A DNA stretch of 64,000 bases from Blastocladiella emersonii ATCC 22665 (Eukaryota; Fungi; Blastocladiomycota), in NCBI GenBank assembly GCA_025594325.1, contig JANHCV010000004.1, positions 2,232,001-2,296,000 of the forward strand. Reading direction: 5' to 3'. A program made the translations under genes and the position numbers. The notes below the pieces were generated by a model. The model saw nothing but the letters and a program-made list of their open reading frames with translations, ran no database searches and was not told the origin of the DNA. Shown here piece after piece: positions 1 through 64,000 of the stretch. Numbering within the stretch: the stretch's first letter is position 1; every line of letters begins with the position of its first letter.

Positions 1-636
1 GCGACCGTCGAGCTCGCAGACGGGACCACGTCGCGCGTCAACCTCCCCGCGCGGCTCCCGCACACGGCGCAGGTATGCACCGTACACGTCGGCGGCGGCG
101 ACTCGGACCTGTACCCCGTCACGGTCACGGTCGAGGCCTCGCTCGACGCGCCGGTCCGCGTCCAGCGCAAGCGCGCCGCGGGTCCGACGTCGAAGCTCAC
201 CATCGCCAACCGTTGGTCGCTCCCGTCGTCCCTCAATGCGCTCGCCGCGCACGCAGCCATCGCGGGCTCGCAGTCCAAGTCGTGGCGCGACGTCGAGTCT
301 GCCGCCGTCGCCCGCGCGCTCATGTCGCTGCCCGTGTTCGACACGCTGCCCGGGATCGCGGACCTGCGCCTCGCGCTCGCGGCCGCGGTCGCTGCGGTGC
401 CCGTGGAAGCGGGCACGGCGTGGATGCGCAAGCAAGGCCGAGCGGCGGGCGACGCGTTCGCGCGACTCGACCCTGAGCACCGCGCGGTTGTCGCGGCGGC
501 GGCTGTCGTTACCGGACGAACGCCAGGCGAGGTCGCGGACGAGGACGCGGCGGCGGTCGCGCGGAGTGTGCTGGGCGGTAGCGACGTGAGCGCGGAGGAG
601 CTCGAGATGGTGAAGGTGTTGGCGTTTGGGGTGTAA
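1..636 (+). CDS. 3' part of an uncharacterised protein (gene runs off the window start)
   Basis: Frame 1 is open from base 1 to TAA at 634-636 with strong GC3 bias (ATVELADGTT...EELEMVKVLAFGV*). A degenerate inverted copy of its 3' end lies at about 6530-6701. Confidence 0.7.
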   Translation, partial: ATVELADGTTSRVNLPARLPHTAQVCTVHVGGGDSDLYPVTVTVEASLDAPVRVQRKRAAGPTSKLTIANRWSLPSSLNALAAHAAIAGSQSKSWRDVESAAVARALMSLPVFDTLPGIADLRLALAAAVAAVPVEAGTAWMRKQGRAAGDAFARLDPEHRAVVAAAAVVTGRTPGEVADEDAAAVARSVLGGSDVSAEELEMVKVLAFGV

Positions 637-965
637 GCGATGATTTTTGAATGATATCGGTCTTTTTGGCACCTGTTACCGTGGCGGTCCAAGCTGAACC
701 GGCTTCCTCCGATCGTTGAGTGGCGCCACAAGCCGGTCAGGCGAGGCCTATTGGAGAAGACAAGATAAAATGGAAGGTCTGGAGTCGCGAACACGTTGGA
801 CGAGGGACGGGCGTGCCCGAAAGACGCGTCGCGCCACCTCGTGCTGCCCGCGTCAGTCCTTTCGAGTCCCAAAAGCGGGCTGATCACCCCAGGCGATTCA
901 TGCCGACGCTCGCTCCCACCGACCGGCTTCCATGTAACGAATCCCTCACATTGGCACTGTACAAC

Positions 966-3024
966 ATGGAGCAAACTGATGCATCGACCACATGTAAGTC
1001 CTGGCAGGATGCGCTTGCAGTCAAGTGCGAGTGCTTGTCGACCGTCCTCTCCATTGTCCGGCACACTCGGTCGCTTGCGAACAGCAGCAGCCAATCCGAT
1101 GTCAACCTTGTCATTCACGGAAAAACCTATGCGCTGCACCGATACGTCTTGGTCCAGAGCCCCTTCTTCGTCGCACTCCTTGGCGACGACTGGCTCGCTT
1201 CAATCGAACGCTGCGATCTCCGCGTCGACTTCACTCTCGGCGCCCAGCGTGATCTCGACGAAACCGACAAACTTGATGCTATCCCTGTCGATACTCGCGG
1301 AGGCAGCATAGAGAATACCAGCGCTATCCAGCTGGGCACCGATCTTACGCAACGCTCGCTCTTTGTGTGGGAAACGGTACTCGTCGCGCTGTACGGCGGG
1401 TGTGAGACGCTTGTCGCGTCCCGCATCACAACTTCAAACTTCTTTGACCACGTCGAGGCCGGAACATACTTTGGTGCGGAAATCTCGGCTGATTGCGTGT
1501 GGGGCTCACGGTTAACTGGGTACCCGCTCACTGAAACGTAGACATCGACTTGGTTGTCGAGGCGTGCCGTAACTTTTACTTGAATCTGCTCGCGGACTGC
1601 TCCACGACCGCCGCTCCCCCGTCGGCGTCCTTCACCGATTTTGCGGCTCGCGTCATGATCTACTGCGACGAAATGACGCTCCCTAAGCCCATCAAGTCGC
1701 TACTTGGTTGCACAATCGCACACCTCAAGTTTTTGGGCCCACATCCGATCACCCGTTAGTCTCGTTGCCAGACCGTATTGTCGCGGGGAGCGGCGGGATT
1801 CCTGCAGTGGGCCGAGGCGGCCCTACCCAGCGCCTGCTGACCCGCGACGTACGTCTACCCACGGTCGGCCGGCCGAGGTCATTTCTCCGAATGCCCGAGG
1901 CCACCCACGCCGACTGTGTGGCCGTAGTGTCTGGCACCGAGACTAATCACCCGTGCCATCCTCCAGCAGTGCCCCGAAAAAATTGTCAAGCACGTCTTTG
2001 ATGACGGCGACTTCTTCTCGCCCTCGGAAATCGCGCTGTACGAGTTCCTCTGCGAGCTCAAACTTCCCTCCGCCGATATCCTTCGGCTCGTGCGCTTTTA
2101 TACCATGCCCAAGTGTGACTTGGAGCGCGCCGTCAACTCCAAGCTTGCTGCCCGCAACATGCTTTTTGGCCTGGCGGTCAAGGCGGCAGCGTTCGACCAG
2201 TACGCGCTGGAAACAGCCGTGACGCGAGCTCAGCCCACCAGCAAAAAGCTTCCAGCCGACTGGTTTCAATACTTTCACGATGACGACGGAGATTTCGATC
2301 CCGGCTTAGACGAGGCAGACGAGGCAGACGGAGCAGAGGGCGCTGCTGAGGCAGACGAAATCGTGGACGAGGCTGCAGATGCCGATGCGGATTCTGATTC
2401 CGATACCGACGCAGTTGCAGATCCGATTATTGAAGCCGTCTCCTCGCTTAAAAGGAGCGTGCACGTAAATGGACATCCTGTCTTGCGTATCCCAGTCCAG
2501 CTTGACCTTTCCGACGATCCTTTCATGACCCGCGCCTACACGAGCGGCCCTCATCTCTTTGCTGGCTCTTGGTGGGAATTTAAATTTCAGCCCAAAGCAG
2601 CCGAGGACCAGGATGCTGGCAAAAAAATCGAGGTGTCCTAGTACGTTTCCATCGCACATCAAGTCGCGCGTCAACACGTCTTTGGTCCGCGCAAGTTAAC
2701 TTACCTGCTACGATTAGTTTCCGTGTCAAATGTGACATTCCGAGCAACTACGTCGACTCTCGTCAAAGGGCAACGTATCAAACTCAAGGATTTGCCTACC
2801 ATGTCCAACCACTTGGCAACCGCAACCGTGGCCCCTGCTCCACCACCTCGCATCTGAAGACATCCGTGTCTTCAGTCGCTGCATACGACTGGACCAAACC
2901 AAAACTGCTTAGCATTGGGAAGAAGTGCGCTGATTGGGACATGGCCCTCGTTGGCGTGGTTCCCCCGCCACTAGTTGATGGAAAGCGCCTGTTTCGCGTG
3001 CTGGTTGACCTGGCGACGATGTAA
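966..3024 (+). pseudogene. BTB/POZ protein (germ-cell-less/Btb2-like), copy 1, interrupted by a MITE
   Basis: MEQTDAS...SDVNLVIHGKTYALHRYVLVQSPFF is a BTB N-terminus. GT-AG intron 1474-1541 gives YF-D-IDLVVEAC. The ORF is broken at PHPITR by the insertion at 1757-1945 and resumes AILQQCPE. C-terminal exons end ...KRLFRVLVDLATM* (3024), matching copy 3. Confidence 0.8.
1757..1945. mobile_element. 189-bp non-autonomous DNA transposon (MITE), 17-bp TIR, 9-bp TSD
   Basis: Left end TAGTCTCGTTGCCAGAC (1757-1773); right end GTCTGGCACCGAGACTA (1929-1945), its reverse complement with 1 mismatch. Flanked by direct repeat ATCACCCGT at 1748-1756 and 1946-1954. Removing it restores the paralog-like reading HPITRAILQ. 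Confidence 0.93.
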
Positions 3025-3413
3025 CGTTGAACACACGGCAGTTATTGTTTATCTCAAAGAGAGAGCCACAAGTCATTGTTTTCTGAATGTAGTAGCGCCG
3101 CGTGATGGCGTTTGTGAGCTGATTTGCGTCCTGACCTGCAAGGTTAGTGCTCGCGATCTGTTCGTTTGTGCGGGAGCCGTCATGCGAGACGCGTTTCGAT
3201 ATCACGTTTGCGGCGTAACCCGCGAGACAAGGTCGAACGACATGTCACAGGAGCAGTCGCCACTCACCATCTGTGAGTTCTCACAGTCCACCAGCGTTTT
3301 TGCCGCACGCGAGCTCGGGAGTCTGGCGCGACCGATCGGCGCGACGGCGTCCATCAAACTCGCGAACGGGACCTGAAGCACGCCGCTCTTGCAGGCTCGG
3401 AGTCCAAGTCTAG

Positions 3414-3458
3414 GCGCGACATGAGTCCGCGGCCCTCGCCCGCGGGCTCATGTCGTGC
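3414..3458. repeat. GC-rich hairpin (19-bp stem, 2 mismatches, 7-nt loop) at the truncation point of BTB copy 2
   Basis: GCGCGACATGAGTCCGCGG-ccctcgc-CCGCGGGCTCATGTCGTGC. Confidence 0.8.
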
Positions 3459-4173
3459 AGAAAATCAGCACCTGTGACGTGAGGTTGAAGAAGGACTCCG
3501 GGGGAGTCTCCGCGGTTGCAGAGCAGTTTGCAAGCAGGCGCAAGAAGTAGCTGCAGCAAGCCTCGACGAGCAGATCAAGTCCTGAATATGAGGTGCGTCG
3601 TGCGCGCAAGGTCAGTCAAGGTAGCTGCGCGAAGGAACAGGCAGCCAAGTTTTTTTTTCCGCACCAAAATAGGTCCCGGCCTCGATGTGGTCAAAGAAGT
3701 TGCAAGCAGAGATACGCGCGGCGACAATGGTTTCGCATCCGCCGTAGAGCACGGTCAGGGCCGACTCCCAAGCATAAAGCGTGCGCTTCGTTTGGTCGAG
3801 ATACGCGCTGCAACGATCGATTTCGCCGTCACTACTGTCTTCGCTGTCGCTACCGGTACCAACATCGGTTCCATCGTCGCGGGGTAGCGTGAAGTCGACT
3901 CAAAGCGCACAGTCATTAGTCGCAGCGTGCCAAACATCGTCAAGTAGAGCGGCAAAGAACGAGCTCTGGATGAGGACGAAGCGGTGCAGGGCATATTGTT
4001 CGCCGTGGATGACGACAGTGACATCCGATTGAGTGCTGCTACCAGCAAGTGCCCGGGCGTGGCTGACGATCGGCAGACGATCGGCAGAAGGGTCGGCGTG
4101 CATCTGCACGCGGTCGCGAGCGTCTCCTGCCAGGCCAGGACTTCGGTATGGTCGATGCATCAAGTTGCTCCAT
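3440..4173 (-). pseudogene. BTB/POZ paralog copy 2, pseudogene fragment
   Basis: Starts MEQLDAST. Frameshifting tandem duplications of 5 bp (4130-4139) and 11 bp (4065-4086). In-frame TGA at 3900-3902 where paralogs have Arg. Homology ends after QVLIFCTT at the hairpin. Confidence 0.85.
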
Positions 4174-4452
4174 GTTGGACGGTGCCAGGGTGACGGACAG
4201 TTACATGGAAGCCGGTCTGGGGGAGCGATGGCGCGATGGTCAACGCGTGGGGATTGGACCAATCACATGCGCGCTTACAACGCGTGAGTGGCGCAACGCG
4301 ACATCGTTCCACCTCCGCGCATCATGCCAGTGCAGGACGCCCGCAATAACTCTCAAAGACCAGTCTCCTTGTTGCAACCTCAGTCCAAATTCACTTAAGC
4401 GAGGGATCAAAAATCAAAAATTTACTACTTCCCACAGCCCGCTCCTTCAGGT

Positions 4453-6264
4453 CTACATCGTTCTCAGCTCGATCATCACACGAAACATACGTTTGCCGCC
4501 GAACAAAGGCGGCGGAACCAGGCCGGTGTACTCGGCGGTCCACGCTTTGACATACTCGTTGCAGTCGATGGTCGTTGGGGCCGTCCACTTCCCTGGACAG
4601 GAACGCACGGCGCGCGTCTGCTCGGGACAAGAGATTGAGCAGATGGCTGCAGTGCGGGACGAAGGGCTTACCTGGTATGTGAAAGCGCGGGCTTGATACG
4701 CAGCACTATAGCGAACATCAACGTAGTGACTCGCTCGCTCATTGACAAACCGACGCCTAAGCCCCTCGTGTTAGTCTGTCAGTGTTCGCCCGGGATCGCA
4801 CCAGTGCTCCTAATAAGTTCACGTACATGTTCAAGCGCACTGCGACCTGGCCGCTTTTGAAACTCTCCTCTATGCGATCAAAGCGGAACTCCCACCACGA
4901 CCCAGCGAAGAACACGGGGAGGCTCTTGCAGCGACGAGCCATGTAAGGATCATCCGTAAGATCAAATTCCAAGGGAACGCGCAAGGTAGGATGTCCAATC
5001 GCAGAAACGCTCTGATGAAGGAGAGTATATGCGTCTTGGTTGCCGCGATCCAAGCCGCGGTGACTTAAGTCGTTCACATTCGCCTCGTATTGAGAGATGG
5101 GCCGAGCGTCGCTGCTGCGAGCGCCCAAGTTTGCCCTACGATTAGCGTCCACGTGCGACGAGCTCGAGTTTCGGTTGTTGACGCGGTCGTGAGTATTGCG
5201 TGTGTGGAACCAACCCTCGGGAAGCATTTGGTTAGTCGGACAACAGCTGCTCACGGCAGATTGCAACGCGTGCTGCTCGTACGCGGCCGCCTTAATGCAC
5301 TGCCCAAACACGCGGTCCTGGCATGCAAGCGGGGAGTTGACGGCACGTTGCAGGTCCGTGCGGTCCATGGCGCTGAAGCGCACGAGTCGAAGAAGGTCGG
5401 CGGGAGGCACGTTGAAGTCGCAGAGAAACTCGTAGCGCGAAATTTCGGAGGGTGACCAAAAGTCGTCATGAAAGACGATGAGGCATACGAAGTCCTCGGT
5501 ACACCGCTGAAGAATAGCGCGCGTCATCGGATGCGGGCCAAGAAACTTGAGATGAGCGATGGTCTCGTTGAGCAGCGAAAAGATAGCTGGCGGGACGATC
5601 ATCTCGATGCAGAACATCATCACGCGGGACACGAGCACGGCATACTCGATGTCCGGAGGACCCGCGCTTGCAATGTGGGCGAGCCAGTGCTTGTATACGC
5701 TGCAGCAAGCATTCTGGAGTTGATCCAAGCCTGTACACGAAGGGAAGAGGTCAGCCCCCTGTTCGTTCAAGCAGTACAAAGCTCACGCAAAACTCACGCA
5801 CCAAAGTAGATTCCAGCCTCGAGGTGTTCGAGGAAGTTGGCGAAGGTGATGCGCGAGACCATGAGCGTCTCGCAACCCCCATAAAGCGCGACAAGGGCCG
5901 ACTCCCACGCAACAAGGGTGCGGTTGATGAGATCGGCATCGGGATCGCTTCCATCGCTAGTGTCCACTTCGACACCGGCGCTGGTGCCCGCAAGCGTAAA
6001 TTCGACGCGAAGCGAGCAGCCCTCGATTGGCGCGTGCCAAAGGTCGCTGAGCAGCGCGGCAAAGAACGGGCTCTGGGTAATAACGTATCGGTGCAGCGGG
6101 TACGTCTTGCCGTGAATCAAAATGCTGATGTCGGACTGTTCGCCGGTTTGAGCAAGATCGCGAAAGTGGCGGACGAGCGAGAGCGCAACAGGCGTGCACT
6201 TGCACCTGGCTGAAAGCGTGTCCCGGAAGGAGGGTATCTCGATGAATTCATTCGTTTGCGTCAT
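4453..6264 (-). CDS. BTB/POZ protein (GCL-like), copy 3, apparently intact, multi-exon
   Basis: MTQTNEF...SDISILIHGKTYPLHRYVITQSPFF; conserved intron after YF-G; IAHLKFLGPHPMTR; FFAGSWWEF; final exon ...PPPLFGGKRMFRVMIELRTM*. No lesion found. Confidence 0.8.
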
Positions 6265-6459
6265 GTTATGCGGTGTCTAGAGATGCATGGTGTCCTTGTC
6301 AGACGGCGGGGTGGGAGGGCGAGTTGGGGAGCGCCAGGTTTCGAACGGAGCCGAGGATCGGCGGCGTGCACCGCATGATCACACGCGGGTGGCGCAACGC
6401 GACTTTCGCCTCGCCTCGCACGCTGGCGTCGATTATTCAATAGTTCCCGTTGATTGCTG

Positions 6460-7839
6460 ATGATGAATAGCACTCGATGGGCTGCGATGTATATCAGTGA
6501 AGTTAACACAACCGCCATCGTGTTCAAAATCGCCCTTACATGCCAAACGCCTGCACCCACCCAGCACACTCCTCGCGACTGCCCCAGCACTCTCGTTCGC
6601 GAACTCTCCCAGTGCTCCTCCAGCAGCAACGGTGGCCGCCGCGACGACCGCGTGGTGCACAGGTGGGCGATCTCGGGCAGCGCATCGAACACAGGCAGCG
6701 AGGAGAAAACGGTCCCGCCGCCCGTGCGTTCGCTCCTTGACGCAACCATCGCTCACCTCAAGTATCTCGGACCGCATCCAATTACACGCATGACTCTTCA
6801 GCGCTGTCCCGAGGATCTCGTACGCCGCGTACTTTGCGAGGGCGACCACAGATCGCCCTCGGAGCTCGCGCGCTACGAGTTCCTTTGCGAGTTTAAAATT
6901 CCCGCAGCCGACATTGTTCGGCTCGTGCTATTCAACACACTCTCCAACCGGGACCTGCATTGTGCAGCAATCTCGCCCCTTGCCGCTCGTGATCCCCTAT
7001 TGGGACTTTGCATCAAAGCAGCCGCGTCCGATACCGAGACGCTCCTCTTAGCTATTCTCAACTGTCGTCCTACCGACCAACGACTCCCCAAGGGCTGGTT
7101 TCCCTCAATCGATGCTGCATCAGAGCAATCTCAAGCTGCTTCAAGTTTCAACGGCGAAATGAGCGACATTTCGCCCGCTGCCAACAAAAGTCGCTCGGCC
7201 GCCGCTTCAGACTCTGACTTGGATGTTCATCCTGGCTCAAACTCGGATTCAAGTTCGGAATCGGAGGATGACGAAGCCATGAGCGAGGATGACGATATCT
7301 CCAACAATTACGCTTCGCTCGAAGCAAGCGTACGCTCGCTTGGGCTTCCAATCTTTCGCATTGCAATCGAGCTCGACTTGACCAACAAGCCTCTTGTGCC
7401 CGGCGGAGAGCCCCGCAAGTGCGGCCCGTACTACATCGCTGGTTCCTGGTGGGAGTTTCACTTCAAGGCCAACCACAAGCTTGACGAGGATGGGCGAATT
7501 GAGGTTCGAATGTCCCCGTACGTCGCCTCGTCCAAGCAGCGAGCAAGAGCCATGTTTGCTTGCCTGGCATCGCTGACGCTCTAAAAACCTAGGATCATCT
7601 TCGCTGACGCTGTCCGGCTCCGTATCTTTGCCGAGTACGCGGAACTTGAGCGTGACGATGTCCACCGCAACTGACGCCATTCTGCGCGGTGTAGGTTCCT
7701 CCACGGCCTGAGCCGCGTCATGAAAAAGGGCACGAGGGACAGCACCGATTCGTCGAACGCGACTGAACCCGCGGTATCGGCGGGCACCGCCTCCTCGTCA
7801 GCGAAAGCGATGCCTCTCCGACCGACCGATCGCAGCTAG
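6460..7839 (+). CDS. Chimeric gene model: antisense-derived N-terminus + BTB-family C-terminal half + last two exons of the 7-TM family
   Basis: ORF is open 6454-7517. BTB-family homology runs from about 6700 (TVPPPVRSLLDATIAHLKYLGPHPITR...YIAGSWWEF). Phase-2 introns 7518-7592 and 7635-7694 splice in frame to IIFADAVRLRIFA-E-FLHGLSRVMKKG...DRS* (TAG 7837-7839). Start codon and expression are unproven. Confidence 0.55.
6530..6701 (-). pseudogene. Degenerate, internally deleted, inverted copy of the 3' end of the gene at 1-636
   Basis: Minus strand reads TCGCTGCCTGTGTTCGATGCGCTGCCCGAGATCGC versus TCGCTGCCCGTGTTCGACACGCTGCCCGGGATCGC at about 325-360. It also carries GTCGCGAGGAGTGTGCTGGG...GCGTTTGGCATGTAAG versus ...GCGTTTGGGGTGTAAG. 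Confidence 0.85.
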
Positions 7840-8594
7840 AGTGTCACGCGGTGCTGCTAATACAAACGATGCATGGTCGAATTATGATATGAGAGTTGAA
7901 GGCACACCTCGTAAGGGCATTCGTTCGCGTGTGATGTCGAGTCGCACCTGAAACGACTTGGAGACGCGACGCTCACATCCGCGTGACTGCGCCACTCGGC
8001 TTTCCGATGGCGTTCGCGCGACCTCCGTCGCAATGCCCTTCCAGGACTGACCTGCTCGCTCCGCTCAAGCTGATTGCGAGCGTGGTGCCGGACTGCATGT
8101 AACATCGATGGGCGTGCTTCACGCGCGAATGGGACACGATCGTGTCTGCTCGCGGGGCTCCGCGTCAAGCCAATGATAAACGACGAGTCTTCACTGATCT
8201 GGGGATCGGCAGAGCTGATGGCCGACATCGGCCACGAAGTTGTCCGATGAAAATGTGGGATCTGAAGCCATGAGAACTGCGCATGTTCAGTTCTGCGACC
8301 GCGACCATGAGGGTCAAAGTGCTCAGCGGCCATCAGTGAAGCAGCAACGCGACACGGCAACGCTGGCAGAACCTGTCAGTCGAGGCGTACGAGCCCTACC
8401 TCGCGAGTAGAACGAAGCAAAAACTCGACGCGGGGGGCGAGACCGTGTTGAGAGAGGAATCAAATGGAGATGCTTGGGGACAAGCAGGCAGGTGCACGCA
8501 CACACGCAAAAATTCGAAGGAGAGAGGGAGGGAGCGAGAGTGGAGGGTACAGCAACGGACGAAACGGTTGAAGAGGGGAGGAGTAAGTAGCGGC

Positions 8595-9280
8595 TTACTT
8601 CTGCTCGAGCTCGACGAGGACGCCGCCGCAGTCCTTGGGGTGGAGGAAGACGACGGGCTTTCCGTGGGCGCCGATCTTAGGCTTCTTGTCGAGGGAGCGG
8701 ATGCCCTTGGTGGTCACGTCGAGGAGGGCGGCCTCGATATCGTCGACCTCAATGCACACGTGGTGGATGCCGCCGTCCTTGTTGCGCTCGAGGAACTTGG
8801 CGATGGGCGACTTGTCGCCGTACGGGTGCAGCAGCTCGATCTTGGTGTTGCCGAGGTGCACAAACACCGTGTAGACGCCGTGCTCGGGGAGCGCGACCTG
8901 CTCCGACACCTCCTTGGCGCGCAGCACGTTCTTGTAGAAGGCGGCCGACTTGGCCATGTCGGGCACGGCGATGGCGACGTGGTTGAGCACGCCGAGCTCC
9001 CACACGGGGTGGTTCTGCGGCGGCAGACCGGCCTGCCCCGCGGGCGCCGACGACCGGCGCGCCGCGGCGGCGGGGGCGGCCTCGATGGACTTGGTCGAGC
9101 CGGTCGAGTTGGTCCGCGAGATGGAGAACTAGAGCAAGGGCAAGGGTAGCAAGAAGCGGGTCAGCCTCCCGGCGACAGGGGCGGTTGATCCATGGTGTCG
9201 AGCAAGCATACACGGCGGACGACGCCGGCGGCGCGGTGGGGCGCGTTGGCGACAAAGCTCTTGATGTTGCGGGACAGCAT
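8595..9280 (-). CDS. MCEE: Methylmalonyl-CoA epimerase, mitochondrial (VOC fold)
   Basis: LNHVAIAVPD, VFVHLGNTKIELLHP, GGIHHVCIEVDDI, GAHGKPVVFLHPKDCGGVLVELEQ. Exon 1 (9280-9212, MLSRNIKSF..., presequence-like) joins in frame through intron 9129-9211. Confidence 0.95.
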
Positions 9281-9576
9281 GGTGTTGATGGCGTAGCAGC
9301 AAGGGCAGTGTTGGGAGCAGGAGAGAGGAGGAGGCCTGGGAAACCCTGCCCGCACGCGGGAGCGGTGGTGGCGGAGCGAGCCCGCGAGAGCGCCGGCCCA
9401 TTTCGGGACACTGCACGTGACTCTACGTAGCAACGCGTGCAGGACCTTGGAGCCAAGCCACGCGCGCGCGTGTGTGCATGAGCGACCCGATGCCGATGCG
9501 ACAAAGTCTATCGGTCGCGCACGTTCTCTCTCCCTCGTTCAAGCAACGATGACGTCGACATCACAACGTGTATTCT

Positions 9577-10137
9577 CTAGGGAGCAGCAGCGCGGCCCGT
9601 GTTGGTCATAGCGAGCGCGACCCAGCCGCCGATCATACAAAGGCCGCCGAGCGGGGTGATGGGGCCCATCCACCGGAACCGCGCCGGGTTGAGGACGAGG
9701 CAGTAGATGGAGCCCGAGAACATGAGGGTGCCGGCCGTGAACAGGCGCGCGGGGAGGAGCGACAGCGGCGTGGCGGCCGTGGGCGACGACGCGCCGCGGT
9801 CCGACGCGCGCATCGCCAGCGACACGAGGATCCCGACCGAGTGCAGCAGCTGGTAGTGCGCGGCTACATGCAGGTGTACGGTGTCAGTGCGGAGTGGTGC
9901 GACGGGGTTCAGGCGAAGGGCGGATCGAACCCGTCTCCCACGACTTGATCTTGCTCGCGTCCGTCACGACCTTGCGGAGGCCGTGGGCGCCGAATGCGCT
10001 ACATGGATAGGCCACGGAGCGTGAGGACCACTTTCATCGGAGCTCGCGGCGGCGTGAGCGGCCTACCCGAGGCACACGCCCGAGGCGGCGAGCAGGCAGC
10101 CCGTGGTCCAGAGCTGGTCGTGCGTGAAGACGGGCAT
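9577..10137 (-). CDS. TMEM256/DUF423 small membrane protein (3 exons)
   Basis: Spliced reading gives AASGVCLGAFGAHGLRK, WETAAHYQLLHS and FSGSIYCLVL...GPITPLGGLCMIGGW. Confidence 0.88.
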
Positions 10138-10375
10138 GGTGGTTGATGCGTTGCAGCGAGTTTAGCGCGGCAAAAGGGCCGATGGCGTCCTCGAAAGGGA
10201 GAGGGGAGCGCGCGGCGCGACGCGCCCCCGGCGATCGGCGCGCCTCCCTCACGTGCGCGAGCAACGCGAGGTGACGTCCGTCCAGACGTCCGTCCGTGTC
10301 TCGCGCAGCGTCGGCCCGCCTCGGCATCCGCGCGCTTCTTCTCCCTCCCTCCCTCTCCTCTCGCAACGAATCCCC

Positions 10376-11919
10376 ATGCAACAACGCACCAACATGATCT
10401 CCTCGGACCGCCGCATCGCGTTTCTCCCGACCATCACGACGCAGCCCGACTGGGACCTGGTCGTGGCCGAGGTAGCGCAGAAGCGGCACAAGGAGTCGTT
10501 CTGGGTGTCGCTGTACTCGACCGACGCCGCCGTCGAGTCGCTGCACGGGTCCGTCGCCGTCACGCGCAAGTACGAGTCGGTCCCCGTCGCCGCGGACGGC
10601 GGGCCCGAGTTCACGGTGCGGCTGCTGACGTCGTCGGCCGCCGCGCGCACCGCCGACAACGTCTCCGCGTACCAGCGCGGGTGCGTGCGCGCGGCGGTTG
10701 GGCTGCGCAACCCGCACCCGTGGCCCGCCATGGCGTGGATGCTGCACGCGCCCGCGGTCGCCGTCGCAGTGATCCGCCCCGACCAGCTCGACGCGGTGCC
10801 CGACGAGCGCACGCTGCGGTCCAAGCCGACGCCCGTCCACTCGGTCGCGTTTTCGCCGGCGGGCGACCTGATCGCGTACGGCGCGGCCAACGGGCTCGTG
10901 CGCGTCGTGGACGCGGCCGACGGGAAGATGCGGCGCACGTTGGCGGGCCATCTCGGCGACGTGCTGCGCACGCGCTTCTTCCCGTCGGGCCAGGTCCTGC
11001 TCACCGTGTCCAATGACCTCACGGCGCGCATCTGGTCGGTCCTCGACGGGTCGTGCCCGCGGATCCTCAAGGGCCACACGCGCGGTACGGTGCTCTGTTT
11101 TGGGGGAAACGCGCCCGACAACTGACGCGGTCACGATGTAGCGCTGACCGACTGCGGGATGCTCGACCGCGGCAAGTCGGTCGTGACGGCCGCGCGCGAC
11201 GGCACCATCCGCGTGTGGCTGTGCGCGACCGCCGAGTGCACGACGGTCATCGAGGTCGACGAGGACCCCATCAACGAGATGGCGCTGCTAGAGATGGCCA
11301 AGTACCGCCCCGACGAGTTCCCCGCATGTACGCGCTCCCCTCCCTTTCACCCCGCCGCGGCCCCTGTTCACTGACCCTCTCGATCGCAGGGCACACGTAC
11401 AAGAGCGACGAGGAAAAGTACATGGCGATCGCCGCGTGCGAGTCGGGCCGGGTCACGGGCGTGCACCTGTCGACCAAGGCCGAGCAGTTCACGGTCACGT
11501 ACCCGCACCGCGCCAACTCGCTCGCCGTGCTCTCGCCCGACCTGCTCGCCGTCGGGTACGAGGACGGCTCGGTGATCGTGTGGGACATGCCGCTGCGCGC
11601 GCAGCGCCACCACATACTCGTGTTCAAGACCCCCGTCACGCAGGTCCGCCGCGTCTCGGACTCGGCCGTCGCCGTGGCGAGCGCCGACGGCCTGCTCCAG
11701 GTCGTCTCGTGGACCCCTGCGCCCGACGGCAAGGGCTCCGAGTACGCGATCCCGCACGTCCTCACGGGCAGCGACATGGAGCCCGTGTACGCGCTCGACG
11801 TGGCCGGCGACGCGGCTACGGTGGTGGCGGCGGGCCGCGACGGCACCCTGCGCGTGTACCGGTGCGGCGCCGACGGCGCCCTCGCCGAGCCCGCGGTGCC
11901 GCTGCCCGCCGATCCGTGA
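10376..11919 (+). CDS. WD40 proteasome assembly chaperone PAAF1/Rpn14-like
   Basis: QPDWD...FWVSLY N-terminus; GHLGDVLRTRFFPSGQVLLTVSNDLTARIWS; LDRGKSVVTAARDGTIRVW. Two short introns. Confidence 0.8.
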
Positions 11920-12220
11920 GAAGAGGCCGTGTCGAGATGAAAGAAAAAATGCAGCCCATTTTTTGAGTGCGCGTGACGGGTGGGCGTGGGAGCGGTCTCG
12001 GGGCCGCACGCCGGTGAGCGACACGCGGCGGCGGCGGCTCAGCGCAACGCGTCGACGCGTCGCGATCGAAAGTGGGTGAGACCGCCGACGTGAATCGGCG
12101 GCCGGGGTCATCACCATGCCCATCACAGGGCGCGCTCTCTCTTCTCTCGCTCTCTCGAGTGCATCCTCGCCAACGACGTATCACCCACACACCAAGACCA
12201 AGACCAAGACCATCACCACC

Positions 12221-13096
12221 ATGCTGACCGCCGCCACCCGCCGCCTCACCACCACCACCACCGCGCTCGCCGCGACGCGCGCGTTCGCCGCCGCGACCAC
12301 CGCGGTCCCCGTGTCGTCGGCCAAGTGGTACGGGACCATCTCGGCGACCATGGCGGCGCGCGCGGGCGGGACGCCGGGGCAGCCGATCGACGAGCTGATC
12401 AAGCAGGACCACCACGAGATCTTCTCGCTGTGGTCGCAGTTCAAGCAGACGCTGCCGTCGAGCGACACGACGGCGCGCGGCGTGCGGGCCGGGTCGAGCG
12501 AGGCGTCGACGCTGTCGTACGGCGGCAACGCGGAGCCGGCCATCACGACGGGCGCGACCGAGTCGTCGTCGGGCCCGATGCAGGGCGACATGGACGCGGA
12601 CTCGGGCATGCTGGCGCACCGCGCGCGGATCGCCAACAGCCTGCTGCGTGCGATCGCGGTGCACTCGGTAGCCGAGGAGCTGACCGTGTACCGCGAGATC
12701 GGCGAGGTGCGCGGCGCCGACGTGATGCAGCAGCTGCTCGCGGACCAGCAGCAGGTCAAGGAGGAGTGCTACGAGCTCGACCGCATGGCCGTGACGGACC
12801 CCGACTACGTGCCGCGGCTGCGCAAGATCATCAAGGAGCTCGAGGTGCACACGGCGGCCGAGGAGCAGCACGAGCTGCCCGAGCTGCGCGCCCGCCTCAA
12901 CGACGCGCGCCTCGTCGAGATCGGCGACATGTTCCAGGCCGTCAAGAACAAGGTGCCGACCCACGCCCACCCGGCCGCGCCCACCAAGTCCGGCACGCTC
13001 GAGGCCGTCGTCGGCATGCTCGTCACCCCCATGGACAAGCTGCGCGACATGGGCCGCGAGTTTGCCGAGGGCGTCGGCGCCAAGGGCAAGCAGTAG
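12221..13096 (+). CDS. Hemerythrin/HHE cation-binding domain protein with a probable mitochondrial presequence
   Basis: IKQDHHEI, AVHSVAEELTVY, LEVHTAAEEQHELP, PTHAHPAAP. The N-terminus is R/A/T-rich with no acidic residues. Confidence 0.8.
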   Translation: MLTAATRRLTTTTTALAATRAFAAATTAVPVSSAKWYGTISATMAARAGGTPGQPIDELIKQDHHEIFSLWSQFKQTLPSSDTTARGVRAGSSEASTLSYGGNAEPAITTGATESSSGPMQGDMDADSGMLAHRARIANSLLRAIAVHSVAEELTVYREIGEVRGADVMQQLLADQQQVKEECYELDRMAVTDPDYVPRLRKIIKELEVHTAAEEQHELPELRARLNDARLVEIGDMFQAVKNKVPTHAHPAAPTKSGTLEAVVGMLVTPMDKLRDMGREFAEGVGAKGKQ

Positions 13097-13392
13097 GCGC
13101 GCGAGGATGGGTTCGCGTGGCGTGCGTGCCGCGGCGGGTGCGGCCGCCGCCGAAGGAGATTTTGTTGTCGTTGTCGATTGCTGCTGCAGAGTATTGATCC
13201 TGTTCTGACCCTCCCCCCACGCCCTCCTCGAGAACTCGCTGAGCGCGACGGTCATCCAGCGCCGCCCTCACGTGTGGTGGTCGGCGGCAACCCGTCGCCT
13301 CCCTCGCGACCGACCTCGCCCCTCCCGGATTGCTCCCACCGCTCCCTCTCAGCGATCAACGCAAACACACCCACTGCAACGTATCAACAACC

Positions 13393-14508
13393 ATGTCGTG
13401 GCTCACCACAGCCGCCATCATCCTCGTCCCGTGGGGCTACCGCAAGTACGCCGAGCACCGCGCCGCGGCCGCCTCGGCGCCCAACAAGCCCGGCACCGGC
13501 GCCGGCGCCGGTCGTGCGAAGGCGCTGTCGACCTCAGACTACCTCTACTACGCGCTGTGCGTGGCCATCATCCTGCACCAGCTATGGACGCTCCTCCTCC
13601 CGACCTTCGACGCGTTCGAGACGACGGGCGTCGCACTCGACGCGCCGGCCTGGGTGCTGCGCAACGCGCTGGCAGCTCACCTGTCGCGCGCCGGGTACAC
13701 GAGCACGACGCTCTCGTTCGACGACGCGGCGTCCCGCTCAACCGTCGCCGCATCCCATACGCTCGGGTTCGCGGACCGGGTCGTGCTGACGTTCCAGCTG
13801 GTGCGGTCGAGCGCGGCGCTGCGCGGGGTGCACGCGGCGTTCGGCGCCGCCACGCTGCTCGGGTGCGCGTACTGCCGCGACCCCGCCGACTACTGGACGT
13901 ACGCGGTGCCCGCGGTCCTGGCGCCGTACGCGGTGCGGGCCGCGGTGTTGGGGGTGCTGACGGCGCCGCTGGAGCGGGGCCACTGGCGCGCGACGGCGGT
14001 CACGGTGCTCGCGGCGATGGCGGGCGTCGAGGCGCTCGTCCGGTTCGATGTCGTTGACCTCGCGTGGATGCTGGGTGGGACCGCCGCCGAAGCCGTCCTC
14101 CGCGTCGACCTGCCGCACCGCGCGCTCGGTAAGATCCACGCCATGGTGACGGTCGTGCTCGTCGGCGCGATCGCCGCGTTCCCGCGCTCCGATAAATCCG
14201 CGGGCGCGGCGCAGGTGCTCGCCGAGGAGGTGATCCCGGCGCTCAACGCGGCGCAGCGGCTCGCCGTGACGACGGGACTCGCGCACGCGGCCGTGATGGG
14301 CGAGCCCGAGGCCCGCGCCAAGTACGTCGAGGTGCAGGCGGCGCAGGCGCGCGCGAATGACCGCGTGCGCGCTGACGCGAGTGTGGCGGCGGCACGGCGC
14401 GAGGCGGCAGCGAGGATCGGGCTCGGCGACCGGCTCGAGGCTGTCGTCAAGGCGGATGTCCAGAAGCTGCTGGCCGAGGGGCTCGGCGTCAACGACGACC
14501 AGGAGTAA
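13393..14508 (+). CDS. Uncharacterised multi-pass membrane protein
   Basis: Intronless ORF with strong GC3 bias, several hydrophobic helices and a C-terminal helical region. No family recognised. Confidence 0.75.
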   Translation: MSWLTTAAIILVPWGYRKYAEHRAAAASAPNKPGTGAGAGRAKALSTSDYLYYALCVAIILHQLWTLLLPTFDAFETTGVALDAPAWVLRNALAAHLSRAGYTSTTLSFDDAASRSTVAASHTLGFADRVVLTFQLVRSSAALRGVHAAFGAATLLGCAYCRDPADYWTYAVPAVLAPYAVRAAVLGVLTAPLERGHWRATAVTVLAAMAGVEALVRFDVVDLAWMLGGTAAEAVLRVDLPHRALGKIHAMVTVVLVGAIAAFPRSDKSAGAAQVLAEEVIPALNAAQRLAVTTGLAHAAVMGEPEARAKYVEVQAAQARANDRVRADASVAAARREAAARIGLGDRLEAVVKADVQKLLAEGLGVNDDQE

Positions 14509-14537
14509 CTCGTAATGTATACACACGCTCATCTGAT

Positions 14538-15273
14538 CTACAGCTCGGCGTCGACCTTGCGCCCGGCCACGGTCCACTTGCCGTGCAGGACCGTCTTCCC
14601 GTCGTCCTCGATGGCGGCCTCGATGGCGTCGCCCGGCTTGACGCTCCCGACGCCCTTGGGCGTACCCGTCAGGATCACGTCGCCCTCCTGCAGCGTCATG
14701 ATCTGCGACACGTGTGCGATGAGCTTGGGCACGCCGAAGATGAAGTCGCGGGTGGTCCCGTCCTGCTTGGTGGCGCCGTTGACCTTGAGCCAGAGACGGA
14801 CGTTGTGCGGGTCCTTGATCGCGGCGGCGGGCACCATGTCGGTGACGGGGGTAAAGTCGTCGAACCCCTTGGCGACCGACCACGGCATGCCCGCCTTCTT
14901 GGCCTTGTCCTGCAGGTCGCGCGCCGTCATGTCGATGGCCAGCGTGTACCCGGCGACGTGCGCCATGGCGTCGGCCTCGCGCACGCGGCTCGCGGGCTTC
15001 CCGATCACGACGCCGAGTTCGACCTCGTGGTGCACGTCGCACTGCTCCGGGATCGTGATGGCGCGGCCCACGGGGCAGTAGCTCGACGTCGGCTTCAGGA
15101 AGAACATGGGCTTGGTCGGCACCGCGTTGCCGAGCTCCTTGGCGTGGTCGCTTCACGGAGGGTGAGGGTTAGCGCCGTGGTCGCGGGCGAGAGGGCGGGT
15201 GCGGAGGGAGCCCGTACGCAAAGTTGCGGCCGATGGCGACAATCTTGCGGCCAGTGTGGCGGAAGGCAGACAT
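14538..15273 (-). CDS. FAH-domain protein (FAHD1/Fmp41-like acylpyruvase/oxaloacetate decarboxylase)
   Basis: RKIVAIGRNFA-(intron)-DHAKELGNAVPTKPMFFLKP, HHEVELGVVIG, IDMTARDLQ, WSVAKGFDDFTP, GDVILTGTPKGVG. Confidence 0.92.
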
Positions 15274-15495
15274 GGTTGGTGCGTGATACGTTGCAATAAG
15301 CGGACGTTGGTAGATGGTAGAGGAGAGAGAGAGGAGGAGAGAGAGGGGGTTGGGGTTCCCTCCGTCGTGTTGACGGCCAGGCGGACCCGACCGGGCGAGC
15401 GAACGACGCGCCGCCGAGGCCCCGGACCCGTTCTCTCTCTCCCCTCCTCTCTCCTCTCCTCCTCCCTCCCCTTCATCGAAAACCCACGCAACACC

Positions 15496-16624
15496 ATGAA
15501 GTTTGACGGCTACGGCACCGACGACCCGCGCATGGGCCACATTCTGGTCGACGCGCCCGCGGGTGTCCCGCTCGCGTCGGTGCTCCCCGCCGGCGACGAC
15601 GCCAAGCCGCGCATCGCCTTCATCGGGTTCCCCGACGACCAGGGCGTCGCGCGCAACGGCGGCCGCGTCGGCGCCGCGCACGGGCCCGAGGCCGCGCTCA
15701 AGTACATTCGCAAGGTCGGCACCATCGTCAACGCCGAGTACGACGTCGATCTGCGGTACGGCTTCTCTCTCCTCCTCGCTCGGGTGGCGGGTTCGCGGCA
15801 CTCACTCGTTGTGCGGATGTAGCACGATCCATCTCGTCAACGCGGGCCCGATCCAGTCCGCGCCCAACGCGCTGTCGGTCGAGGACGCGCACGTTGCGCT
15901 GCGGGCGCGCGTCGCCGAGGCCGTGTCGGCGGGCTTCATCCCGTTCGTCCTCGGCGGCGGCAACAACCAGTCGTACCCGAACGCGCGCGGGCTCATGGAC
16001 GCGCTGCCGCCCGCGACGCCGCTCGCCGTCATCAACATCGACGCGCACATGGACGTGCGCCCGTTCGTGCAGGGCGGGCTCGCGCACTCGGGCTCGCCGT
16101 TCCAGCAGCTGCTCAACGACGCCGAGTTCGCGGGCCCGACGCGCCGCGGGCATTTCGTCGAGTTTGCGCTCCAGGGGTCGCAGTGTTCCGCGGAACACGT
16201 CGCGTTCCTGCGGTCGCGCGACGGCCGGCGCCACCCGGGCGTCGGGACGACGACCGACCTCGTGTGGCTGCGCGACGTGGTACCGAGCACGCCCGAGGGC
16301 GGGGCCGTCGGGACGTCGGCGTTTGCAGCGCAGTTCCGCTTGCTACTCGACGAGTGCGCGCGTGGCGGCGAGGGTGCCGTGTTCGTGTCGTTGGACCTCG
16401 ACGCGGTCCGCGGCTGCGACGCGCCGGGCGTCTCGTGCGCGTCGCCGCTCGGGCTCACGGCGCAGCAGGCGCTCGATATCTGCTACGTCGCCGGCACGCA
16501 TCCGGCCGTCAAGCTCGTCGACCTCTCCGAGTATAACCCAAAGGAGGAGGAGTACCGCACCGGCCGGCTCGTCGCCATGATGGCGTACTACTTTGCCATG
16601 GGGCTCACGCAGCGTCGCAAGTGA
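15496..16624 (+). CDS. hutG: Formiminoglutamase (arginase family, HutG-type)
   Basis: GFPDDQGVARNGGRVGAAHGP is a HutG-type N-terminal signature. Ureohydrolase motifs GGGNNQSY, INIDAHMDVR, HSGSPF and SLDLDAV. One intron, 15756-15822. Lies directly upstream of a histidase gene. Confidence 0.8.
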
Positions 16625-17229
16625 GGGATCTCGTAGCCGCAGTCGATTCAATATACTATTCGACTCGTTTTGATACAATCTACAGTCCATGTCAGCGACG
16701 TGGCGCGGCCCATCAGCCGGTCCTCCCTGCACGCCAAATCCAGGCACACACAAGCGCGATGACTCGAGGCCCACGAGGCTTCGTTCGTATTGCCGGGCGG
16801 CGTCGTGAAGCGCCGTGGCTGCCGCGCGGTTGATGCCGCATCTGATCTCGCCCCGAGAGGGCGGCCGGCCGGCGGCCTCCGACGCGACGCGGGACGCGCC
16901 GGCCACCGCTCACGTGGGCGGCTGAACGGGACGCGCGCCCATTGGGCGGCCACTTAAGCGCCAAACGCACGTCGCACGTGAGCAAAAGTGTCTCGCGTCG
17001 CGCGGTCCCGCTGCCCGCGGACCCGCGGACCCGCGCCGGGCAGTGCAGCGGACCCTGCCCGTCGGCAGTACCTGCGCAGCCTGTGCGGGCCGCGCGGACC
17101 CCCGTTGGGGACGGGGCCCGACTACAAAAGCCGCGCGGCTCCAGCTGCCCGCACTCGGCTCCTCACCTCTGCGACACGCGATCGCACCTCCGACTCTCTC
17201 TCTGCAACGCACCAACGCATCAACCAACC

Positions 17230-19056
17230 ATGCCCTACTCGAAGACCAACCCCAAGATCTTCCTCCTCGACGGCGAGTCGCTGACTCCCGAGGAGCTCGT
17301 CCTGCTCAGGTCCGTCCCTGCAAGTCGCCGACGTCCAGTAGGATGCACGCGCTGACGCTCCGATCCCATCCCTGTCGCGTCCGCGTAGCCATGGCAACCA
17401 CACCATCGACCTGACCGAGACCGCCTGGGAGGTACTTACTTCCTGACCCATGGCTCCTCCCGAGCCGCGCTCACCTTCCCGTCCCATGTCCCCTCTCCTC
17501 GTAGCGCATCGCCGAGTCGCGCGCGCTCGTCGAGAAGCTCGCGTCGTCGGGCAAGGCCATCTACGGCATCAACACGGGCTTCGGCAACTTTGCCACGGTC
17601 ACCATCCCCGACGACCAGCTCTCGCAGCTGCAGATCAACCTCATCACGTCCCACTCGGCGGGTACGGGCCCCGCGCTGAGCCCCGCTCGCACCCGCATGT
17701 TGCTGGTGCTCCGCATCAACGTGCTGGCCAAGGTGCGCTCTCTCATTTACGCTCGACGTGGCTCGCGTCCGGTCCACTAACGATCTCTTCTTCGCGACAC
17801 AGGGCTTCTCGGGTATCTCGCCCAAGAACGTCGGCTGCATGCTCGCCGCCTTCAACAAGGGCTGCCTCAGCTACGTCCCCGAGCAGGGCACGGTCGGCGC
17901 GTCGGGCGACCTGGCGCCGCTCGCGCACCTGGCGCTCGGCATGATGGGCATGGGCAAGATGTGGGACCCGACGCTCAACCAGTACGACGACGCGGCCGCC
18001 GTCCTCAAGCGGCACGGCCTGACGCCGATCCAGCCGGGCGCCAAAGAGGGGCTCGCCATGATCAACGGCACCCAGTTCATCGCGTCGCACGGCGCCGAGG
18101 CCGTGGTGCGCGCGTCGCTCGTCGCCAAGCAGGCCGATGTGGTCGGCGCACTCACGCTCGAGGCGCTGCAGGGCACGCCGCGCGCGTTCGACCCCAAGGT
18201 CCACGCGGCGCGCCCGCACCCGGGCCAGGTCGCCTCGGCGGCGCGCCTGCGCGCGCTCCTGCACCGCCCCGACCACCCGTCCGAGATCTTCGAGGCGCAC
18301 ATCGACTGCGCGCGCGTCCAGGACAGCTACACGCTGCGGTGCATGCCGCAGGTGCACGGGGCGTCGGCCGATACCGTCGAGATGGTGCGCGAGGTGATCA
18401 CGACCGAGATGAACTCGGCTACGGACAACCCCATGTGCTTTGCAGAGACGTCGAGCATCGTCTCTGCCGGCAACTTCCATGGGGAATACCCCGCCAAGTT
18501 CCTCGACTACCTCACGATCGGTGTGCACGAGCTCGCGTCCATCTCGGAGCGCCGCATCGAGCGGCTCATCAACCCGACGCTGTCGGGTCTCCCCGCGTTC
18601 CTCGTCGCCAAGGGCGGGCTCAACTCCGGGTTCATGATCCCGCACTGCACGGCCGCCGCCCTCGTCTCCGAGAACAAGCAGATGGCCAACCCGGCGTCGA
18701 CCGACTCGATCCCGACCTCGGCCGGCAAGGAGGACCACGTGTCCATGGGCGGGTTCGCCGCGCGCAAGTGCGTCAAGGTCGTCGAGAACGTCGAGAAGGT
18801 GCTCGCCATCGAGCTCCTCGCCGCGTGCCAGGCCATCGAGTTCCACCGCCCCAAGAAGACCACCCCGGCGCTCGAGGCCGTCTACGCCCTCGTCCGCAGC
18901 AAGGTCCCCGCCTACGACGAGGACCGGTTCATGGCCCCCGATATCGAGGCTGCCTGGAAGCTCATCCGCTCCGGCGCCGTCTGGAACGCCGTCGCCAAGC
19001 ATATCGGCGAGCAGCCCGCCGACCACGAGGTGCACGACGGGCTCATGGGCCTGTGA
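17230..19056 (+). CDS. hutH: Histidine ammonia-lyase (histidase)
   Basis: [21 protein letters not shown]-forming [55 protein letters not shown]-like [18 protein letters not shown]. Three short 5' introns. Confidence 0.95.
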
Positions 19057-19250
19057 GCCGTGACGGAGGGCGAGGAGGGCCGCCGTGTTGGCGGCCTCGA
19101 CCGATTTGTTTTATCTAGCGCATCATCATATACACGCAAATGCATCCATGCAACAGCCACTTGGACTTCGGCGTGATGGGCGAGATGGACCATGGGTGCG
19201 AGAGTCCTCGGTTTTGGGTCAGCGGTCACTCGAGGAACGGGCGGGAGACA

Positions 19251-20467
19251 CGGGGAGCTGGTGCTTTATAGCGATGAACGATTGTGCAACGCAAGGGCCA
19301 GGCGGTTCCATCCCAGCCCCTTGAGATCAATTGAGTCAACTCTCCCGATCACGGCTGAGGTGCGACCTGGCGGTAGTAGCGGCGCAGCATCTCGCCCTGA
19401 AACAGCTTATCCTTGTTCACTTGCGCACGCTCCAGGCGAGGAACGTCTTGAAGGTCGGTTAGGTTGAGTCGGACGTGCGATAGCGATGACGGCTGATCTC
19501 TACGCGTGATCGTCGCCAATTCAGCGCGTGCGAGAACATATCGTAGTCGCTGGTCTTCGCGATGGTGATTCAACGGTTTCATTGGACCGGAAGCACAAAC
19601 CACAACTCACAATCGCCGACCGTGTCGACCAAGACCTTGACGGCGCCTCGCTCACGAGCGGTCGCCGCCAGTTGCCTCCGAGGTCGCCGTAACCGACCGG
19701 ATGAGCATCGACTTGGACGGAGAAGCGCTCTCCTGGTCCTTGGACACGCGAGACGTGGATGCCGACGTCGACGAGCTCGTGACGCGCATCGACTTGCTCG
19801 CGCTCTTCTTCTTCATCACCCGGCTGAGCCCGTCGAGGAACCTAGACGTTGAGCCACGGTGAGAGAGGTACGATCGCTGCGCGGGGTGTAACGTACGAGC
19901 TGAAGATGCGAAGACGGACCGCGTCGGCAAAGAAGATAGATAGGTAGCTCGGGTCGAACATGGGATCCACAAGTCGCGCGATCGAAATGGCCATGATCAG
20001 GAAGGCCTCGGCGAGCAGCATGATCTGGATGTGTCGGATCAGCCCGACCATGTCCTCGCGCATGGTCATCCCACCGGCAGGGGCAACGGTGAGCTCGCGC
20101 AAGAACATGACGAATGTAAGCGAGATGGCCAAGTTGACCAATGCATCGATGATGGTCCAGGCTAAGCGTTGCGCGTTGCGAGGGAGGTCAGCGCATGCGT
20201 GCATGTCTTTTCCCGCGTTGTTCGTACCAAGGTACGTGTGGATCGCGCCCTCGTCGTAGGAGCCCTGCGCAGTCCAGGTCAGAGCGAAGAGCCACAGGTT
20301 GACCGCGACTTGCAACAACGCCGAGACGCCAGCACCCGCGACGAGGACCTGGACCGCTCGCTTGTAGCGAGTGTAGCAGGTCCGATACAGACTATGACGA
20401 CCGCCGTCAGACACAACCGAGGCTGGGCAAAGAACAACCACTGGGCACGTACCGCGTCGCATTGAGG
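19251..20467 (-). repeat. Left arm of a 1,217-bp inverted duplication (5'-truncated 7-TM gene copy plus downstream intergenic DNA)
   Basis: Reverse complement of 22412-23628. Paired coordinates sum to 42879 at both ends and at internal ORF ends, so there is no net indel. ORF translations inside the arms are identical. Confidence 0.95.
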
Positions 20468-22063
20468 CGAGAAAAAGTTGGCTGAGCAAACTGTCGCGAC
20501 CGCGGTTGGAACCGTTGATGCTAGCTTTCCACCGACAGGCGTGCGTCAGTACAATTTTGACAATCCTCACGTTCTCCGGGGTTTCGCACGACGATGAGGA
20601 TCGCTCCGTCAGCAACTTTCATCAGGCGAACAAGAGCGAGACAAAGCGCTCCGTTCATGCGCGCATCAAGACGTACACGACATCCATCCATCTGCGCTAG
20701 AGTGTCTCATGTTGCTGTCAACGACATCCCGTGGCACCGCAACTCGCGTCGACCTTTCGCGATCCTTCCACCATAGATCCGCTTCATCCGAGCTCTGTTG
20801 TTCCGTGCCCAAGGAGGCGAGCTCACGCGAGGACTCGAGCTGGCTCATAGCGTGCGACGCGAACGGAATCATCGTTGGTCGCGTTTTTAGCGGAAATTCA
20901 ACGCCTTAGTCGAGATCGAGTCTTCGCGTGCATTCGTTGTGCATGATACATTCTGTTAGTTCACGATCGCCGACTGCTTTATTTTCGGCTCATTCAGAAC
21001 CCAGCATGCTGTTATGAGCGAGTGGCTCGCCTTGACGCGTCTGTCACAAATCCAATCTCAGTTGCCTTGAGCGCGCTGGAACTACGTGCTACGTGCGCGT
21101 ATGCTGCATTGAGGCGATGTTGAGAGTAATCGGATCAGCGCCCACAATCAAGTCGCGCTAGCGCTCGATCAAAGCCACCATCACTCGAGTCAGTTCGTGT
21201 TTGTGCGCGCTTGATCGCAACTCGCTGCACAAGGAGTCGCTCCCGCAACTTGAACAGCGATCCGTTCAGCGACCTTCAGCTATCTTCGCCACGTCCGTAG
21301 TCGACTTGATCCACCTCAAGAGCAGGAAAACGCACAAAAGCACAAAAAAGGCGTGTTGCGACAGCCCCAACGCGTGGTTCTGACGCGTCGCGACTCTTTC
21401 TTTCGAGCCCCTTTGAGTAATGCGAGTCAGAAGCATGATCTCAGTCTGCACTACATCTGAAGCGAGTTCCGTGTCGCTCAGTTCACAAATCATGCAGTTC
21501 CTTGCATCGCGCGCCCACGACGCGTCTGGAGTGCCGTGTGATCGCGGCGAGAGGGCACTTGGGCAAAGCCCCGCACAGTTGACACCCGAACGGACTGAGT
21601 GGTGGAGGTACTGGCAATCGCGAGGGACGACGACAGGCCAAGGTCACGTGGACCAGGTTTTTTCGGAGAGACCACTGGGGTTGAGCCCAGCATTGGTAAA
21701 GAAAGCCTCGAGTGCATTGCGAGCAAGCGCGGCCTCGACGCGTCGTTCATGTCTCGTGACCAAGGTGGCTTAGCCGTCGCCTCATACCAAGTGATTGGGA
21801 ATGACTGATGGGGAACCCGTGTTCGCAGCACGCGCGAGACAACGGGAGAAAGCACCTCGCAGCAGGCTTCGAGGCCTCCGTCTGTCTGTCATTGAGTGGA
21901 GACGGGAGACAACACGCGAGTGCTCAGCGCGAACATGACGCTAGGGCGTCTCCCGACCCCCAAACGAGGTTCAGCCAATGCGGAGTGTGCTGTGATCGTG
22001 ACACGAGCAGTCGCTTCTTCGAGTACTGCATCTTCAAACGAAAGCTAATGAAACTTAGTTATC

Positions 22064-23227
22064 ATGGGACTTACTGAAGTGCATCCAGCACCGCTCACTC
22101 TTGACCAATCGCGAGCGCCGACGGCTCACGCTCGTGTGGCACATTGCCCTTCAGGAAGTCTTCACGTGGAGCCGTGCGAGCTTCCTCGCTGGGATCACGG
22201 TTCTCATCTACGCTCTCGCTCTCTACACGAGCGCCAAGCTGTATTTCAAGACACGGACAAAGTATTATGCCGTCCTGAGTCTCGTGGCTATCGGCCGGCT
22301 GATTCTCGTGTACGGGCTCATCGTATCGATGGTCGCCCCAGACACGGCTCCGATCGAGTTTGCGCGTTTCGTGATCCTGGTGGAAGGCGCGAGCGGCGTG
22401 GCGTTCGTCATCCTCAATGCGACGCGGTACGTGCCCAGTGGTTGTTCTTTGCCCAGCCTCGGTTGTGTCTGACGGCGGTCGTCATAGTCTGTATCGGACC
22501 TGCTACACTCGCTACAAGCGAGCGGTCCAGGTCCTCGTCGCGGGTGCTGGCGTCTCGGCGTTGTTGCAAGTCGCGGTCAACCTGTGGCTCTTCGCTCTGA
22601 CCTGGACTGCGCAGGGCTCCTACGACGAGGGCGCGATCCACACGTACCTTGGTACGAACAACGCGGGAAAAGACATGCACGCATGCGCTGACCTCCCTCG
22701 CAACGCGCAACGCTTAGCCTGGACCATCATCGATGCATTGGTCAACTTGGCCATCTCGCTTACATTCGTCATGTTCTTGCGCGAGCTCACCGTTGCCCCT
22801 GCCGGTGGGATGACCATGCGCGAGGACATGGTCGGGCTGATCCGACACATCCAGATCATGCTGCTCGCCGAGGCCTTCCTGATCATGGCCATTTCGATCG
22901 CGCGACTTGTGGATCCCATGTTCGACCCGAGCTACCTATCTATCTTCTTTGCCGACGCGGTCCGTCTTCGCATCTTCAGCTCGTACGTTACACCCCGCGC
23001 AGCGATCGTACCTCTCTCACCGTGGCTCAACGTCTAGGTTCCTCGACGGGCTCAGCCGGGTGATGAAGAAGAAGAGCGCGAGCAAGTCGATGCGCGTCAC
23101 GAGCTCGTCGACGTCGGCATCCACGTCTCGCGTGTCCAAGGACCAGGAGAGCGCTTCTCCGTCCAAGTCGATGCTCATCCGGTCGGTTACGGCGACCTCG
23201 GAGGCAACTGGCGGCGACCGCTCGTGA
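22064..23227 (+). CDS. Orphan 7-TM (GPCR-like) protein, family member 1
   Basis: Exon 1 is MGLTE. About seven hydrophobic segments, with WTIIDALVNLAISLTFVMFLREL, DPMFDP and FADAVRLRIF, then an S/T-rich tail. Four GT-AG introns. Confidence 0.8.
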
Positions 23228-23628
23228 GCGAGGCGCCGTCAAGGTCTTGGTCGACACGGTCGGCGATTGTGAGTTGTGGTTTGTGCTTCCGGTCCAATGA
23301 AACCGTTGAATCACCATCGCGAAGACCAGCGACTACGATATGTTCTCGCACGCGCTGAATTGGCGACGATCACGCGTAGAGATCAGCCGTCATCGCTATC
23401 GCACGTCCGACTCAACCTAACCGACCTTCAAGACGTTCCTCGCCTGGAGCGTGCGCAAGTGAACAAGGATAAGCTGTTTCAGGGCGAGATGCTGCGCCGC
23501 TACTACCGCCAGGTCGCACCTCAGCCGTGATCGGGAGAGTTGACTCAATTGATCTCAAGGGGCTGGGATGGAACCGCCTGGCCCTTGCGTTGCACAATCG
23601 TTCATCGCTATAAAGCACCAGTTCCCCG
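22412..23628 (+). repeat. Right arm of the 1,217-bp inverted duplication
   Basis: Begins CCTCAATGCGACGCG and ends GCACCAGTTCCCCG. One mismatch seen near the outer end (19257). Confidence 0.95.
23609..23615 (+). promoter_or_regulatory. TATA-like element upstream of the MFS gene (duplicated at 19264-19270 on the minus strand)
   Basis: TATAAAG lies about 60 nt upstream of ATG 23672, in otherwise GC-rich DNA. Confidence 0.4.
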
Positions 23629-23671
23629 GCTCAAAGGGCACCGAAACTCTTACGTCGGTCAAGCTTCAAAG

Positions 23672-25256
23672 ATGGCGATGAATTCCGACAGCACGGCAAT
23701 GAATTCCAACAGCGCGGCTCTGACCTGGTTCTAGTGGCTCCGCTACCACCCGCGGTCGATCACGCTCTTCGCCACGGCAACGGTCTTTGCCGACATGTTT
23801 GTCTGTATGTGTACATCGGACTACGCATCGGCATGCGCGTCCACTGACTCTGACCACTTTCACAACGTAGACACCGCCGTGATCCCGATCCTCCCCGAGA
23901 TTGCCATCAACAAGCTCGGCAGCACCCCTTCCCAGGTCGGTCTGCTCGTGTCCATGCTCGGTACGAGTTGTACCCCCTGTCATCGTGCTCGACTCACGTA
24001 CTAACAAACTGTCTCCTCGTACTAGCCATCGCCCAGCTCATCACGACCCCAATCTTCGGCTGGGCGTCGGACAAGTTCGGCTCGCGTAAGTACCGTGTCG
24101 TCATCAGCCTCGCCATCCTCGCCGGCACCTCGGCGCTGTACGTGGTGGTCACCGAGTACTGGCACTTCCTCGTCGTGCGGGCGATCCAGGGCGTCGCCAC
24201 TGCGGGCAACCTCACGCTGAGCTTTGCTCTCGTCGGCGACGTCTACCCGACGTCGAAACTCGGTGTCGCCACGGGCATCGCGCTCGCGGGCATGAACGCC
24301 GGCGGCATGGTGGGTCCCGCGATCGGCGGCCTGTTGTACGGCGAGGTGGGGCCGTCGTCGCCGTTCTGGGCCGCCATGGTGCTCACGGCGGCGTGTTTCG
24401 CGTACCGGCTCTTTGTCGACGACGAGCCTGCGCGTGCCTACAAAAGGGCGCAGCTCGAGGCTCAGAACGGCACTGCTGGCACCTCGCATGCGTCCATCCT
24501 GACGCTGATGCGCGCTCGCTCCGTGTGGCTCAACGCTTTCGTCGTTTTCGTGGTTGGCCTGCTCATTGCTGGGCTCCAGCCCATCCTGCCGCCGTACCTC
24601 ACGGCGCAGTACGGCACTTCGGTTTCGGTGAACGGCACCGTGTTCCTCGCTCTGGCAGTCCCCGGCATCGTGTTTGGTCCCTTTGGTACGCGCCTTTCTT
24701 CCCAAAGTGCTGCAGCCTCGTCGAATAATTGCTGACCTCCGCCGTGCCCGTCATCCGAAACGTAGCCGGATACCTGTGCGATCGTTTCACCACGCGCCCG
24801 GTCCTCATTTTCAGCATCCTAGCGTTTTCTGCGACGGCACCGTTCGTCGGGCTCCCCATCTCGTTCGCCTTCACATTCGTGGTACTAGTCGTCCTTGGGG
24901 CCGCATTCACCGTTGCGCTGTCGCCGCCGCTCACGTCCATGGGCGCGTACATTGACGCGCACCATCGCGACTCGGCGGGCCAGGTGTACTCCATTTTCCA
25001 CATGTCGTTCGCGACGTCCCTCTCGCTCGGCCCGATCGCCGCCGGCGCCATGTACGAGAACTTTGGGATGCTCGCGTGCACGGGGCTTTTTGCCGGGCTG
25101 TCTCTCGTGATTGCGGCGGTGTATGCAGTGCTGGATCGTGGCGCGACCACCACGAGTCATCAAGTTGTCGGCGACGAGGAGTCGGACGAAGCGAAGCCGG
25201 CGGCGGTCGAGATGACATTTGAGCAGTTCCTTCACTCGCGCGTTAACCAGGAATAA
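23672..25256 (+). pseudogene. MFS transporter (DHA1/SLC18-like) with an in-frame TAG at codon 21
   Basis: MAMNSDS...TWF*WLRYHPRSITLFATATVFADMFV-Y-TAVIPILP. Motif A GWASDKFGSRK; RAIQGVA; GGMVGPAIGGLL. TAG at 23732-23734. The downstream exons look intact. Confidence 0.7.
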
Positions 25257-25696
25257 AGTCAGTTCTCTCCCTCCCTATTTCAACTCATCCTAAGCTTAAT
25301 AGTGTTGCTTCAGTCGTATCCTCGTGGAAGGTCTGCTCAGAGGCCAGCGAATGTCCGGCCATCGTGACTTCGTGCTGGATATCGTTGAAGCGTCATTTGC
25401 AACATTTAGACAATTACAGAGACTAGAGGAACGGTTTTGCGACCGTTCTTGACGGCCGCGAGCCAAACGGCGGCCGCTTGCGCGACGTGAGACGCGCTGC
25501 GAGACGCGTTGCGATATCATGTGATGCTCGGGGAGTCACTCCGCGGAGTCGGCGCCTGCGCGAGCCGGCCGTCCAGCTCCTCTCCTTCCGCGACGCCCCT
25601 GTTCTCCTTGACCTAGTGCAACGCAACCACTTGATGCAACAGTCTCCGTGAACCCCACGGACCTCATTAGACCCCACGAATCAACGCCACGCTACG

Positions 25697-26748
25697 ATGC
25701 CGCGCTACGTCCGCCGAGGCCGCCGGGTCCACGACAGCGACGACGACGAGATGGAGCTCGACGAGGACGAGGACCGCGCGATGCTGGACGGTCTTTCGCA
25801 GCTGATTCTGGGCCGCGGCGACGGCAGCGGCGGCCGGGGAGCCGAGCCCATCCGCGCACCCGTCGGGCGCGGCCGGCGCCGCGCCGGCGCGGAGATGGGG
25901 ATCTCCGAGTTTGCGCAGTCGCAGATCCCGCTCCTAAAGGCCGAGAGCGGGCAGATCAGCGAGAACATTGGCGTTGCCGTCGAGCTCATGGCCGAGATCG
26001 CCGCCGAGTGCGCCAGCATGGACGACTTCCCGCCCGTCGACCAGATCCTCGAGTCGGTCGCCGCCCTCGACGAGCTCCTCGTCAACGTGCACCGCCAGGA
26101 CGCGGCGCTCGACTCGATCAAGACCCAGCTGCTCACGAACGACGAGGCGTATCCCGTACCGTGTCGCTGCTGTGTTGTGCTGGCGGGACGCCGGAGTGCT
26201 AACCCGCGCGTGCGTGCGTGTAGACGCCCGAAGACCTTGCGCGCGAGTACGCGTCCATTGCGGGGTCGACGGACCCGATCGACACCAAGTCCAACCTCGT
26301 TGCGGAAGTGCGCGCCGCCGTCTACGTACGCCTCTCTCCGCGTCACCCGCGCATTTTAGACGAGCCGCACTCACCACCCCTCGCTTCCCCTTCGTAGGCG
26401 GCGTCCAAAAACGCCAAGTACGCGCCGGAGCTGGGCGACGACGAGGACCTGATGGTGACCGAGGAGCGCGTGGACTACAAGGACCCGCTGACCATGATCC
26501 TGATCGAGCACGTCGTCAAGTCGGGCGAGTGCGGGCACATGTTCGAGGACGCGACGATCCGCCAGTTCATCCGCGAGCAGAACGGCCGCGCCGAGTGCCC
26601 CGTGACCGGGTGCAACAAGTACGTGACGGCGGCCGCGCTCGTGCGCGACCCGCACACGGAGCGCAAGCTGCGCAAGTTCAAGGCCGAGCTCGAGAAGAGC
26701 CAGAACCGACGCAAGCCTACTGAGGAGTACGAGGTTGTGGATGATTGA
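25697..26748 (+). CDS. NSE2: SUMO E3 ligase Nse2/Mms21 (SP-RING), Smc5/6 subunit
   Basis: C-terminal DPLT..IEHVVKSGECGHMFE...IRQFI...ECPVTGC zf-Nse pattern, preceded by an N-terminal helical region. Confidence 0.8.
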
Positions 26749-27104
26749 GATGTGAGTGAGGTTTGTGTGTATGCAGGTCGACTGCTTTTGGATTATGGTC
26801 CTGCCTTGTTGCGAGTCGCGAGTCGCGAGCTGTGAGTCTCGAGTCGCGTCTCGGTCGTCGCGTGTCGGTCGGTGTCTCCCGCGGATGGCCACCGTGTCTC
26901 TGCTCCTCGGACTAGCACGGCTATGCCGTGTCCCCCACCCTCATTCCTTGTTCACGCAGCGAAAGAACGCGGCCCAGCCCTCGATCTCCGGCGTGCTGGC
27001 CGGGGTGGGTTCTGAGCGAGCGGTGCGGCGCGTCCGTCCGTCTCACGCTCCGCTCCGACCCGCCCATCGATCACCGTGCGGATGAAACCCAGCCAACCCA
27101 AGTC

Positions 27105-28212
27105 ATGATGGGCCTGAATGAAACCCTCGACTGGAGCACGCCGAGCTACGTGACGGGTCTGACGTCGCTGACGTACCTGTCGGCGTTGTACTGGAGCGCG
27201 GACCTGTACCGCGTGAAGCGGTCGCGGTACTACATGGCGCTCGTCGGTCTGATCGCGATGCGCATGGCGTTGCTCGCGCTGACCGTGACCGAGCAGGCGC
27301 TACACGCCTTTGACGTGACACTGGTCTCGCGGTTCGGGACCGTGCTCGAGTGGATGTGCAGCCTCGCCCACCTCGCCCTCAACGCGGCGCGGCTGCATGG
27401 GATGTGCTACCACCGGACCAAGCGCGCAGTCCAGATCCTGCTCGGGTGCGCGGCTGTCGCCGTACTCGTCGAGACGGCGGATCTGGTGTGGACCGAGATC
27501 GTCCCGTGGGCGGGCAACAGCAAGGAGGACGTGACGCGCGGCGCCGAGGGACTGGTGCTCGGTACGCAAGCTAGTGGCCGTGGCCGTCAATCCCAAGAGC
27601 TAACGGCTAACCTCCCCAGTCACACTAGTCTGGACGCTCCTGGACGAGCTGGTTAACAGCGCCATGTCGCTGCACTTCATCCTGTTCCTGCGGCAGCTTC
27701 TCGTCATTCCATCGGGCGGCCCCGCGGGCGGCGAGCTGCGCGGCGGGATGCGCGACCTGATCGCCAAGATCCAGTGGTTCATGGGCATCGAGATGGTGCT
27801 GGTCCTGGCCGTGACCGTGACCAAGCTCGCGGCGCCAGACCTCGACCCGACGTGGTCGACGCTGCACCTGACCGAGGCGATCCGGGTGCACGTCTTCTGC
27901 ACGTCGCTGTCGGGGCTGAACCGGATCATGCGGCGCACGACGACGGCCGTGTCGACGGGCGTGTCGTCGTCGTCCGACAAGCACAGCAGCGACATGTACG
28001 GGAGCAGCACGGCGAACCGGACCGCGACGCTGCAGGGGTCCAAGAGCGTGGTGATGGGCGGCGGCGGGACGATGATGCCAGGCACGACGACGCTCATCAC
28101 GGGCAGCGCGGCGTTCGCCCTGTCACGCGTGGGCCACGACGAACGGGCGCACAAGACGGTCGAGTATGGCGTGGCGGCGGGGCCCAGCTCTCAAGCGGAC
28201 AAGCAGCTTTAG
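27105..28212 (+). CDS. Orphan 7-TM (GPCR-like) protein, divergent family member 2
   Basis: MGLNETLDWSTPSYVTGL, KRSRYY, LNAARL, WTLLDELVNSAMSLHFILFLRQL, DLDPTW. A single intron at the family-conserved position before W-x-L-L-D. Confidence 0.8.
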
Positions 28213-28290
28213 CGCATCTTGTGTAGGGTAGTGCAATGATATAGATTTCTGATGAGCGAACGCGATCAACGACATAGCAGACAAACAAAC

Positions 28291-29292
28291 TCAGTAGCCC
28301 TTGGGGTGGGCCTGGTGGAACTTCCAGGCCGAGGCGACGATATCCTCGACGGACGTGTACTTGCGGGTCCAGCCGAGCACCTTCTCGGCCTTGGTGGAGG
28401 CGGCGACGAGCGAGGGCGGGTCGCCGGCGCGGCGCTCGCGGATGCCGGCGGGGATCGGGTGGCCGGTCACCTTGCGGGCGGCGTCGATGATCTCCTTGAC
28501 CGAGTACCCCTGGCCGGAGCCGAGGTTGAACTGGTTGGACGTGTTGTCGCGGACGAGGTACTCGAGGGCCTTGATGTGGGCCGTCGACAGGTCCGTGACG
28601 TGCACGTAGTCGCGGATGCAGGTGCCGTCCTTGGTCGGGTAGTCGTCGCCGTAGATGAAGACCTGCTCGCGCTTGGCGAGCGGGACCTGGAGGATCACGG
28701 GGATGAGGTGCGTCTCCTGGGCGTGGTCCTCGCCAATGGCGCCCGAGTCGTCGGCGCCGCACGCGTTGAAGTAGCGCAGCACCACCGACTTGATGCCGTA
28801 CGCCTGGTCGCACCAGTGCAGGATGCGCTCGACGGCGAGCTTGGTCTCGCCGTACGGGTTGACGGGCAGCTTGGCATCGTCCTCCTCGATGGGCGACTTT
28901 TGCGGGATGCCGAACACGGCGGCCGTGGACGAGAAGATGAAGTACTTGACGTCGAACTGGTGCATGACCTCGAGCATGTTGAGGGTGCCAGTCACGTTGT
29001 TCTCGTAGTAGCCGAGCGGGTCCGTGCACGACTCGGACACGACGATCGAGGCGCAGAAGTGGAACACGGCGTGCGGGCGGTGCTTGTCGAAGACGGCGAC
29101 GAGCGACGCCTTGTCGCGGATGTCGGCCTTCTCGAAGGCGACGCCCTCGGGGACCGACTCGATGTGGCCCGTGCTGAGGTTGTCGACGACCACGATCTCG
29201 TACGCGTCCTTGCCGAGCTTCCACAGCTCGCGCACGCAGTGGGAGCCGATGTAGCCGGCGCCGCCGCAGACGATGACCTTCATGGGCGCCAT
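28291..29292 (-). CDS. galE: UDP-glucose 4-epimerase, bacterial-type GalE clade, intronless
   Basis: GGAGYIGSH, VDNLSTGH, FSSTAAVFG, NPYGETK, LRYFNACGA, GEDHAQETHLIP, DGTCIRDYVHV. Confidence 0.95.
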   Translation of the reverse strand: MAPMKVIVCGGAGYIGSHCVRELWKLGKDAYEIVVVDNLSTGHIESVPEGVAFEKADIRDKASLVAVFDKHRPHAVFHFCASIVVSESCTDPLGYYENNVTGTLNMLEVMHQFDVKYFIFSSTAAVFGIPQKSPIEEDDAKLPVNPYGETKLAVERILHWCDQAYGIKSVVLRYFNACGADDSGAIGEDHAQETHLIPVILQVPLAKREQVFIYGDDYPTKDGTCIRDYVHVTDLSTAHIKALEYLVRDNTSNQFNLGSGQGYSVKEIIDAARKVTGHPIPAGIRERRAGDPPSLVAASTKAEKVLGWTRKYTSVEDIVASAWKFHQAHPKGY

Positions 29293-29628
29293 GGTTGTGA
29301 TTTGGTGCGTGTGTCGTTCGAGAGCGGGGATCGGGCGAGGGGCGGGCGCGCCTTTTAGCGCCTCTCGAGAAGTGGGCGTCGGCCGGCGCCAAGCACGCAA
29401 CAGCGCGCCGGCGCGCCGGTCACCTTGGGCGAGGGAAACGCGGCACACGTGGCGCCTCCGCGCGCCTCCGCCACCCGTGTGCCGCGCGTTTTGTCTCCCG
29501 CCCGCCGCCGCGATGCGCGTGGCAGGCCGCCCGGGTGACGGTGACCGCCGCGTGCCGATCGTTCGTTGAAAACGGAGACCAGCTCACCCTCGCCACCCTC
29601 TCTCCCCCTCAACCAACCCTAGACAACC

Positions 29629-30381
29629 ATGAAGCAGATCGTCCTCTTCGGCGACTCGATCACGCAGTTCGGCTACGACGTGGCGCAGCGCGGGTGGGTC
29701 GCGCAGCTGGCGTCGCGGGTGCAGGCCAAGCGCGACGTGGTGAGCCGCGGGTGCTCGGGGTACACGACCGCGACGTACCGTGCCGTGCTGCCGGCCTTCC
29801 TCGCGGCATCGTGGCCGACGCCCGCGGCTGCCGCATCGGTCGATGCCGTCGTCGTGTTCCTCGGCGCCAACGACGCGGTCCTGCCAGGCGGCGTCCAGCA
29901 CGTGCCGCGCGACGAGTACCGGGCGGGTCTGCGCGCGATCCTCGACGCCGTCGCCGCGCACTTCCCGCACGCGCGCGCCAAGATCGCCGTCGCCCCGCCG
30001 TGCATCGACGAGGCCGCGTGGGCCGCCGTGTACCTCGGCCGCACCCCCGCGGATTCGAGCGAGTATCCACGGCTCAACGCGGTGCTGCGCGAGTACGCCG
30101 AGACGGCCATGGACGTGGCGGGCGACGCGGGGTGGGTCGGCGTCGACTTTTTCGGCGCCCTGAGCGAGATCAAGGACGCGCCCGGCACCTTCACGGACGG
30201 GCTGCACCTCGCGGCGCCCGGCAACGATCTGCTCTACTCGCTCGTGTGGGACGCGCTCGTCGCCAAGTGTCCCGACTACGCCGACGAGATGGGCGCGCGC
30301 GGGTTCCCGTACTGGGCCACCTTCCCGCCCACGGCTGACAAGGACGGGATCCGCGCGATCGTCGAGGGTTACGAGTTCTGA
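29629..30381 (+). CDS. SGNH/GDSL esterase, IAH1-like
   Basis: LFGDSITQ, RGCSGY, FLGAND and TDGLHL are the four SGNH blocks. Confidence 0.9.
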   Translation: MKQIVLFGDSITQFGYDVAQRGWVAQLASRVQAKRDVVSRGCSGYTTATYRAVLPAFLAASWPTPAAAASVDAVVVFLGANDAVLPGGVQHVPRDEYRAGLRAILDAVAAHFPHARAKIAVAPPCIDEAAWAAVYLGRTPADSSEYPRLNAVLREYAETAMDVAGDAGWVGVDFFGALSEIKDAPGTFTDGLHLAAPGNDLLYSLVWDALVAKCPDYADEMGARGFPYWATFPPTADKDGIRAIVEGYEF

Positions 30382-30400
30382 GGTCTAGATGACGAATACA

Positions 30401-32022
30401 CTATTGACTCCGAGGACGCTTCTGTCGCAGCTCGCTCAGGTCCTCCCAAAAGTCGGGGCCCTCGGGGTGCCGGTTGCCTACATACACTCGCTCGCCTGCG
30501 GTCAGCGTCGTCGTCGAGTACCCGCGCCTCGCGGACTCAACGTACCGATCCGGTACATGGGGATGCAGTACGACCGCTCGGGCGGGAGCGCAAACTCGAC
30601 CTCGCCGTCGTCCCCATCCGCGCTCGGCCCATCCCCATCCAGATGCATCGGCCTTAGCCCGTGCGCGCGCACCATGCTCCCGAACGGGTCCTTGAGCTGC
30701 CCAAACACCCACGGGTGGTACGCGACCTTGAGCCTCGGCACCACGAGCGTGCGCGCCCTGTCATCCCCATGATCCCGCGCGTACGCGGCGAGGTCGCGGC
30801 ACAGCGTCGAGCACTCGGACCCGGAACACCCGCGCGTATCGCGGCGGAACTGAAGCCCCGCGACGAACGGCGCCGGGTCGAGCACCGCGCCGCCGTTCCA
30901 GCAGCAGTACGCGGCGAACGGCGCCTGCCGCTTCACCGCGTGTGCTTCGGCCGTATCCGCGGGGAACATGTGGTCGCCGTCGCCCTTTTCCCACACGCCG
31001 CCGCGCGTGTCGCGCGCGACCCACGTGTCGTAGAACTGCGGCGTGCGTGCGCCCGCCGGGTACCCGTAGTCGAGCCCGCACGCGAGCGTCGCGTTGCGCG
31101 CGACCGCCTGGTGCACCGCCTCGAGCACGTCCTCGGGGCACGCGTACACGTCGTTGAGGAACAGGATGCGATCGAATTTGGGTGGACTCGGGCCGACGGC
31201 CGTCGCGACCGTCGCCCCCGTCAACGGGTCAAACAGGTGCTCGAGCCTTTGCGCGCGGGGCGCGGTAACCGGCGGCGGCAAGTCGATCCCGGCCATGACG
31301 CGCAGCGGGGCAAGCGCTTGGTTGCGCACGCCCGCGAGGTACGCGATGCGGTGCGCCCACCACGGCCGCGCGTGCGCGTCGAGGACGACCGAGTGCCCGA
31401 CCCGCAGCGCGCGCAGGATCCGCGCGAGGTCGCGCAGCATCGCCTTGGTACGGTCCCCCGACCCGTTCTCGTACACGGCGACAAACGAGCGACCGGCGTC
31501 GACGCGCGACAGCACCGCGAGCAGCGTGGCCGCCAGGTCCGGTAGCACGTCCTCGGCGTTGAATAGGTTCAGCGCGATGTACAGGGACCGCGACCGCAGG
31601 CCGGCGTGTCGCGCGGACCACGCGCGCGGGAGCGGGAGCGCCGCGCAAAATCGCGGGACCACGGGCGCGGAGGGCGCGGTCGCGTTGAACAGTGTCGGCG
31701 CGAGCGGCGTGGCCGTGAACGTGCACGCTGGCGGTTGAGGGAGGAACAGCGTCGCGGCGCGCGACTCGCACGCGATCTGCTCCCACGCGCGCGCGCGCGC
31801 CGCGGCAAGTGTCTCGGCACCACCGCCGCCCGGCGACGTCGCGAATCCAGCTAGCCGGACGCGTGCGGCGTCGTCGTCGGGGCTGGTGAGCGGGTGCCGC
31901 ATCACGTCGACGTCAAACGCGACGAGGGCGGCGACGACGAGCGCCGCGCCGAGGGCGAGACACACGGCGCGGCACCGCGGGCGGCAGTGGCGCGGGGAGC
32001 GCGGCAAGATCGAGCGGAGCAT
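30401..32022 (-). CDS. Alpha-1,3-mannosyltransferase, CMT1/CAP59 family (GT69), type II membrane protein
   Basis: N-terminal TM helix; YENGSGDRT, RIAYLAGVRNQALAPL, ILFLNDV, CGLDY, FYDTWVARD, CCWNGGAVL, SECSTLCRD. One 3' intron. Confidence 0.88.
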
Positions 32023-32324
32023 GAATGGGTGTTGCGTTGCTGCAAGTTTCAGCGGTTCATGAGATTCATGGAGCACTTGATTCGGATCGGGGTGGGAGAG
32101 AAGGGAGGAGAATGTGGGCCGGGGTCGTGGTGGCTTTGTTTGACTTTCAACGCAGGCCAGCCCTCATGGTCCATGACCCGCCGAGCCGGAAACCCGCAAG
32201 CATGCATGTATCAGTCGTTATAGAGTGTATTATGCCAATTTATAGAGAGCGCCAGCAACGAGTAAGGGGTGCCGCCCGTGCCGCACTTCCGTGATCATCA
32301 CACCGACCATCACCACCCGCCCGC

Positions 32325-32849
32325 TCAGCGCCGGATCGCCGCGCCGAGCACAAACAGGAGCACAACGAGGAACCCGCCGCCGACGGCCATCCCGATGATC
32401 GCCGGCTTGGTGAAGTTGAACTTGGACGGGTCGTTGACCGACTTGTCAATGTCCTCCTTGGCCAGCGGGCCGAGCCCCGTCTGGATGATCGTCTTCTTCT
32501 CCTTGGGCAGGGCCGTCGCGCGCGCCGTCGCCCGCGCCGCCGCTGTGCCTGCCCGAGTCGCCGTCGCGCGGACCGCGGTCCCGGCGCGCGCCGTTGCCGT
32601 TGCTGGTGGCCGGGCGGGGGCAGGGGCGGCCGTTGCGCGAGCGGGCGGCGCAGCGGGCGGGGTCGCCGTGGCCCGTGGTGGTACGGGCGCCGGCGCCGGC
32701 TGCTGCTGTTGTGGCAGGGCGACGGGCGACGAGGCGACGAACACGGACGGCGAGTTGTCGCCGCCCCGTTGTCCGCTCATGAGCGCGAGCACGAGTGCCA
32801 GGACGAGGGCGAGGTAGACGATGGGGTGCGAAGACGAGGTTGACCGCAT
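32325..32849 (-). CDS. Small type I membrane protein with a P/A/T-rich ectodomain
   Basis: Signal-like IVYLALVLALVLALM, a P/A/T-rich stalk, and a C-terminal TM AIIGMAVGGGFLVVLLFVLG. Confidence 0.7.
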   Translation of the reverse strand: MRSTSSSHPIVYLALVLALVLALMSGQRGGDNSPSVFVASSPVALPQQQQPAPAPVPPRATATPPAAPPARATAAPAPARPPATATARAGTAVRATATRAGTAAARATARATALPKEKKTIIQTGLGPLAKEDIDKSVNDPSKFNFTKPAIIGMAVGGGFLVVLLFVLGAAIRR

Positions 32850-33382
32850 CGTGGTTGTGGGTGTGGTATCGATAGTGTGCGCGGGACCGCTTCTTGGTGT
32901 AGATATGTCGCTGCGGCCGGCGCAGGTCGAGGTTGGCGAGTGATATGGCGAGTGAGTGTAGCGTTCGACCAGCGAGCGACGGAGCGTTGAGAGAGCAGTA
33001 GCACCCGGGCGGCGGGGCCCGTGGCCTCCTTATACTTTCTCGCCCCAAAAGTCAGCCGCCCATGACGACGACGGCGGCCATGACTGACCCCGCGCCACGC
33101 CGCTTGTCGAAGAGCAGAAACGCGCCACAACGGGGCCGCGGTCGCGAATCCATTGCAAGCCCCACTCGAGCTCAGCCACGCCGTCGCGCGCGCTGCGCCA
33201 CCCGTGTCACCTTGACGCGGCCGCTGCTGCACCGTCGCAGAGGCGCGACGCGAGCGCGGAACGCTGGGTGACGCCAGCGCGGATATAAGGCCAGGCCAAG
33301 GCCGCCGCTCCGCTGCGCGCCGGCTGAGCCACAACAAATCTCTTGCCGTATATATTCATTCCGCTGCACGACGTGGGCTGGC

Positions 33383-35656
<2,274 letters not shown>

Positions 35657-35711
35657 TCATCAAGAGCATGGTTGGTACATCGTCATCATCAAAGTGAGCC
35701 GCCGCGGCCGG

Positions 35712-36521
35712 CTACATGGTGCGCATCCGCGAGCCGTCCTCGGCGCCAGCGCCGACCTCGCGCGTGCTCGTGCTCGTGCCGTCGGCCTCGTCCATCTCAA
35801 TGACCGTCTCGAGCGGGACCGAGAGCGTCGAGTCGGCGGGGACCGCGTGCAGGCCGCGGGGCACGGTCCACGAGCGGCGAGGCGACGCCGTCGCGGCCGT
35901 TGCTGCCGCGGATTCTGGCGCGGGATCGCTCGTCGTCCGCGTGAGCGCCGGCGCGGCAGCGGCAGCGTAGGCGGGGGCCTCCGAGTCGGACAGGTGCGAC
36001 CAGGTGCGCTCGTGGATCCGCGCGGTAGCGGCCGGGGAGGGCGAGCCGTGCGGCGTGGCTTCGGGTGGTGGGGACGGCGTCGTCGTCGTGAGCTCGGCGG
36101 CGGCCGCGGCAGCCGCCATGTCGACGCTGTCGAGCGTCTTGTACAGCGGCGGGATCGGGAGGGTGCCCGACGACGACACGGTCGGGTCGATGGCGGCTGC
36201 AGAAGTGCTGAGGCGGTCGCCGGTGGGGTGGCGCGACGCGAGCGACCCGCGGCGCAGGATCGACTGCATGACGAGCGAGTAGCGCGGGAGCGTCGCGATG
36301 CTTGGTTCCGTCGGCTGCCGGCGTGCTGCGGCGCCCGTGCGGTCGGTCGTCGCGGTGCCGACAAGCGGGGCGCGGCCGGCGGACCCCGCGGACTCGGCGG
36401 CGCGGATGGGCCGCGTCGTCCACCAGTAGCACCCGACGACGAGGATGATGGCGATGCCCGCAATCGTCGGCAGCACGATGGTCAGGAGCGCGAGCTTGCG
36501 CTCGGGCGGGACGTCGGACAT
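35712..36521 (-). CDS. Single-pass membrane protein with LPxY/PPxY motifs (array member A)
   Basis: TM LALLTIVLPTIAGIAIILVVGCYWW followed by a disordered tail containing TLPRY, PPLY and APAY. Confidence 0.7.
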   Translation of the reverse strand: MSDVPPERKLALLTIVLPTIAGIAIILVVGCYWWTTRPIRAAESAGSAGRAPLVGTATTDRTGAAARRQPTEPSIATLPRYSLVMQSILRRGSLASRHPTGDRLSTSAAAIDPTVSSSGTLPIPPLYKTLDSVDMAAAAAAAELTTTTPSPPPEATPHGSPSPAATARIHERTWSHLSDSEAPAYAAAAAPALTRTTSDPAPESAAATAATASPRRSWTVPRGLHAVPADSTLSVPLETVIEMDEADGTSTSTREVGAGAEDGSRMRTM

Positions 36522-37292
36522 GCTGCTGCGTGGTGATGAGGGGGAGGTGGGTTCGATGGGTTCAAGGCCGCGAAAGCAGGGAGTTATACATCGAAGTCGC
36601 GACTCGGCGATGAAGTTTACGCCGACGCTCGCTGCGTACAGCGGGGCAAGAGGGAGAGGGTTCCTTGGCCGCGGCCGCCCACGCTCGCGCGACTTGCCGT
36701 AACGGGCCAGCGAGGGCCCACCGCAGTCGGGACCTTGGTCGCTGGCCGCATCGCTTCGCTCTCTCGCTGGTCTACGATCGCACCACGATCGAACCGAATA
36801 GGAGTGTTGCGAGCAGTGGCATCGCGTGCTTGGGACCACGGCCAGCGAAACTCGGAGGATGAGGGTGAGGAGGAGCGGCGCCTAGCGCGTCGGTCATGGC
36901 CGCCACGGCCATCGTCTGTGTTGCGTGCTTTGCGGTCAGGGTCAGGCCTCCCCGCTCCTTGAGAGCGCTTGCGGCAGCGGCCCCGGTCTCGTCCTCTCTC
37001 CCCTCGACCACGCAGCGGTGATCGAACGGCGGGATCAGCAAGCATCAGCAATCGAGCGAGCGCGGATCGCATCCGAGAGTAGCGGCATCGCTTCAACCGC
37101 GTCTGGCTCTAGAGGTGTGGCAGTACGTTTGGACACCGTGTAGGGACGCGAAACAATCACACACACACATGTATCGTGCTACTCTGAGCGGGACAGACGT
37201 GGGGAGCGAGCACGCGGACTGCGAGCCTGCGCCACCCAACACCCGATGCTGGACCACTCGTCGCTCGCTCGCGTGCAGCCGGTCGTCAGCCG

Positions 37293-38129
37293 TCATCCAC
37301 CCGCCGGAACCGTCGCCGCCGAGTTGGCTCGCGGTGAGCTGCTGCCCGCCCGCGCACCTTGCGCTGGCGCATCTGGGACGAGCTTGGCCGTACAGTTGGG
37401 CGAGTCGGGCCTTGGCTGCTGTGCGAGGGGGCGCGCGGCGAGCGCGGGCGAGCCAGTCCCGACATTCCCGGGCGCCGGCCGTGGCGATGGCCGCGGCGGC
37501 CGCGCGTCGTCGTCGCCGAACCCGCTCTCGTCGTCGCTGTGTGCGGGCGGCGGAGCGACCGCGGGCGCGGCTCGCCGGCGGTCGAGTGCGCTGGCGAGGC
37601 TGGGCGCGAGCGACGAGTAGACGGGCAGCGATCCGTGGCCCGTGATATCGGCGCCGAGCCCTCCCGTCCCGCCGCCGCTGCCGCCGTGGCCCTGGTGCCG
37701 CCGCCCGTGCACCTCGGCGCGCGACGCCGGGCTCAGGTCGTCAATCATGCGCCGGTCGGGGAGCCGCGCGTTGTCGAGGATGATACCGAGCTCGCTGTCG
37801 TACTCGAGCCCGCCACCGCCGCCGGCGCCCGCGTCGCCGGGCCCGAGCCCGCGCGGCAGCGAGGCGTCGTCCTTGGCCCGCTTCTGCCGCCGCCGCCGGC
37901 AGCACCCGACGTACGCGCAGATGGCCACCAGCGCGGTCGCCACCACCAGCGACGTGATGAGCGCCGACTTGTCCCACCCGGTGCTCCGCTCGGGCGGCGC
38001 CGGCGGTGGTGGTGGTGGTGGCACGGGCGCCGGGGCCGAGTCGGCCTGCGACTGCGCGAGCGCTGTGAAGGTCGCGAGGAGCAGCGTTGATGTTGCGGTG
38101 GGTGATGGTGGTGGCATTCTCGTTTGCAT
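37293..38129 (-). CDS. Single-pass membrane protein with an LPxY motif (array member B)
   Basis: Signal-like N-terminus, poly-Pro, TM ALITSLVVATALVAICAYVGCC, then RLPDRRMIDDL and SLPVY. Confidence 0.72.
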   Translation of the reverse strand: MQTRMPPPSPTATSTLLLATFTALAQSQADSAPAPVPPPPPPPAPPERSTGWDKSALITSLVVATALVAICAYVGCCRRRRQKRAKDDASLPRGLGPGDAGAGGGGGLEYDSELGIILDNARLPDRRMIDDLSPASRAEVHGRRHQGHGGSGGGTGGLGADITGHGSLPVYSSLAPSLASALDRRRAAPAVAPPPAHSDDESGFGDDDARPPRPSPRPAPGNVGTGSPALAARPLAQQPRPDSPNCTAKLVPDAPAQGARAGSSSPRANSAATVPAGG

Positions 38130-38363
38130 TCGTGTGCGGCTCTCTATGCTTCAGGTAGTCGGAGACGTCTTCGTTGCGAGGGTCGGCGGACGGAGATACA
38201 GAGGGGGAGGGGAGGGACGATGAATTTGCCGTAAGCAGCGAGCGAGTGTGGCGCACGCGCGCCGACCCGAATCGGCTCGGCTCCTCCCTCCAGCGCGGGG
38301 GACAAGGGCAAACGGCTTCTTTCTTTATCAAATCGAGCGGGAATGGTACAGAGCAGGGGGGAA

Positions 38364-39131
38364 TCAAAGTCGCCGTGGCGGGTCTAGTGGCAGGCTCGCG
38401 GCCGACGCGTTGGCGCCGTCGCCGAGCTCGAGCGTGGCGGCCGCGATCATCGGCGTGTCGGCCTCCTCAATGATCGAGAGCGCGGGCGCGCCTCCTGGCG
38501 GTGGCGGCGCGAGCATCCCACCCAGCAGCGACCGCGCACTCGATGACCGGCCGAGCGTCGATGCGGGCGACGGTGGGAGCGGCGGGAGGTCGGACAGCGA
38601 CAGGGTGGCGCCGCGGTCGAGCGACGGCCGTGCTGACGGGGTGCGGGGCAGCGTCGTCGTCGGGTTGCCGTACCGGTCGACGGTCGTGTAGTTGGGCGGC
38701 AGCGTCCCGCCGCCACCGGCACTTGACCGGCGCGACTCGCTCGCGAACACGATGTCGGGTGGCGGCGCGCGCTGGCCGGCCGCTCCCTCCTCATCGTCCC
38801 GCACGAGCGAATCGTCCGCGAGCTGCGCGTACGGCGGGAGCGTGCCGGCCGTGGCGTCGCGCGGCAGGGCGTCGAGCATGCGGCGGTCCGCCGGCCGCAG
38901 CCGCTGCATACGCGCCTTGTCGCTGTACCGCATTCGGAAGTGGCAGAACCCGACGATGCACAGGATCGCCACGGCCACGATCACGTTGGCGAGAACTAGC
39001 GCAAACGCGCTCGAGTTCTCGCCGGGCGGCGGCGCGCCTGCGAGCGGTGTGGGCGATGCGGTCGGCGACGGGCGCGTCTGTCGCCGCACGAGCGTCGCGT
39101 GTTCATTGACTCGAGATGGAGGTGGATACAT
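38364..39131 (-). CDS. Single-pass membrane protein with LPPY/PPxY-like motifs (array member C)
   Basis: TM AFALVLANVIVAVAILCIVGFC, then RLRPADRRMLDAL, TLPPY and TLPPNY. Confidence 0.72.
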   Translation of the reverse strand: MYPPPSRVNEHATLVRRQTRPSPTASPTPLAGAPPPGENSSAFALVLANVIVAVAILCIVGFCHFRMRYSDKARMQRLRPADRRMLDALPRDATAGTLPPYAQLADDSLVRDDEEGAAGQRAPPPDIVFASESRRSSAGGGGTLPPNYTTVDRYGNPTTTLPRTPSARPSLDRGATLSLSDLPPLPPSPASTLGRSSSARSLLGGMLAPPPPGGAPALSIIEEADTPMIAAATLELGDGANASAASLPLDPPRRL

Positions 39132-39862
39132 GAGTGCGGTGTATTGCTGAGCTTACGGGAGGTTGGAGAGAGCGGGAGTCCGGTGCGAACTGCTTGGATC
39201 GGCACGGCACCACTCGCTCGCGGTCCCTGCCAACTTGCACGTGTGGGCGCCGCCATCATCCTCATCCTTCACCTCGCGCGCTCGGCCGTGCGCCAGCGAC
39301 AACAGTCTCCAACGACGAGGGATCACACCCCCCAGCGAGAGCGTGGCCGCTTCACGACCTCGGCGCCGTGCTCCAGCCAACGGAACTCGCTCCAGCTCGG
39401 AACGACCGCCGCGGGAAGACTCGCCGTCATCGCCCGAGCCGCGACCCGTATCGTCGCGCTTCGCACGCGGGAGAGCGGCATTCGTGGCGTCGCTAAGCAG
39501 CTATCAGAGACAAGGGGAGACATCCCGTGACGTGGAGACAAATTGATTGGCCACACTGCGCCACGTTTGGAAACTCATTCCGCCCCCCGCACCCGCCCCG
39601 GTCGATCCTTCACTTCTCGACTCGCCACCGCTCACAGCTCCTTCTCTCTCTTCAGCAACCCTCCCTCGCTCACAACCTTCGCTTCACGCAACGCATCAAG
39701 TTCTTCATCAACGTCCCCCCCTGTGCGTGTCGGCTGCTACAAAGCTGCCGGCCGCCCCCCGCGCTCGTGGGGAAGCGCCGTGCAGCGACTGTCGTCACGA
39801 GGCACAGACTCACCCTCCTTTGGCTGTCTCTTAGTAGCGCAACAAGTCAAGGTCTATTCGCC

Positions 39863-41678
39863 ATGACGACGCTCCTCTATGTCAGCGCTTTCACGGCGTC
39901 GATCGGCATGTACCACTTCGGCTGTTCGTATTTGCTCTTTCTTTTTATGTTCGTGAGCACCGAGCCCGCAAAAACGGTCCTCCTAGCACCAGATCAGGGA
40001 CGCCACCGTGGAGGACGAGTCCCTGACGGTGTTGCGAGTCCCACCGCGTGGCGGTGGCGCGGCAGCCGGTCCTGTAGCCTTCCTTGGCTGCAAGTCGGCG
40101 GAAAGTCGCGGCCGCCGCACAGTTCGGGCGAGGATCACGGTTCGCATCAGTCCGACGCCCCACTCACGTACTCGGCGATCCGCACGTCTAGACCACCTCG
40201 GTGAGCTCAACAACATTGCTCGCATCCTGCCCTGCATCGATGCCAAGCTCGACGGCGACTACCCGTCGTTCCTGAACCTCCCTCCGTGCATCCCGATGGG
40301 CACCACCGCCTACTCGTTCGGCACGGCCATGATCGCGCTCGCCGGCTCGTTCGGCGCCCTGTGGAGTGGTTCGGTTGTCAACAAGTACGGCCGCAAGCGG
40401 CTGATGCAGATCCTCAACGTGCCCATGATGATCGGCGCGCTGCTGCTCACGTTCATGTCCAACTACGCCATGCTGCTTCTCGGCCGCTTCTTTGCCGGTT
40501 TCGCCACGGGCGGCATGTCGGTCGCCGTCCCCATCTACCTGTCCGAGATCTCGCCCGTCAACCTCCGCGGCCCCATCGGCATCTCGTCGGTGCTCGGCCT
40601 CGGCTCGGGTCTCGCGATCGCGGGTCTCCTCGGCTACTTCTTCTCGGCCCCGCCGTACTGGCGCATCATTGTCGGCGCGACCATCATCTCGACGCTGCTG
40701 CACGTCGTGCTCCTGCCCTTCATCCCCGAGTCGCCCGTCCACCTCAAGTCTGTCGGCAAGACGGCCGAGGCCGAGGCCGTCATGGAGAAGCTCGGCCACG
40801 CCGTGACCAAGTCGGCGTCGGGCTCGCACTCGGACCTGGCGTCCGCCGAGGCCAACAAGGAGGCCGAGCCCGAGGGCCCCATGGACCCGACGCCGACGCT
40901 GTGGGAGTTCCTGACCAAGCCCGAGCACCGCCGGTCCCTGCTCGTCCTCATCCTCAGTCACGCCACGCAGCAGCTGTCGGGCATCAACGTCTACTTCTCG
41001 TACTCGTTCGTCGTGCTCATCCTCGTCTTCACCCAAGAGCAGGCCAACCTGTTCTACGTCTTCTTCTCGTTCTACTAGTACGTGCCGCTCTCTCGGGCCT
41101 CGGTCGATTCCTTGCTCACACCTCGCGTTCTCTCCGCGTGTAGCATCCTCGTCGCCCTGGTCCCGAGTTTCCTGCTCGAGCGCTACGGCCGCCGCCCGCT
41201 GACGCTGCTCAGTATCTTCTCCATGGCCGGTTTCGCCGCGCTGTTCGCGCTGTCGGTCGAGGTGTTCGACCTGCCGTACCTGGCCCTGTTCGCGTTCATT
41301 GCCGCGGCCACCGTGTTCGCCTTCGGCCTGTCGTCGATCCCCTTCATCATGACGGCCGAGGTCGTGCACCCGTCGGTCGTCGGCGTCGCGTCGCAGGTCT
41401 CGCTCGCGACCAACACCTTCTCCAACTTCATCATCCGTGCGTACACCCTCGCTCCCGCGTTGCCCGACCTTCGTGGACCCGAAGCGCAGATACTCACTCG
41501 TCCCGCGTCCGCTCCTCTAGTGTTCATCTTCCCCATGATCCTCGACGTGCTCAAGGGCTGGACCTTCCTCATCTTCACCGTGTACCTCGGGCTCATGGGC
41601 CTGATCGGCCTGCGTATCCTGCCCGAGACCAAGGGCAAGACGCCGTTCCAGGTCGTGGCCGAGCTGCGCGCCAAGTAA
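39863..41678 (+). CDS. MFS sugar porter (GLUT-like)
   Basis: FG-Y-HLGELNN, NKYGRK, LLLGRFFAG, VPIYLSEISP..LRG, PFIPESP, QQLSGIN, ERYGRRPL, PETKGK. Three introns. Confidence 0.92.
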
Positions 41679-41900
41679 TCGGCGACGCGACGCGACGCCT
41701 CGCGTCCGCTCGGGCGGACAGCCTCTCTCCGTGCCGGGGCCGCAGCTGGTCGGCCGTGGTTCGCCTCGCCCTCTCGTGTACTTCTTTTTGATTGATTGTA
41801 GACCACCCATTCATTCTCTCTCTCCCCCACAACTACTGGTACTCGTAGCAAGTAATATAGCACTCCCCCCTTCCTATTGTACAACACACACATCCACGAG

Positions 41901-43080
41901 CTACGCGTCGCCTTCGCCAAACAGATCCACGCCAAACAACGACCGCGGGTCAAAGTACCGCTTGCGCGTCTGCAGGGCGCCGAGCGTGACCATCTCCATG
42001 TCCGAGAGCCCGAGCGAGCCCGCGTCGAGGTTCTCGGCGAGGCGCGCGGGAGACGTCGACTTTGGGATCACGGCGGTGCCGCGCTGCAGCGCCCACGCGA
42101 GCAGGACGCGCGCGGGCGAGCACGCGTGCCGCTCCGCGATGCCCTTGACCATGGGGTCGTCGAGGAGTTTCGGGGCCGTGTCCTTGGCTAGACGGTTCGC
42201 GGCGCGGTGAGTGTCGCGGGAATCGAGATGCCGCGGCCAGAGCCGCGACAGCCGACTCGGTCAGCGGCGAGGAGGGCTAAAGCGACGTGGCGTACTGAAA
42301 ACGGATGACGGCGAGCCGAGCGGGCTGTACGCGACGGGGACGATAGCGTGCGCGTGGCAGTACTCGACGAGGTCCCTCTGCGGGAGATACGGGTGCATCT
42401 CGTTCTGGACGACCGTGGGCGGGATCCGCGCGACCTGCTGGATGCGCTTGAGGTGGTCGAGGGTGACGTTGGACAGGCCGAGATGACGTACGAGCCCTTG
42501 GTCGACGAGTGCCTGCGTCAGGGGTGGAGGTGAGTCTGCGGGCCGAGATACGAATGAGCTCGCCCGAGGTGATGCTGCGCACCTCCATGGCGGCCCACGT
42601 CGCCTCGAGCATCGTAGCCGTGTCAAAGCGCCACTTGCCGTGCTCGTCGACGGGGTTGGTCACGTCGGCGCCGTGGAACTCGACGGGCAGCGGCCAGTGG
42701 ACGAGGAGCAGGTCGAGGTAGTCGATCTGCAGGCGGCGCAGCGAGTCGCTTACGGCGTCGGCGACGCGCGACGGGTGCATCCACGTCACCCACAGCTTGG
42801 TCGTGACGAACACGTCCTCGCGGCGGCGCGGCGGGTCGGCAGCGGGCGCCGCGAGCCAGCGCGCGAGGCCGGCACCGACAGCGACCTCGGCGTTGTCGTA
42901 GACCCAGGCCGTGTCAATGTGGCGGTACCCGAGCTCGAGGGCGCGCGTCACGGCGTCGGCGAGCACGTCGGGCGACGCGGCGCCCCACGTCCCGAGCCCG
43001 ACGGGCGGGAGCGGGCAGGCGGGTGGTGAGGGTGCCGATGCAGGCACGTTGCATCGAGTTTCGTGGTGTGGCGTTCGCAT
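41901..43080 (-). CDS. Aldo-keto reductase (AKR1/Gcy1-like)
   Basis: GLGTW, GYRHIDTAWVY, VFVTTKLW, DYLDLLLVHWP, LGLSN, QNEMHPY, AYSPLGS, VIPKS..PARLAEN. Confidence 0.93.
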
Positions 43081-44190
43081 GGTAGGGTTGGGTGCGGGAG
43101 CAGGAGGGGTCAGGCCGACGCGGCGCTCATCACCGCGTGGGCGGCGGCAGCGGCGAGCCAGGCGACGAGCCCGTGCAGACACGGCAGTCTCCCGCCGCGC
43201 TGCCTTGTTCGTCGCGCTCGCCCACGACGCCGGGGCGGAGACAAAGCAATGCGGAAACAAGTGCAATCGCGGGCGTCGGTCGATCCGTCATCTTGGTCGG
43301 CACGCGTCCCAGCGCGCGTTCCGAAAAGCGACCATCGCGGCCGTGAGCCTGGCCGTGCGCTGCGCGCGCGTATCGACGATGTCTGTGCCGCTGCGGCCGC
43401 CGCCCTCTCCTGCTCCGCGTGCGGACACGCCCGCCTGCCTGCGCGAACAGCGCGGAGACTGCGCCGCCGCCGACGCCGACGCGTGGTACACGGCGTGAAC
43501 GCCTCCTCGGCCTCGCTGTCTCGCTACCGTACCCCCGTCTCGCTGCTCTTCGCCGCCGTCTCGCTGGCCTTCGCTGTCGTCCGCCTGCCGCCCGCCTCGG
43601 TTGTGTCGCACTGTCATCGTCTCCCGCCCGCCGCATCCCGCCTCCCACGCGCTCGCGCGCCGTCTCAGGCACTGCGGTCCGCCCCACCGCCGTGTCGGCC
43701 TCCGATCACCCCGCCGCCGTGCATGGACCGGCCGCCCCGCGCGCGCGTGCCCCCCGACGCCGCCGCCGGCCCGCCGCGCGCTCCGACCCGCGACGCACGC
43801 GGCTGCACCAGCTCTCCTCTCCGCTCCTCGCACTCGGCACGCAACCTACCATCGCGCTGACGAGCGCGCCGTCGCCGCCCGGCCCGGGTGCCTGCGCCAG
43901 CCGCTGCCGCTGCACCTGCACCCGTACCAGTGCACGCCGCCCTCCCACACTACTAGCACTGCGACTCATCCGCCCGCACCACGGATTGCGCCCAGTGCGC
44001 CCCCTTCTCGCGCCGGTACGTCTCGGTTCCGCTCGCCCTGCCCTCGTGCCCGCCCCGGGGCCATCGCCGCCGATCACCTCGCATCGCCCGCTGTCCGCCG
44101 CCCGCCGCGTCCAGGCCCCGGCGCCTCTGCTCACCCACCCGCCCGCCGGCGCGCGAGGGGGCTGCTTGAGCGCGTGTTCGCACGCTGCCG

Positions 44191-44214
44191 CCGTGACGCC
44201 GTGACGCCGTGACG
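44191..44214. repeat. 8-bp tandem repeat (CCGTGACG)x3 in the AKR/GATA divergent intergenic region
   Basis: Read directly from the sequence. Confidence 0.85.
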
Positions 44215-44675
44215 CCGCCGTCGGCCCTGCCCATTCCCCATGCGCTGGTTGGCTGGCGGGCCCGCTGGCTGGCTGACGTCGCTCGTCGCGCTGCTTTTCT
44301 CGCCCGCCCGGCCCCGCTCCCTGCTCTCGCTCCCCCACGTCGCGCTGCCGCCGCCGCCGCCGCCGTATCCTCGCGCTCTTCACTGGGCGCGCCCGTCCGC
44401 CGCCGCTGCCGTTGCCGTGTCCCTCCAACCCCCTCGTTGCATCCCTCACACCGAGTTCCTCGTCGGTACTGCCATGATCACCCTTTCTCTCGCCCCTCCG
44501 TCGCCGTCCTCGACCTCCGCGCGGGCCGGGCACGAAGCGCCTGCCAAAGGACTCGATGACGCGCGCGTGCGCATGTCCGCGGCATCGCAGACTGACCCAC
44601 GCTGCCGCCCGATCCCACTTCCCTTGCCCTCCCCACTTCTCTCGTTTGTGTAGCCCGAACGCGCTATCCGTCACC

Positions 44676-47600
44676 ATGAGCTCCGAGCCGGCCGGTCCCG
44701 TCCGCCGCCGCTTCGGCACCGGTGTGGGCTCGCGCCGCGTCCTCGAAGCCACGAGCGCGCCCGCCGCCGCCATCTTCTTCCTGGACGATGCCGGTGCCCT
44801 CGTCCCGACTCTGGCCCTGCCGCCCACCGAGCTGCGCCCCGCCGCGTGGCTGCGCGTCTGCCCTGATCCCCCGCCCGCCCAACTGCCGCCCCACTCGATG
44901 GCGCGCGGAGGGGCCGCGGAGAGCGATCCCCCGCGGGGTGAGCCAGACTCGATCGTGGCCCTGGCCGCTCCAGCTGCCGCTGCCGCTGCCACTGCTCCGC
45001 TTCCGCCGCCTTCGCTCGCCTTCACCGCGCGCAACTCGTCAGCATCGCTGCCGCCCGCCGCCAATCGCGCGGCCGGCGACCTGCGCCCGGTCGCGATCCG
45101 GTACGGACTCCCACACTCTTGCTCTCCCGACGTTCCCCGGTCTCGCGTCCGCTGCTTATTTTGCTCCCGCCGGCTCGTGGCGGTGGCGTCGTTCACCTCC
45201 ACATGATGCGGCGCGTTTCACGCCGCACCGGATTTCCGCCCCGCCGAGCGATCCCGCTCACCGTCCATCGCTTTCCGTCCTCGTCATCGTGTTTAGCGTC
45301 GCCCTCCCCGGCGCCACGTCGCCGCTCTCCGCGACCAAGATCCTGCTCCGCCCCGGCCTGTGGCTCGGCGCCGTCGCGCTCCAAGGTACGCGCGCCCGAT
45401 CACTCGCTCGCTCACGCTCCCAAAACCAACGCGATCACGCCCCGCATCACCGACTCACTCCGTTTTTCGCGCGCCCGTTCCTCGTAGACGTCATCTCCTC
45501 GGTCAGCGCCAGTGTACGCTACGCGCCTCGCTCCCTCGCTCCCCCGATCCTCCCCGCGCGACCCCGTGTCGTGGCGCACGCTGTGCTCAGTCACTCACCC
45601 CCGTGTGTGCGCATACCTACCCCTGTAGTCGTGGACCTGCGCCTCGGTCGCCGCGCAGCTCGAGACGCTCACCGCCGCTGCCTCGGAGTGGGGCGGCGCC
45701 CTCGTCCCGCCGACGAATGCAGCTGCCGTGACGCTCATCGTGTCGCGCACGCACGCGCCCGACCCGCGCGCCGGCACTGGTCCTGCGGCGCTCGCGGCCG
45801 CGCTCGCCGACAGCCCGCACCGCCTGCGCATCGACCACTCGTCGCGCGGCTGGTCCATCCACGAGGCCAACAAGCAGACGGTCGGCCTGTTCCACCGCCT
45901 GCTCGACCTGCGCCGCGACGCCGCCGACAGCTGCGACAACCTCTTCTCGCCGCCGCTCGCCCCGTCGTCGGCCGCGTCGAGCTTCGTCACGTCGTCCTCG
46001 GCCGCATCGAGTCTGCTCGGGTCCTCGGCTACGTCGAGTCTCGCGGACCTCACCGCGTCGTTTTCGGTCACGGCCGTGTCTGCTGCGGCTTCGCCGCCGA
46101 CCAACGTCAACGGGTACGGCAACGGCGGCGGCGGCGCTCTCGCCCCGCCCGTAGAAGACGCCGGCAACGACAGCAGCGGCAGCAGCACCGTCTCGGACGA
46201 CATGGACGTCGACAGCCCGCCAGAGCCCGCCCTCGCAACGCTCCCCGGCGACCCCGCCGCTGCCGTGATCCCGCGGTCGCTGTTCCGGCCCATCCACGTC
46301 ACGTTCAGCGACCGCACCTCGTCCGGCTGGATGGTCTACCTGATCGACGGCCTGCTGCTCGTCCTGCAGCCGCAGAGCACGCCCGCGACGGAATGTGGCG
46401 GCGACGGCGATCTCACCACGACGGCGACCGGCGGCGCCATCGGCGGTAGCGCACGTTCGGCGGTCGGAACCGGTACGCATCCCTCTCTGCTCGCTCGCTG
46501 TGTCTACTCAAGACTCGGTTGACATGGAGCCGCACGCCCGTCGTTGATCCAGCTGCCGCCCCGCCGCTCTCGACTCACACGTTCAACCTCGACGTTGTCG
46601 TTCCCGTCTAGCCCTGTCCGCGTTCCCGCTCACGTCCGCCGTGGTCCCCGAGCAGCACTCGACGGCGCCGCCGCGCCCGCGCCCGCGCGCCAACAGTAGA
46701 GGCCGCTCGCTGACGCGCCGCGGGTCCGCCAACTACACGCTGTCGCGCAACCCGGACGCGTTCGTCTTTACGGTGCCCGTCCCCGCGCGCTCGCCCCGCA
46801 GCGCGTCCAACCCGAACCACCACGTCCCCGACGAGATCGCCTTCACCGTGTTCGGCGACGGCGAGACGGTGCTCGAGGGCGACGAGTCCGGTGCTACCGC
46901 GCCGACCGCGCCCAGCGGCCCGGCCTCCGCCGGCTCGTCGTCGGGCACGGGCTCGCGCGCGAGCCTCGCGAACGGCGGCGGTCACCACCCGAACGCGCCG
47001 TACCGCCCGGCCCCGCTGCGCAAGGTGATGCGGCGGTCGGCGTCCGCGTCCGAGCTGTTCGCCGTGATCCGCCGCCACCGCGTCCAGCGCGCGTTCGTCG
47101 AGGACGACGCCATGCACCGCGCCAACACGTACTCGACCAGCCGCGCCGCGTCGCAGTACCGGATCGACGCGTCGCGCCCCGGTCCCGGTCCGCCGCCTGC
47201 GGCGAGCCGCAGTGGCCGCGGGTCGCAGTCCGACTGAGACATCCGCACCATGTCGGCCGCCGCCATGGCGCGGTACGGCCCGCCCAGCGTCTACTCGGGC
47301 CGCGCGCTTGGCGATCCGGGGACCGTGGGGCACAGCGGCGACACGGCGGGCAGCGGTGGCGGCGGCGGCGGCGGGTTCGCGACGCCGCCCAACGTCGCGA
47401 TGCCGCCGAGCCTCGCACAGGTCCCGTCGTGGTCGCGGCCCGAGCTGCATGGGAGCGGCGCGGGCATGTCGGTGAACCGGCACCCAGCGTCGGCGTCCGC
47501 GTCCGCGGGCAGCTCGCGCGGGTCGTTCCTCGCGGGATCAGGTTCCGCGGCCACGTTCCCCGCGACGCATACCGCGCCGCTCCCGCCGCCGCCGACGGAG

Positions 47601-48793
47601 CCCGCGGTGCGGCAGTGTGTCCGGTGCGGGCGCACCGAGACGCCCGAGTGGCGCAAGTACGTTCTCCCTGTCGCCGTGCCCGGATTCGCGTGGCTCACCG
47701 TCCGCCTGCGCGTCTTGGTGTAGGGGTCTTGACGGCGAACGCAACCTGTGCAACGCGTGCGGGCTGCGCATGCACCGCCGCCTCGTCAAGGAGGCCAACT
47801 CGTCCAAGGCAGCCGCCGCCGCCGCCGCCGCCGCTGCGGCTGTAGCTGCCGTGGCCGCGGCCGTGGTACCCGTGCCGGCAGGGCAGCCGGCCGCCGGCGT
47901 GCGACCGAACCCGAGACCGCCGCCCCCGCCGCCGCCGCCCCCTCCTCCTCCTCCCCCGCCCCCGCCGCCCCCGCCTCCGCCGCCTCCCATGGCAGCAGCG
48001 GCAGCGGCGGCGGCGGCGGCGGCGCGCGGCGGGATCACGCGCGCGTCCAAGTATACCTTTCATACCTCCCTGTACGTTCTCTCCCTCGCGCGCGATTCTC
48101 ATGCCGCATCGACTAACCCGCGCGTCGCGTCGATCTAGCCAATCCCTCCCGCGCGGCCCGCGCAACCCGAGCGGCACCCGGACGCCGCCGCGCACCGGGT
48201 CCTTCACGCCGCCGCGGTCGACGCCCGCGGCCGCGCGCGCATTCACTTTCTCGACGGCGGTCTCGAGCACCACCTCGCTCGGATCCAGCGGGTCCGCGTC
48301 GTCCAGCGCGTCGACGGGATCGACCACGTCCTCGTTCGACCGCGACCGCGCCAACTTCCCGCCACTGCCCAGCTTCCCCGTCCCAGCGCCGGCGACCGCG
48401 GGTCCCAGCCCCGGCCCCGTCGCGCCGGTCCCGACGATAATGACCCGCCGCGCGCCCGGCGTCATGGACTCGGCCGTCTCGGGCGTCTCGCGCAGCACCA
48501 CCATGCACCGGTCGTCGTCGTCGTCGTTCCCGGGACCCATGTCGCCGCCCGCGGGCCGCGCAGCCGCGGCTGCGGGTGCCGCCGAGACCCGCGAGGGCAG
48601 CGAGAACGGCGACGCGGCAGCGACCGCGGGCGCGGTCATGTCCGACGTCGAGGCGGCGCAGGTCCTGCTCGAGCTCACGCTCGCGAACGGCGGCGGTGCG
48701 GCGAAACGGTCGCCGTCGCGACTGCGCGAGTGCATGCACGCGGACGGCGGGTGTGGTGGGAGTGCGGGGCAAGACCACGACATGGACGGGTGA
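44676..48793 (+). CDS. GATA-type zinc-finger transcription factor (C-X2-C-X18-C-X2-C), multi-exon; 5' exon structure tentative
   Basis: CVRCGRTETPEWRK-(intron)-GLDGERNLCNACGLRMHRR at about 47612-47775, followed by poly-Ala and poly-Pro tracts. Upstream in-frame exons are inferred from GT-AG sites. Confidence 0.75.
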
Positions 48794-49217
48794 GCGAGCG
48801 AGTGACTGGTTTGTGGTTGATTGAGAGAATCGCACGCGGTGCGATCCAGAGTGCCCGTTTTTGTGTTCTTCAATCGTGTTGTTGTATGCGAGGAGAGGGG
48901 GGAGTGTGGCGAAGCTGGTGGCGAAGCGCGACGCGTCGATCATTTTCGCGTCGCGTCGTTCATGCCGCGCTGCGTCCCGGTTCAGGGTCCCTCGCCGCCG
49001 GCCGCTGTGCTCCGCCCCCGATTCACGGACCGCAATCCTCGCCGCGACCCGGGGCGCCGGGTCATCGAGCGTGGCCGGCGTTGTGCGCAGCTGACCGCGG
49101 TGGTCGCCGCCATCCCTTCTGCCGCCTCTGCCGCGTCCAACTGCATGCTTTGAAGTCTAGAGCCCCACTGTAGCAATCGAGTGCCGTCTATTCCCATTTC
49201 GACACCAGATATCTACG

Positions 49218-51690
49218 TTACACGGCGACCGTGACGCGCTTCGTCTGCTGCCCACGCGCCGATCCGGCCGCCGGCGGCTCCTCGCCGCGTGCGTGCGCGA
49301 CGGGCCGGACCGCGAGCGGCGGCATCGCGCCCGGGTCCTTCTCGAGGCGCGACCGGAGATGCGGCGCGTCGTTGAGCGCGGCCTCGAGCGCCGCTAGCCG
49401 CGTCCACTTGGCGCGGGCGAGCGCGAGCTTGGCCGTGACCTTGCCGGCGAACTCGGCCGAGTACAGTTTCGCGTGGTCGACGGTCGCGTGCGTGTGCGCC
49501 TCGGCGTTGGTCAGCAGGATCGCGTTCCACGGCGTCAGCGGCTCGCGCATGTCCCAGCGCACCAGGACCAGGCGCGACAGGTGCCGGTCGCCCGACACGG
49601 CCGAGTGCCCGTTCCAGATCACCTCGACCAGGTGCGCTACGTCGTCTTCCGTCAGGTAGTGCGAGACGAGGACTGGGTCGATGGACGCGGTCGTGGACGA
49701 GCGCAGGATTTTGTCCTCGGGGTGATGTTGCTCCGGCTCGGTCGCCGCAGCGTCGGCGTTGCCGTCGGCCTCGGCCAGCGCCGACACGAGCGGCGGTGGC
49801 TTACGCAGGAGCGGCGGCGGGACGGGAGTCCCCGTGAGCGCGGCCTCGGCGAGTCGAATCGCGGCGAGCATGCGGACGTACTCGTCGTCGCACTGTCGCT
49901 TGGACCCGGCGTTGCGCTGCTCCTGGCACGTGTGGCACAAGCCGACGTTGTGCGTGGTGGTGCTGAAGTGGAACGAGGTGCTGGGCAGGTACCGCTCGCA
50001 CGACTTGCACACGTACACGTGCTGGGACTGCCGCTCGTCGATGGCGGCGATGCGCGCCGCGGCCGAGTGGTGCGGCGGCGTGATGCCCGCCTCCGGGTTG
50101 AACTCGGGCACCGAGATGAACTTGAGGAACAGCGCCGCGATCCGCTGCCGTAGGCCGTCCAGGCACGCGCCGTCGCGCCCGCGGCACAGCAGGTCGCCCT
50201 CGCGGTTGATCAGCTGGATCAGCGTCTGCGTCAGCTCGCAGTCGTACTCCTTGACCGCGTTCTTCACCTGCAGCAGGATGTTGAGCCGCGCGTCGACCGC
50301 CACGCTCCCGTTACCCAGCGTGCAGTACAGGTCCCGCAGCTCCCGCGCGCGAAGCGTCGTCGGCGTGTCGACCAGCACCACGCCGCCGCGCGCCAAAGGC
50401 CACTTTTTCGAACCCGCCATCTACTCGCGCAGCGCGGGATAGCGTCAGTGATCCGATTTTGCGTGTGTACACGCGATGGCGAACGAACCTGCTCGATCCA
50501 CCGGTGCGTCGACTTCTGGCGCGCCTCCTCGGACGCCTCGGCCTTGAGGTTCTCGAGCTGCTGGATCAGCGTGGCCTCCTGGTTGAGCAGCTCCGACAGC
50601 TTCTCCTGCCGCGTCTCTGTGTCGAGGTCCGCCGCGTGGATCTTTTTCGCCTCCTGCGCGCGCCACGCTACACACCCAGGTCCGCGGTCATTCTTCGGCC
50701 CGCGTGCTCGCGCCGCGTCAAAAACGTACTCTCGAGCCCACTGTACAGCAGCGCAAAGTCCTTGACCGTCTTCGGGTTCACGCGGCGCTGGATCTCGCGC
50801 CGGCGCTGCTGCTCGGACAGCTCGAGTGCGCGGCGCCGCGCGAGCTCCTCGGCGGCGCGTTTCCGCTCGCGCACCTCGCGCACCTTGCGCACGCGGCGGA
50901 TCGCGCGCACCTTGCGGAAGAAGCACTGCAGCACGATCACCTTGCTCACAATGAACCGGAACCGCTCTTCCGCCGTCTCGTACGCGCGCGGGACCAGGAC
51001 GCGGTCCGTGTCCAGGGTCAGGTGCAGGTCCGAACGGACCATCTGCGTCCCGCTCTCGCGCACCGACTGGACGACGCGGTGACGCGTGAACTTGGTCTGC
51101 ACGTCCCGGTGGAACTTTTCGCCTTGCAGCTACACACACGCGCGCGGGGTGAGATACGCGGTGAGGACGAGGGTGGGCGAACGAACCTGCGCGCGCTTCT
51201 CCATGGGCGTCGGCGTCTGCGTGGCCGCGTGCAGGTAGATGAGCCCCGACTTCTTGTGCCGGTACCCGCCGAGGTACGGCTTGTTGATGAGCCGCCGGCC
51301 CGTGTCCTCTTCCCCAGAAACCGTCGTGGGCGGCGCGGTGCTGCTCGGGGTCGTGTCGTGCGACGTGTTGCTGTCGCCGGGAGGGAGCGGGCTCACGGCG
51401 TGCTCGGTGACGGGGACGGCGTCCGTGGCCGCGCGCGAGTCCTGCCCATCGTCGTCCTCGAGCTGCGACACGGCCGTCGTGCGGCCCGTTGGGACCTGCC
51501 CGTCGTCTTCGCCGCCGTCGTGCGGTCCAGGTTCGGGTTGCGCGGCCGTAGTTGCCGCGTCCGTCACGTCGGTCCACTCGCTCGCGTGCGTGTCGTCAGC
51601 GGCCGCCGCGTCCGTGACCGGGACCGCCGCCGAGTCGAGCGCGGGCTCGGGGCTGTCCCGTTGCGGGAGCTCTCCATCGGTTGTATCCAT
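49218..51690 (-). CDS. IQUB: IQ and ubiquitin-like domain protein (flagellar radial spoke)
   Basis: KPYLGGYRHKKSGLIYLHAATQT, IQ-like VIVLQCFFRKVRAIRRV, RRVNPKTVKDFALLY, RLNILLQVK, LVRWDMREPLTPWNAILLT. Confidence 0.88.
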
Positions 51691-51912
51691 TGCTTAGTAG
51701 TTGTTGAAGTGCGCGTTGTTGCGATCGTGACGAGGCGAAAGGAGCGCGACGCGAAGGTGAGAGACAAAACGCGAGACATCACGTGCGGCAGAGGGCGCCA
51801 CGGCGGCGCCGCCGACCCGCGCCGCCACGCCACGTTGCTGACCCTGCGCGCACGCCCGCCGATCGCTTCTCCCCTCCCCCTCCCCCACATCCAAGTTCCC
51901 ACCACCGAACCC

Positions 51913-52907
51913 ATGAAGCACTCGCAAGAAACCCCCACCTCGCACGCCGTCGTAAACGCGGGCCGGCGTCTGCACCGCCTCGAGCTCGCGATCGGCTCGC
52001 TCGCGGACACGCCCGAGGAGCGGCGCCAGTTCGCGCAGCACGCCGACGACCTTGGTCTCGTCCTCGACTCCCTGCGCGCGCGCACCGGCGGCGACCGCGA
52101 CCCGCTGCTCGTCAGCTTCGCCGACCGCCTGCGCTCGCTCCAGTCGCTCCTTGTCGGGCCCGACCGCCTCGACGCCCTGCCCGAGCCAAAGTACCAGCTC
52201 AGGGCCGCGCGCATGCGAGATGTCCCGCACAAGGACCTTCTCGCGCAGCTCAGGACCCAGGTCCAGAAGAAGAACGAGGCGGTCGAGGCGAACCGGCGCC
52301 GGCTGCTTGATATCAAGCCGGCGGAAGCGGTAACGCCGAACAGTACGCCTGCGGCGTCGATGCTCGGCGTCAACGCCGCGGGGGCCGTGGGGGTCGGGAA
52401 GAACGCGACGTCGCCGATGCTCGCGCGCAACTCGCTCGGGATCCAGGCGCGGCGGCCGTACGCGCGGCAACAGGTCTCGCGGTGGGAAGAAAGCTGACGC
52501 ACACTTTGTGTAGCCACGGCTCGTCGTCGGAGCCCGAAAAGTCGAGCGACGTGCGGCAGGTGCTCGCCGAGCACGAGAAGCTGCAGGACAAGCTGGCCGA
52601 GGACCTGGCGGGCATGGCGAGCGCGCTAAAGGCCAACGCGCTGGCCTTCTCGGACGGGCTCAAGAAAGACGCCATGGTGCGTCTCGCCATAGCTATCGCA
52701 TGGATGTCGCGACACTAACCCGTGGAATAGGTGGTGGGCGAGGCCGAAGAGATTCTGGGCAACAACCAGGCACGCATGGCCAAGGAGAACGAGCGGCTCA
52801 AGGCGCAGCGCGCGGCGAGCCGGACAACAACGTGGATGCTGGTGCTGGCGCTGCTGGTCGCGGCCGTGGTCAGCGTCGGCATGTTCATTGTGATCAAGAT
52901 CTTTTGA
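51913..52907 (+). CDS. USE1: Qc-SNARE Use1-like (ER retrograde transport)
   Basis: HEKLQDKLAEDLAGMASALKANALAFSDGLKKD SNARE motif plus a C-terminal TM anchor. Confidence 0.78.
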
Positions 52908-52956
52908 TGCAGCTACGGGTGTGTGTATTTTTTGTGCAGGGTAAAGGGGAGTGTGT

Positions 52957-53709
52957 TTACTGGCGCTTGGCGAGGGCGCGGTCGACGGCCTTCTCGACGT
53001 ACTGCTCGAGCATGGCGGCCATGGTCGGGCGCGCGCCGGGCGTCGCGACAGCCGAGTCGGAGGAGGCGGCGGCGGGGGTCATGATGCCGGCGATCACGCG
53101 CTCGACGTACTTGCCGAGCATGTCGACCTCGACGTTGACCGTGTCGCCAATGGCCTTGGTGGGCATGACGACGTGGGTCTGGGTGTAGGCGACCATGCAG
53201 ATGGTGAAGGCGTTGCGGTCGTCGTACACGTCGCACACGGTGAGCGAGGTGCCGTCGAGCGTCACGTAGCCCTTGGGGATGATGTAGGGCATGAGCTCGG
53301 CGGTGGGCAGCGTGAACTCGAAGATGATCGAGTTGCCGTCGTTGGTGCGCTTCGAGATGGCCGCGGTCCCGTCGACGTGGCCCTGCACAAAGTGGCCGCC
53401 GAACCGCGTGTGGCCCGCCATGGCGCGCTCGAGGTTCACGGGCGACCCGACCGTGAGCTGGCCCAGGTTGGTGCGGCGCAGCGTCTCAGCCATGAGGCCC
53501 ATCTTGAACGTGTCCGTGGTGAAGTCGGTCACGGTCAGGCAGGTGCCGTTGACGGCGATGCTGTCGCCCTCGTGGCAGTCGGCCAGGATCGACGCGCACT
53601 CGCCAATGGTCATGGTCCACCCGCCCGCGGCGTCGCCGCCGGCAGACGTGGTGTCGTGCTCGACAATCTCGAGCACCTTGCCAATGGTTTCGACGATGCC
53701 GGTGAACAT
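52957..53709 (-). CDS. RIB5: Riboflavin synthase (alpha-chain type)
   Basis: MFTGIVE, GDSIAVNGTCLTV, VNLERAM, GGHFVQGHVD, KGYVTLDGTSLTV, VNVEVDMLGKY. Confidence 0.96.
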   Translation of the reverse strand: MFTGIVETIGKVLEIVEHDTTSAGGDAAGGWTMTIGECASILADCHEGDSIAVNGTCLTVTDFTTDTFKMGLMAETLRRTNLGQLTVGSPVNLERAMAGHTRFGGHFVQGHVDGTAAISKRTNDGNSIIFEFTLPTAELMPYIIPKGYVTLDGTSLTVCDVYDDRNAFTICMVAYTQTHVVMPTKAIGDTVNVEVDMLGKYVERVIAGIMTPAAASSDSAVATPGARPTMAAMLEQYVEKAVDRALAKRQ

Positions 53710-54752
53710 GGTTGGTTACGTTGCAATGAGTGTGGTGCGTTGTGCGGTGTGAGATGAGGATGAAGGGGGAGCGGCCGGGCTTTGAGGGCGGCGGGCGCGG
53801 ACAGCGGCACGACGCGTGCATGCAGCAGGCGGCGGCGATCGGATCAATCAACACAGGCCAGCGCGTTGGTCAGTCAGCACGCACGAGCAAACGACGCGGC
53901 GGGAGAAAATGCGCGTCACGTGGGAAGCCAGAAAAAAGTGGATTTAAGCGCGAATGAATCGATACGGCGTGAGGATGACCGTCGTGAGACGTCTCACGCG
54001 CGCCATGTCAACACGGCACTCACCGCGACGGCGGCGGCGAGGGAGAGGACAGCGAGGAGGAGAGGAAGACGACGCGAGCGCCACGCACGGCGCGGCATCA
54101 CGTGGCGCATCGGATCGGTCCCGCTGCCTCTCGCCGGCGCCGCCGCCGCCGCTCGCCCTGGCGCGGGCGTGTGGGGTCCCGCTCGCCATCGTCGGGCAGC
54201 GCCGGCGTGGCACGGCGCAGCGCAGAGTGCGAGCGACCCCCGGCGAGCGTGACGCCGTGACGCGGTCTCCCCTCCTCCTCTCCCTCTCGTTCCTTGACCT
54301 CTGCACCTCCACTCCAGCAGCACTTTCCCTGCACTGCCGCGCCACCGTCCGTCCGTCTCGCTCGGTCCTGCACGACACCGCCATCGTCGCTGCTCCTCAT
54401 TGCACGGTGCTCCGATCGCTTGCTCGCTCGCCCGTGGCTGCACTCTCCATCCACCGATCCCTTCGGCGACCTGCTGCTGCCCTTGCACCGCCGTTGTTGA
54501 CCAGGTACGCTCGACGCTACCTTTGTCTGAGGCCATTCCACTCACCTTCGACTTGCCCTTCTCGAACGCCGGCAGACCCCATCGAGTCACGGCGCCCAGC
54601 GACCAGTCGGCTGACCGTCACGCGCGGCCCTCCCCTCGACGCGTCGCGCGACGCGTGTCCCACGCTCCCACCCGCTGCCCTGCCCGCGCTCCCACCCATT
54701 GCTCGCCCGCCCGCCCTCGCGCTCCCTTTCCCTCCCTGCCCGCGCCGCTGCA

Positions 54753-57218
54753 ATGAACAAGGCTGCCGCCGCCGCCGTGCCGCCCGCCGATCCCGCCCCG
54801 GCCACCGATGGATCCGCCGCGATCGCCCACCGCACGCGCGCGCGCGCCCGCGCCGCTGCAGCGGCTGCCACGCCTGCCGCGTCGGTGACGGGGACCGTGA
54901 ACGCGGCACCGGCGCCACCCGCCGGCCTGATGCTGCCGCCCTCGCAGCCGCCCGCGCGCCGATCCGCCCGGTCCGCGACCAACCGGCCCATCCAGCCGCC
55001 GCAGCACCCGTACCACCTGCGCCAGCGGCCGGGCACCGCGAGCGCTGCCGCGGCGTCGACCGCGCGGCCAGCAGCCGCAACTGGGACGGCGGCGGCGCGT
55101 ACCCCTGTGGTGGCGCAGCAGCACCTGCAGCCGCAGGCGGGTGGGGTCAAGGCGCCGGCTACCGCGCACCGCGACGAGCACTCGGTCGACGAGGCCATGG
55201 TCGTCGATGAGCCCGCGCCGCCACCTGCAGCAGAGGTCGCGTCGTCGGACGCGTCCTCGTCGCTGTCGCTGCCCGGCTCCGATCCGGGCGCCATGGACGA
55301 GGACCCCGCCACCGCCGCTGCCTCGATGCGCCCCGTCCCCGCCACCCCGACCCCAACATCCTCTGCAGCAGTGGGCCCCGCCGCCCTGACGACGGCGCGC
55401 CGCGCCTCGCTGTACAAGACGGAGCTGTGCCGGTCGTGGGAGGAGACGGGGTCGTGCCGGTACGGCACCAAGTGCCAGTTTGCCCACTCCATGAACGAGC
55501 TGCGCATGGTGCACCGCCACGCCAAGTACAAGACTGAGCTGTGTCACCGCTTCTACGAGCAGGGGTGGTGTGTGCGTATCTCTTGGTGGTTGTTGCCGAT
55601 TGGGCAGGGATGAAGGCGACTGACGCGTGTCCCCGTCGTCGTCGTGTAGCCGTACGGCCGCCGGTGCTGCTTTATCGTACGCTCGCCCAACAGTCTCGCT
55701 GCGGTACCGTGCCCGCTCACACCGTCCGTCCCCTCGTGCGTGTAGCACAACGAGCCGCAGTACGCCAAGCAGCTCGCCAACGCCACCGCCGCCGGCCAGC
55801 TCCGCAGCCTGGTCCTGTCCAAGGCCTCCTCGGCCGACGGCACCCCGGCCGCCGCCAGCGCACCCGTCTCGGGCCCGCCCACGCCGGCATCGACGCCGCG
55901 CCCCGCAGGTCTCCTCGCCGCGGGCCCCTCGCCCCTCGCGCTCGCGGGCTCGCCCGTCGCGTCCCTCGGTCCCGCAGCCACCACCAACAACAACGGCGTC
56001 CCCGGCCTGCTCACCCCGACCCTGTCGCCGTACATGGGCCACGCCGCGCCACCGCGCCTCGATCCGTCCCAGCAGCAACACCTCTCCCAAATGGGTCCCG
56101 GCCCGAGCCCGCTGACCCGCCTCGCGTCCAACTCGTCGTCGCTGACCGCCGCCACCCACGAGCTGACGCCGTCGTCGGACTCGGACGACGTGGACATGGC
56201 AGACCACGTCCGTCTCGACTCGTCGCTCAAGCACGAGCTCGGGCTCGACGACATGGACGACCTGCCGACCCCGCTCGCGAAACGGTCGCGCGCTGGCACG
56301 CTGTCGACGCCGAGCCGCCCGTCGTTCGGCATGATGGGCGGCGGCGAGACCACGCCCGAGACCACGCCCGAGTCCAACACGTCTTCGTCGTCAGGCCTCG
56401 GGACCGCGCCGCCGCCCGCCGGGTGGTGGGGTCCCTCGGTCACCCCGCCGCACGTCGACGCGGCGAGCGGCGGCGGCGGCCAGTTTGCGCCGTTCGCCGG
56501 ACTCGCGCACCACCAGGCTGCCGCGTCGGCGTCGGCGTCGGCGTCGTCGTTCCAGGCGGCGGCGGCGGCGTCCCCGTTCCACGCGCAGAGCTCGCCCGCA
56601 TCCGCCGGCGGCAGCGCATCGTGGCTCCCGTGGGACTCGGGCATCTCGGCCCGCGGCGCACCCGATGCACTCACGTCGCCGCCGTTCCCGCTCGCCGGCA
56701 TGTACGGCGCGGGCGGGCCTGCGGACGGCGCTGCCATGCACACGCCCGCGCAGCCGCCGCGCCCCGCCGCCGCGCAGGCGTTCGGGTTCCCGCACTCGGC
56801 GGGTCCGGGCCCCGCTCCCGCGAACGGGTTCGGCGGAGGGAGTGGTGGACCCGCCAGCGCGCCGCCCGTGTTCCGCCACCACCCGTACCACGACGACCCG
56901 CACCAGCAGCAGCAGCAGCAGCAGCAGTACGGCCTCGGCTCGCCCGCGCCCGCGTTCCACGGGTACAAGGGCGGCCCGCCGCCGCACTTCCAGCAGCAAC
57001 AGCATCCCGCGTTCTTTGACCGCACGTCCGCGGGCGTGGGCGCGTTCGCGCCGCCCGGGCCCTTCGGCCAGCAACAGCAGCAGCAGTTCGGCGGACCCGT
57101 CCCGCCGCACGTCCACCTGTACCAGCACGGGTTCGTCCCGCCGTCGGCCGCGCCGTACGGTGGCCACGACCCGGCGGCCATGGCCGTCGACGCGACGACG
57201 CGGCGCCGGCTGTTCTGA
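54753..57218 (+). CDS. TIS11/ZFP36-family tandem CCCH zinc-finger RNA-binding protein
   Basis: [25 protein letters not shown] and [27 protein letters not shown] (spliced across introns), with long low-complexity flanks. Confidence 0.9.
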
Positions 57219-57417
57219 TCCCTCTCTCTTCTACTCTCACCCCGCATAATTAATTTATTGATCTCTCGCCCTCCTCTCCAGTCACTGTTCCGCCTCATGT
57301 ACCCTCCCTTCCGGCCTCGTTTGCCACAGTCTCGCGCTCCCAACCCACCCTAACCAGTCCCAATCCCAGAAAACTAGCGTATCGTATCCTATATATTCCA
57401 CCCCCTCGCACTTCACT

Positions 57418-58539
57418 TCACTCGTCCTCGGGAAACTCGGCCGCAACCACCTTCCCCGCGCGCTCGAGCGCGCCCTTGGCCTCGCCCGCCCACGCGTTGT
57501 CCTCGGCGACCATGCCCAGGATCCGCGTCCACGTCGCGCACACGGTATTGAGGAACCCGCGCGCCGCGCGCGTGTCAATCGGCGGCTCCGCACACGCCGC
57601 GCCGAGCTCGTCGAGCGCCGCCTCGAGCACGTCCGTGAGCCCCGGCAGCTGGTCGAGGTCCGCGGCGTTCGGGATCGCGTCGAGCGGCAGTTTCGCGGCC
57701 AGCGACGCCGCGAGCGACGCCAGCTTGTGCACGGTGCGCAGCGGCGCGAGGTCCGACTCGCTCGCGGGCTCCGCTTCGGTTTCTGAGTCGGCCTCAAAGT
57801 CGGACCCCCAGTCCCCGCCGTGCGTGCCCTCGGCAAACTCGTCGACCGACTCCTTGATCTCGGCGGCCACGTCGCGCACGAGCGCCACGTGCTTGGTCCA
57901 CGACGCGCGCACCGCGTCGGCGTTCGTCCGCGGCGCGGCGGCCAGCAGGTCGGCGGCCTTCCACGCGACGCCCGTGTTGAGGAGGTACTCGCCGACGGGA
58001 TCTTCCGCACCCGACTCGGCCGCAGCCGCAGCCGCAGCCGCAGCCACGTCGTGCAGGAACCCGCGCGCGAGGGCGCGCACCGCGCGCAGGATCTCCTCGG
58101 CCGTCGCGAAATGCGCCTTGCGGACCGTCGCGCCGAGCGCCGGCGGCCGCGTCGCGACGTGTGCGGCCAGCTGCGTCGTCAGCGTCACGAGGTTCTTGAC
58201 CTCGGTCCGCGACGCCGACAGGGACACGCTCGCAGACTCCTTGTGCACGAGCGCCAGCTTCGTGATCCCGTGGTGCAGGTGCTTGCCGACCGCCGTCAGC
58301 TGCGTCGCGTAGAAGGTGGCGTCGAAGTCGGGCTCGGCGAGCGCGAGGGAGGGCGTGGCCGACTCGGAGGCGAGGAGCGCCAGGTTCGTCGTCACGGCGG
58401 CCACGAGTTGCGCCAGCGGCGCGGCGATCGCGGGGACCGACGCGGGCGAGGGGGAGGAGGAGGACTTGGCGGCGGCGGCCGACGCCGAGCGCGCCTTGGC
58501 CTTGGCCTTCTTGGCTGCAGCGAGCGCCTTGCCTGCCAT
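57418..58539 (-). CDS. GCIP/CCNDBP1-like (Grap2 and cyclin-D interacting) protein
   Basis: The helical pattern ITKLALV...LGATVRK...LNTGVAWKAADLL..APRTNADAV...LVRDVAAEIKE resembles the GCIP domain (recognised from memory). Confidence 0.6.
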   Translation of the reverse strand: MAGKALAAAKKAKAKARSASAAAAKSSSSPSPASVPAIAAPLAQLVAAVTTNLALLASESATPSLALAEPDFDATFYATQLTAVGKHLHHGITKLALVHKESASVSLSASRTEVKNLVTLTTQLAAHVATRPPALGATVRKAHFATAEEILRAVRALARGFLHDVAAAAAAAAAESGAEDPVGEYLLNTGVAWKAADLLAAAPRTNADAVRASWTKHVALVRDVAAEIKESVDEFAEGTHGGDWGSDFEADSETEAEPASESDLAPLRTVHKLASLAASLAAKLPLDAIPNAADLDQLPGLTDVLEAALDELGAACAEPPIDTRAARGFLNTVCATWTRILGMVAEDNAWAGEAKGALERAGKVVAAEFPEDE

Positions 58540-58718
58540 GGTGTCGATGCGTTGCAGTAGCGGGTTGAGGGCGGAGAGAGGAAGCGAGAGCAGCGGCATC
58601 AAGTCGTCGCCGATCGCATGCGCCTCCCACGTGGGCCGTCGCCGAGCGCCGCTTGACGCGCGCCGAACCGCGCCGTCGACTCACGCTCTCGCTGCCCACT
58701 CAGACCACGACGACGACG

Positions 58719-60554
58719 ATGATGAACTCGAATGGAACCATGAACCGCGCCACCGAGCGCGCCGCCGCCGCCGCCAAGCTGCGCCCGCTGTCCGCCGTCA
58801 GCGTTGACGGGAACTGGATGGTCGTCGCCGACTTTGAGGCGGCCATGGCCGCGGTCGGCGCAGCGGGCGCCGCGTCGGCCAACGGATACTCGGCCAGCGC
58901 GGGCCCGTCGACGGCCTCGCTCGCGGGCTCGGCGGGCGTCCTGCCGCACCAGCAGCAGCACCACGCGCTGACCGAGATGCCGTCGTTCTCGCTCGTCATC
59001 ATCGAAAAGGATATGGCCACGTTTGTCGCCGAGGGTATCAATAACAGCACTGTCCTTCTCCCATGCGGCGCTTGCCCATGTCTCACCGACGACCCCCCTG
59101 ACTCGCCCTCCACCTTCGCCTCGCCCCTGTGCGCGCTAGTGACGCACGACATGCTGCGCGGGTACATTGACGTGTTCCGGTCGAGCAACACGCAGGGGAC
59201 GGATTCCGCGGCGTCGCAGACGCAGACGCAGACGCAAGGCCCGGTGTTCATGACGACCGCCGCCACTACATCGTCGGCCGCTGCTGCCGCGCGCCGTGGC
59301 GGCGGCCGGTCGATCCGCGAGTACCTCGAGCTCACCCAGCGCGTCTTTGCCGAGCGCCGCTTCACTTACAAGCCCGAGGGCTCGCGCGTCTCCGAGTACG
59401 TGTCGCTGACCATCAAGGGCGAGAGGGATATGACGCAGCGGATGATCAGTGTCGAGGTACGTTTGATGGGCTGGAACGGGCGGGTGGGACTCACTATATC
59501 ACTCCGGCGAGTAGCTTACGTGGACGGCGACCCCCGAGGGCGTCAAGTACGGTGTACGTCTTGTGGGAGTCTGGGAAATAGCGCCGTGGACTGATGCTTT
59601 CACTTTGGACGGCTAGTACTGCCTCGGCCAACTCAACCTGAAGGCCGCCGAGCCTGCCAACGCCCTCCTCCACAGCCACGTCTCCCTGTTCCGCGTCATC
59701 AACCAGATGTCGACCATCCAGGTCCGTCATTCATACCGCGCAACTGATCTCGCACTCACGTGCTGTGATGCCGCCCCGTAGAGCGAGCTCGACCAGCGCA
59801 CCCTCGAGCTGCGCGAGTCCGAGGCCCACCGCCGTGCCGCGCAGAACGAGCTGATGCTGTTCGCCCAGGCCTCGCGCGAGCGCGACGACGCCACCTGGCT
59901 CAAGACCCGCGAGCTACTCAACGCCAAGAAGCGCAAGCTCAAGAAGCTGCAGGCCCAGATCGACGCGCGTTCGTACCCTCTTCACCGCTACCCGCCTTGG
60001 TCCGCGTCGCTGACACTCCAGCCCGCGCCCGTCTAGTCTCGCTCAACGACCCCAAAGCCGCCGCCGCCGCGTCAGCCGCCGCGAGTAGCGGCATTACGGC
60101 GGGCGTCGTCCCCGTCCGCGCATCCACCGCGAAACCCATCATCGCCGAGGCCGCGACCGCCGTCGCCAACAAACCCAACCTCCTCCCGGTGCAGGCCGCG
60201 CCGCGCGTCAGCTACGCGATCGACTTGCTCCGTGACCCGGTGGCCCCCGCGCTCTCCGGCATGCCCGCCGCGAAATCGAAGAAGCGAAAGCACGGCAGCC
60301 GCGGCGTCATGGTCGTCAGCGAGAGCTCGGACGAGGACGAGGAGACCAAGACCAGTCGGCCCGGGTCCGCGGGACTGCCGGCCGGCACGCTCGTCACGAT
60401 GCTCGGCCCGCAGCGCCCACCCGCCCGGCCCGCCGCGCCGCGGTCTCAGACCCCGTCGCAGTCCCAGCCGAACTCGCAGACGCCGATCATGCACCTCAGC
60501 CAGCTCCGCAGCGTCGACGGGCCGGGCGGCGTGTCGGGCAGCGACACGGAGTAG
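58719..60554 (+). CDS. Multi-exon protein, possibly XRCC4/Lif1-like (beta-rich head, coiled coil, disordered tail)
   Basis: Coiled coil ending TRELLNAKKRKLKKLQ, similar to the XRCC4 LNEKK.KIR.L motif; tail with KSKKRK and SESSDEDEE. Confidence 0.5.
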
Positions 60555-60879
60555 GAGGGTGGTGTGTAGCCTATTGAACCGTTTCCCTCGTATCATATAC
60601 CTTTTGATTCTTCAGCGTAGCCTCAAGTTTTTGGTCCTCTTCAAAAGACCCAAACCACTCGATTCGCCGCCGCGAAACCTGAGCGTTGAACGGAGCTCCG
60701 CCATGGACGCGTTGCGCCACCCACGTGATATCGAATCGCGACTCGCGGCGTGTCTCAAGCTCGCAAAGGGTTGAAATCCTCGTTCCGTGGTATCAATCAA
60801 CCATGGGCATGTATTTGATCAACTCGCAGGCATTCCGACTCCTTGTCCTGCCGCCCAATCCGCGACCAAACGAGCTGCG

Positions 60880-62035
60880 CTACACCCCAGCTGATGTCCT
60901 CGCGATCGTCCGGCCCAACGGCATCGAAACTTCGGCCTTGCCGTGCTCTCCGGGCCGACTCATCGAAGCGGTACCCAACGTGCTGGTCGTACCGCCGTTG
61001 GACCCGCTCTGCTTCCGCATCACGTTGTTGAGCCCGGCGAGGAAGCTAGAGGCAGTACGCTCGAGCTGGTCAGTGAGATTTGACGACGACGGAGTTGCCC
61101 GAGAATGGTGATACACACGACGAAAAGACGCGGAGTCGGAAGGCATCGGCGAAGAGGATGCTAGACGAGGCTCATGGTTCAGTGAACCACTCGGCGCAGG
61201 GCGGTTTTCGTCTCGTACCTTGACCACATTGGGTCGAACATTGGGTCAATTAGCCGCATGATCGAGGTCGACAGGATCAGCACGGCCTCGGCGACCAGTA
61301 TGATCTGGATGTGGCGGATCAGGCCGACCATGTCCATGCGCAGCGGCGCTCCACCGGCGGGCGAGACGGTCAGATCGCGCAGAAAGATGACGAAGGTGAG
61401 CGAAATGGCCGAGTTCACGGCCGCGTCGAGAAGACTCCAGCCTACAAAGCGTCGCGCGCGTGAATGATCGTCCTGCAGCGACCGAGCAACAGCGATCAGC
61501 GGCGCACCGAGGTAGATGCGGTCCGCAGCGGAAGTGTCAGTGCCGAAATACCCGTTCCATGCGACGACGAGGTAGTTGATCGTGCTGACGGTCTGGAGGA
61601 CTGCAGCAGCGACCGCGCCGAGTACGAGTCCCTGGACGAGGCGGCGGTACCGCGTGTAGCAGGTCTTGTACAGCCGCCGCGCATTCAGGGCAACAAACGT
61701 CACGCCGCACGCCCACTCGACAAACATGATGGAGCGGCTCACATGGATCGAGAACGTCGCGCCCGAGGCCGCAGCTTCGAAGCCAATCGTCGAGCAGATG
61801 AGGTTGTAAAATCGCCCCACAGCGACGGCCCCGAGCACCGCATAGTAGGTCGAGCGCTTCTTCAAGAATAGGCTCAGGCTCGTGTAGATGGCGAGCAAGT
61901 AGATCACGCCCGTGATCCCAGTGACGAAGCTGGCGGGGCTCCAGTGGAACACGTCCTGCGTCGTGGATGGACAAGGTCAGCCACGGTTTGCATCGAGTGT
62001 TGCATGATGAGTTTACGGGCCTCGGTCAGTCCCAT
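60880..62035 (-). CDS. Orphan 7-TM (GPCR-like) protein, family member 3 (first intron has a GC donor)
   Basis: MGLTE-DVFHWSPASFVTGI, LNARRLYKTCY, WSLLDAAVNSAISLTFVIFLRDL, FDPMWS-SILFADAFRLRVFS-SFLAGLNNVMRK. Confidence 0.78.
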
Positions 62036-62403
62036 GGCGTGTGATTATGTCTGATGATCATGAGAGAAGAACGGAAGAACTGAGTGCTTGACGCAGGACA
62101 ACGGGAGTGCAGCAGGCGGGAGACGGCCGTTGCGTGCAGTGGGATACAGTCTCGCCTTCCGGTTCTCGGTCGCAATCCGCGGGCAGCGACGCAGCACGCG
62201 ATCTAATCGTGGGCTCGATAGAACAACGCCCCTCGGACCACTGATTGATTGTAACTTGTTGCTTCATCTTGGAACGCGCTGCGCCACTCACGTGCGACCA
62301 AACGCGTCGAGACGCGTCCAGTTTGGGAACGCCGTCGAGCGAGCGATATGCCTAGGTGATCGGAAACAAAAAACTTAATCACATGTATGAATACGGGAAT
62401 ATC

Positions 62404-63577
62404 CTACGACGCGACCACCGTCTTCGCGACAGCTCGGGGTTGCGCGATTGAGGCGTTGGTCTTGTTGGCCTCGCTGGCCGTGCTCGACGAGGTTGTTCCC
62501 GTGGAACTGGTAGTTGCGCGACCCGGCTTGCCGCCGCTGGACCCGTTCTGCTTGCGCATCACCCTGTTGAGCCCGGCCAGGAAACTACGAGCGACGGTCA
62601 TGGTGAGCGAAGCGCGGAACTGCAGTGGATGCTGCTGGACGTACGAAGAGAAGACGCGAAGTCGGAAGGCGTCGGCGAACAAGATGCTAGTCAAGAGCGT
62701 AGTGCTGCATGAGTCCTTCTCGCTTGAAGCGAACGCATAGGGTCGGGTACCTTAGCCACATCGGGTCAATGGTCGGATCGATCAGGCGCATGATGGAGGT
62801 GGCCAAGATCAGGACGGCTTCGGCAAGTAGCATGACCTGGATGTGTCGAATCAGTCCGACCATGTCCTCGCGCATGGACATGCCGCCTGCAGGAGCGACG
62901 GTCAGGTCGCGGAGGAAGATAACAAAGGTGAGCGAGATGGCCGAGTTGACACACGCGTCAACCAAGCTCCAGGCTACGAGCACCAAGCGCGTCAGTAGTG
63001 CTGTTGCCGATGATGAGAGGGAGGCCGTCAACGTACTGAGGTAGATTTTCTCCGCGACCGCAGTATCGGCGCCATAGTAGCCGTTCCACGCGACGACGAG
63101 GTACCATCCCGAGCTGAGGGTCTGGAGCAACGCGGCGACAACGGCGCCGACTACGAGCACCTGGACGAGACGTCGGTACCGCGAGTAACAGGTCATGTAG
63201 AGCCGGCGCGCGTTCAGAGTGACGAACGTCACGCCGCACGCCCACTCGACAATGACCATGAGGCGGCCGACCTCGATGGCGAACGCATCGCCGACAGATG
63301 CGGCGTTGGCTGCCACGAGCGAGGAAATAAAGACGAACAGGCGGCCCACGGCCACGGCGCCAAGGATCGCGTAGTAGGTCGATCGCTTCTTGAGAAACAG
63401 CTCGACGCTCGTATAGAGCGCGAGCACGTAGATGAGCCCCACGATGCCCGAAAGAAAGCTGCCTGGGCTCCAGTGAAATTCTGGCTACTCGCGAGTGACC
63501 CATCCATCGAAGCGATCAGCGGAATTCCGTTCATTTGCATTAAGTAATTCATGGCTGCGGACCTCAGTAAGTCCCAT
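62404..63577 (-). CDS. Orphan 7-TM (GPCR-like) protein, family member 4 (tandem with member 3)
   Basis: MGLTE-PEFHWSPGSFLSGI, LNARRLYMTCY, WSLVDACVNSAISLTF, IDPMWL-SILFADAFRLRVFS-SFLAGLNRVMRK. Confidence 0.82.
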
Positions 63578-63802
63578 TATGGAAGATCGGATTTTAGTTA
63601 CAATACGGCGGGACAGGAGATGGGGAGCGCGACGAGGGAGACGGCCCTCGACTCAGGCCGACCACCAAAACTTGTCTGTCTCCCAAGGTCCAGGGTCGCG
63701 ACATCACCGCGTCCACGCGTGCGCGACGCGACTGAGCGCAAATTTCACGCAACAATAGACAATAGTCGTTGAAAAACAAAGCAAAGTATGATTAACGTCA
63801 GC

Positions 63803-64000
63803 TCAACCAATGATGACCACGGCCATGGCCATGGCCAAGGCCATCACTTGTGGCCGTAGCAATGCTCGAGGAGTCTTGATGCTTTCGATCGCTTTGTGGC
63901 AGTTGACGGGCAGCTCCTGGTCGCACGGGATGTGCATGAGCGTCGAAATCTGCGAATCGAGCATTGGGACGGGGTCCTTGAAGGGAACCACGTTGAACGA
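63803..64000 (-). CDS. Possible 3' end of an unknown gene entering from the right edge
   Basis: Open frame from base 64000 to TGA at 63803 with plausible codon use (SFNVVPFKDPVPM...). Confidence 0.35.
   Translation of the reverse strand, partial: SFNVVPFKDPVPMLDSQISTLMHIPCDQELPVNCHKAIESIKTPRALLRPQVMALAMAMAVVIIG

What the first reader, a model, noticed from the sequence alone, without database searches (positions are those of the whole stretch)
6454..7839. In-frame exon-shuffled chimera: BTB-family C-terminal half spliced to the last two exons of a 7-TM receptor gene
Seen in sequence: three unrelated sources are joined. First, about 250 bp that includes the antisense strand of a decayed copy of the window's first gene, read without stops. 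Second, the post-BTB half of the BTB family (about 6700-7517). Third, directly after the BTB family's conserved GTACGT donor (7518), an acceptor at 7592 leads into IIFADAVRLRIFA, a second intron (7635-7694) and FLHGLSRVMKKG...*. These are the TM7-end and tail exons of the 7-TM family found at 22, 61 and 62 kb. Both introns are phase 2 in the donor families, so the fusion is in frame with canonical GT/branch/AG sites and no stops. Inference: this is a young gene created by intron-mediated recombination between two expanding accessory families. It could put a putative substrate-binding domain that lacks its Cul3-binding BTB (a possible dominant negative) onto a receptor tail.
Basis: partly seen in the sequence, partly recalled or inferred. 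Interest (0 to 1): 0.82.

Follow-up and report, generated by a model that had tools for sequence, protein, structure and literature searches.

The report
Inversion-split gene remnant, not new gene
The supposed new fusion gene in the fungus Blastocladiella emersonii is the back half of an ordinary family gene that a 3.2-kb inversion cut in two; its front half lies nearby on the other strand and is already decaying, so this is most likely a rearrangement scar.

Summary
The sequence observation is correct. ORF 6454-7584 joins three sources, and GT/branch/AG sites give an in-frame, phase-2 splice path into two exons of a multi-pass membrane-protein family. The product would be 414 aa from ATG 6460.

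The 5' junction is one breakpoint of a clean 3.2-kb inversion (about 3457-6699). Flipping that segment back repairs two sequences at once. The decayed APC1 3' fragment (3378-3455 plus 6698-6433) becomes contiguous. The "missing" BTB half (4173-3457, minus strand) joins the C-half at 6700, in frame and without a gap. That N-half carries two frameshifting tandem duplications and a TGA.

The 81 codons upstream of 6703 are a chance antisense ORF; 20% of random positions in the island have as long a stop-free run. The 3' junction really does lie between a conserved family donor and a membrane-family acceptor. It may once have been a working fusion.

Independent contigs of two read sets span 3000-8400 with no differences, so this is not a misassembly. 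No RNA run was listed, so expression is untested. The public annotation calls no gene here. Other gene-splitting inversions were noted elsewhere in this genome by this scan.

Verdict: most likely a dead remnant in a birth-and-death cluster. Interest is low to moderate.

The parts
6460..6699 (+). 5' extension of the ORF: 80 codons from the first ATG. It reads the antisense strand of the decayed APC1 3' fragment. A chance open frame, not family-derived.
   Evidence: blastn 6557-6701 vs 578-325; stop-free run of this length has P about 0.20 in the island; no homologs
6700..7517 (+). C-half of the split BTB-family gene ('copy 2/4'). It has a helical BACK-like part (about 6703-7060), an acidic/Ser-rich linker, and the start of a beta-rich C-terminal domain. 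No stop or frameshift.
   Evidence: tblastn to paralogs; alignment A2; AlphaFold2 model has residues 1-115 helical with pLDDT 75-89 and the rest under 60
7518..7592 (+). Junction intron: GTACGT donor at the family's conserved phase-2 position, CTGAC branch at 7573-7577, CTAG acceptor as in the 61/62 kb membrane genes. The breakpoint lies somewhere in 7524-7588.
   Evidence: the intron interior has no significant similarity to either parent family
7593..7634 (+). Penultimate exon of the membrane-protein family, (P)IIFADAVRLRIFA
   Evidence: 11/13 aa and 29/39 nt identical to 22942-22980; 9/13 aa to the 61 and 62 kb copies
7635..7694 (+). Second intron: GTACGC donor, CTGAC branch, TAG acceptor. 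Phase 2, at the same position as in all intron-bearing family members.
7695..7839 (+). Last exon of the membrane-protein family: FLHGLSRVMKK, then a Ser/Thr-rich tail and a TAG stop
   Evidence: 10/11 aa and 27/33 nt identical to 23039-23071
3457..4173 (-). N-half (BTB domain and start of the BACK-like region) of the same gene, separated by the inversion. It ends at ...QVLIFC, exactly where the C-half begins. Lesions: 5-bp tandem duplication at 4130-4139, 11-bp tandem duplication at 4066-4087, TGA at 3900-3902.
3457..6699 (.). Inverted segment of about 3.24 kb (ends known to within about 3 nt). It holds the N-half of the split gene, the intact paralog copy 3 (6264-4456, minus strand) and most of the APC1 3' pseudo-fragment.
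   Evidence: Un-inverting gives single-HSP alignments across both junctions; self-blastn
3378..3455 (+). First part of the decayed APC1 3' copy (equivalent to window 249-327), left outside the inversion
   Evidence: 82% identity to 249-327; alignment across the virtual junction
6433..6701 (-). Second part of the decayed APC1 3' copy (equivalent to window 325-about 640), inside the inversion
3414..3458 (.). Near-perfect palindrome (19-bp stem) ending at and spanning breakpoint 1
   Evidence: DNA fold -22.7 kcal/mol, z -6.6; the parental APC1 stretch has z -0.7

Best explanation
The locus is the 3' remnant of one member of a three-gene tandem array. The array belongs to a BTB-containing family found only in Blastocladiella emersonii.

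Shown: a balanced inversion of about 3.24 kb (window about 3457-6699) has one breakpoint in that gene, between the codons for ...LIFC and EEKT.... The other breakpoint is in a decayed duplicate of the APC1 3' end, next to a strong palindrome. The inversion moved the gene's promoter, start codon, BTB domain and first BACK-like helices to 4173-3457 on the minus strand. It placed antisense APC1-derived sequence in front of the C-half. An ATG at 6460 and 80 stop-free codons there are a chance feature.

Shown: at its 3' end the gene's conserved phase-2 donor is followed by the last two exons of a multi-pass membrane-protein gene, instead of the family's own last two exons. The junction lies within a 65-nt stretch of intron.

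Inferred: the 3' junction came from a deletion or duplication end-point that joined a BTB gene to a neighbouring membrane-protein gene. It may have given a working in-frame fusion before the inversion. The inversion then inactivated the gene. The N-half has since acquired three disabling lesions, and the C-half is still open only because the event is recent. The present ORF is most likely not a functional gene.
For: Complementary halves: the copy-3 protein matches 3585-3457(-) with aa 16-57 and 6703-7524(+) with aa 59-320. An independent family member, P0001, matches aa 32-182 on copy 2 and aa 186-316 on the C-half.

Repair on un-inverting: after flipping the segment back in silico, copy 3, copy 1, P0001, P0002 and P0003 each align across the junction in one frame as a single HSP. 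Copy 3 gives E 9e-58; P0001 and copy 1 have no gaps. The parental APC1 sequence likewise aligns across the other junction. Only 1-3 nt are ambiguous at the junctions.

N-half lesions: 5-bp and 11-bp tandem duplications and a TGA.

Missing native exons: the family's own two terminal exons are present in copies 1 and 3 but absent for this gene anywhere in the window.

Assembly: Logan contigs of runs X1 and X2 cover 3000-8400 in one piece with 0 differences. The assembly is PacBio HiFi (PMC9730499).

Other points: the window is 100% identical to GCA_025594325.1 contig JANHCV010000004.1, whose annotation calls no gene between the epimerase and APC1. The 5' ORF length is not unusual.
Against: The C-half plus the two membrane-family exons (about 1,000 nt) have no stop or frameshift, while the N-half (about 700 nt) has three lesions. 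Given three lesions, the chance that all fall in the N-half is about 0.07. This hints weakly at constraint on the C-half.

All family-conserved residues are kept in the C-half.

Both 3'-junction end-points lie in short introns with matching phase and intact donor, branch and acceptor. By my rough estimate this happens by chance in under 1% of gene-gene junctions.

The ATG at 6460 lies 196 bp from the ATG of the divergently oriented, intact copy 3, so a shared bidirectional promoter could drive transcription.

The annotation was ab initio, without RNA data, so its silence is weak evidence. Expression was not testable.
Confidence: 0.74

Rival explanations
1. First reader's idea, updated. The inversion gave the C-half a new promoter (shared with the divergent copy 3) and a new start codon. 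The locus would now express a 414-aa protein: a de novo N-terminus, a BACK-like domain without BTB, a partial C-terminal domain and a membrane-protein tail. It would act for example as a dominant-negative or decoy of the BTB family.
For: Intact ORF with canonical splice signals. No lesions in about 1,000 nt, against three in the N-half. Family-conserved residues are kept. Head-to-head with the intact copy 3, the two ATGs 196 bp apart.
Against: There is no transcript evidence. No gene model exists in the public annotation. The 5' ORF is what chance gives.

The retained protein starts inside the BACK-like region and ends inside the C-terminal domain. It lacks the two conserved terminal exons. 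The AlphaFold2 model gives that C-terminal part a pLDDT below 60.

The membrane-derived piece has Kyte-Doolittle hydropathy 1.2, below the usual threshold for a transmembrane helix. The lesion asymmetry is not significant (P about 0.07).
Confidence: 0.15
2. The BTB-membrane-tail fusion was a functional exon-shuffled gene before the inversion (full BTB + BACK + partial C-domain + tail). The inversion then killed it. This is a sub-case of the best explanation that differs only in the history of the 3' junction.
For: The junction is intron to intron with matched phase 2 and all splice signals intact. Family members elsewhere (the L001 array) have variable C-termini and lack the C-terminal domain altogether, so its replacement need not be harmful.
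Against: Among many rearrangement scars in a 34-Mb genome, a few in-frame ones are expected, and this one was picked because it is in frame. The order of the two events is unknown. No second copy or ortholog carries the fusion.
Confidence: 0.35
3. Assembly artefact: the joins at 6701/6702 or 7518-7592 are misassemblies.
For: None found. All available reads come from one sample.
Against: Contigs assembled independently from runs X1 (depth 41) and X2 (depth 135) span 3000-8400 with no differences. Low-depth X3 contigs span breakpoint 1 and the 3' junction. The assembly is HiFi with 10.5-kb mean reads.
Confidence: 0.02

Closest known systems
Gene-splitting balanced inversions (simple two-break inversions repaired by end joining)
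   Same: There are two breakpoints. Both broken sequences are restored when the segment is flipped. No sequence is lost, and 1-3 nt of microhomology or filler sit at the joints. A palindrome lies at one break.
   Different: No long inverted repeats or transposon copies flank the segment. That contrasts with the Helentron-bracketed inversion that this scan reported elsewhere in the same genome (s1-283528).
Chimeric new genes made by exon shuffling or gene fusion, such as jingwei and Sdic in Drosophila (from my own knowledge)
   Same: Exons of two unrelated genes are joined through an intron with compatible phase, giving a continuous reading frame.
   Different: Those genes have shown transcripts, and population or sister-species evidence of selection. 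Here there is no expression evidence, and the fused gene was afterwards cut by an inversion.
Germ cell-less (GMCL1) type BTB-BACK proteins, Cul3 substrate adaptors
   Same: A profile of the family's N-half has GMCL1 as its best solved match (E 8.6e-4), followed by many BTB domains. A helical BACK-like region follows it.
   Different: Pfam's BTB model does not reach threshold. The C-half matches no solved structure by sequence. The fold match to KLHL11 BTB-BACK is not significant (E 1.6). The ORF under study has no BTB at all.
Fungal multi-pass membrane families DUF7703 / Fung_rhodopsin (PTH11-like)
   Same: Language-model features of the 62-kb family member are nearest to DUF7703 clusters (0.90-0.92). 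It has six clear hydrophobic helices and one weak one.
   Different: There is no Pfam hit at E <= 1. Receptor function is untested. Only the last 61 residues of such a protein are present at this locus.

Membership tests
Balanced inversion | Flipping the segment back restores continuity of the sequences broken at both ends | tested here: met
   Single-HSP, single-frame alignments of five family proteins across the virtual gene junction, and of parental APC1 DNA across the other junction
Balanced inversion | The arrangement is real in the DNA, not an assembly join | tested here: met
   X1 and X2 contigs span 3000-8400 with 0 differences; HiFi assembly. All reads are from one strain.
Expressed chimeric (exon-shuffled) gene | Junction in introns of compatible phase with intact splice signals and an open frame | tested here: met
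   Phase 2 on both sides; GTACGT / CTGAC / TAG signals; 414-aa product with a single terminal stop
Expressed chimeric (exon-shuffled) gene | Transcribed and spliced as predicted | not testable with these tools
   No RNA run was listed for the locus. The public annotation is ab initio and calls nothing here.
Expressed chimeric (exon-shuffled) gene | Own promoter and genuine 5' end | tested here: not met
   The ancestral 5' half lies inverted at 4173-3457. The present 5' ORF is a chance antisense frame. A borrowed bidirectional promoter is possible but not shown.
Expressed chimeric (exon-shuffled) gene | Evidence of selection (conservation in other strains or species) | not testable with these tools
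   The family has only three other hits among 1.84 billion representatives, all from B. emersonii. The locus in the second Blastocladiella assembly is not syntenic.
BTB/POZ (GCL-like BTB-BACK) proteins | A BTB domain in the product | tested here: not met
   The ORF begins after the BTB and 3-box region. The family's N-half itself is BTB-like: GMCL1 at E 8.6e-4 and 30+ BTB chains; Pfam BTB is 'faint' on P0001.
BTB/POZ (GCL-like BTB-BACK) proteins | BACK-type helical domain after the BTB | tested here: inconclusive
   Confident all-helical model for residues 1-115. The best Foldseek hits are KLHL11 BTB-BACK, but at E 1.6 and probability 0.44-0.47.
7-TM receptor family | Seven transmembrane helices and a recognised receptor family signature | tested here: inconclusive
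   Six strong hydrophobic segments and one weak one in the 62-kb copy; no Pfam family; nearest by features is DUF7703. The locus itself keeps only 13 + 48 terminal residues.

The most novel reading that the evidence does not exclude
The inversion did not kill the C-half but re-wired it. It would be transcribed from the promoter region it now shares head-to-head with the intact paralog, and start at a de novo ATG in antisense APC1-derived sequence. It would make a BTB-less BACK-domain protein with a membrane-protein tail, which interferes with or diversifies the function of its BTB paralogs. That would be a gene born from two successive rearrangements.
Probability: 0.12. Interest if true: 0.6.

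Novelty: new member of a known kind. Interest (0 to 1): 0.3.

Why it matters
As it stands, this is a well-resolved example of how small inversions and intron-level junctions reshape a fast-evolving, lineage-specific gene cluster in an early-diverging fungus. It also warns that an open, spliceable chimeric frame can be the by-product of a gene being broken.

It corrects the count of family copies in the cluster: there are three genes, not four. It also adds one more clean gene-splitting inversion to several noted in this genome, which may point to a genome-wide tendency worth measuring.

If the ORF proved to be expressed, it would be a rare documented case of gene birth through an inversion that supplies a new 5' end.

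Tried and rejected
- RNA evidence. The run search failed three times as busy. It then listed only three DNA runs from one sample and no RNA run.
- Word-based homolog search with the 376-aa ORF found nothing.
- Pfam on all pieces of both families gave no hit at E <= 1.
- A C-half profile against PDB sequences gave no hit.
- Locating the 3' breakpoint inside intron 7524-7592 by local alignment to the paralog introns and exon ends gave nothing above shuffled controls.
- A search for the native terminal exons of the split gene, or for 5' exons of a membrane gene, elsewhere in the window found none.
- Codon-position GC content did not discriminate coding from non-coding pieces.
- The locus in the second Blastocladiella assembly (L003) is not syntenic, so no presence/absence test was possible.
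- Exact look-up of the epimerase ORF failed because the annotated model is longer.
- Misassembly was considered and rejected.

Full report
**Where the window comes from.** Window 1-19280 is 100% identical, in reverse, to locus L002. L002 is part of Blastocladiella emersonii ATCC 22665 assembly GCA_025594325.1, contig JANHCV010000004.1. That assembly was made from PacBio HiFi reads (mean 10.5 kb), polished with Illumina reads, and annotated ab initio with funannotate (PMC9730499). The window's first gene is the 3' end of an APC1 homolog. The gene at 8595-9280(-) is methylmalonyl-CoA epimerase. The public annotation calls no gene between these two, that is in window 637-8594.

**Checking the observation.** ORF 6454-7584 is real.
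- Residues 84-357 (6703-7524) align in one frame to the post-BTB halves of two paralogs: 4757-5605(-) and 1931-2671(+), at 39% and 37% identity.
- Upstream, 6557-6701 is 73-79% identical to window 578-325 in reverse orientation.
- At 7518 there is a GTACGT donor. It sits at exactly the position and phase (2) of the donor in both paralogs.
- A CTGAC branch site and a TAG acceptor lead to exon 7593-7634, (P)IIFADAVRLRIFA.
- A second phase-2 intron (7635-7694) leads to the tail exon 7695-7839.
- These two exons match the last two exons of a membrane-protein family at 22.9 kb (11/13 and 10/11 residues) and at 61 and 62 kb.
- The 61 kb and 62 kb genes have both introns at the same positions, with the same CTAG acceptor. 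The 22.9 kb gene lacks the first intron.
- The spliced product from ATG 6460 would be 414 residues.

**What the 5' junction is.** A self-comparison of window 1-8600 gave the key. Positions 3378-3455(+) match APC1 positions 249-327, and 6701-6557(-) match APC1 positions 325-578. The decayed APC1 copy is thus itself cut in two, and the two pieces lie on opposite strands 3.2 kb apart.

The same holds for the BTB-family gene. A copy containing only the N-half lies at 4173-3457(-) and ends with ...SQVLIFC. The C-half starts at 6700 with EEKTVPPPVRSLL. The intact paralogs read ...YCDEMTLPKPIKSLL and ...FCIEMIVPPAIFSLL at this point. The copy-3 protein hits the N-half with residues 16-57 and the C-half with residues 59-320. 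P0001, an independent family member from another contig, hits them with residues 32-182 and 186-316.

I flipped 3457-6699 back in a script. Copy 3, copy 1, P0001, P0002 and P0003 then each aligned across the junction as one HSP in one frame. Copy 3 gave E 9e-58; copy 1 and P0001 had no gaps. The parental APC1 DNA aligned across the other junction as well. Only 1-3 nt at each joint are ambiguous: a TCG/CGA triplet and single T and C bases.

This is the signature of a balanced two-break inversion. The "four" family copies noted earlier in the cluster are really three genes. Before the inversion the order was: APC1, copy 1, a partial APC1 duplicate, copy 3, then the gene studied here, all on the plus strand. 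That is a tandem array.

**State of the two halves.** The N-half carries a 5-bp tandem duplication (4130-4139), an 11-bp tandem duplication (4066-4087) and a TGA (3900-3902) where the paralogs have an Arg codon. The C-half and the two appended exons have no lesion.

Given three lesions spread by length over about 700 and 1,000 nt, the chance that all three hit the N-half is about 0.07. This is a hint of constraint on the C-half, not a significant one.

The 80 codons between ATG 6460 and 6700 have no homologs. Their being stop-free is unremarkable: 19.5% of positions and frames in the island have at least 83 stop-free codons upstream.

**The palindrome.** Positions 3414-3458 fold as a 19-bp stem (-22.7 kcal/mol, z -6.6) that ends at, and by 3 nt spans, breakpoint 1. 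The corresponding parental APC1 stretch is not unusual (z -0.7). It may have caused the break or arisen during repair. I could not tell which.

**The 3' junction.** In copies 1 and 3 the conserved donor is followed by two more conserved exons: 2719-2808 and 2926-3021 in copy 1, and 4755-4672 and 4542-4456 in copy 3. No such exons exist for the split gene anywhere in the window. No 5' exons of a membrane-family gene lie in window 1-8600.

The join therefore lies between the donor hexamer (7518-7523) and the acceptor (7589-7592). The 65 nt in between resemble neither parent above chance.

I roughly estimate that under 1% of random gene-gene junctions would have both end-points in short introns with matching phase. 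The fusion may therefore have been a spliceable, perhaps useful, gene before the inversion. However, the locus was selected for attention because it is in frame, and the order of the two events is unknown.

**What the families are.** The BTB family is almost private to this species. An exhaustive HMMER search of 1.84 billion representatives found three hits, all hypothetical proteins of B. emersonii.
- A profile of N-halves has germ cell-less-like 1 (GMCL1, 9ijj) as best solved match (E 8.6e-4), followed by about thirty BTB chains.
- Pfam's own BTB model is only 'faint' on P0001 and silent on the window copies.
- The C-half model is confidently helical for residues 1-115 and poor afterwards. 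Its best fold matches are KLHL11 BTB-BACK, but not significantly.
- Another array of four family genes (locus L001) lacks the C-terminal domain entirely, so the family's C-termini vary.

The membrane family has no Pfam hit. By language-model features it lies nearest to DUF7703 clusters. It has six clear hydrophobic helices plus one weak one. "7-TM" is plausible; "receptor" is unproven. The piece present at the locus (Kyte-Doolittle hydropathy 1.2) would not by itself be expected to span a membrane.

**Assembly check.** Contigs assembled independently from runs X1 and X2 cover 3000-8400 in one piece with no differences. Low-depth X3 contigs cross breakpoint 1 and the 3' junction. All three runs are from one sample, which may be the source of the assembly. 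Misassembly is very unlikely.

**Expression.** No RNA run was listed for the locus. A paper search found no B. emersonii RNA-seq study in the library. Whether the ORF is transcribed, possibly from the region it now shares head-to-head with copy 3 (ATGs 196 bp apart), remains open.

**Verdict.** Its reading as a young exon-shuffled gene is mostly not supported.
- The 5' join is an inversion breakpoint that cut a full-length gene. The missing half lies 2.5 kb away and is decaying.
- The 3' join is a genuine intron-level fusion whose past function is possible but unproven.
- The most likely present status is a dead remnant in a birth-and-death cluster (about 0.74).
- A live, re-wired gene cannot be excluded (about 0.12-0.15).
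- Other notes of this scan report further gene-splitting inversions elsewhere in this genome, so the kind of event is not new here.

Noticed in passing
window 19251-20467 and 22412-23628: A perfect (100%) 1,217-nt inverted repeat with 1,944 nt between the arms. It duplicates the 3' two-thirds of the 22-kb membrane-protein gene in inverted orientation.
   Followed up: no
window 27108-27963 (+): A fifth, more distant member of the membrane-protein family. It seems to lack both terminal introns. Intron presence thus varies within the family: both in the 61/62 kb copies, one in the 22 kb copy, none here.
   Followed up: partly
window 637-8594: The public annotation of this assembly calls no gene in the whole 8-kb island, although BTB-family copy 3 (6264-4456, minus strand) looks intact with all exons and splice sites.
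   Followed up: partly
L001:8000-15100 (JANHCV010000007.1): A tandem array of four BTB-family genes about 1.9 kb apart, of which only one (P0001) is annotated. All lack the C-terminal FAGSWWEF domain seen in the window's copies.
   Followed up: partly
window 3414-3458 vs 275-335: The roughly seven differences between the APC1 pseudo-copy and its parent in this stretch all improve a palindrome that ends at the inversion breakpoint (z -6.6 against -0.7). This could reflect templated repair or a fragile site.
   Followed up: partly
window 1756-1931: The protein alignment of copy 1 is interrupted by about 175 bp between 1756 and 1931. This is consistent with the MITE insertion noted by the first stage.
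   Followed up: no

Follow-up and report, generated by a model that had tools for sequence, protein, structure and literature searches.

A formiminoglutamase and histidine ammonia-lyase gene pair in Blastocladiella emersonii as the probable core of a native fungal histidine-utilisation cluster

Genes at the locus and their assignment

The stretch of DNA analysed here, referred to below as the window, comprises 64 kb of the Blastocladiella emersonii ATCC 22665 assembly (GCA_025594325.1, contig JANHCV010000004.1, forward strand, 2,232,001-2,296,000), and all positions are given relative to its first nucleotide. It contains two neighbouring genes on the same strand, a predicted formiminoglutamase gene (gene A; 15496-16624 (+), one intron, 353 aa) and, downstream of it, a predicted histidine ammonia-lyase gene (gene B; 17230-19056 (+), three introns, approximately 534 aa, stop codon at 19056), with 605 bp between the stop codon of the former and the ATG of the latter. 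The original prediction of two same-strand, intron-containing genes about 600 bp apart thus holds, as does that of a divergent promoter of about 220 bp shared by gene A and an FAHD gene, the start codons of which are separated by 222 bp. The features of the locus are as follows:

14538-15273 (-): FAHD gene, exons 15273-15218 and 15150-14538; 222 aa; PF01557 at 1.2e-57
15274-15495 (no strand): divergent intergenic region, FAHD start codon to gene A start codon; 222 bp
15496-15755 (+): formiminoglutamase exon 1, residues 1-86 plus 2 nt; matches P0001
15756-15822 (+): formiminoglutamase intron, 67 nt, GTACGG...TAG, GT..AG borders
15823-16624 (+): formiminoglutamase exon 2, ending at TGA; GGGNNQS, DAHMD and SLDLDA; PF00491; P0001 residues 88-353
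16939-16981 (+): composite upstream module, candidate cis-regulatory element, 249-291 bp ahead of the lyase ATG
17230-17309 (+): lyase exon 1, reading frame; tblastx match to the Allomyces lyase gene
17310-17388 (+): lyase intron 1, GT..AG
17389-17431 (+): lyase exon 2, 43 nt; reading frame, GT..AG borders
17432-17504 (+): lyase intron 2, GT..AG
17505-17732 (+): lyase exon 3, 76 aa; ITSHSAG with the Ser-His pair; PF00221 at 4.3e-25, hutH at 6.8e-25
17733-17802 (+): lyase intron 3, GT..AG
17803-19056 (+): lyase exon 4, 417 aa plus stop; ASG triad; TIGR01225 hutH 559.9 bits; PDB 6v6h at 3.3e-149

The translation of gene A matches the annotated protein P0001 (H9P43_004550) exactly, with the Arg codon between the residues encoded by exon 1 and those encoded by exon 2 bridging the intron. 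A 430-aa open reading frame antisense to the lyase gene and other long antisense frames were rejected as genes, because such frames are to be expected in coding DNA of 70% GC and because the 430-aa one is without a Pfam match.

Gene B is, judging by its sequence, a histidine ammonia-lyase: exon 4 by itself exceeds the 539.15 cut-off of the NCBIfam hutH equivalog model, the runner-up model, tyrosine aminomutase, reaches 316.8 bits, and the best solved relative (6v6h, 500.7 bits) is one that we take to be the T. cruzi histidine ammonia-lyase. The Ala-Ser-Gly triad of the MIO group, on which the gene had been called a histidase, is indeed found in exon 4 (GTVGASGDL), and the Ser-His pair of ITSHSAG in exon 3 presumably represents the substrate-selectivity position of the lyase family.

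The product of gene A, P0001, matches the Pfam Arginase family (PF00491; 87.6 bits, cut-off 22), and its best NCBIfam model is hutG (TIGR01227), yet at 112.2 bits it fails the cut-off of 229.15, as does its Nitrospinota relative P0102 (167.4 bits); the agmatinase and arginase models (51 and 38 bits) lie well under the hutG score. Its best solved relatives are the T. cruzi formiminoglutamase structures PDB 2a0m/4mxr (E 4.7e-67 to 2.4e-66, residues 27-352), followed by Vibrio HutG 1xfk at 4.8e-13 and by arginases/agmatinases at 1e-8 or weaker. The full-length homology to 2a0m/4mxr bears out the earlier family assignment of this arginase-fold protein, and on these grounds gene A is assigned to the T. 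cruzi type of formiminoglutamase and not to classical HutG. The “bacterial-style” label for the final step is loose wording, as the T. cruzi-type enzyme has a wide distribution among eukaryotes. PMC12203737 gives the activity of the T. cruzi enzyme as confirmed by experiment; P0001 would likewise be expected to hydrolyse N-formimino-L-glutamate to glutamate and formamide, an expectation to which the hut gene neighbourhoods of its relatives lend indirect support.

The motifs of P0001 (GGGNNQS, DAHMD and SLDLDA) place an Asn at the position of the first metal-ligand His and keep the other five ligand positions. Trypanosomatid formiminoglutamase, as had been stated, carries the same substitution (T. 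cruzi GGGNDQS; PDB 4myn, as opposed to 4mxr, is a variant of that enzyme with His at the Asn position), and the substitution is a family trait, since GGGNDQS is seen in 109 of 120 relatives, GG[GS]N occupying the ligand site in 114 of them. The residue that follows is more peculiar, being Asn only in B. emersonii and Catenaria and Asp in 112/120 (109 GGGNDQS and 3 GGSNDQS), so that P0001 lacks the acidic residue after the ligand that is Asp in the T. cruzi-type family and Glu in Vibrio HutG (GGGHE); this acidic residue is not a known requirement for catalysis.

Conservation of the neighbourhood and the remaining pathway genes

The two genes are adjacent in Blastocladiella, Allomyces (lyase (-) adjoining formiminoglutamase (+)) and Catenaria (formiminoglutamase (+) adjoining lyase (-)), in three different orientations, and in two members of the Chytridiales they stand side by side with the remaining two genes of the pathway, the order being hutU, hutI, formiminoglutamase, lyase in Obelidium and lyase, hutI, formiminoglutamase, hutU in Rhizoclosmatium. 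The expectation that the adjacency would be conserved in relatives was therefore borne out, by the pair in Allomyces and Catenaria and by four genes in Obelidium and Rhizoclosmatium, and its recurrence in five genomes of two fungal phyla in different arrangements makes it more than a chance occurrence. Among other Blastocladiomycota, Sorochytrium and Paraphysoderma do not keep the pair together, from which it follows that clustering is not required for function; an amidohydrolase encoded 6 kb from the Paraphysoderma formiminoglutamase gene turned out to be a guanine deaminase and not hutI. In the aphelid Amoeboaphelidium, too, hutU is unclustered, and in bacteria of the Nitrospinota formiminoglutamase, hutU and hutI make up an operon.

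The surroundings of the pair are shared to a different extent. Allomyces and Blastocladiella also have an aldo-keto reductase, IQUB, GCIP and FAHD genes in common in this region, in scrambled order, whereas for Catenaria and both chytrids only these hut genes are in common with the window. As FAHD adjoins formiminoglutamase in Allomyces as well but not in Catenaria or the chytrids, it is probably left-over synteny with Allomyces, lying outside the Hut module. Fungal catabolic gene clusters are recognised by an adjacency of the genes of one pathway that is kept across species beyond background synteny, and such an adjacency is what was found here; no pathway-specific regulator or transporter gene was seen in the cluster.

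The search for the rest of the pathway in B. emersonii, which had been proposed as a check, recovered urocanase (P0242, 686 aa; hutU 406.9 bits, cut-off 375; query, the Catenaria protein) on a contig other than that of the pair. Imidazolonepropionase is known in this species from a published EST alone (BeE30N11H04), and its gene was not located in the assembly, either in the 64-kb window, where tblastn with Nitrospinota hutU and hutI queries revealed no other hut genes, or within 10 kb of hutU. The B. emersonii ESTs for urocanase and imidazolonepropionase were published by Ribichich et al. 2006 (PMC1550239), who proposed that this fungus retains a histidine-to-glutamate catabolism lost by later fungi; their paper mentions neither the lyase nor the formiminoglutamase gene and gives no genomic arrangement. 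Given the urocanase on another contig and these ESTs, the histidine-to-glutamate pathway is probably complete in B. emersonii.

A further link, one that had not been predicted, joins the lyase gene to the urocanase gene on the other contig: a composite upstream motif is common to both and absent from the formiminoglutamase promoter. The module at 16939-16981 consists of CCATTGG, 4 nt, CCACTTAAGCGCCAA, 10 nt and CACGTGA; the exact 15-mer is unique both in the window and in the urocanase locus (L012), where it too has the sense orientation and a comparable distance to the start of the gene, and CCATTGG has a single occurrence in the 64-kb window. The 222-bp FAHD/formiminoglutamase intergenic region has no CCATTGG, no CACGTG and no copy of the 15-mer. 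The module found ahead of both the lyase and the urocanase gene may be considered a candidate regulatory element; neither promoter of the pair contains an HGATAR site, so there is no indication of a GATA-type nitrogen regulator.

Explanations for the pairing

The two genes probably form the core of a histidine-utilisation (Hut) cluster native to fungi, rather than a recent bacterial import, as their neighbourhood is kept in other early-branching fungi, with all four genes in the chytrids. In the pathway thus envisaged, the lyase (gene B) would convert histidine to urocanate and ammonia, urocanase (encoded on the other contig) and imidazolonepropionase (the EST) would take urocanate to N-formimino-glutamate, and the product of gene A, a putatively manganese-dependent formiminoglutamase of the T. 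cruzi type, would release glutamate and formamide. The activities of all these pathway proteins are predicted ones, and the adjacency would be maintained by selection for co-inheritance or co-regulation.

It could instead be neutral, an ancestral gene order not yet broken and under no selection for clustering, which would agree with the additional genes shared, in scrambled order, by Allomyces and Blastocladiella, with the loss of adjacency in two blastoclad relatives and with the placement of urocanase and formiminoglutamase on different contigs in 5/5 blastoclads. Catenaria and the two chytrids, however, keep the pair as immediate neighbours without having the rest of the window in common, the differing orientations imply repeated local rearrangement that never separated the two genes, and the Chytridiales have the complete set of four pathway genes side by side, in two different orders, which makes the neutral explanation unlikely. 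It is conceivable, too, that gene A encodes an arginase-fold hydrolase for agmatine, a guanidino acid or arginine, or an inactive relative, and that its lyase neighbour is coincidental; T. brucei provides the example of an arginase-like relative free of metal, and both the score under the hutG equivalog cut-off and the unusual replacement of Asp by Asn next to the metal ligand would suit such a protein. Yet P0001 is homologous to the characterised enzyme of T. cruzi over the full length, the other five metal-ligand positions are intact, the agmatinase and arginase models score much lower, and members of the same clade occur within hut operons or clusters of bacteria and chytrids, and we accordingly regard another substrate, or none, as very unlikely.

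A bacterial origin of the module had also been suggested, namely that a hut operon fragment was horizontally transferred into zoosporic fungi, and indeed a formiminoglutamase ending is what textbooks give for the bacterial pathway, the gene clustering is itself operon-like, and the Nitrospinota clade with the formiminoglutamase-hutU-hutI operon falls in the same half of the formiminoglutamase tree as the fungal sequences. In that tree (T. cruzi sequences were left out of the trees presented here), however, the blastoclad sequences cluster with Capsaspora and a nucleariid (support 93), the named bacteria, all of them Nitrospinota, form one separate clade (support 97), and the named eukaryotes otherwise come from Amoebozoa, Discoba, Holozoa and Fungi. 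As for the lyase, a scan of prokaryotic genomes with a single lyase protein as the query returned no relatives, and against the 80 prokaryotic relatives obtained by an alignment-based scan the fungi form one clan (SH-aLRT 100), with 57% identity to the best prokaryote and 62-80% among fungi. The phylogenies called for at the outset consequently place formiminoglutamase with opisthokonts and apart from the Nitrospinota clade, and the lyase with fungi as opposed to prokaryotes. Both genes, moreover, have a GC content of 65-74%, like their flanks, and carry four spliceosomal introns in total, so that the pair is neither nested in bacteria, nor foreign in composition, nor intronless, as recent transfers are expected to be. 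A recent bacterial origin is not supported by any of this, and the operon-fragment explanation appears highly improbable; an ancient transfer, in either direction, is possible.

Beyond the native-cluster reading itself, a broader scenario may be put forward tentatively, and with rather less than even confidence: the ancestor of Chytridiomycota and Blastocladiomycota would have had a four-gene Hut cluster, which stayed whole in Chytridiales, was reduced to the pair for the first and last steps in Blastocladiales and was dispersed or lost in later fungi, and the dispersed genes of B. emersonii would still form one regulon via the module of CCAAT box, 15-mer and E-box upstream of the lyase and urocanase genes.

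Relation to known systems

The nearest characterised counterpart of P0001 is the T. cruzi formiminoglutamase (PDB 2a0m, 4mxr; Hai et al. 2013, as cited in PMC12203737). The two have in common the arginase fold, homology over the full length, Asn for the first ligand His, and the DxHxD and DxD motifs, and the four-step pathway of T. cruzi has the same layout (lyase, urocanase, imidazolonepropionase, formiminoglutamase). They differ in that B. emersonii has GGGNNQS in place of GGGNDQS, an insertion of approximately 30 residues around positions 222-262 and Val instead of the Cys of the T. cruzi PYDEGC motif, and in that the fungal genes are, unlike those of T. cruzi, intron-bearing and clustered. 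Classical bacterial HutG (TIGR01227; Vibrio 1xfk, Bacillus 3m1r) belongs to the same superfamily, probably catalyses the same reaction and is encoded near other hut genes, but it retains the His (GGGHE) and is only distantly similar to P0001 (E about 1e-10 to 1e-13 for 1xfk and 3m1r); in contrast to bacterial hut operons, each fungal gene is a transcription unit of its own and contains introns. The pathway ending proposed here is the hydrolytic formiminoglutamase known from T. cruzi, and not the folate-dependent animal enzyme.

Relative to the work of Ribichich et al. 2006 (PMC1550239) on the same organism and pathway, what is added is the gene pair, its conservation and the four-gene cluster of chytrids; full-text searches of an incomplete library found no paper on this cluster, which does not by itself prove novelty.

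Fungal catabolic clusters for primary nutrients include the allantoin DAL cluster of yeast and the proline, quinate and nitrate clusters of Aspergillus. As in these, successive pathway steps are neighbours in the Hut case and the neighbourhood is kept while order and orientation change; the differences are that the pathway is that of histidine, that the hosts are early-branching zoosporic fungi and that only 2/4 pathway genes are together in B. emersonii. The four-gene cluster of chytrids and the two-gene remnant of blastoclads, taken together, would make a clear-cut example for work on how clusters of primary metabolism arise or decay in early fungi.

Identity of the paired genes

What lies here is a genuine pair of genes for histidine catabolism, native to the fungus, and its exon/intron models, re-read and script-checked, bear out the coordinates and descriptions in the original prediction:

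15496-15755, 15823-16624, plus strand: gene A, formiminoglutamase; read from the sequence, script-checked
17230-17309, 17389-17431, 17505-17732, 17803-19056, plus strand: gene B, predicted histidine ammonia-lyase, about 534 aa; read from the sequence, script-checked
15273-15218, 15150-14538, minus strand: FAHD, a fumarylacetoacetate-hydrolase-family gene, 222 aa

The gene A intron (67 nt) and all three gene B introns are GT..AG, and the gene A exons translate to residues 1-86 and 88-353 of the database protein P0001 (H9P43_004550, 353 aa, on a contig of 2.5 Mb; 100% identity with gene A exon 2 as the query), a split codon giving the Arg between them. The FAHD start lies 222 bp from the gene A ATG, 605 bp separate the gene A stop from the gene B ATG, and the GC content of the region (65-74%) resembles that of its flanks. 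Spliced genes were searched exon by exon, the full-length formiminoglutamase being used only as the stored P0001. Long antisense ORFs opposite real genes (17743-19035, minus, 430 aa, without a match in a Pfam search; 13738-15156, minus, 472 aa) are a by-product expected in 70% GC coding DNA, and a 392-aa ORF with hydrophobic stretches (13330-14508, plus), between a hemerythrin-like gene and FAHD, matched no Pfam family.

Judging by its sequence, gene B can be assigned as a histidine ammonia-lyase: with 559.9 bits, exon 4 by itself exceeds the cut-off of the NCBIfam hutH equivalog (539.15), the models for tyrosine/phenylalanine lyases and mutases give far lower scores for that exon, and the ASG triad and Ser-His pair are present (best solved relative 6v6h, 500.7 bits; Pseudomonas enzyme, ~315 bits). 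Gene A, which has the Pfam arginase domain and had been called hutG, is of the formiminoglutamase type, but its top NCBIfam model, hutG, reaches only 112 bits versus a cut-off of 229, and it is therefore no classical HutG. Its best PDB matches, over residues 27-352, are the Trypanosoma cruzi formiminoglutamase entries 2a0m (E 4.7e-67) and 4mxr (E 2.4e-66), followed by Vibrio HutG (4.8e-13) and by arginases and agmatinases (1e-8 or weaker); for the T. cruzi protein, PMC12203737 speaks of experimentally confirmed activity. The Asn-for-His substitution noted for the trypanosomatid enzyme proved correct, the aligned T. cruzi motif reading GGGNDQS, as against GGGHDQS for 4myn, an engineered variant, and as 109 of 120 relatives carry GGGNDQS and three GGSNDQS, the Asn ligand is a family hallmark. 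GGGNNQS is limited, among these 120, to B. emersonii and Catenaria (P0003); the Asp-to-Asn change right after the ligand is a local oddity (Vibrio HutG has Glu there), and one that arose twice or was reversed, since Allomyces and B. britannica retain Asp. The same formiminoglutamase type is found in a Nitrospinota operon with hutU and hutI (metagenome contig, L006 10001-13912; no lyase gene within 10 kb), which lends independent support to the assignment of gene A's family.

Conservation and origin of the pair

Adjacency, which the original prediction had read as a Hut module, is kept in relatives, the pair occurring in both Allomyces and Catenaria and all four hut genes in two chytrids.

Gene order at the hut loci of relatives
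Allomyces javanicus: lyase (-), formiminoglutamase (+), FAHD (+)
Catenaria anguillulae: formiminoglutamase (+), lyase (-)
Obelidium mucronatum (chytrid): urocanase (-), imidazolonepropionase (-), formiminoglutamase (+), lyase (+)
Rhizoclosmatium sp. JEL0117 (chytrid): lyase (-), imidazolonepropionase (-), formiminoglutamase (+), urocanase (+); gene families checked by profile

Chytriomyces sp. MP71 probably has urocanase and formiminoglutamase on one contig, as each lies on a contig of 40,964 bp. No hut clustering was seen at the loci examined in Capsaspora, Paraphysoderma, Sorochytrium, Acrasis and Balamuthia, nor around the aphelid urocanase gene, and in all five blastoclads the urocanase contig differs in size from the formiminoglutamase contig. 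By tblastx, the two hut genes are the sole genes that Catenaria and the chytrids share with the window, while Allomyces shares several others in scrambled order, for which reason the FAHD neighbour is taken as residual synteny. These others (aldo-keto reductase, IQUB and GCIP; window 42027-43012, 49341-51301 and 57826-58234, Allomyces L001 15045-19560) lie farther from the Hut pair, regional gene content thus being kept between the two genera and order not. Directly after the Rhizoclosmatium cluster comes a lysine-ketoglutarate reductase/saccharopine dehydrogenase gene of lysine catabolism (L009 13922-17012), and about 9 kb from the Catenaria pair lies a fused EutB-EutC gene (L002 1-1023, 827 aa; B12-dependent ethanolamine ammonia-lyase), a bacterial-type enzyme unusual in a fungus.

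The suggested bacterial origin fared less well, as both trees, the introns and the host-like composition argue against recent bacterial acquisition. In the gene A tree (110 relatives, quick IQ-TREE, SH-aLRT; unrooted, with a poorly resolved backbone), the four core blastoclads come out as a single clade (support 100; 91 with Paraphysoderma and Sorochytrium) adjoining Capsaspora and a nucleariid (93), and all six named bacterial sequences fall with 26 metagenomic ones in one separate clade (97); the other half holds named Amoebozoa, Discoba and Hydra sequences. The lyase tree, built from four fungal and 80 prokaryotic sequences without non-fungal eukaryotes, sets the fungal lyases as one clan (100) against all the prokaryotes. 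Identity among the fungal lyases is 62-80%, and is at most 56.7% for the 80 prokaryotic loci, which were gathered by a pattern scan with one genome taken for each prokaryotic species and comprise only sequences matching two peptide patterns. Nitrospinota alone represent named bacteria for this formiminoglutamase type, and as their clade lies on the opisthokont side of the gene A tree, an old transfer is possible in either direction. The formiminoglutamase of the amoebozoan Arcella intermedia (P0027) falls inside a strongly supported Chytridiales clade, a placement that suggests chytrid contamination of the transcriptome, or transfer.

The unlinked urocanase gene and a shared upstream module

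Neither urocanase nor imidazolonepropionase genes occur within the 64-kb window. The search of the genome for urocanase, proceeding from the chytrid cluster to the Catenaria urocanase as query, recovered P0242, a protein of 686 aa titled "Urocanate hydratase [Blastocladiella emersonii ATCC 22665]" and encoded on another contig (5.1 Mb). The protein passes the hutU equivalog cut-off (406.9 vs 375 bits), and its gene has no pathway gene within 10 kb. From B. emersonii, Ribichich et al. 2006 (PMC1550239) described urocanase and imidazolonepropionase ESTs and proposed histidine-to-glutamate catabolism in this fungus, mentioning neither the lyase nor an arginase-family gene.

When the 605 bp upstream of the lyase gene were compared with 1.6 kb upstream of the urocanase gene, an exact 15-mer, CCACTTAAGCGCCAA, was found in both, on the sense strand, unique in the window (16950-16964) and in the 22-kb urocanase locus (L012 9757-9771). 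At both genes CCATTGG (an inverted CCAAT box, occurring once in the entire window) lies 4 nt upstream of it and CACGTGA follows after 10 or 20 nt:

window 16939-16981 and L012 9746-9798, sense: composite module CCATTGG / CCACTTAAGCGCCAA / CACGTGA, alike in order, strand and distance

Measured to the lyase ATG, the module is 249-291 bp upstream; at the urocanase gene it precedes the start by 203-255 bp. A 15-mer was shared by chance in 3 of 400 dinucleotide shuffles, and chance would yield all three parts in order far less often than the 15-mer alone. The FAHD/formiminoglutamase promoter does not contain the module, the core of which is also missing from the Allomyces, Catenaria and chytrid loci. 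It may thus be put forward as a candidate Hut-regulon element for two genes, lyase and urocanase; it is no evidence for co-regulation of the adjacent formiminoglutamase-lyase pair.

Both enzyme types were already known, and by 2006 the pathway had in part been anticipated for B. emersonii; the novelty lies in the cluster and where it occurs, in assigning genes to steps 1 and 4, and in the common upstream module. The B. emersonii pair is the two-gene form of a Hut cluster found whole in Chytridiales.
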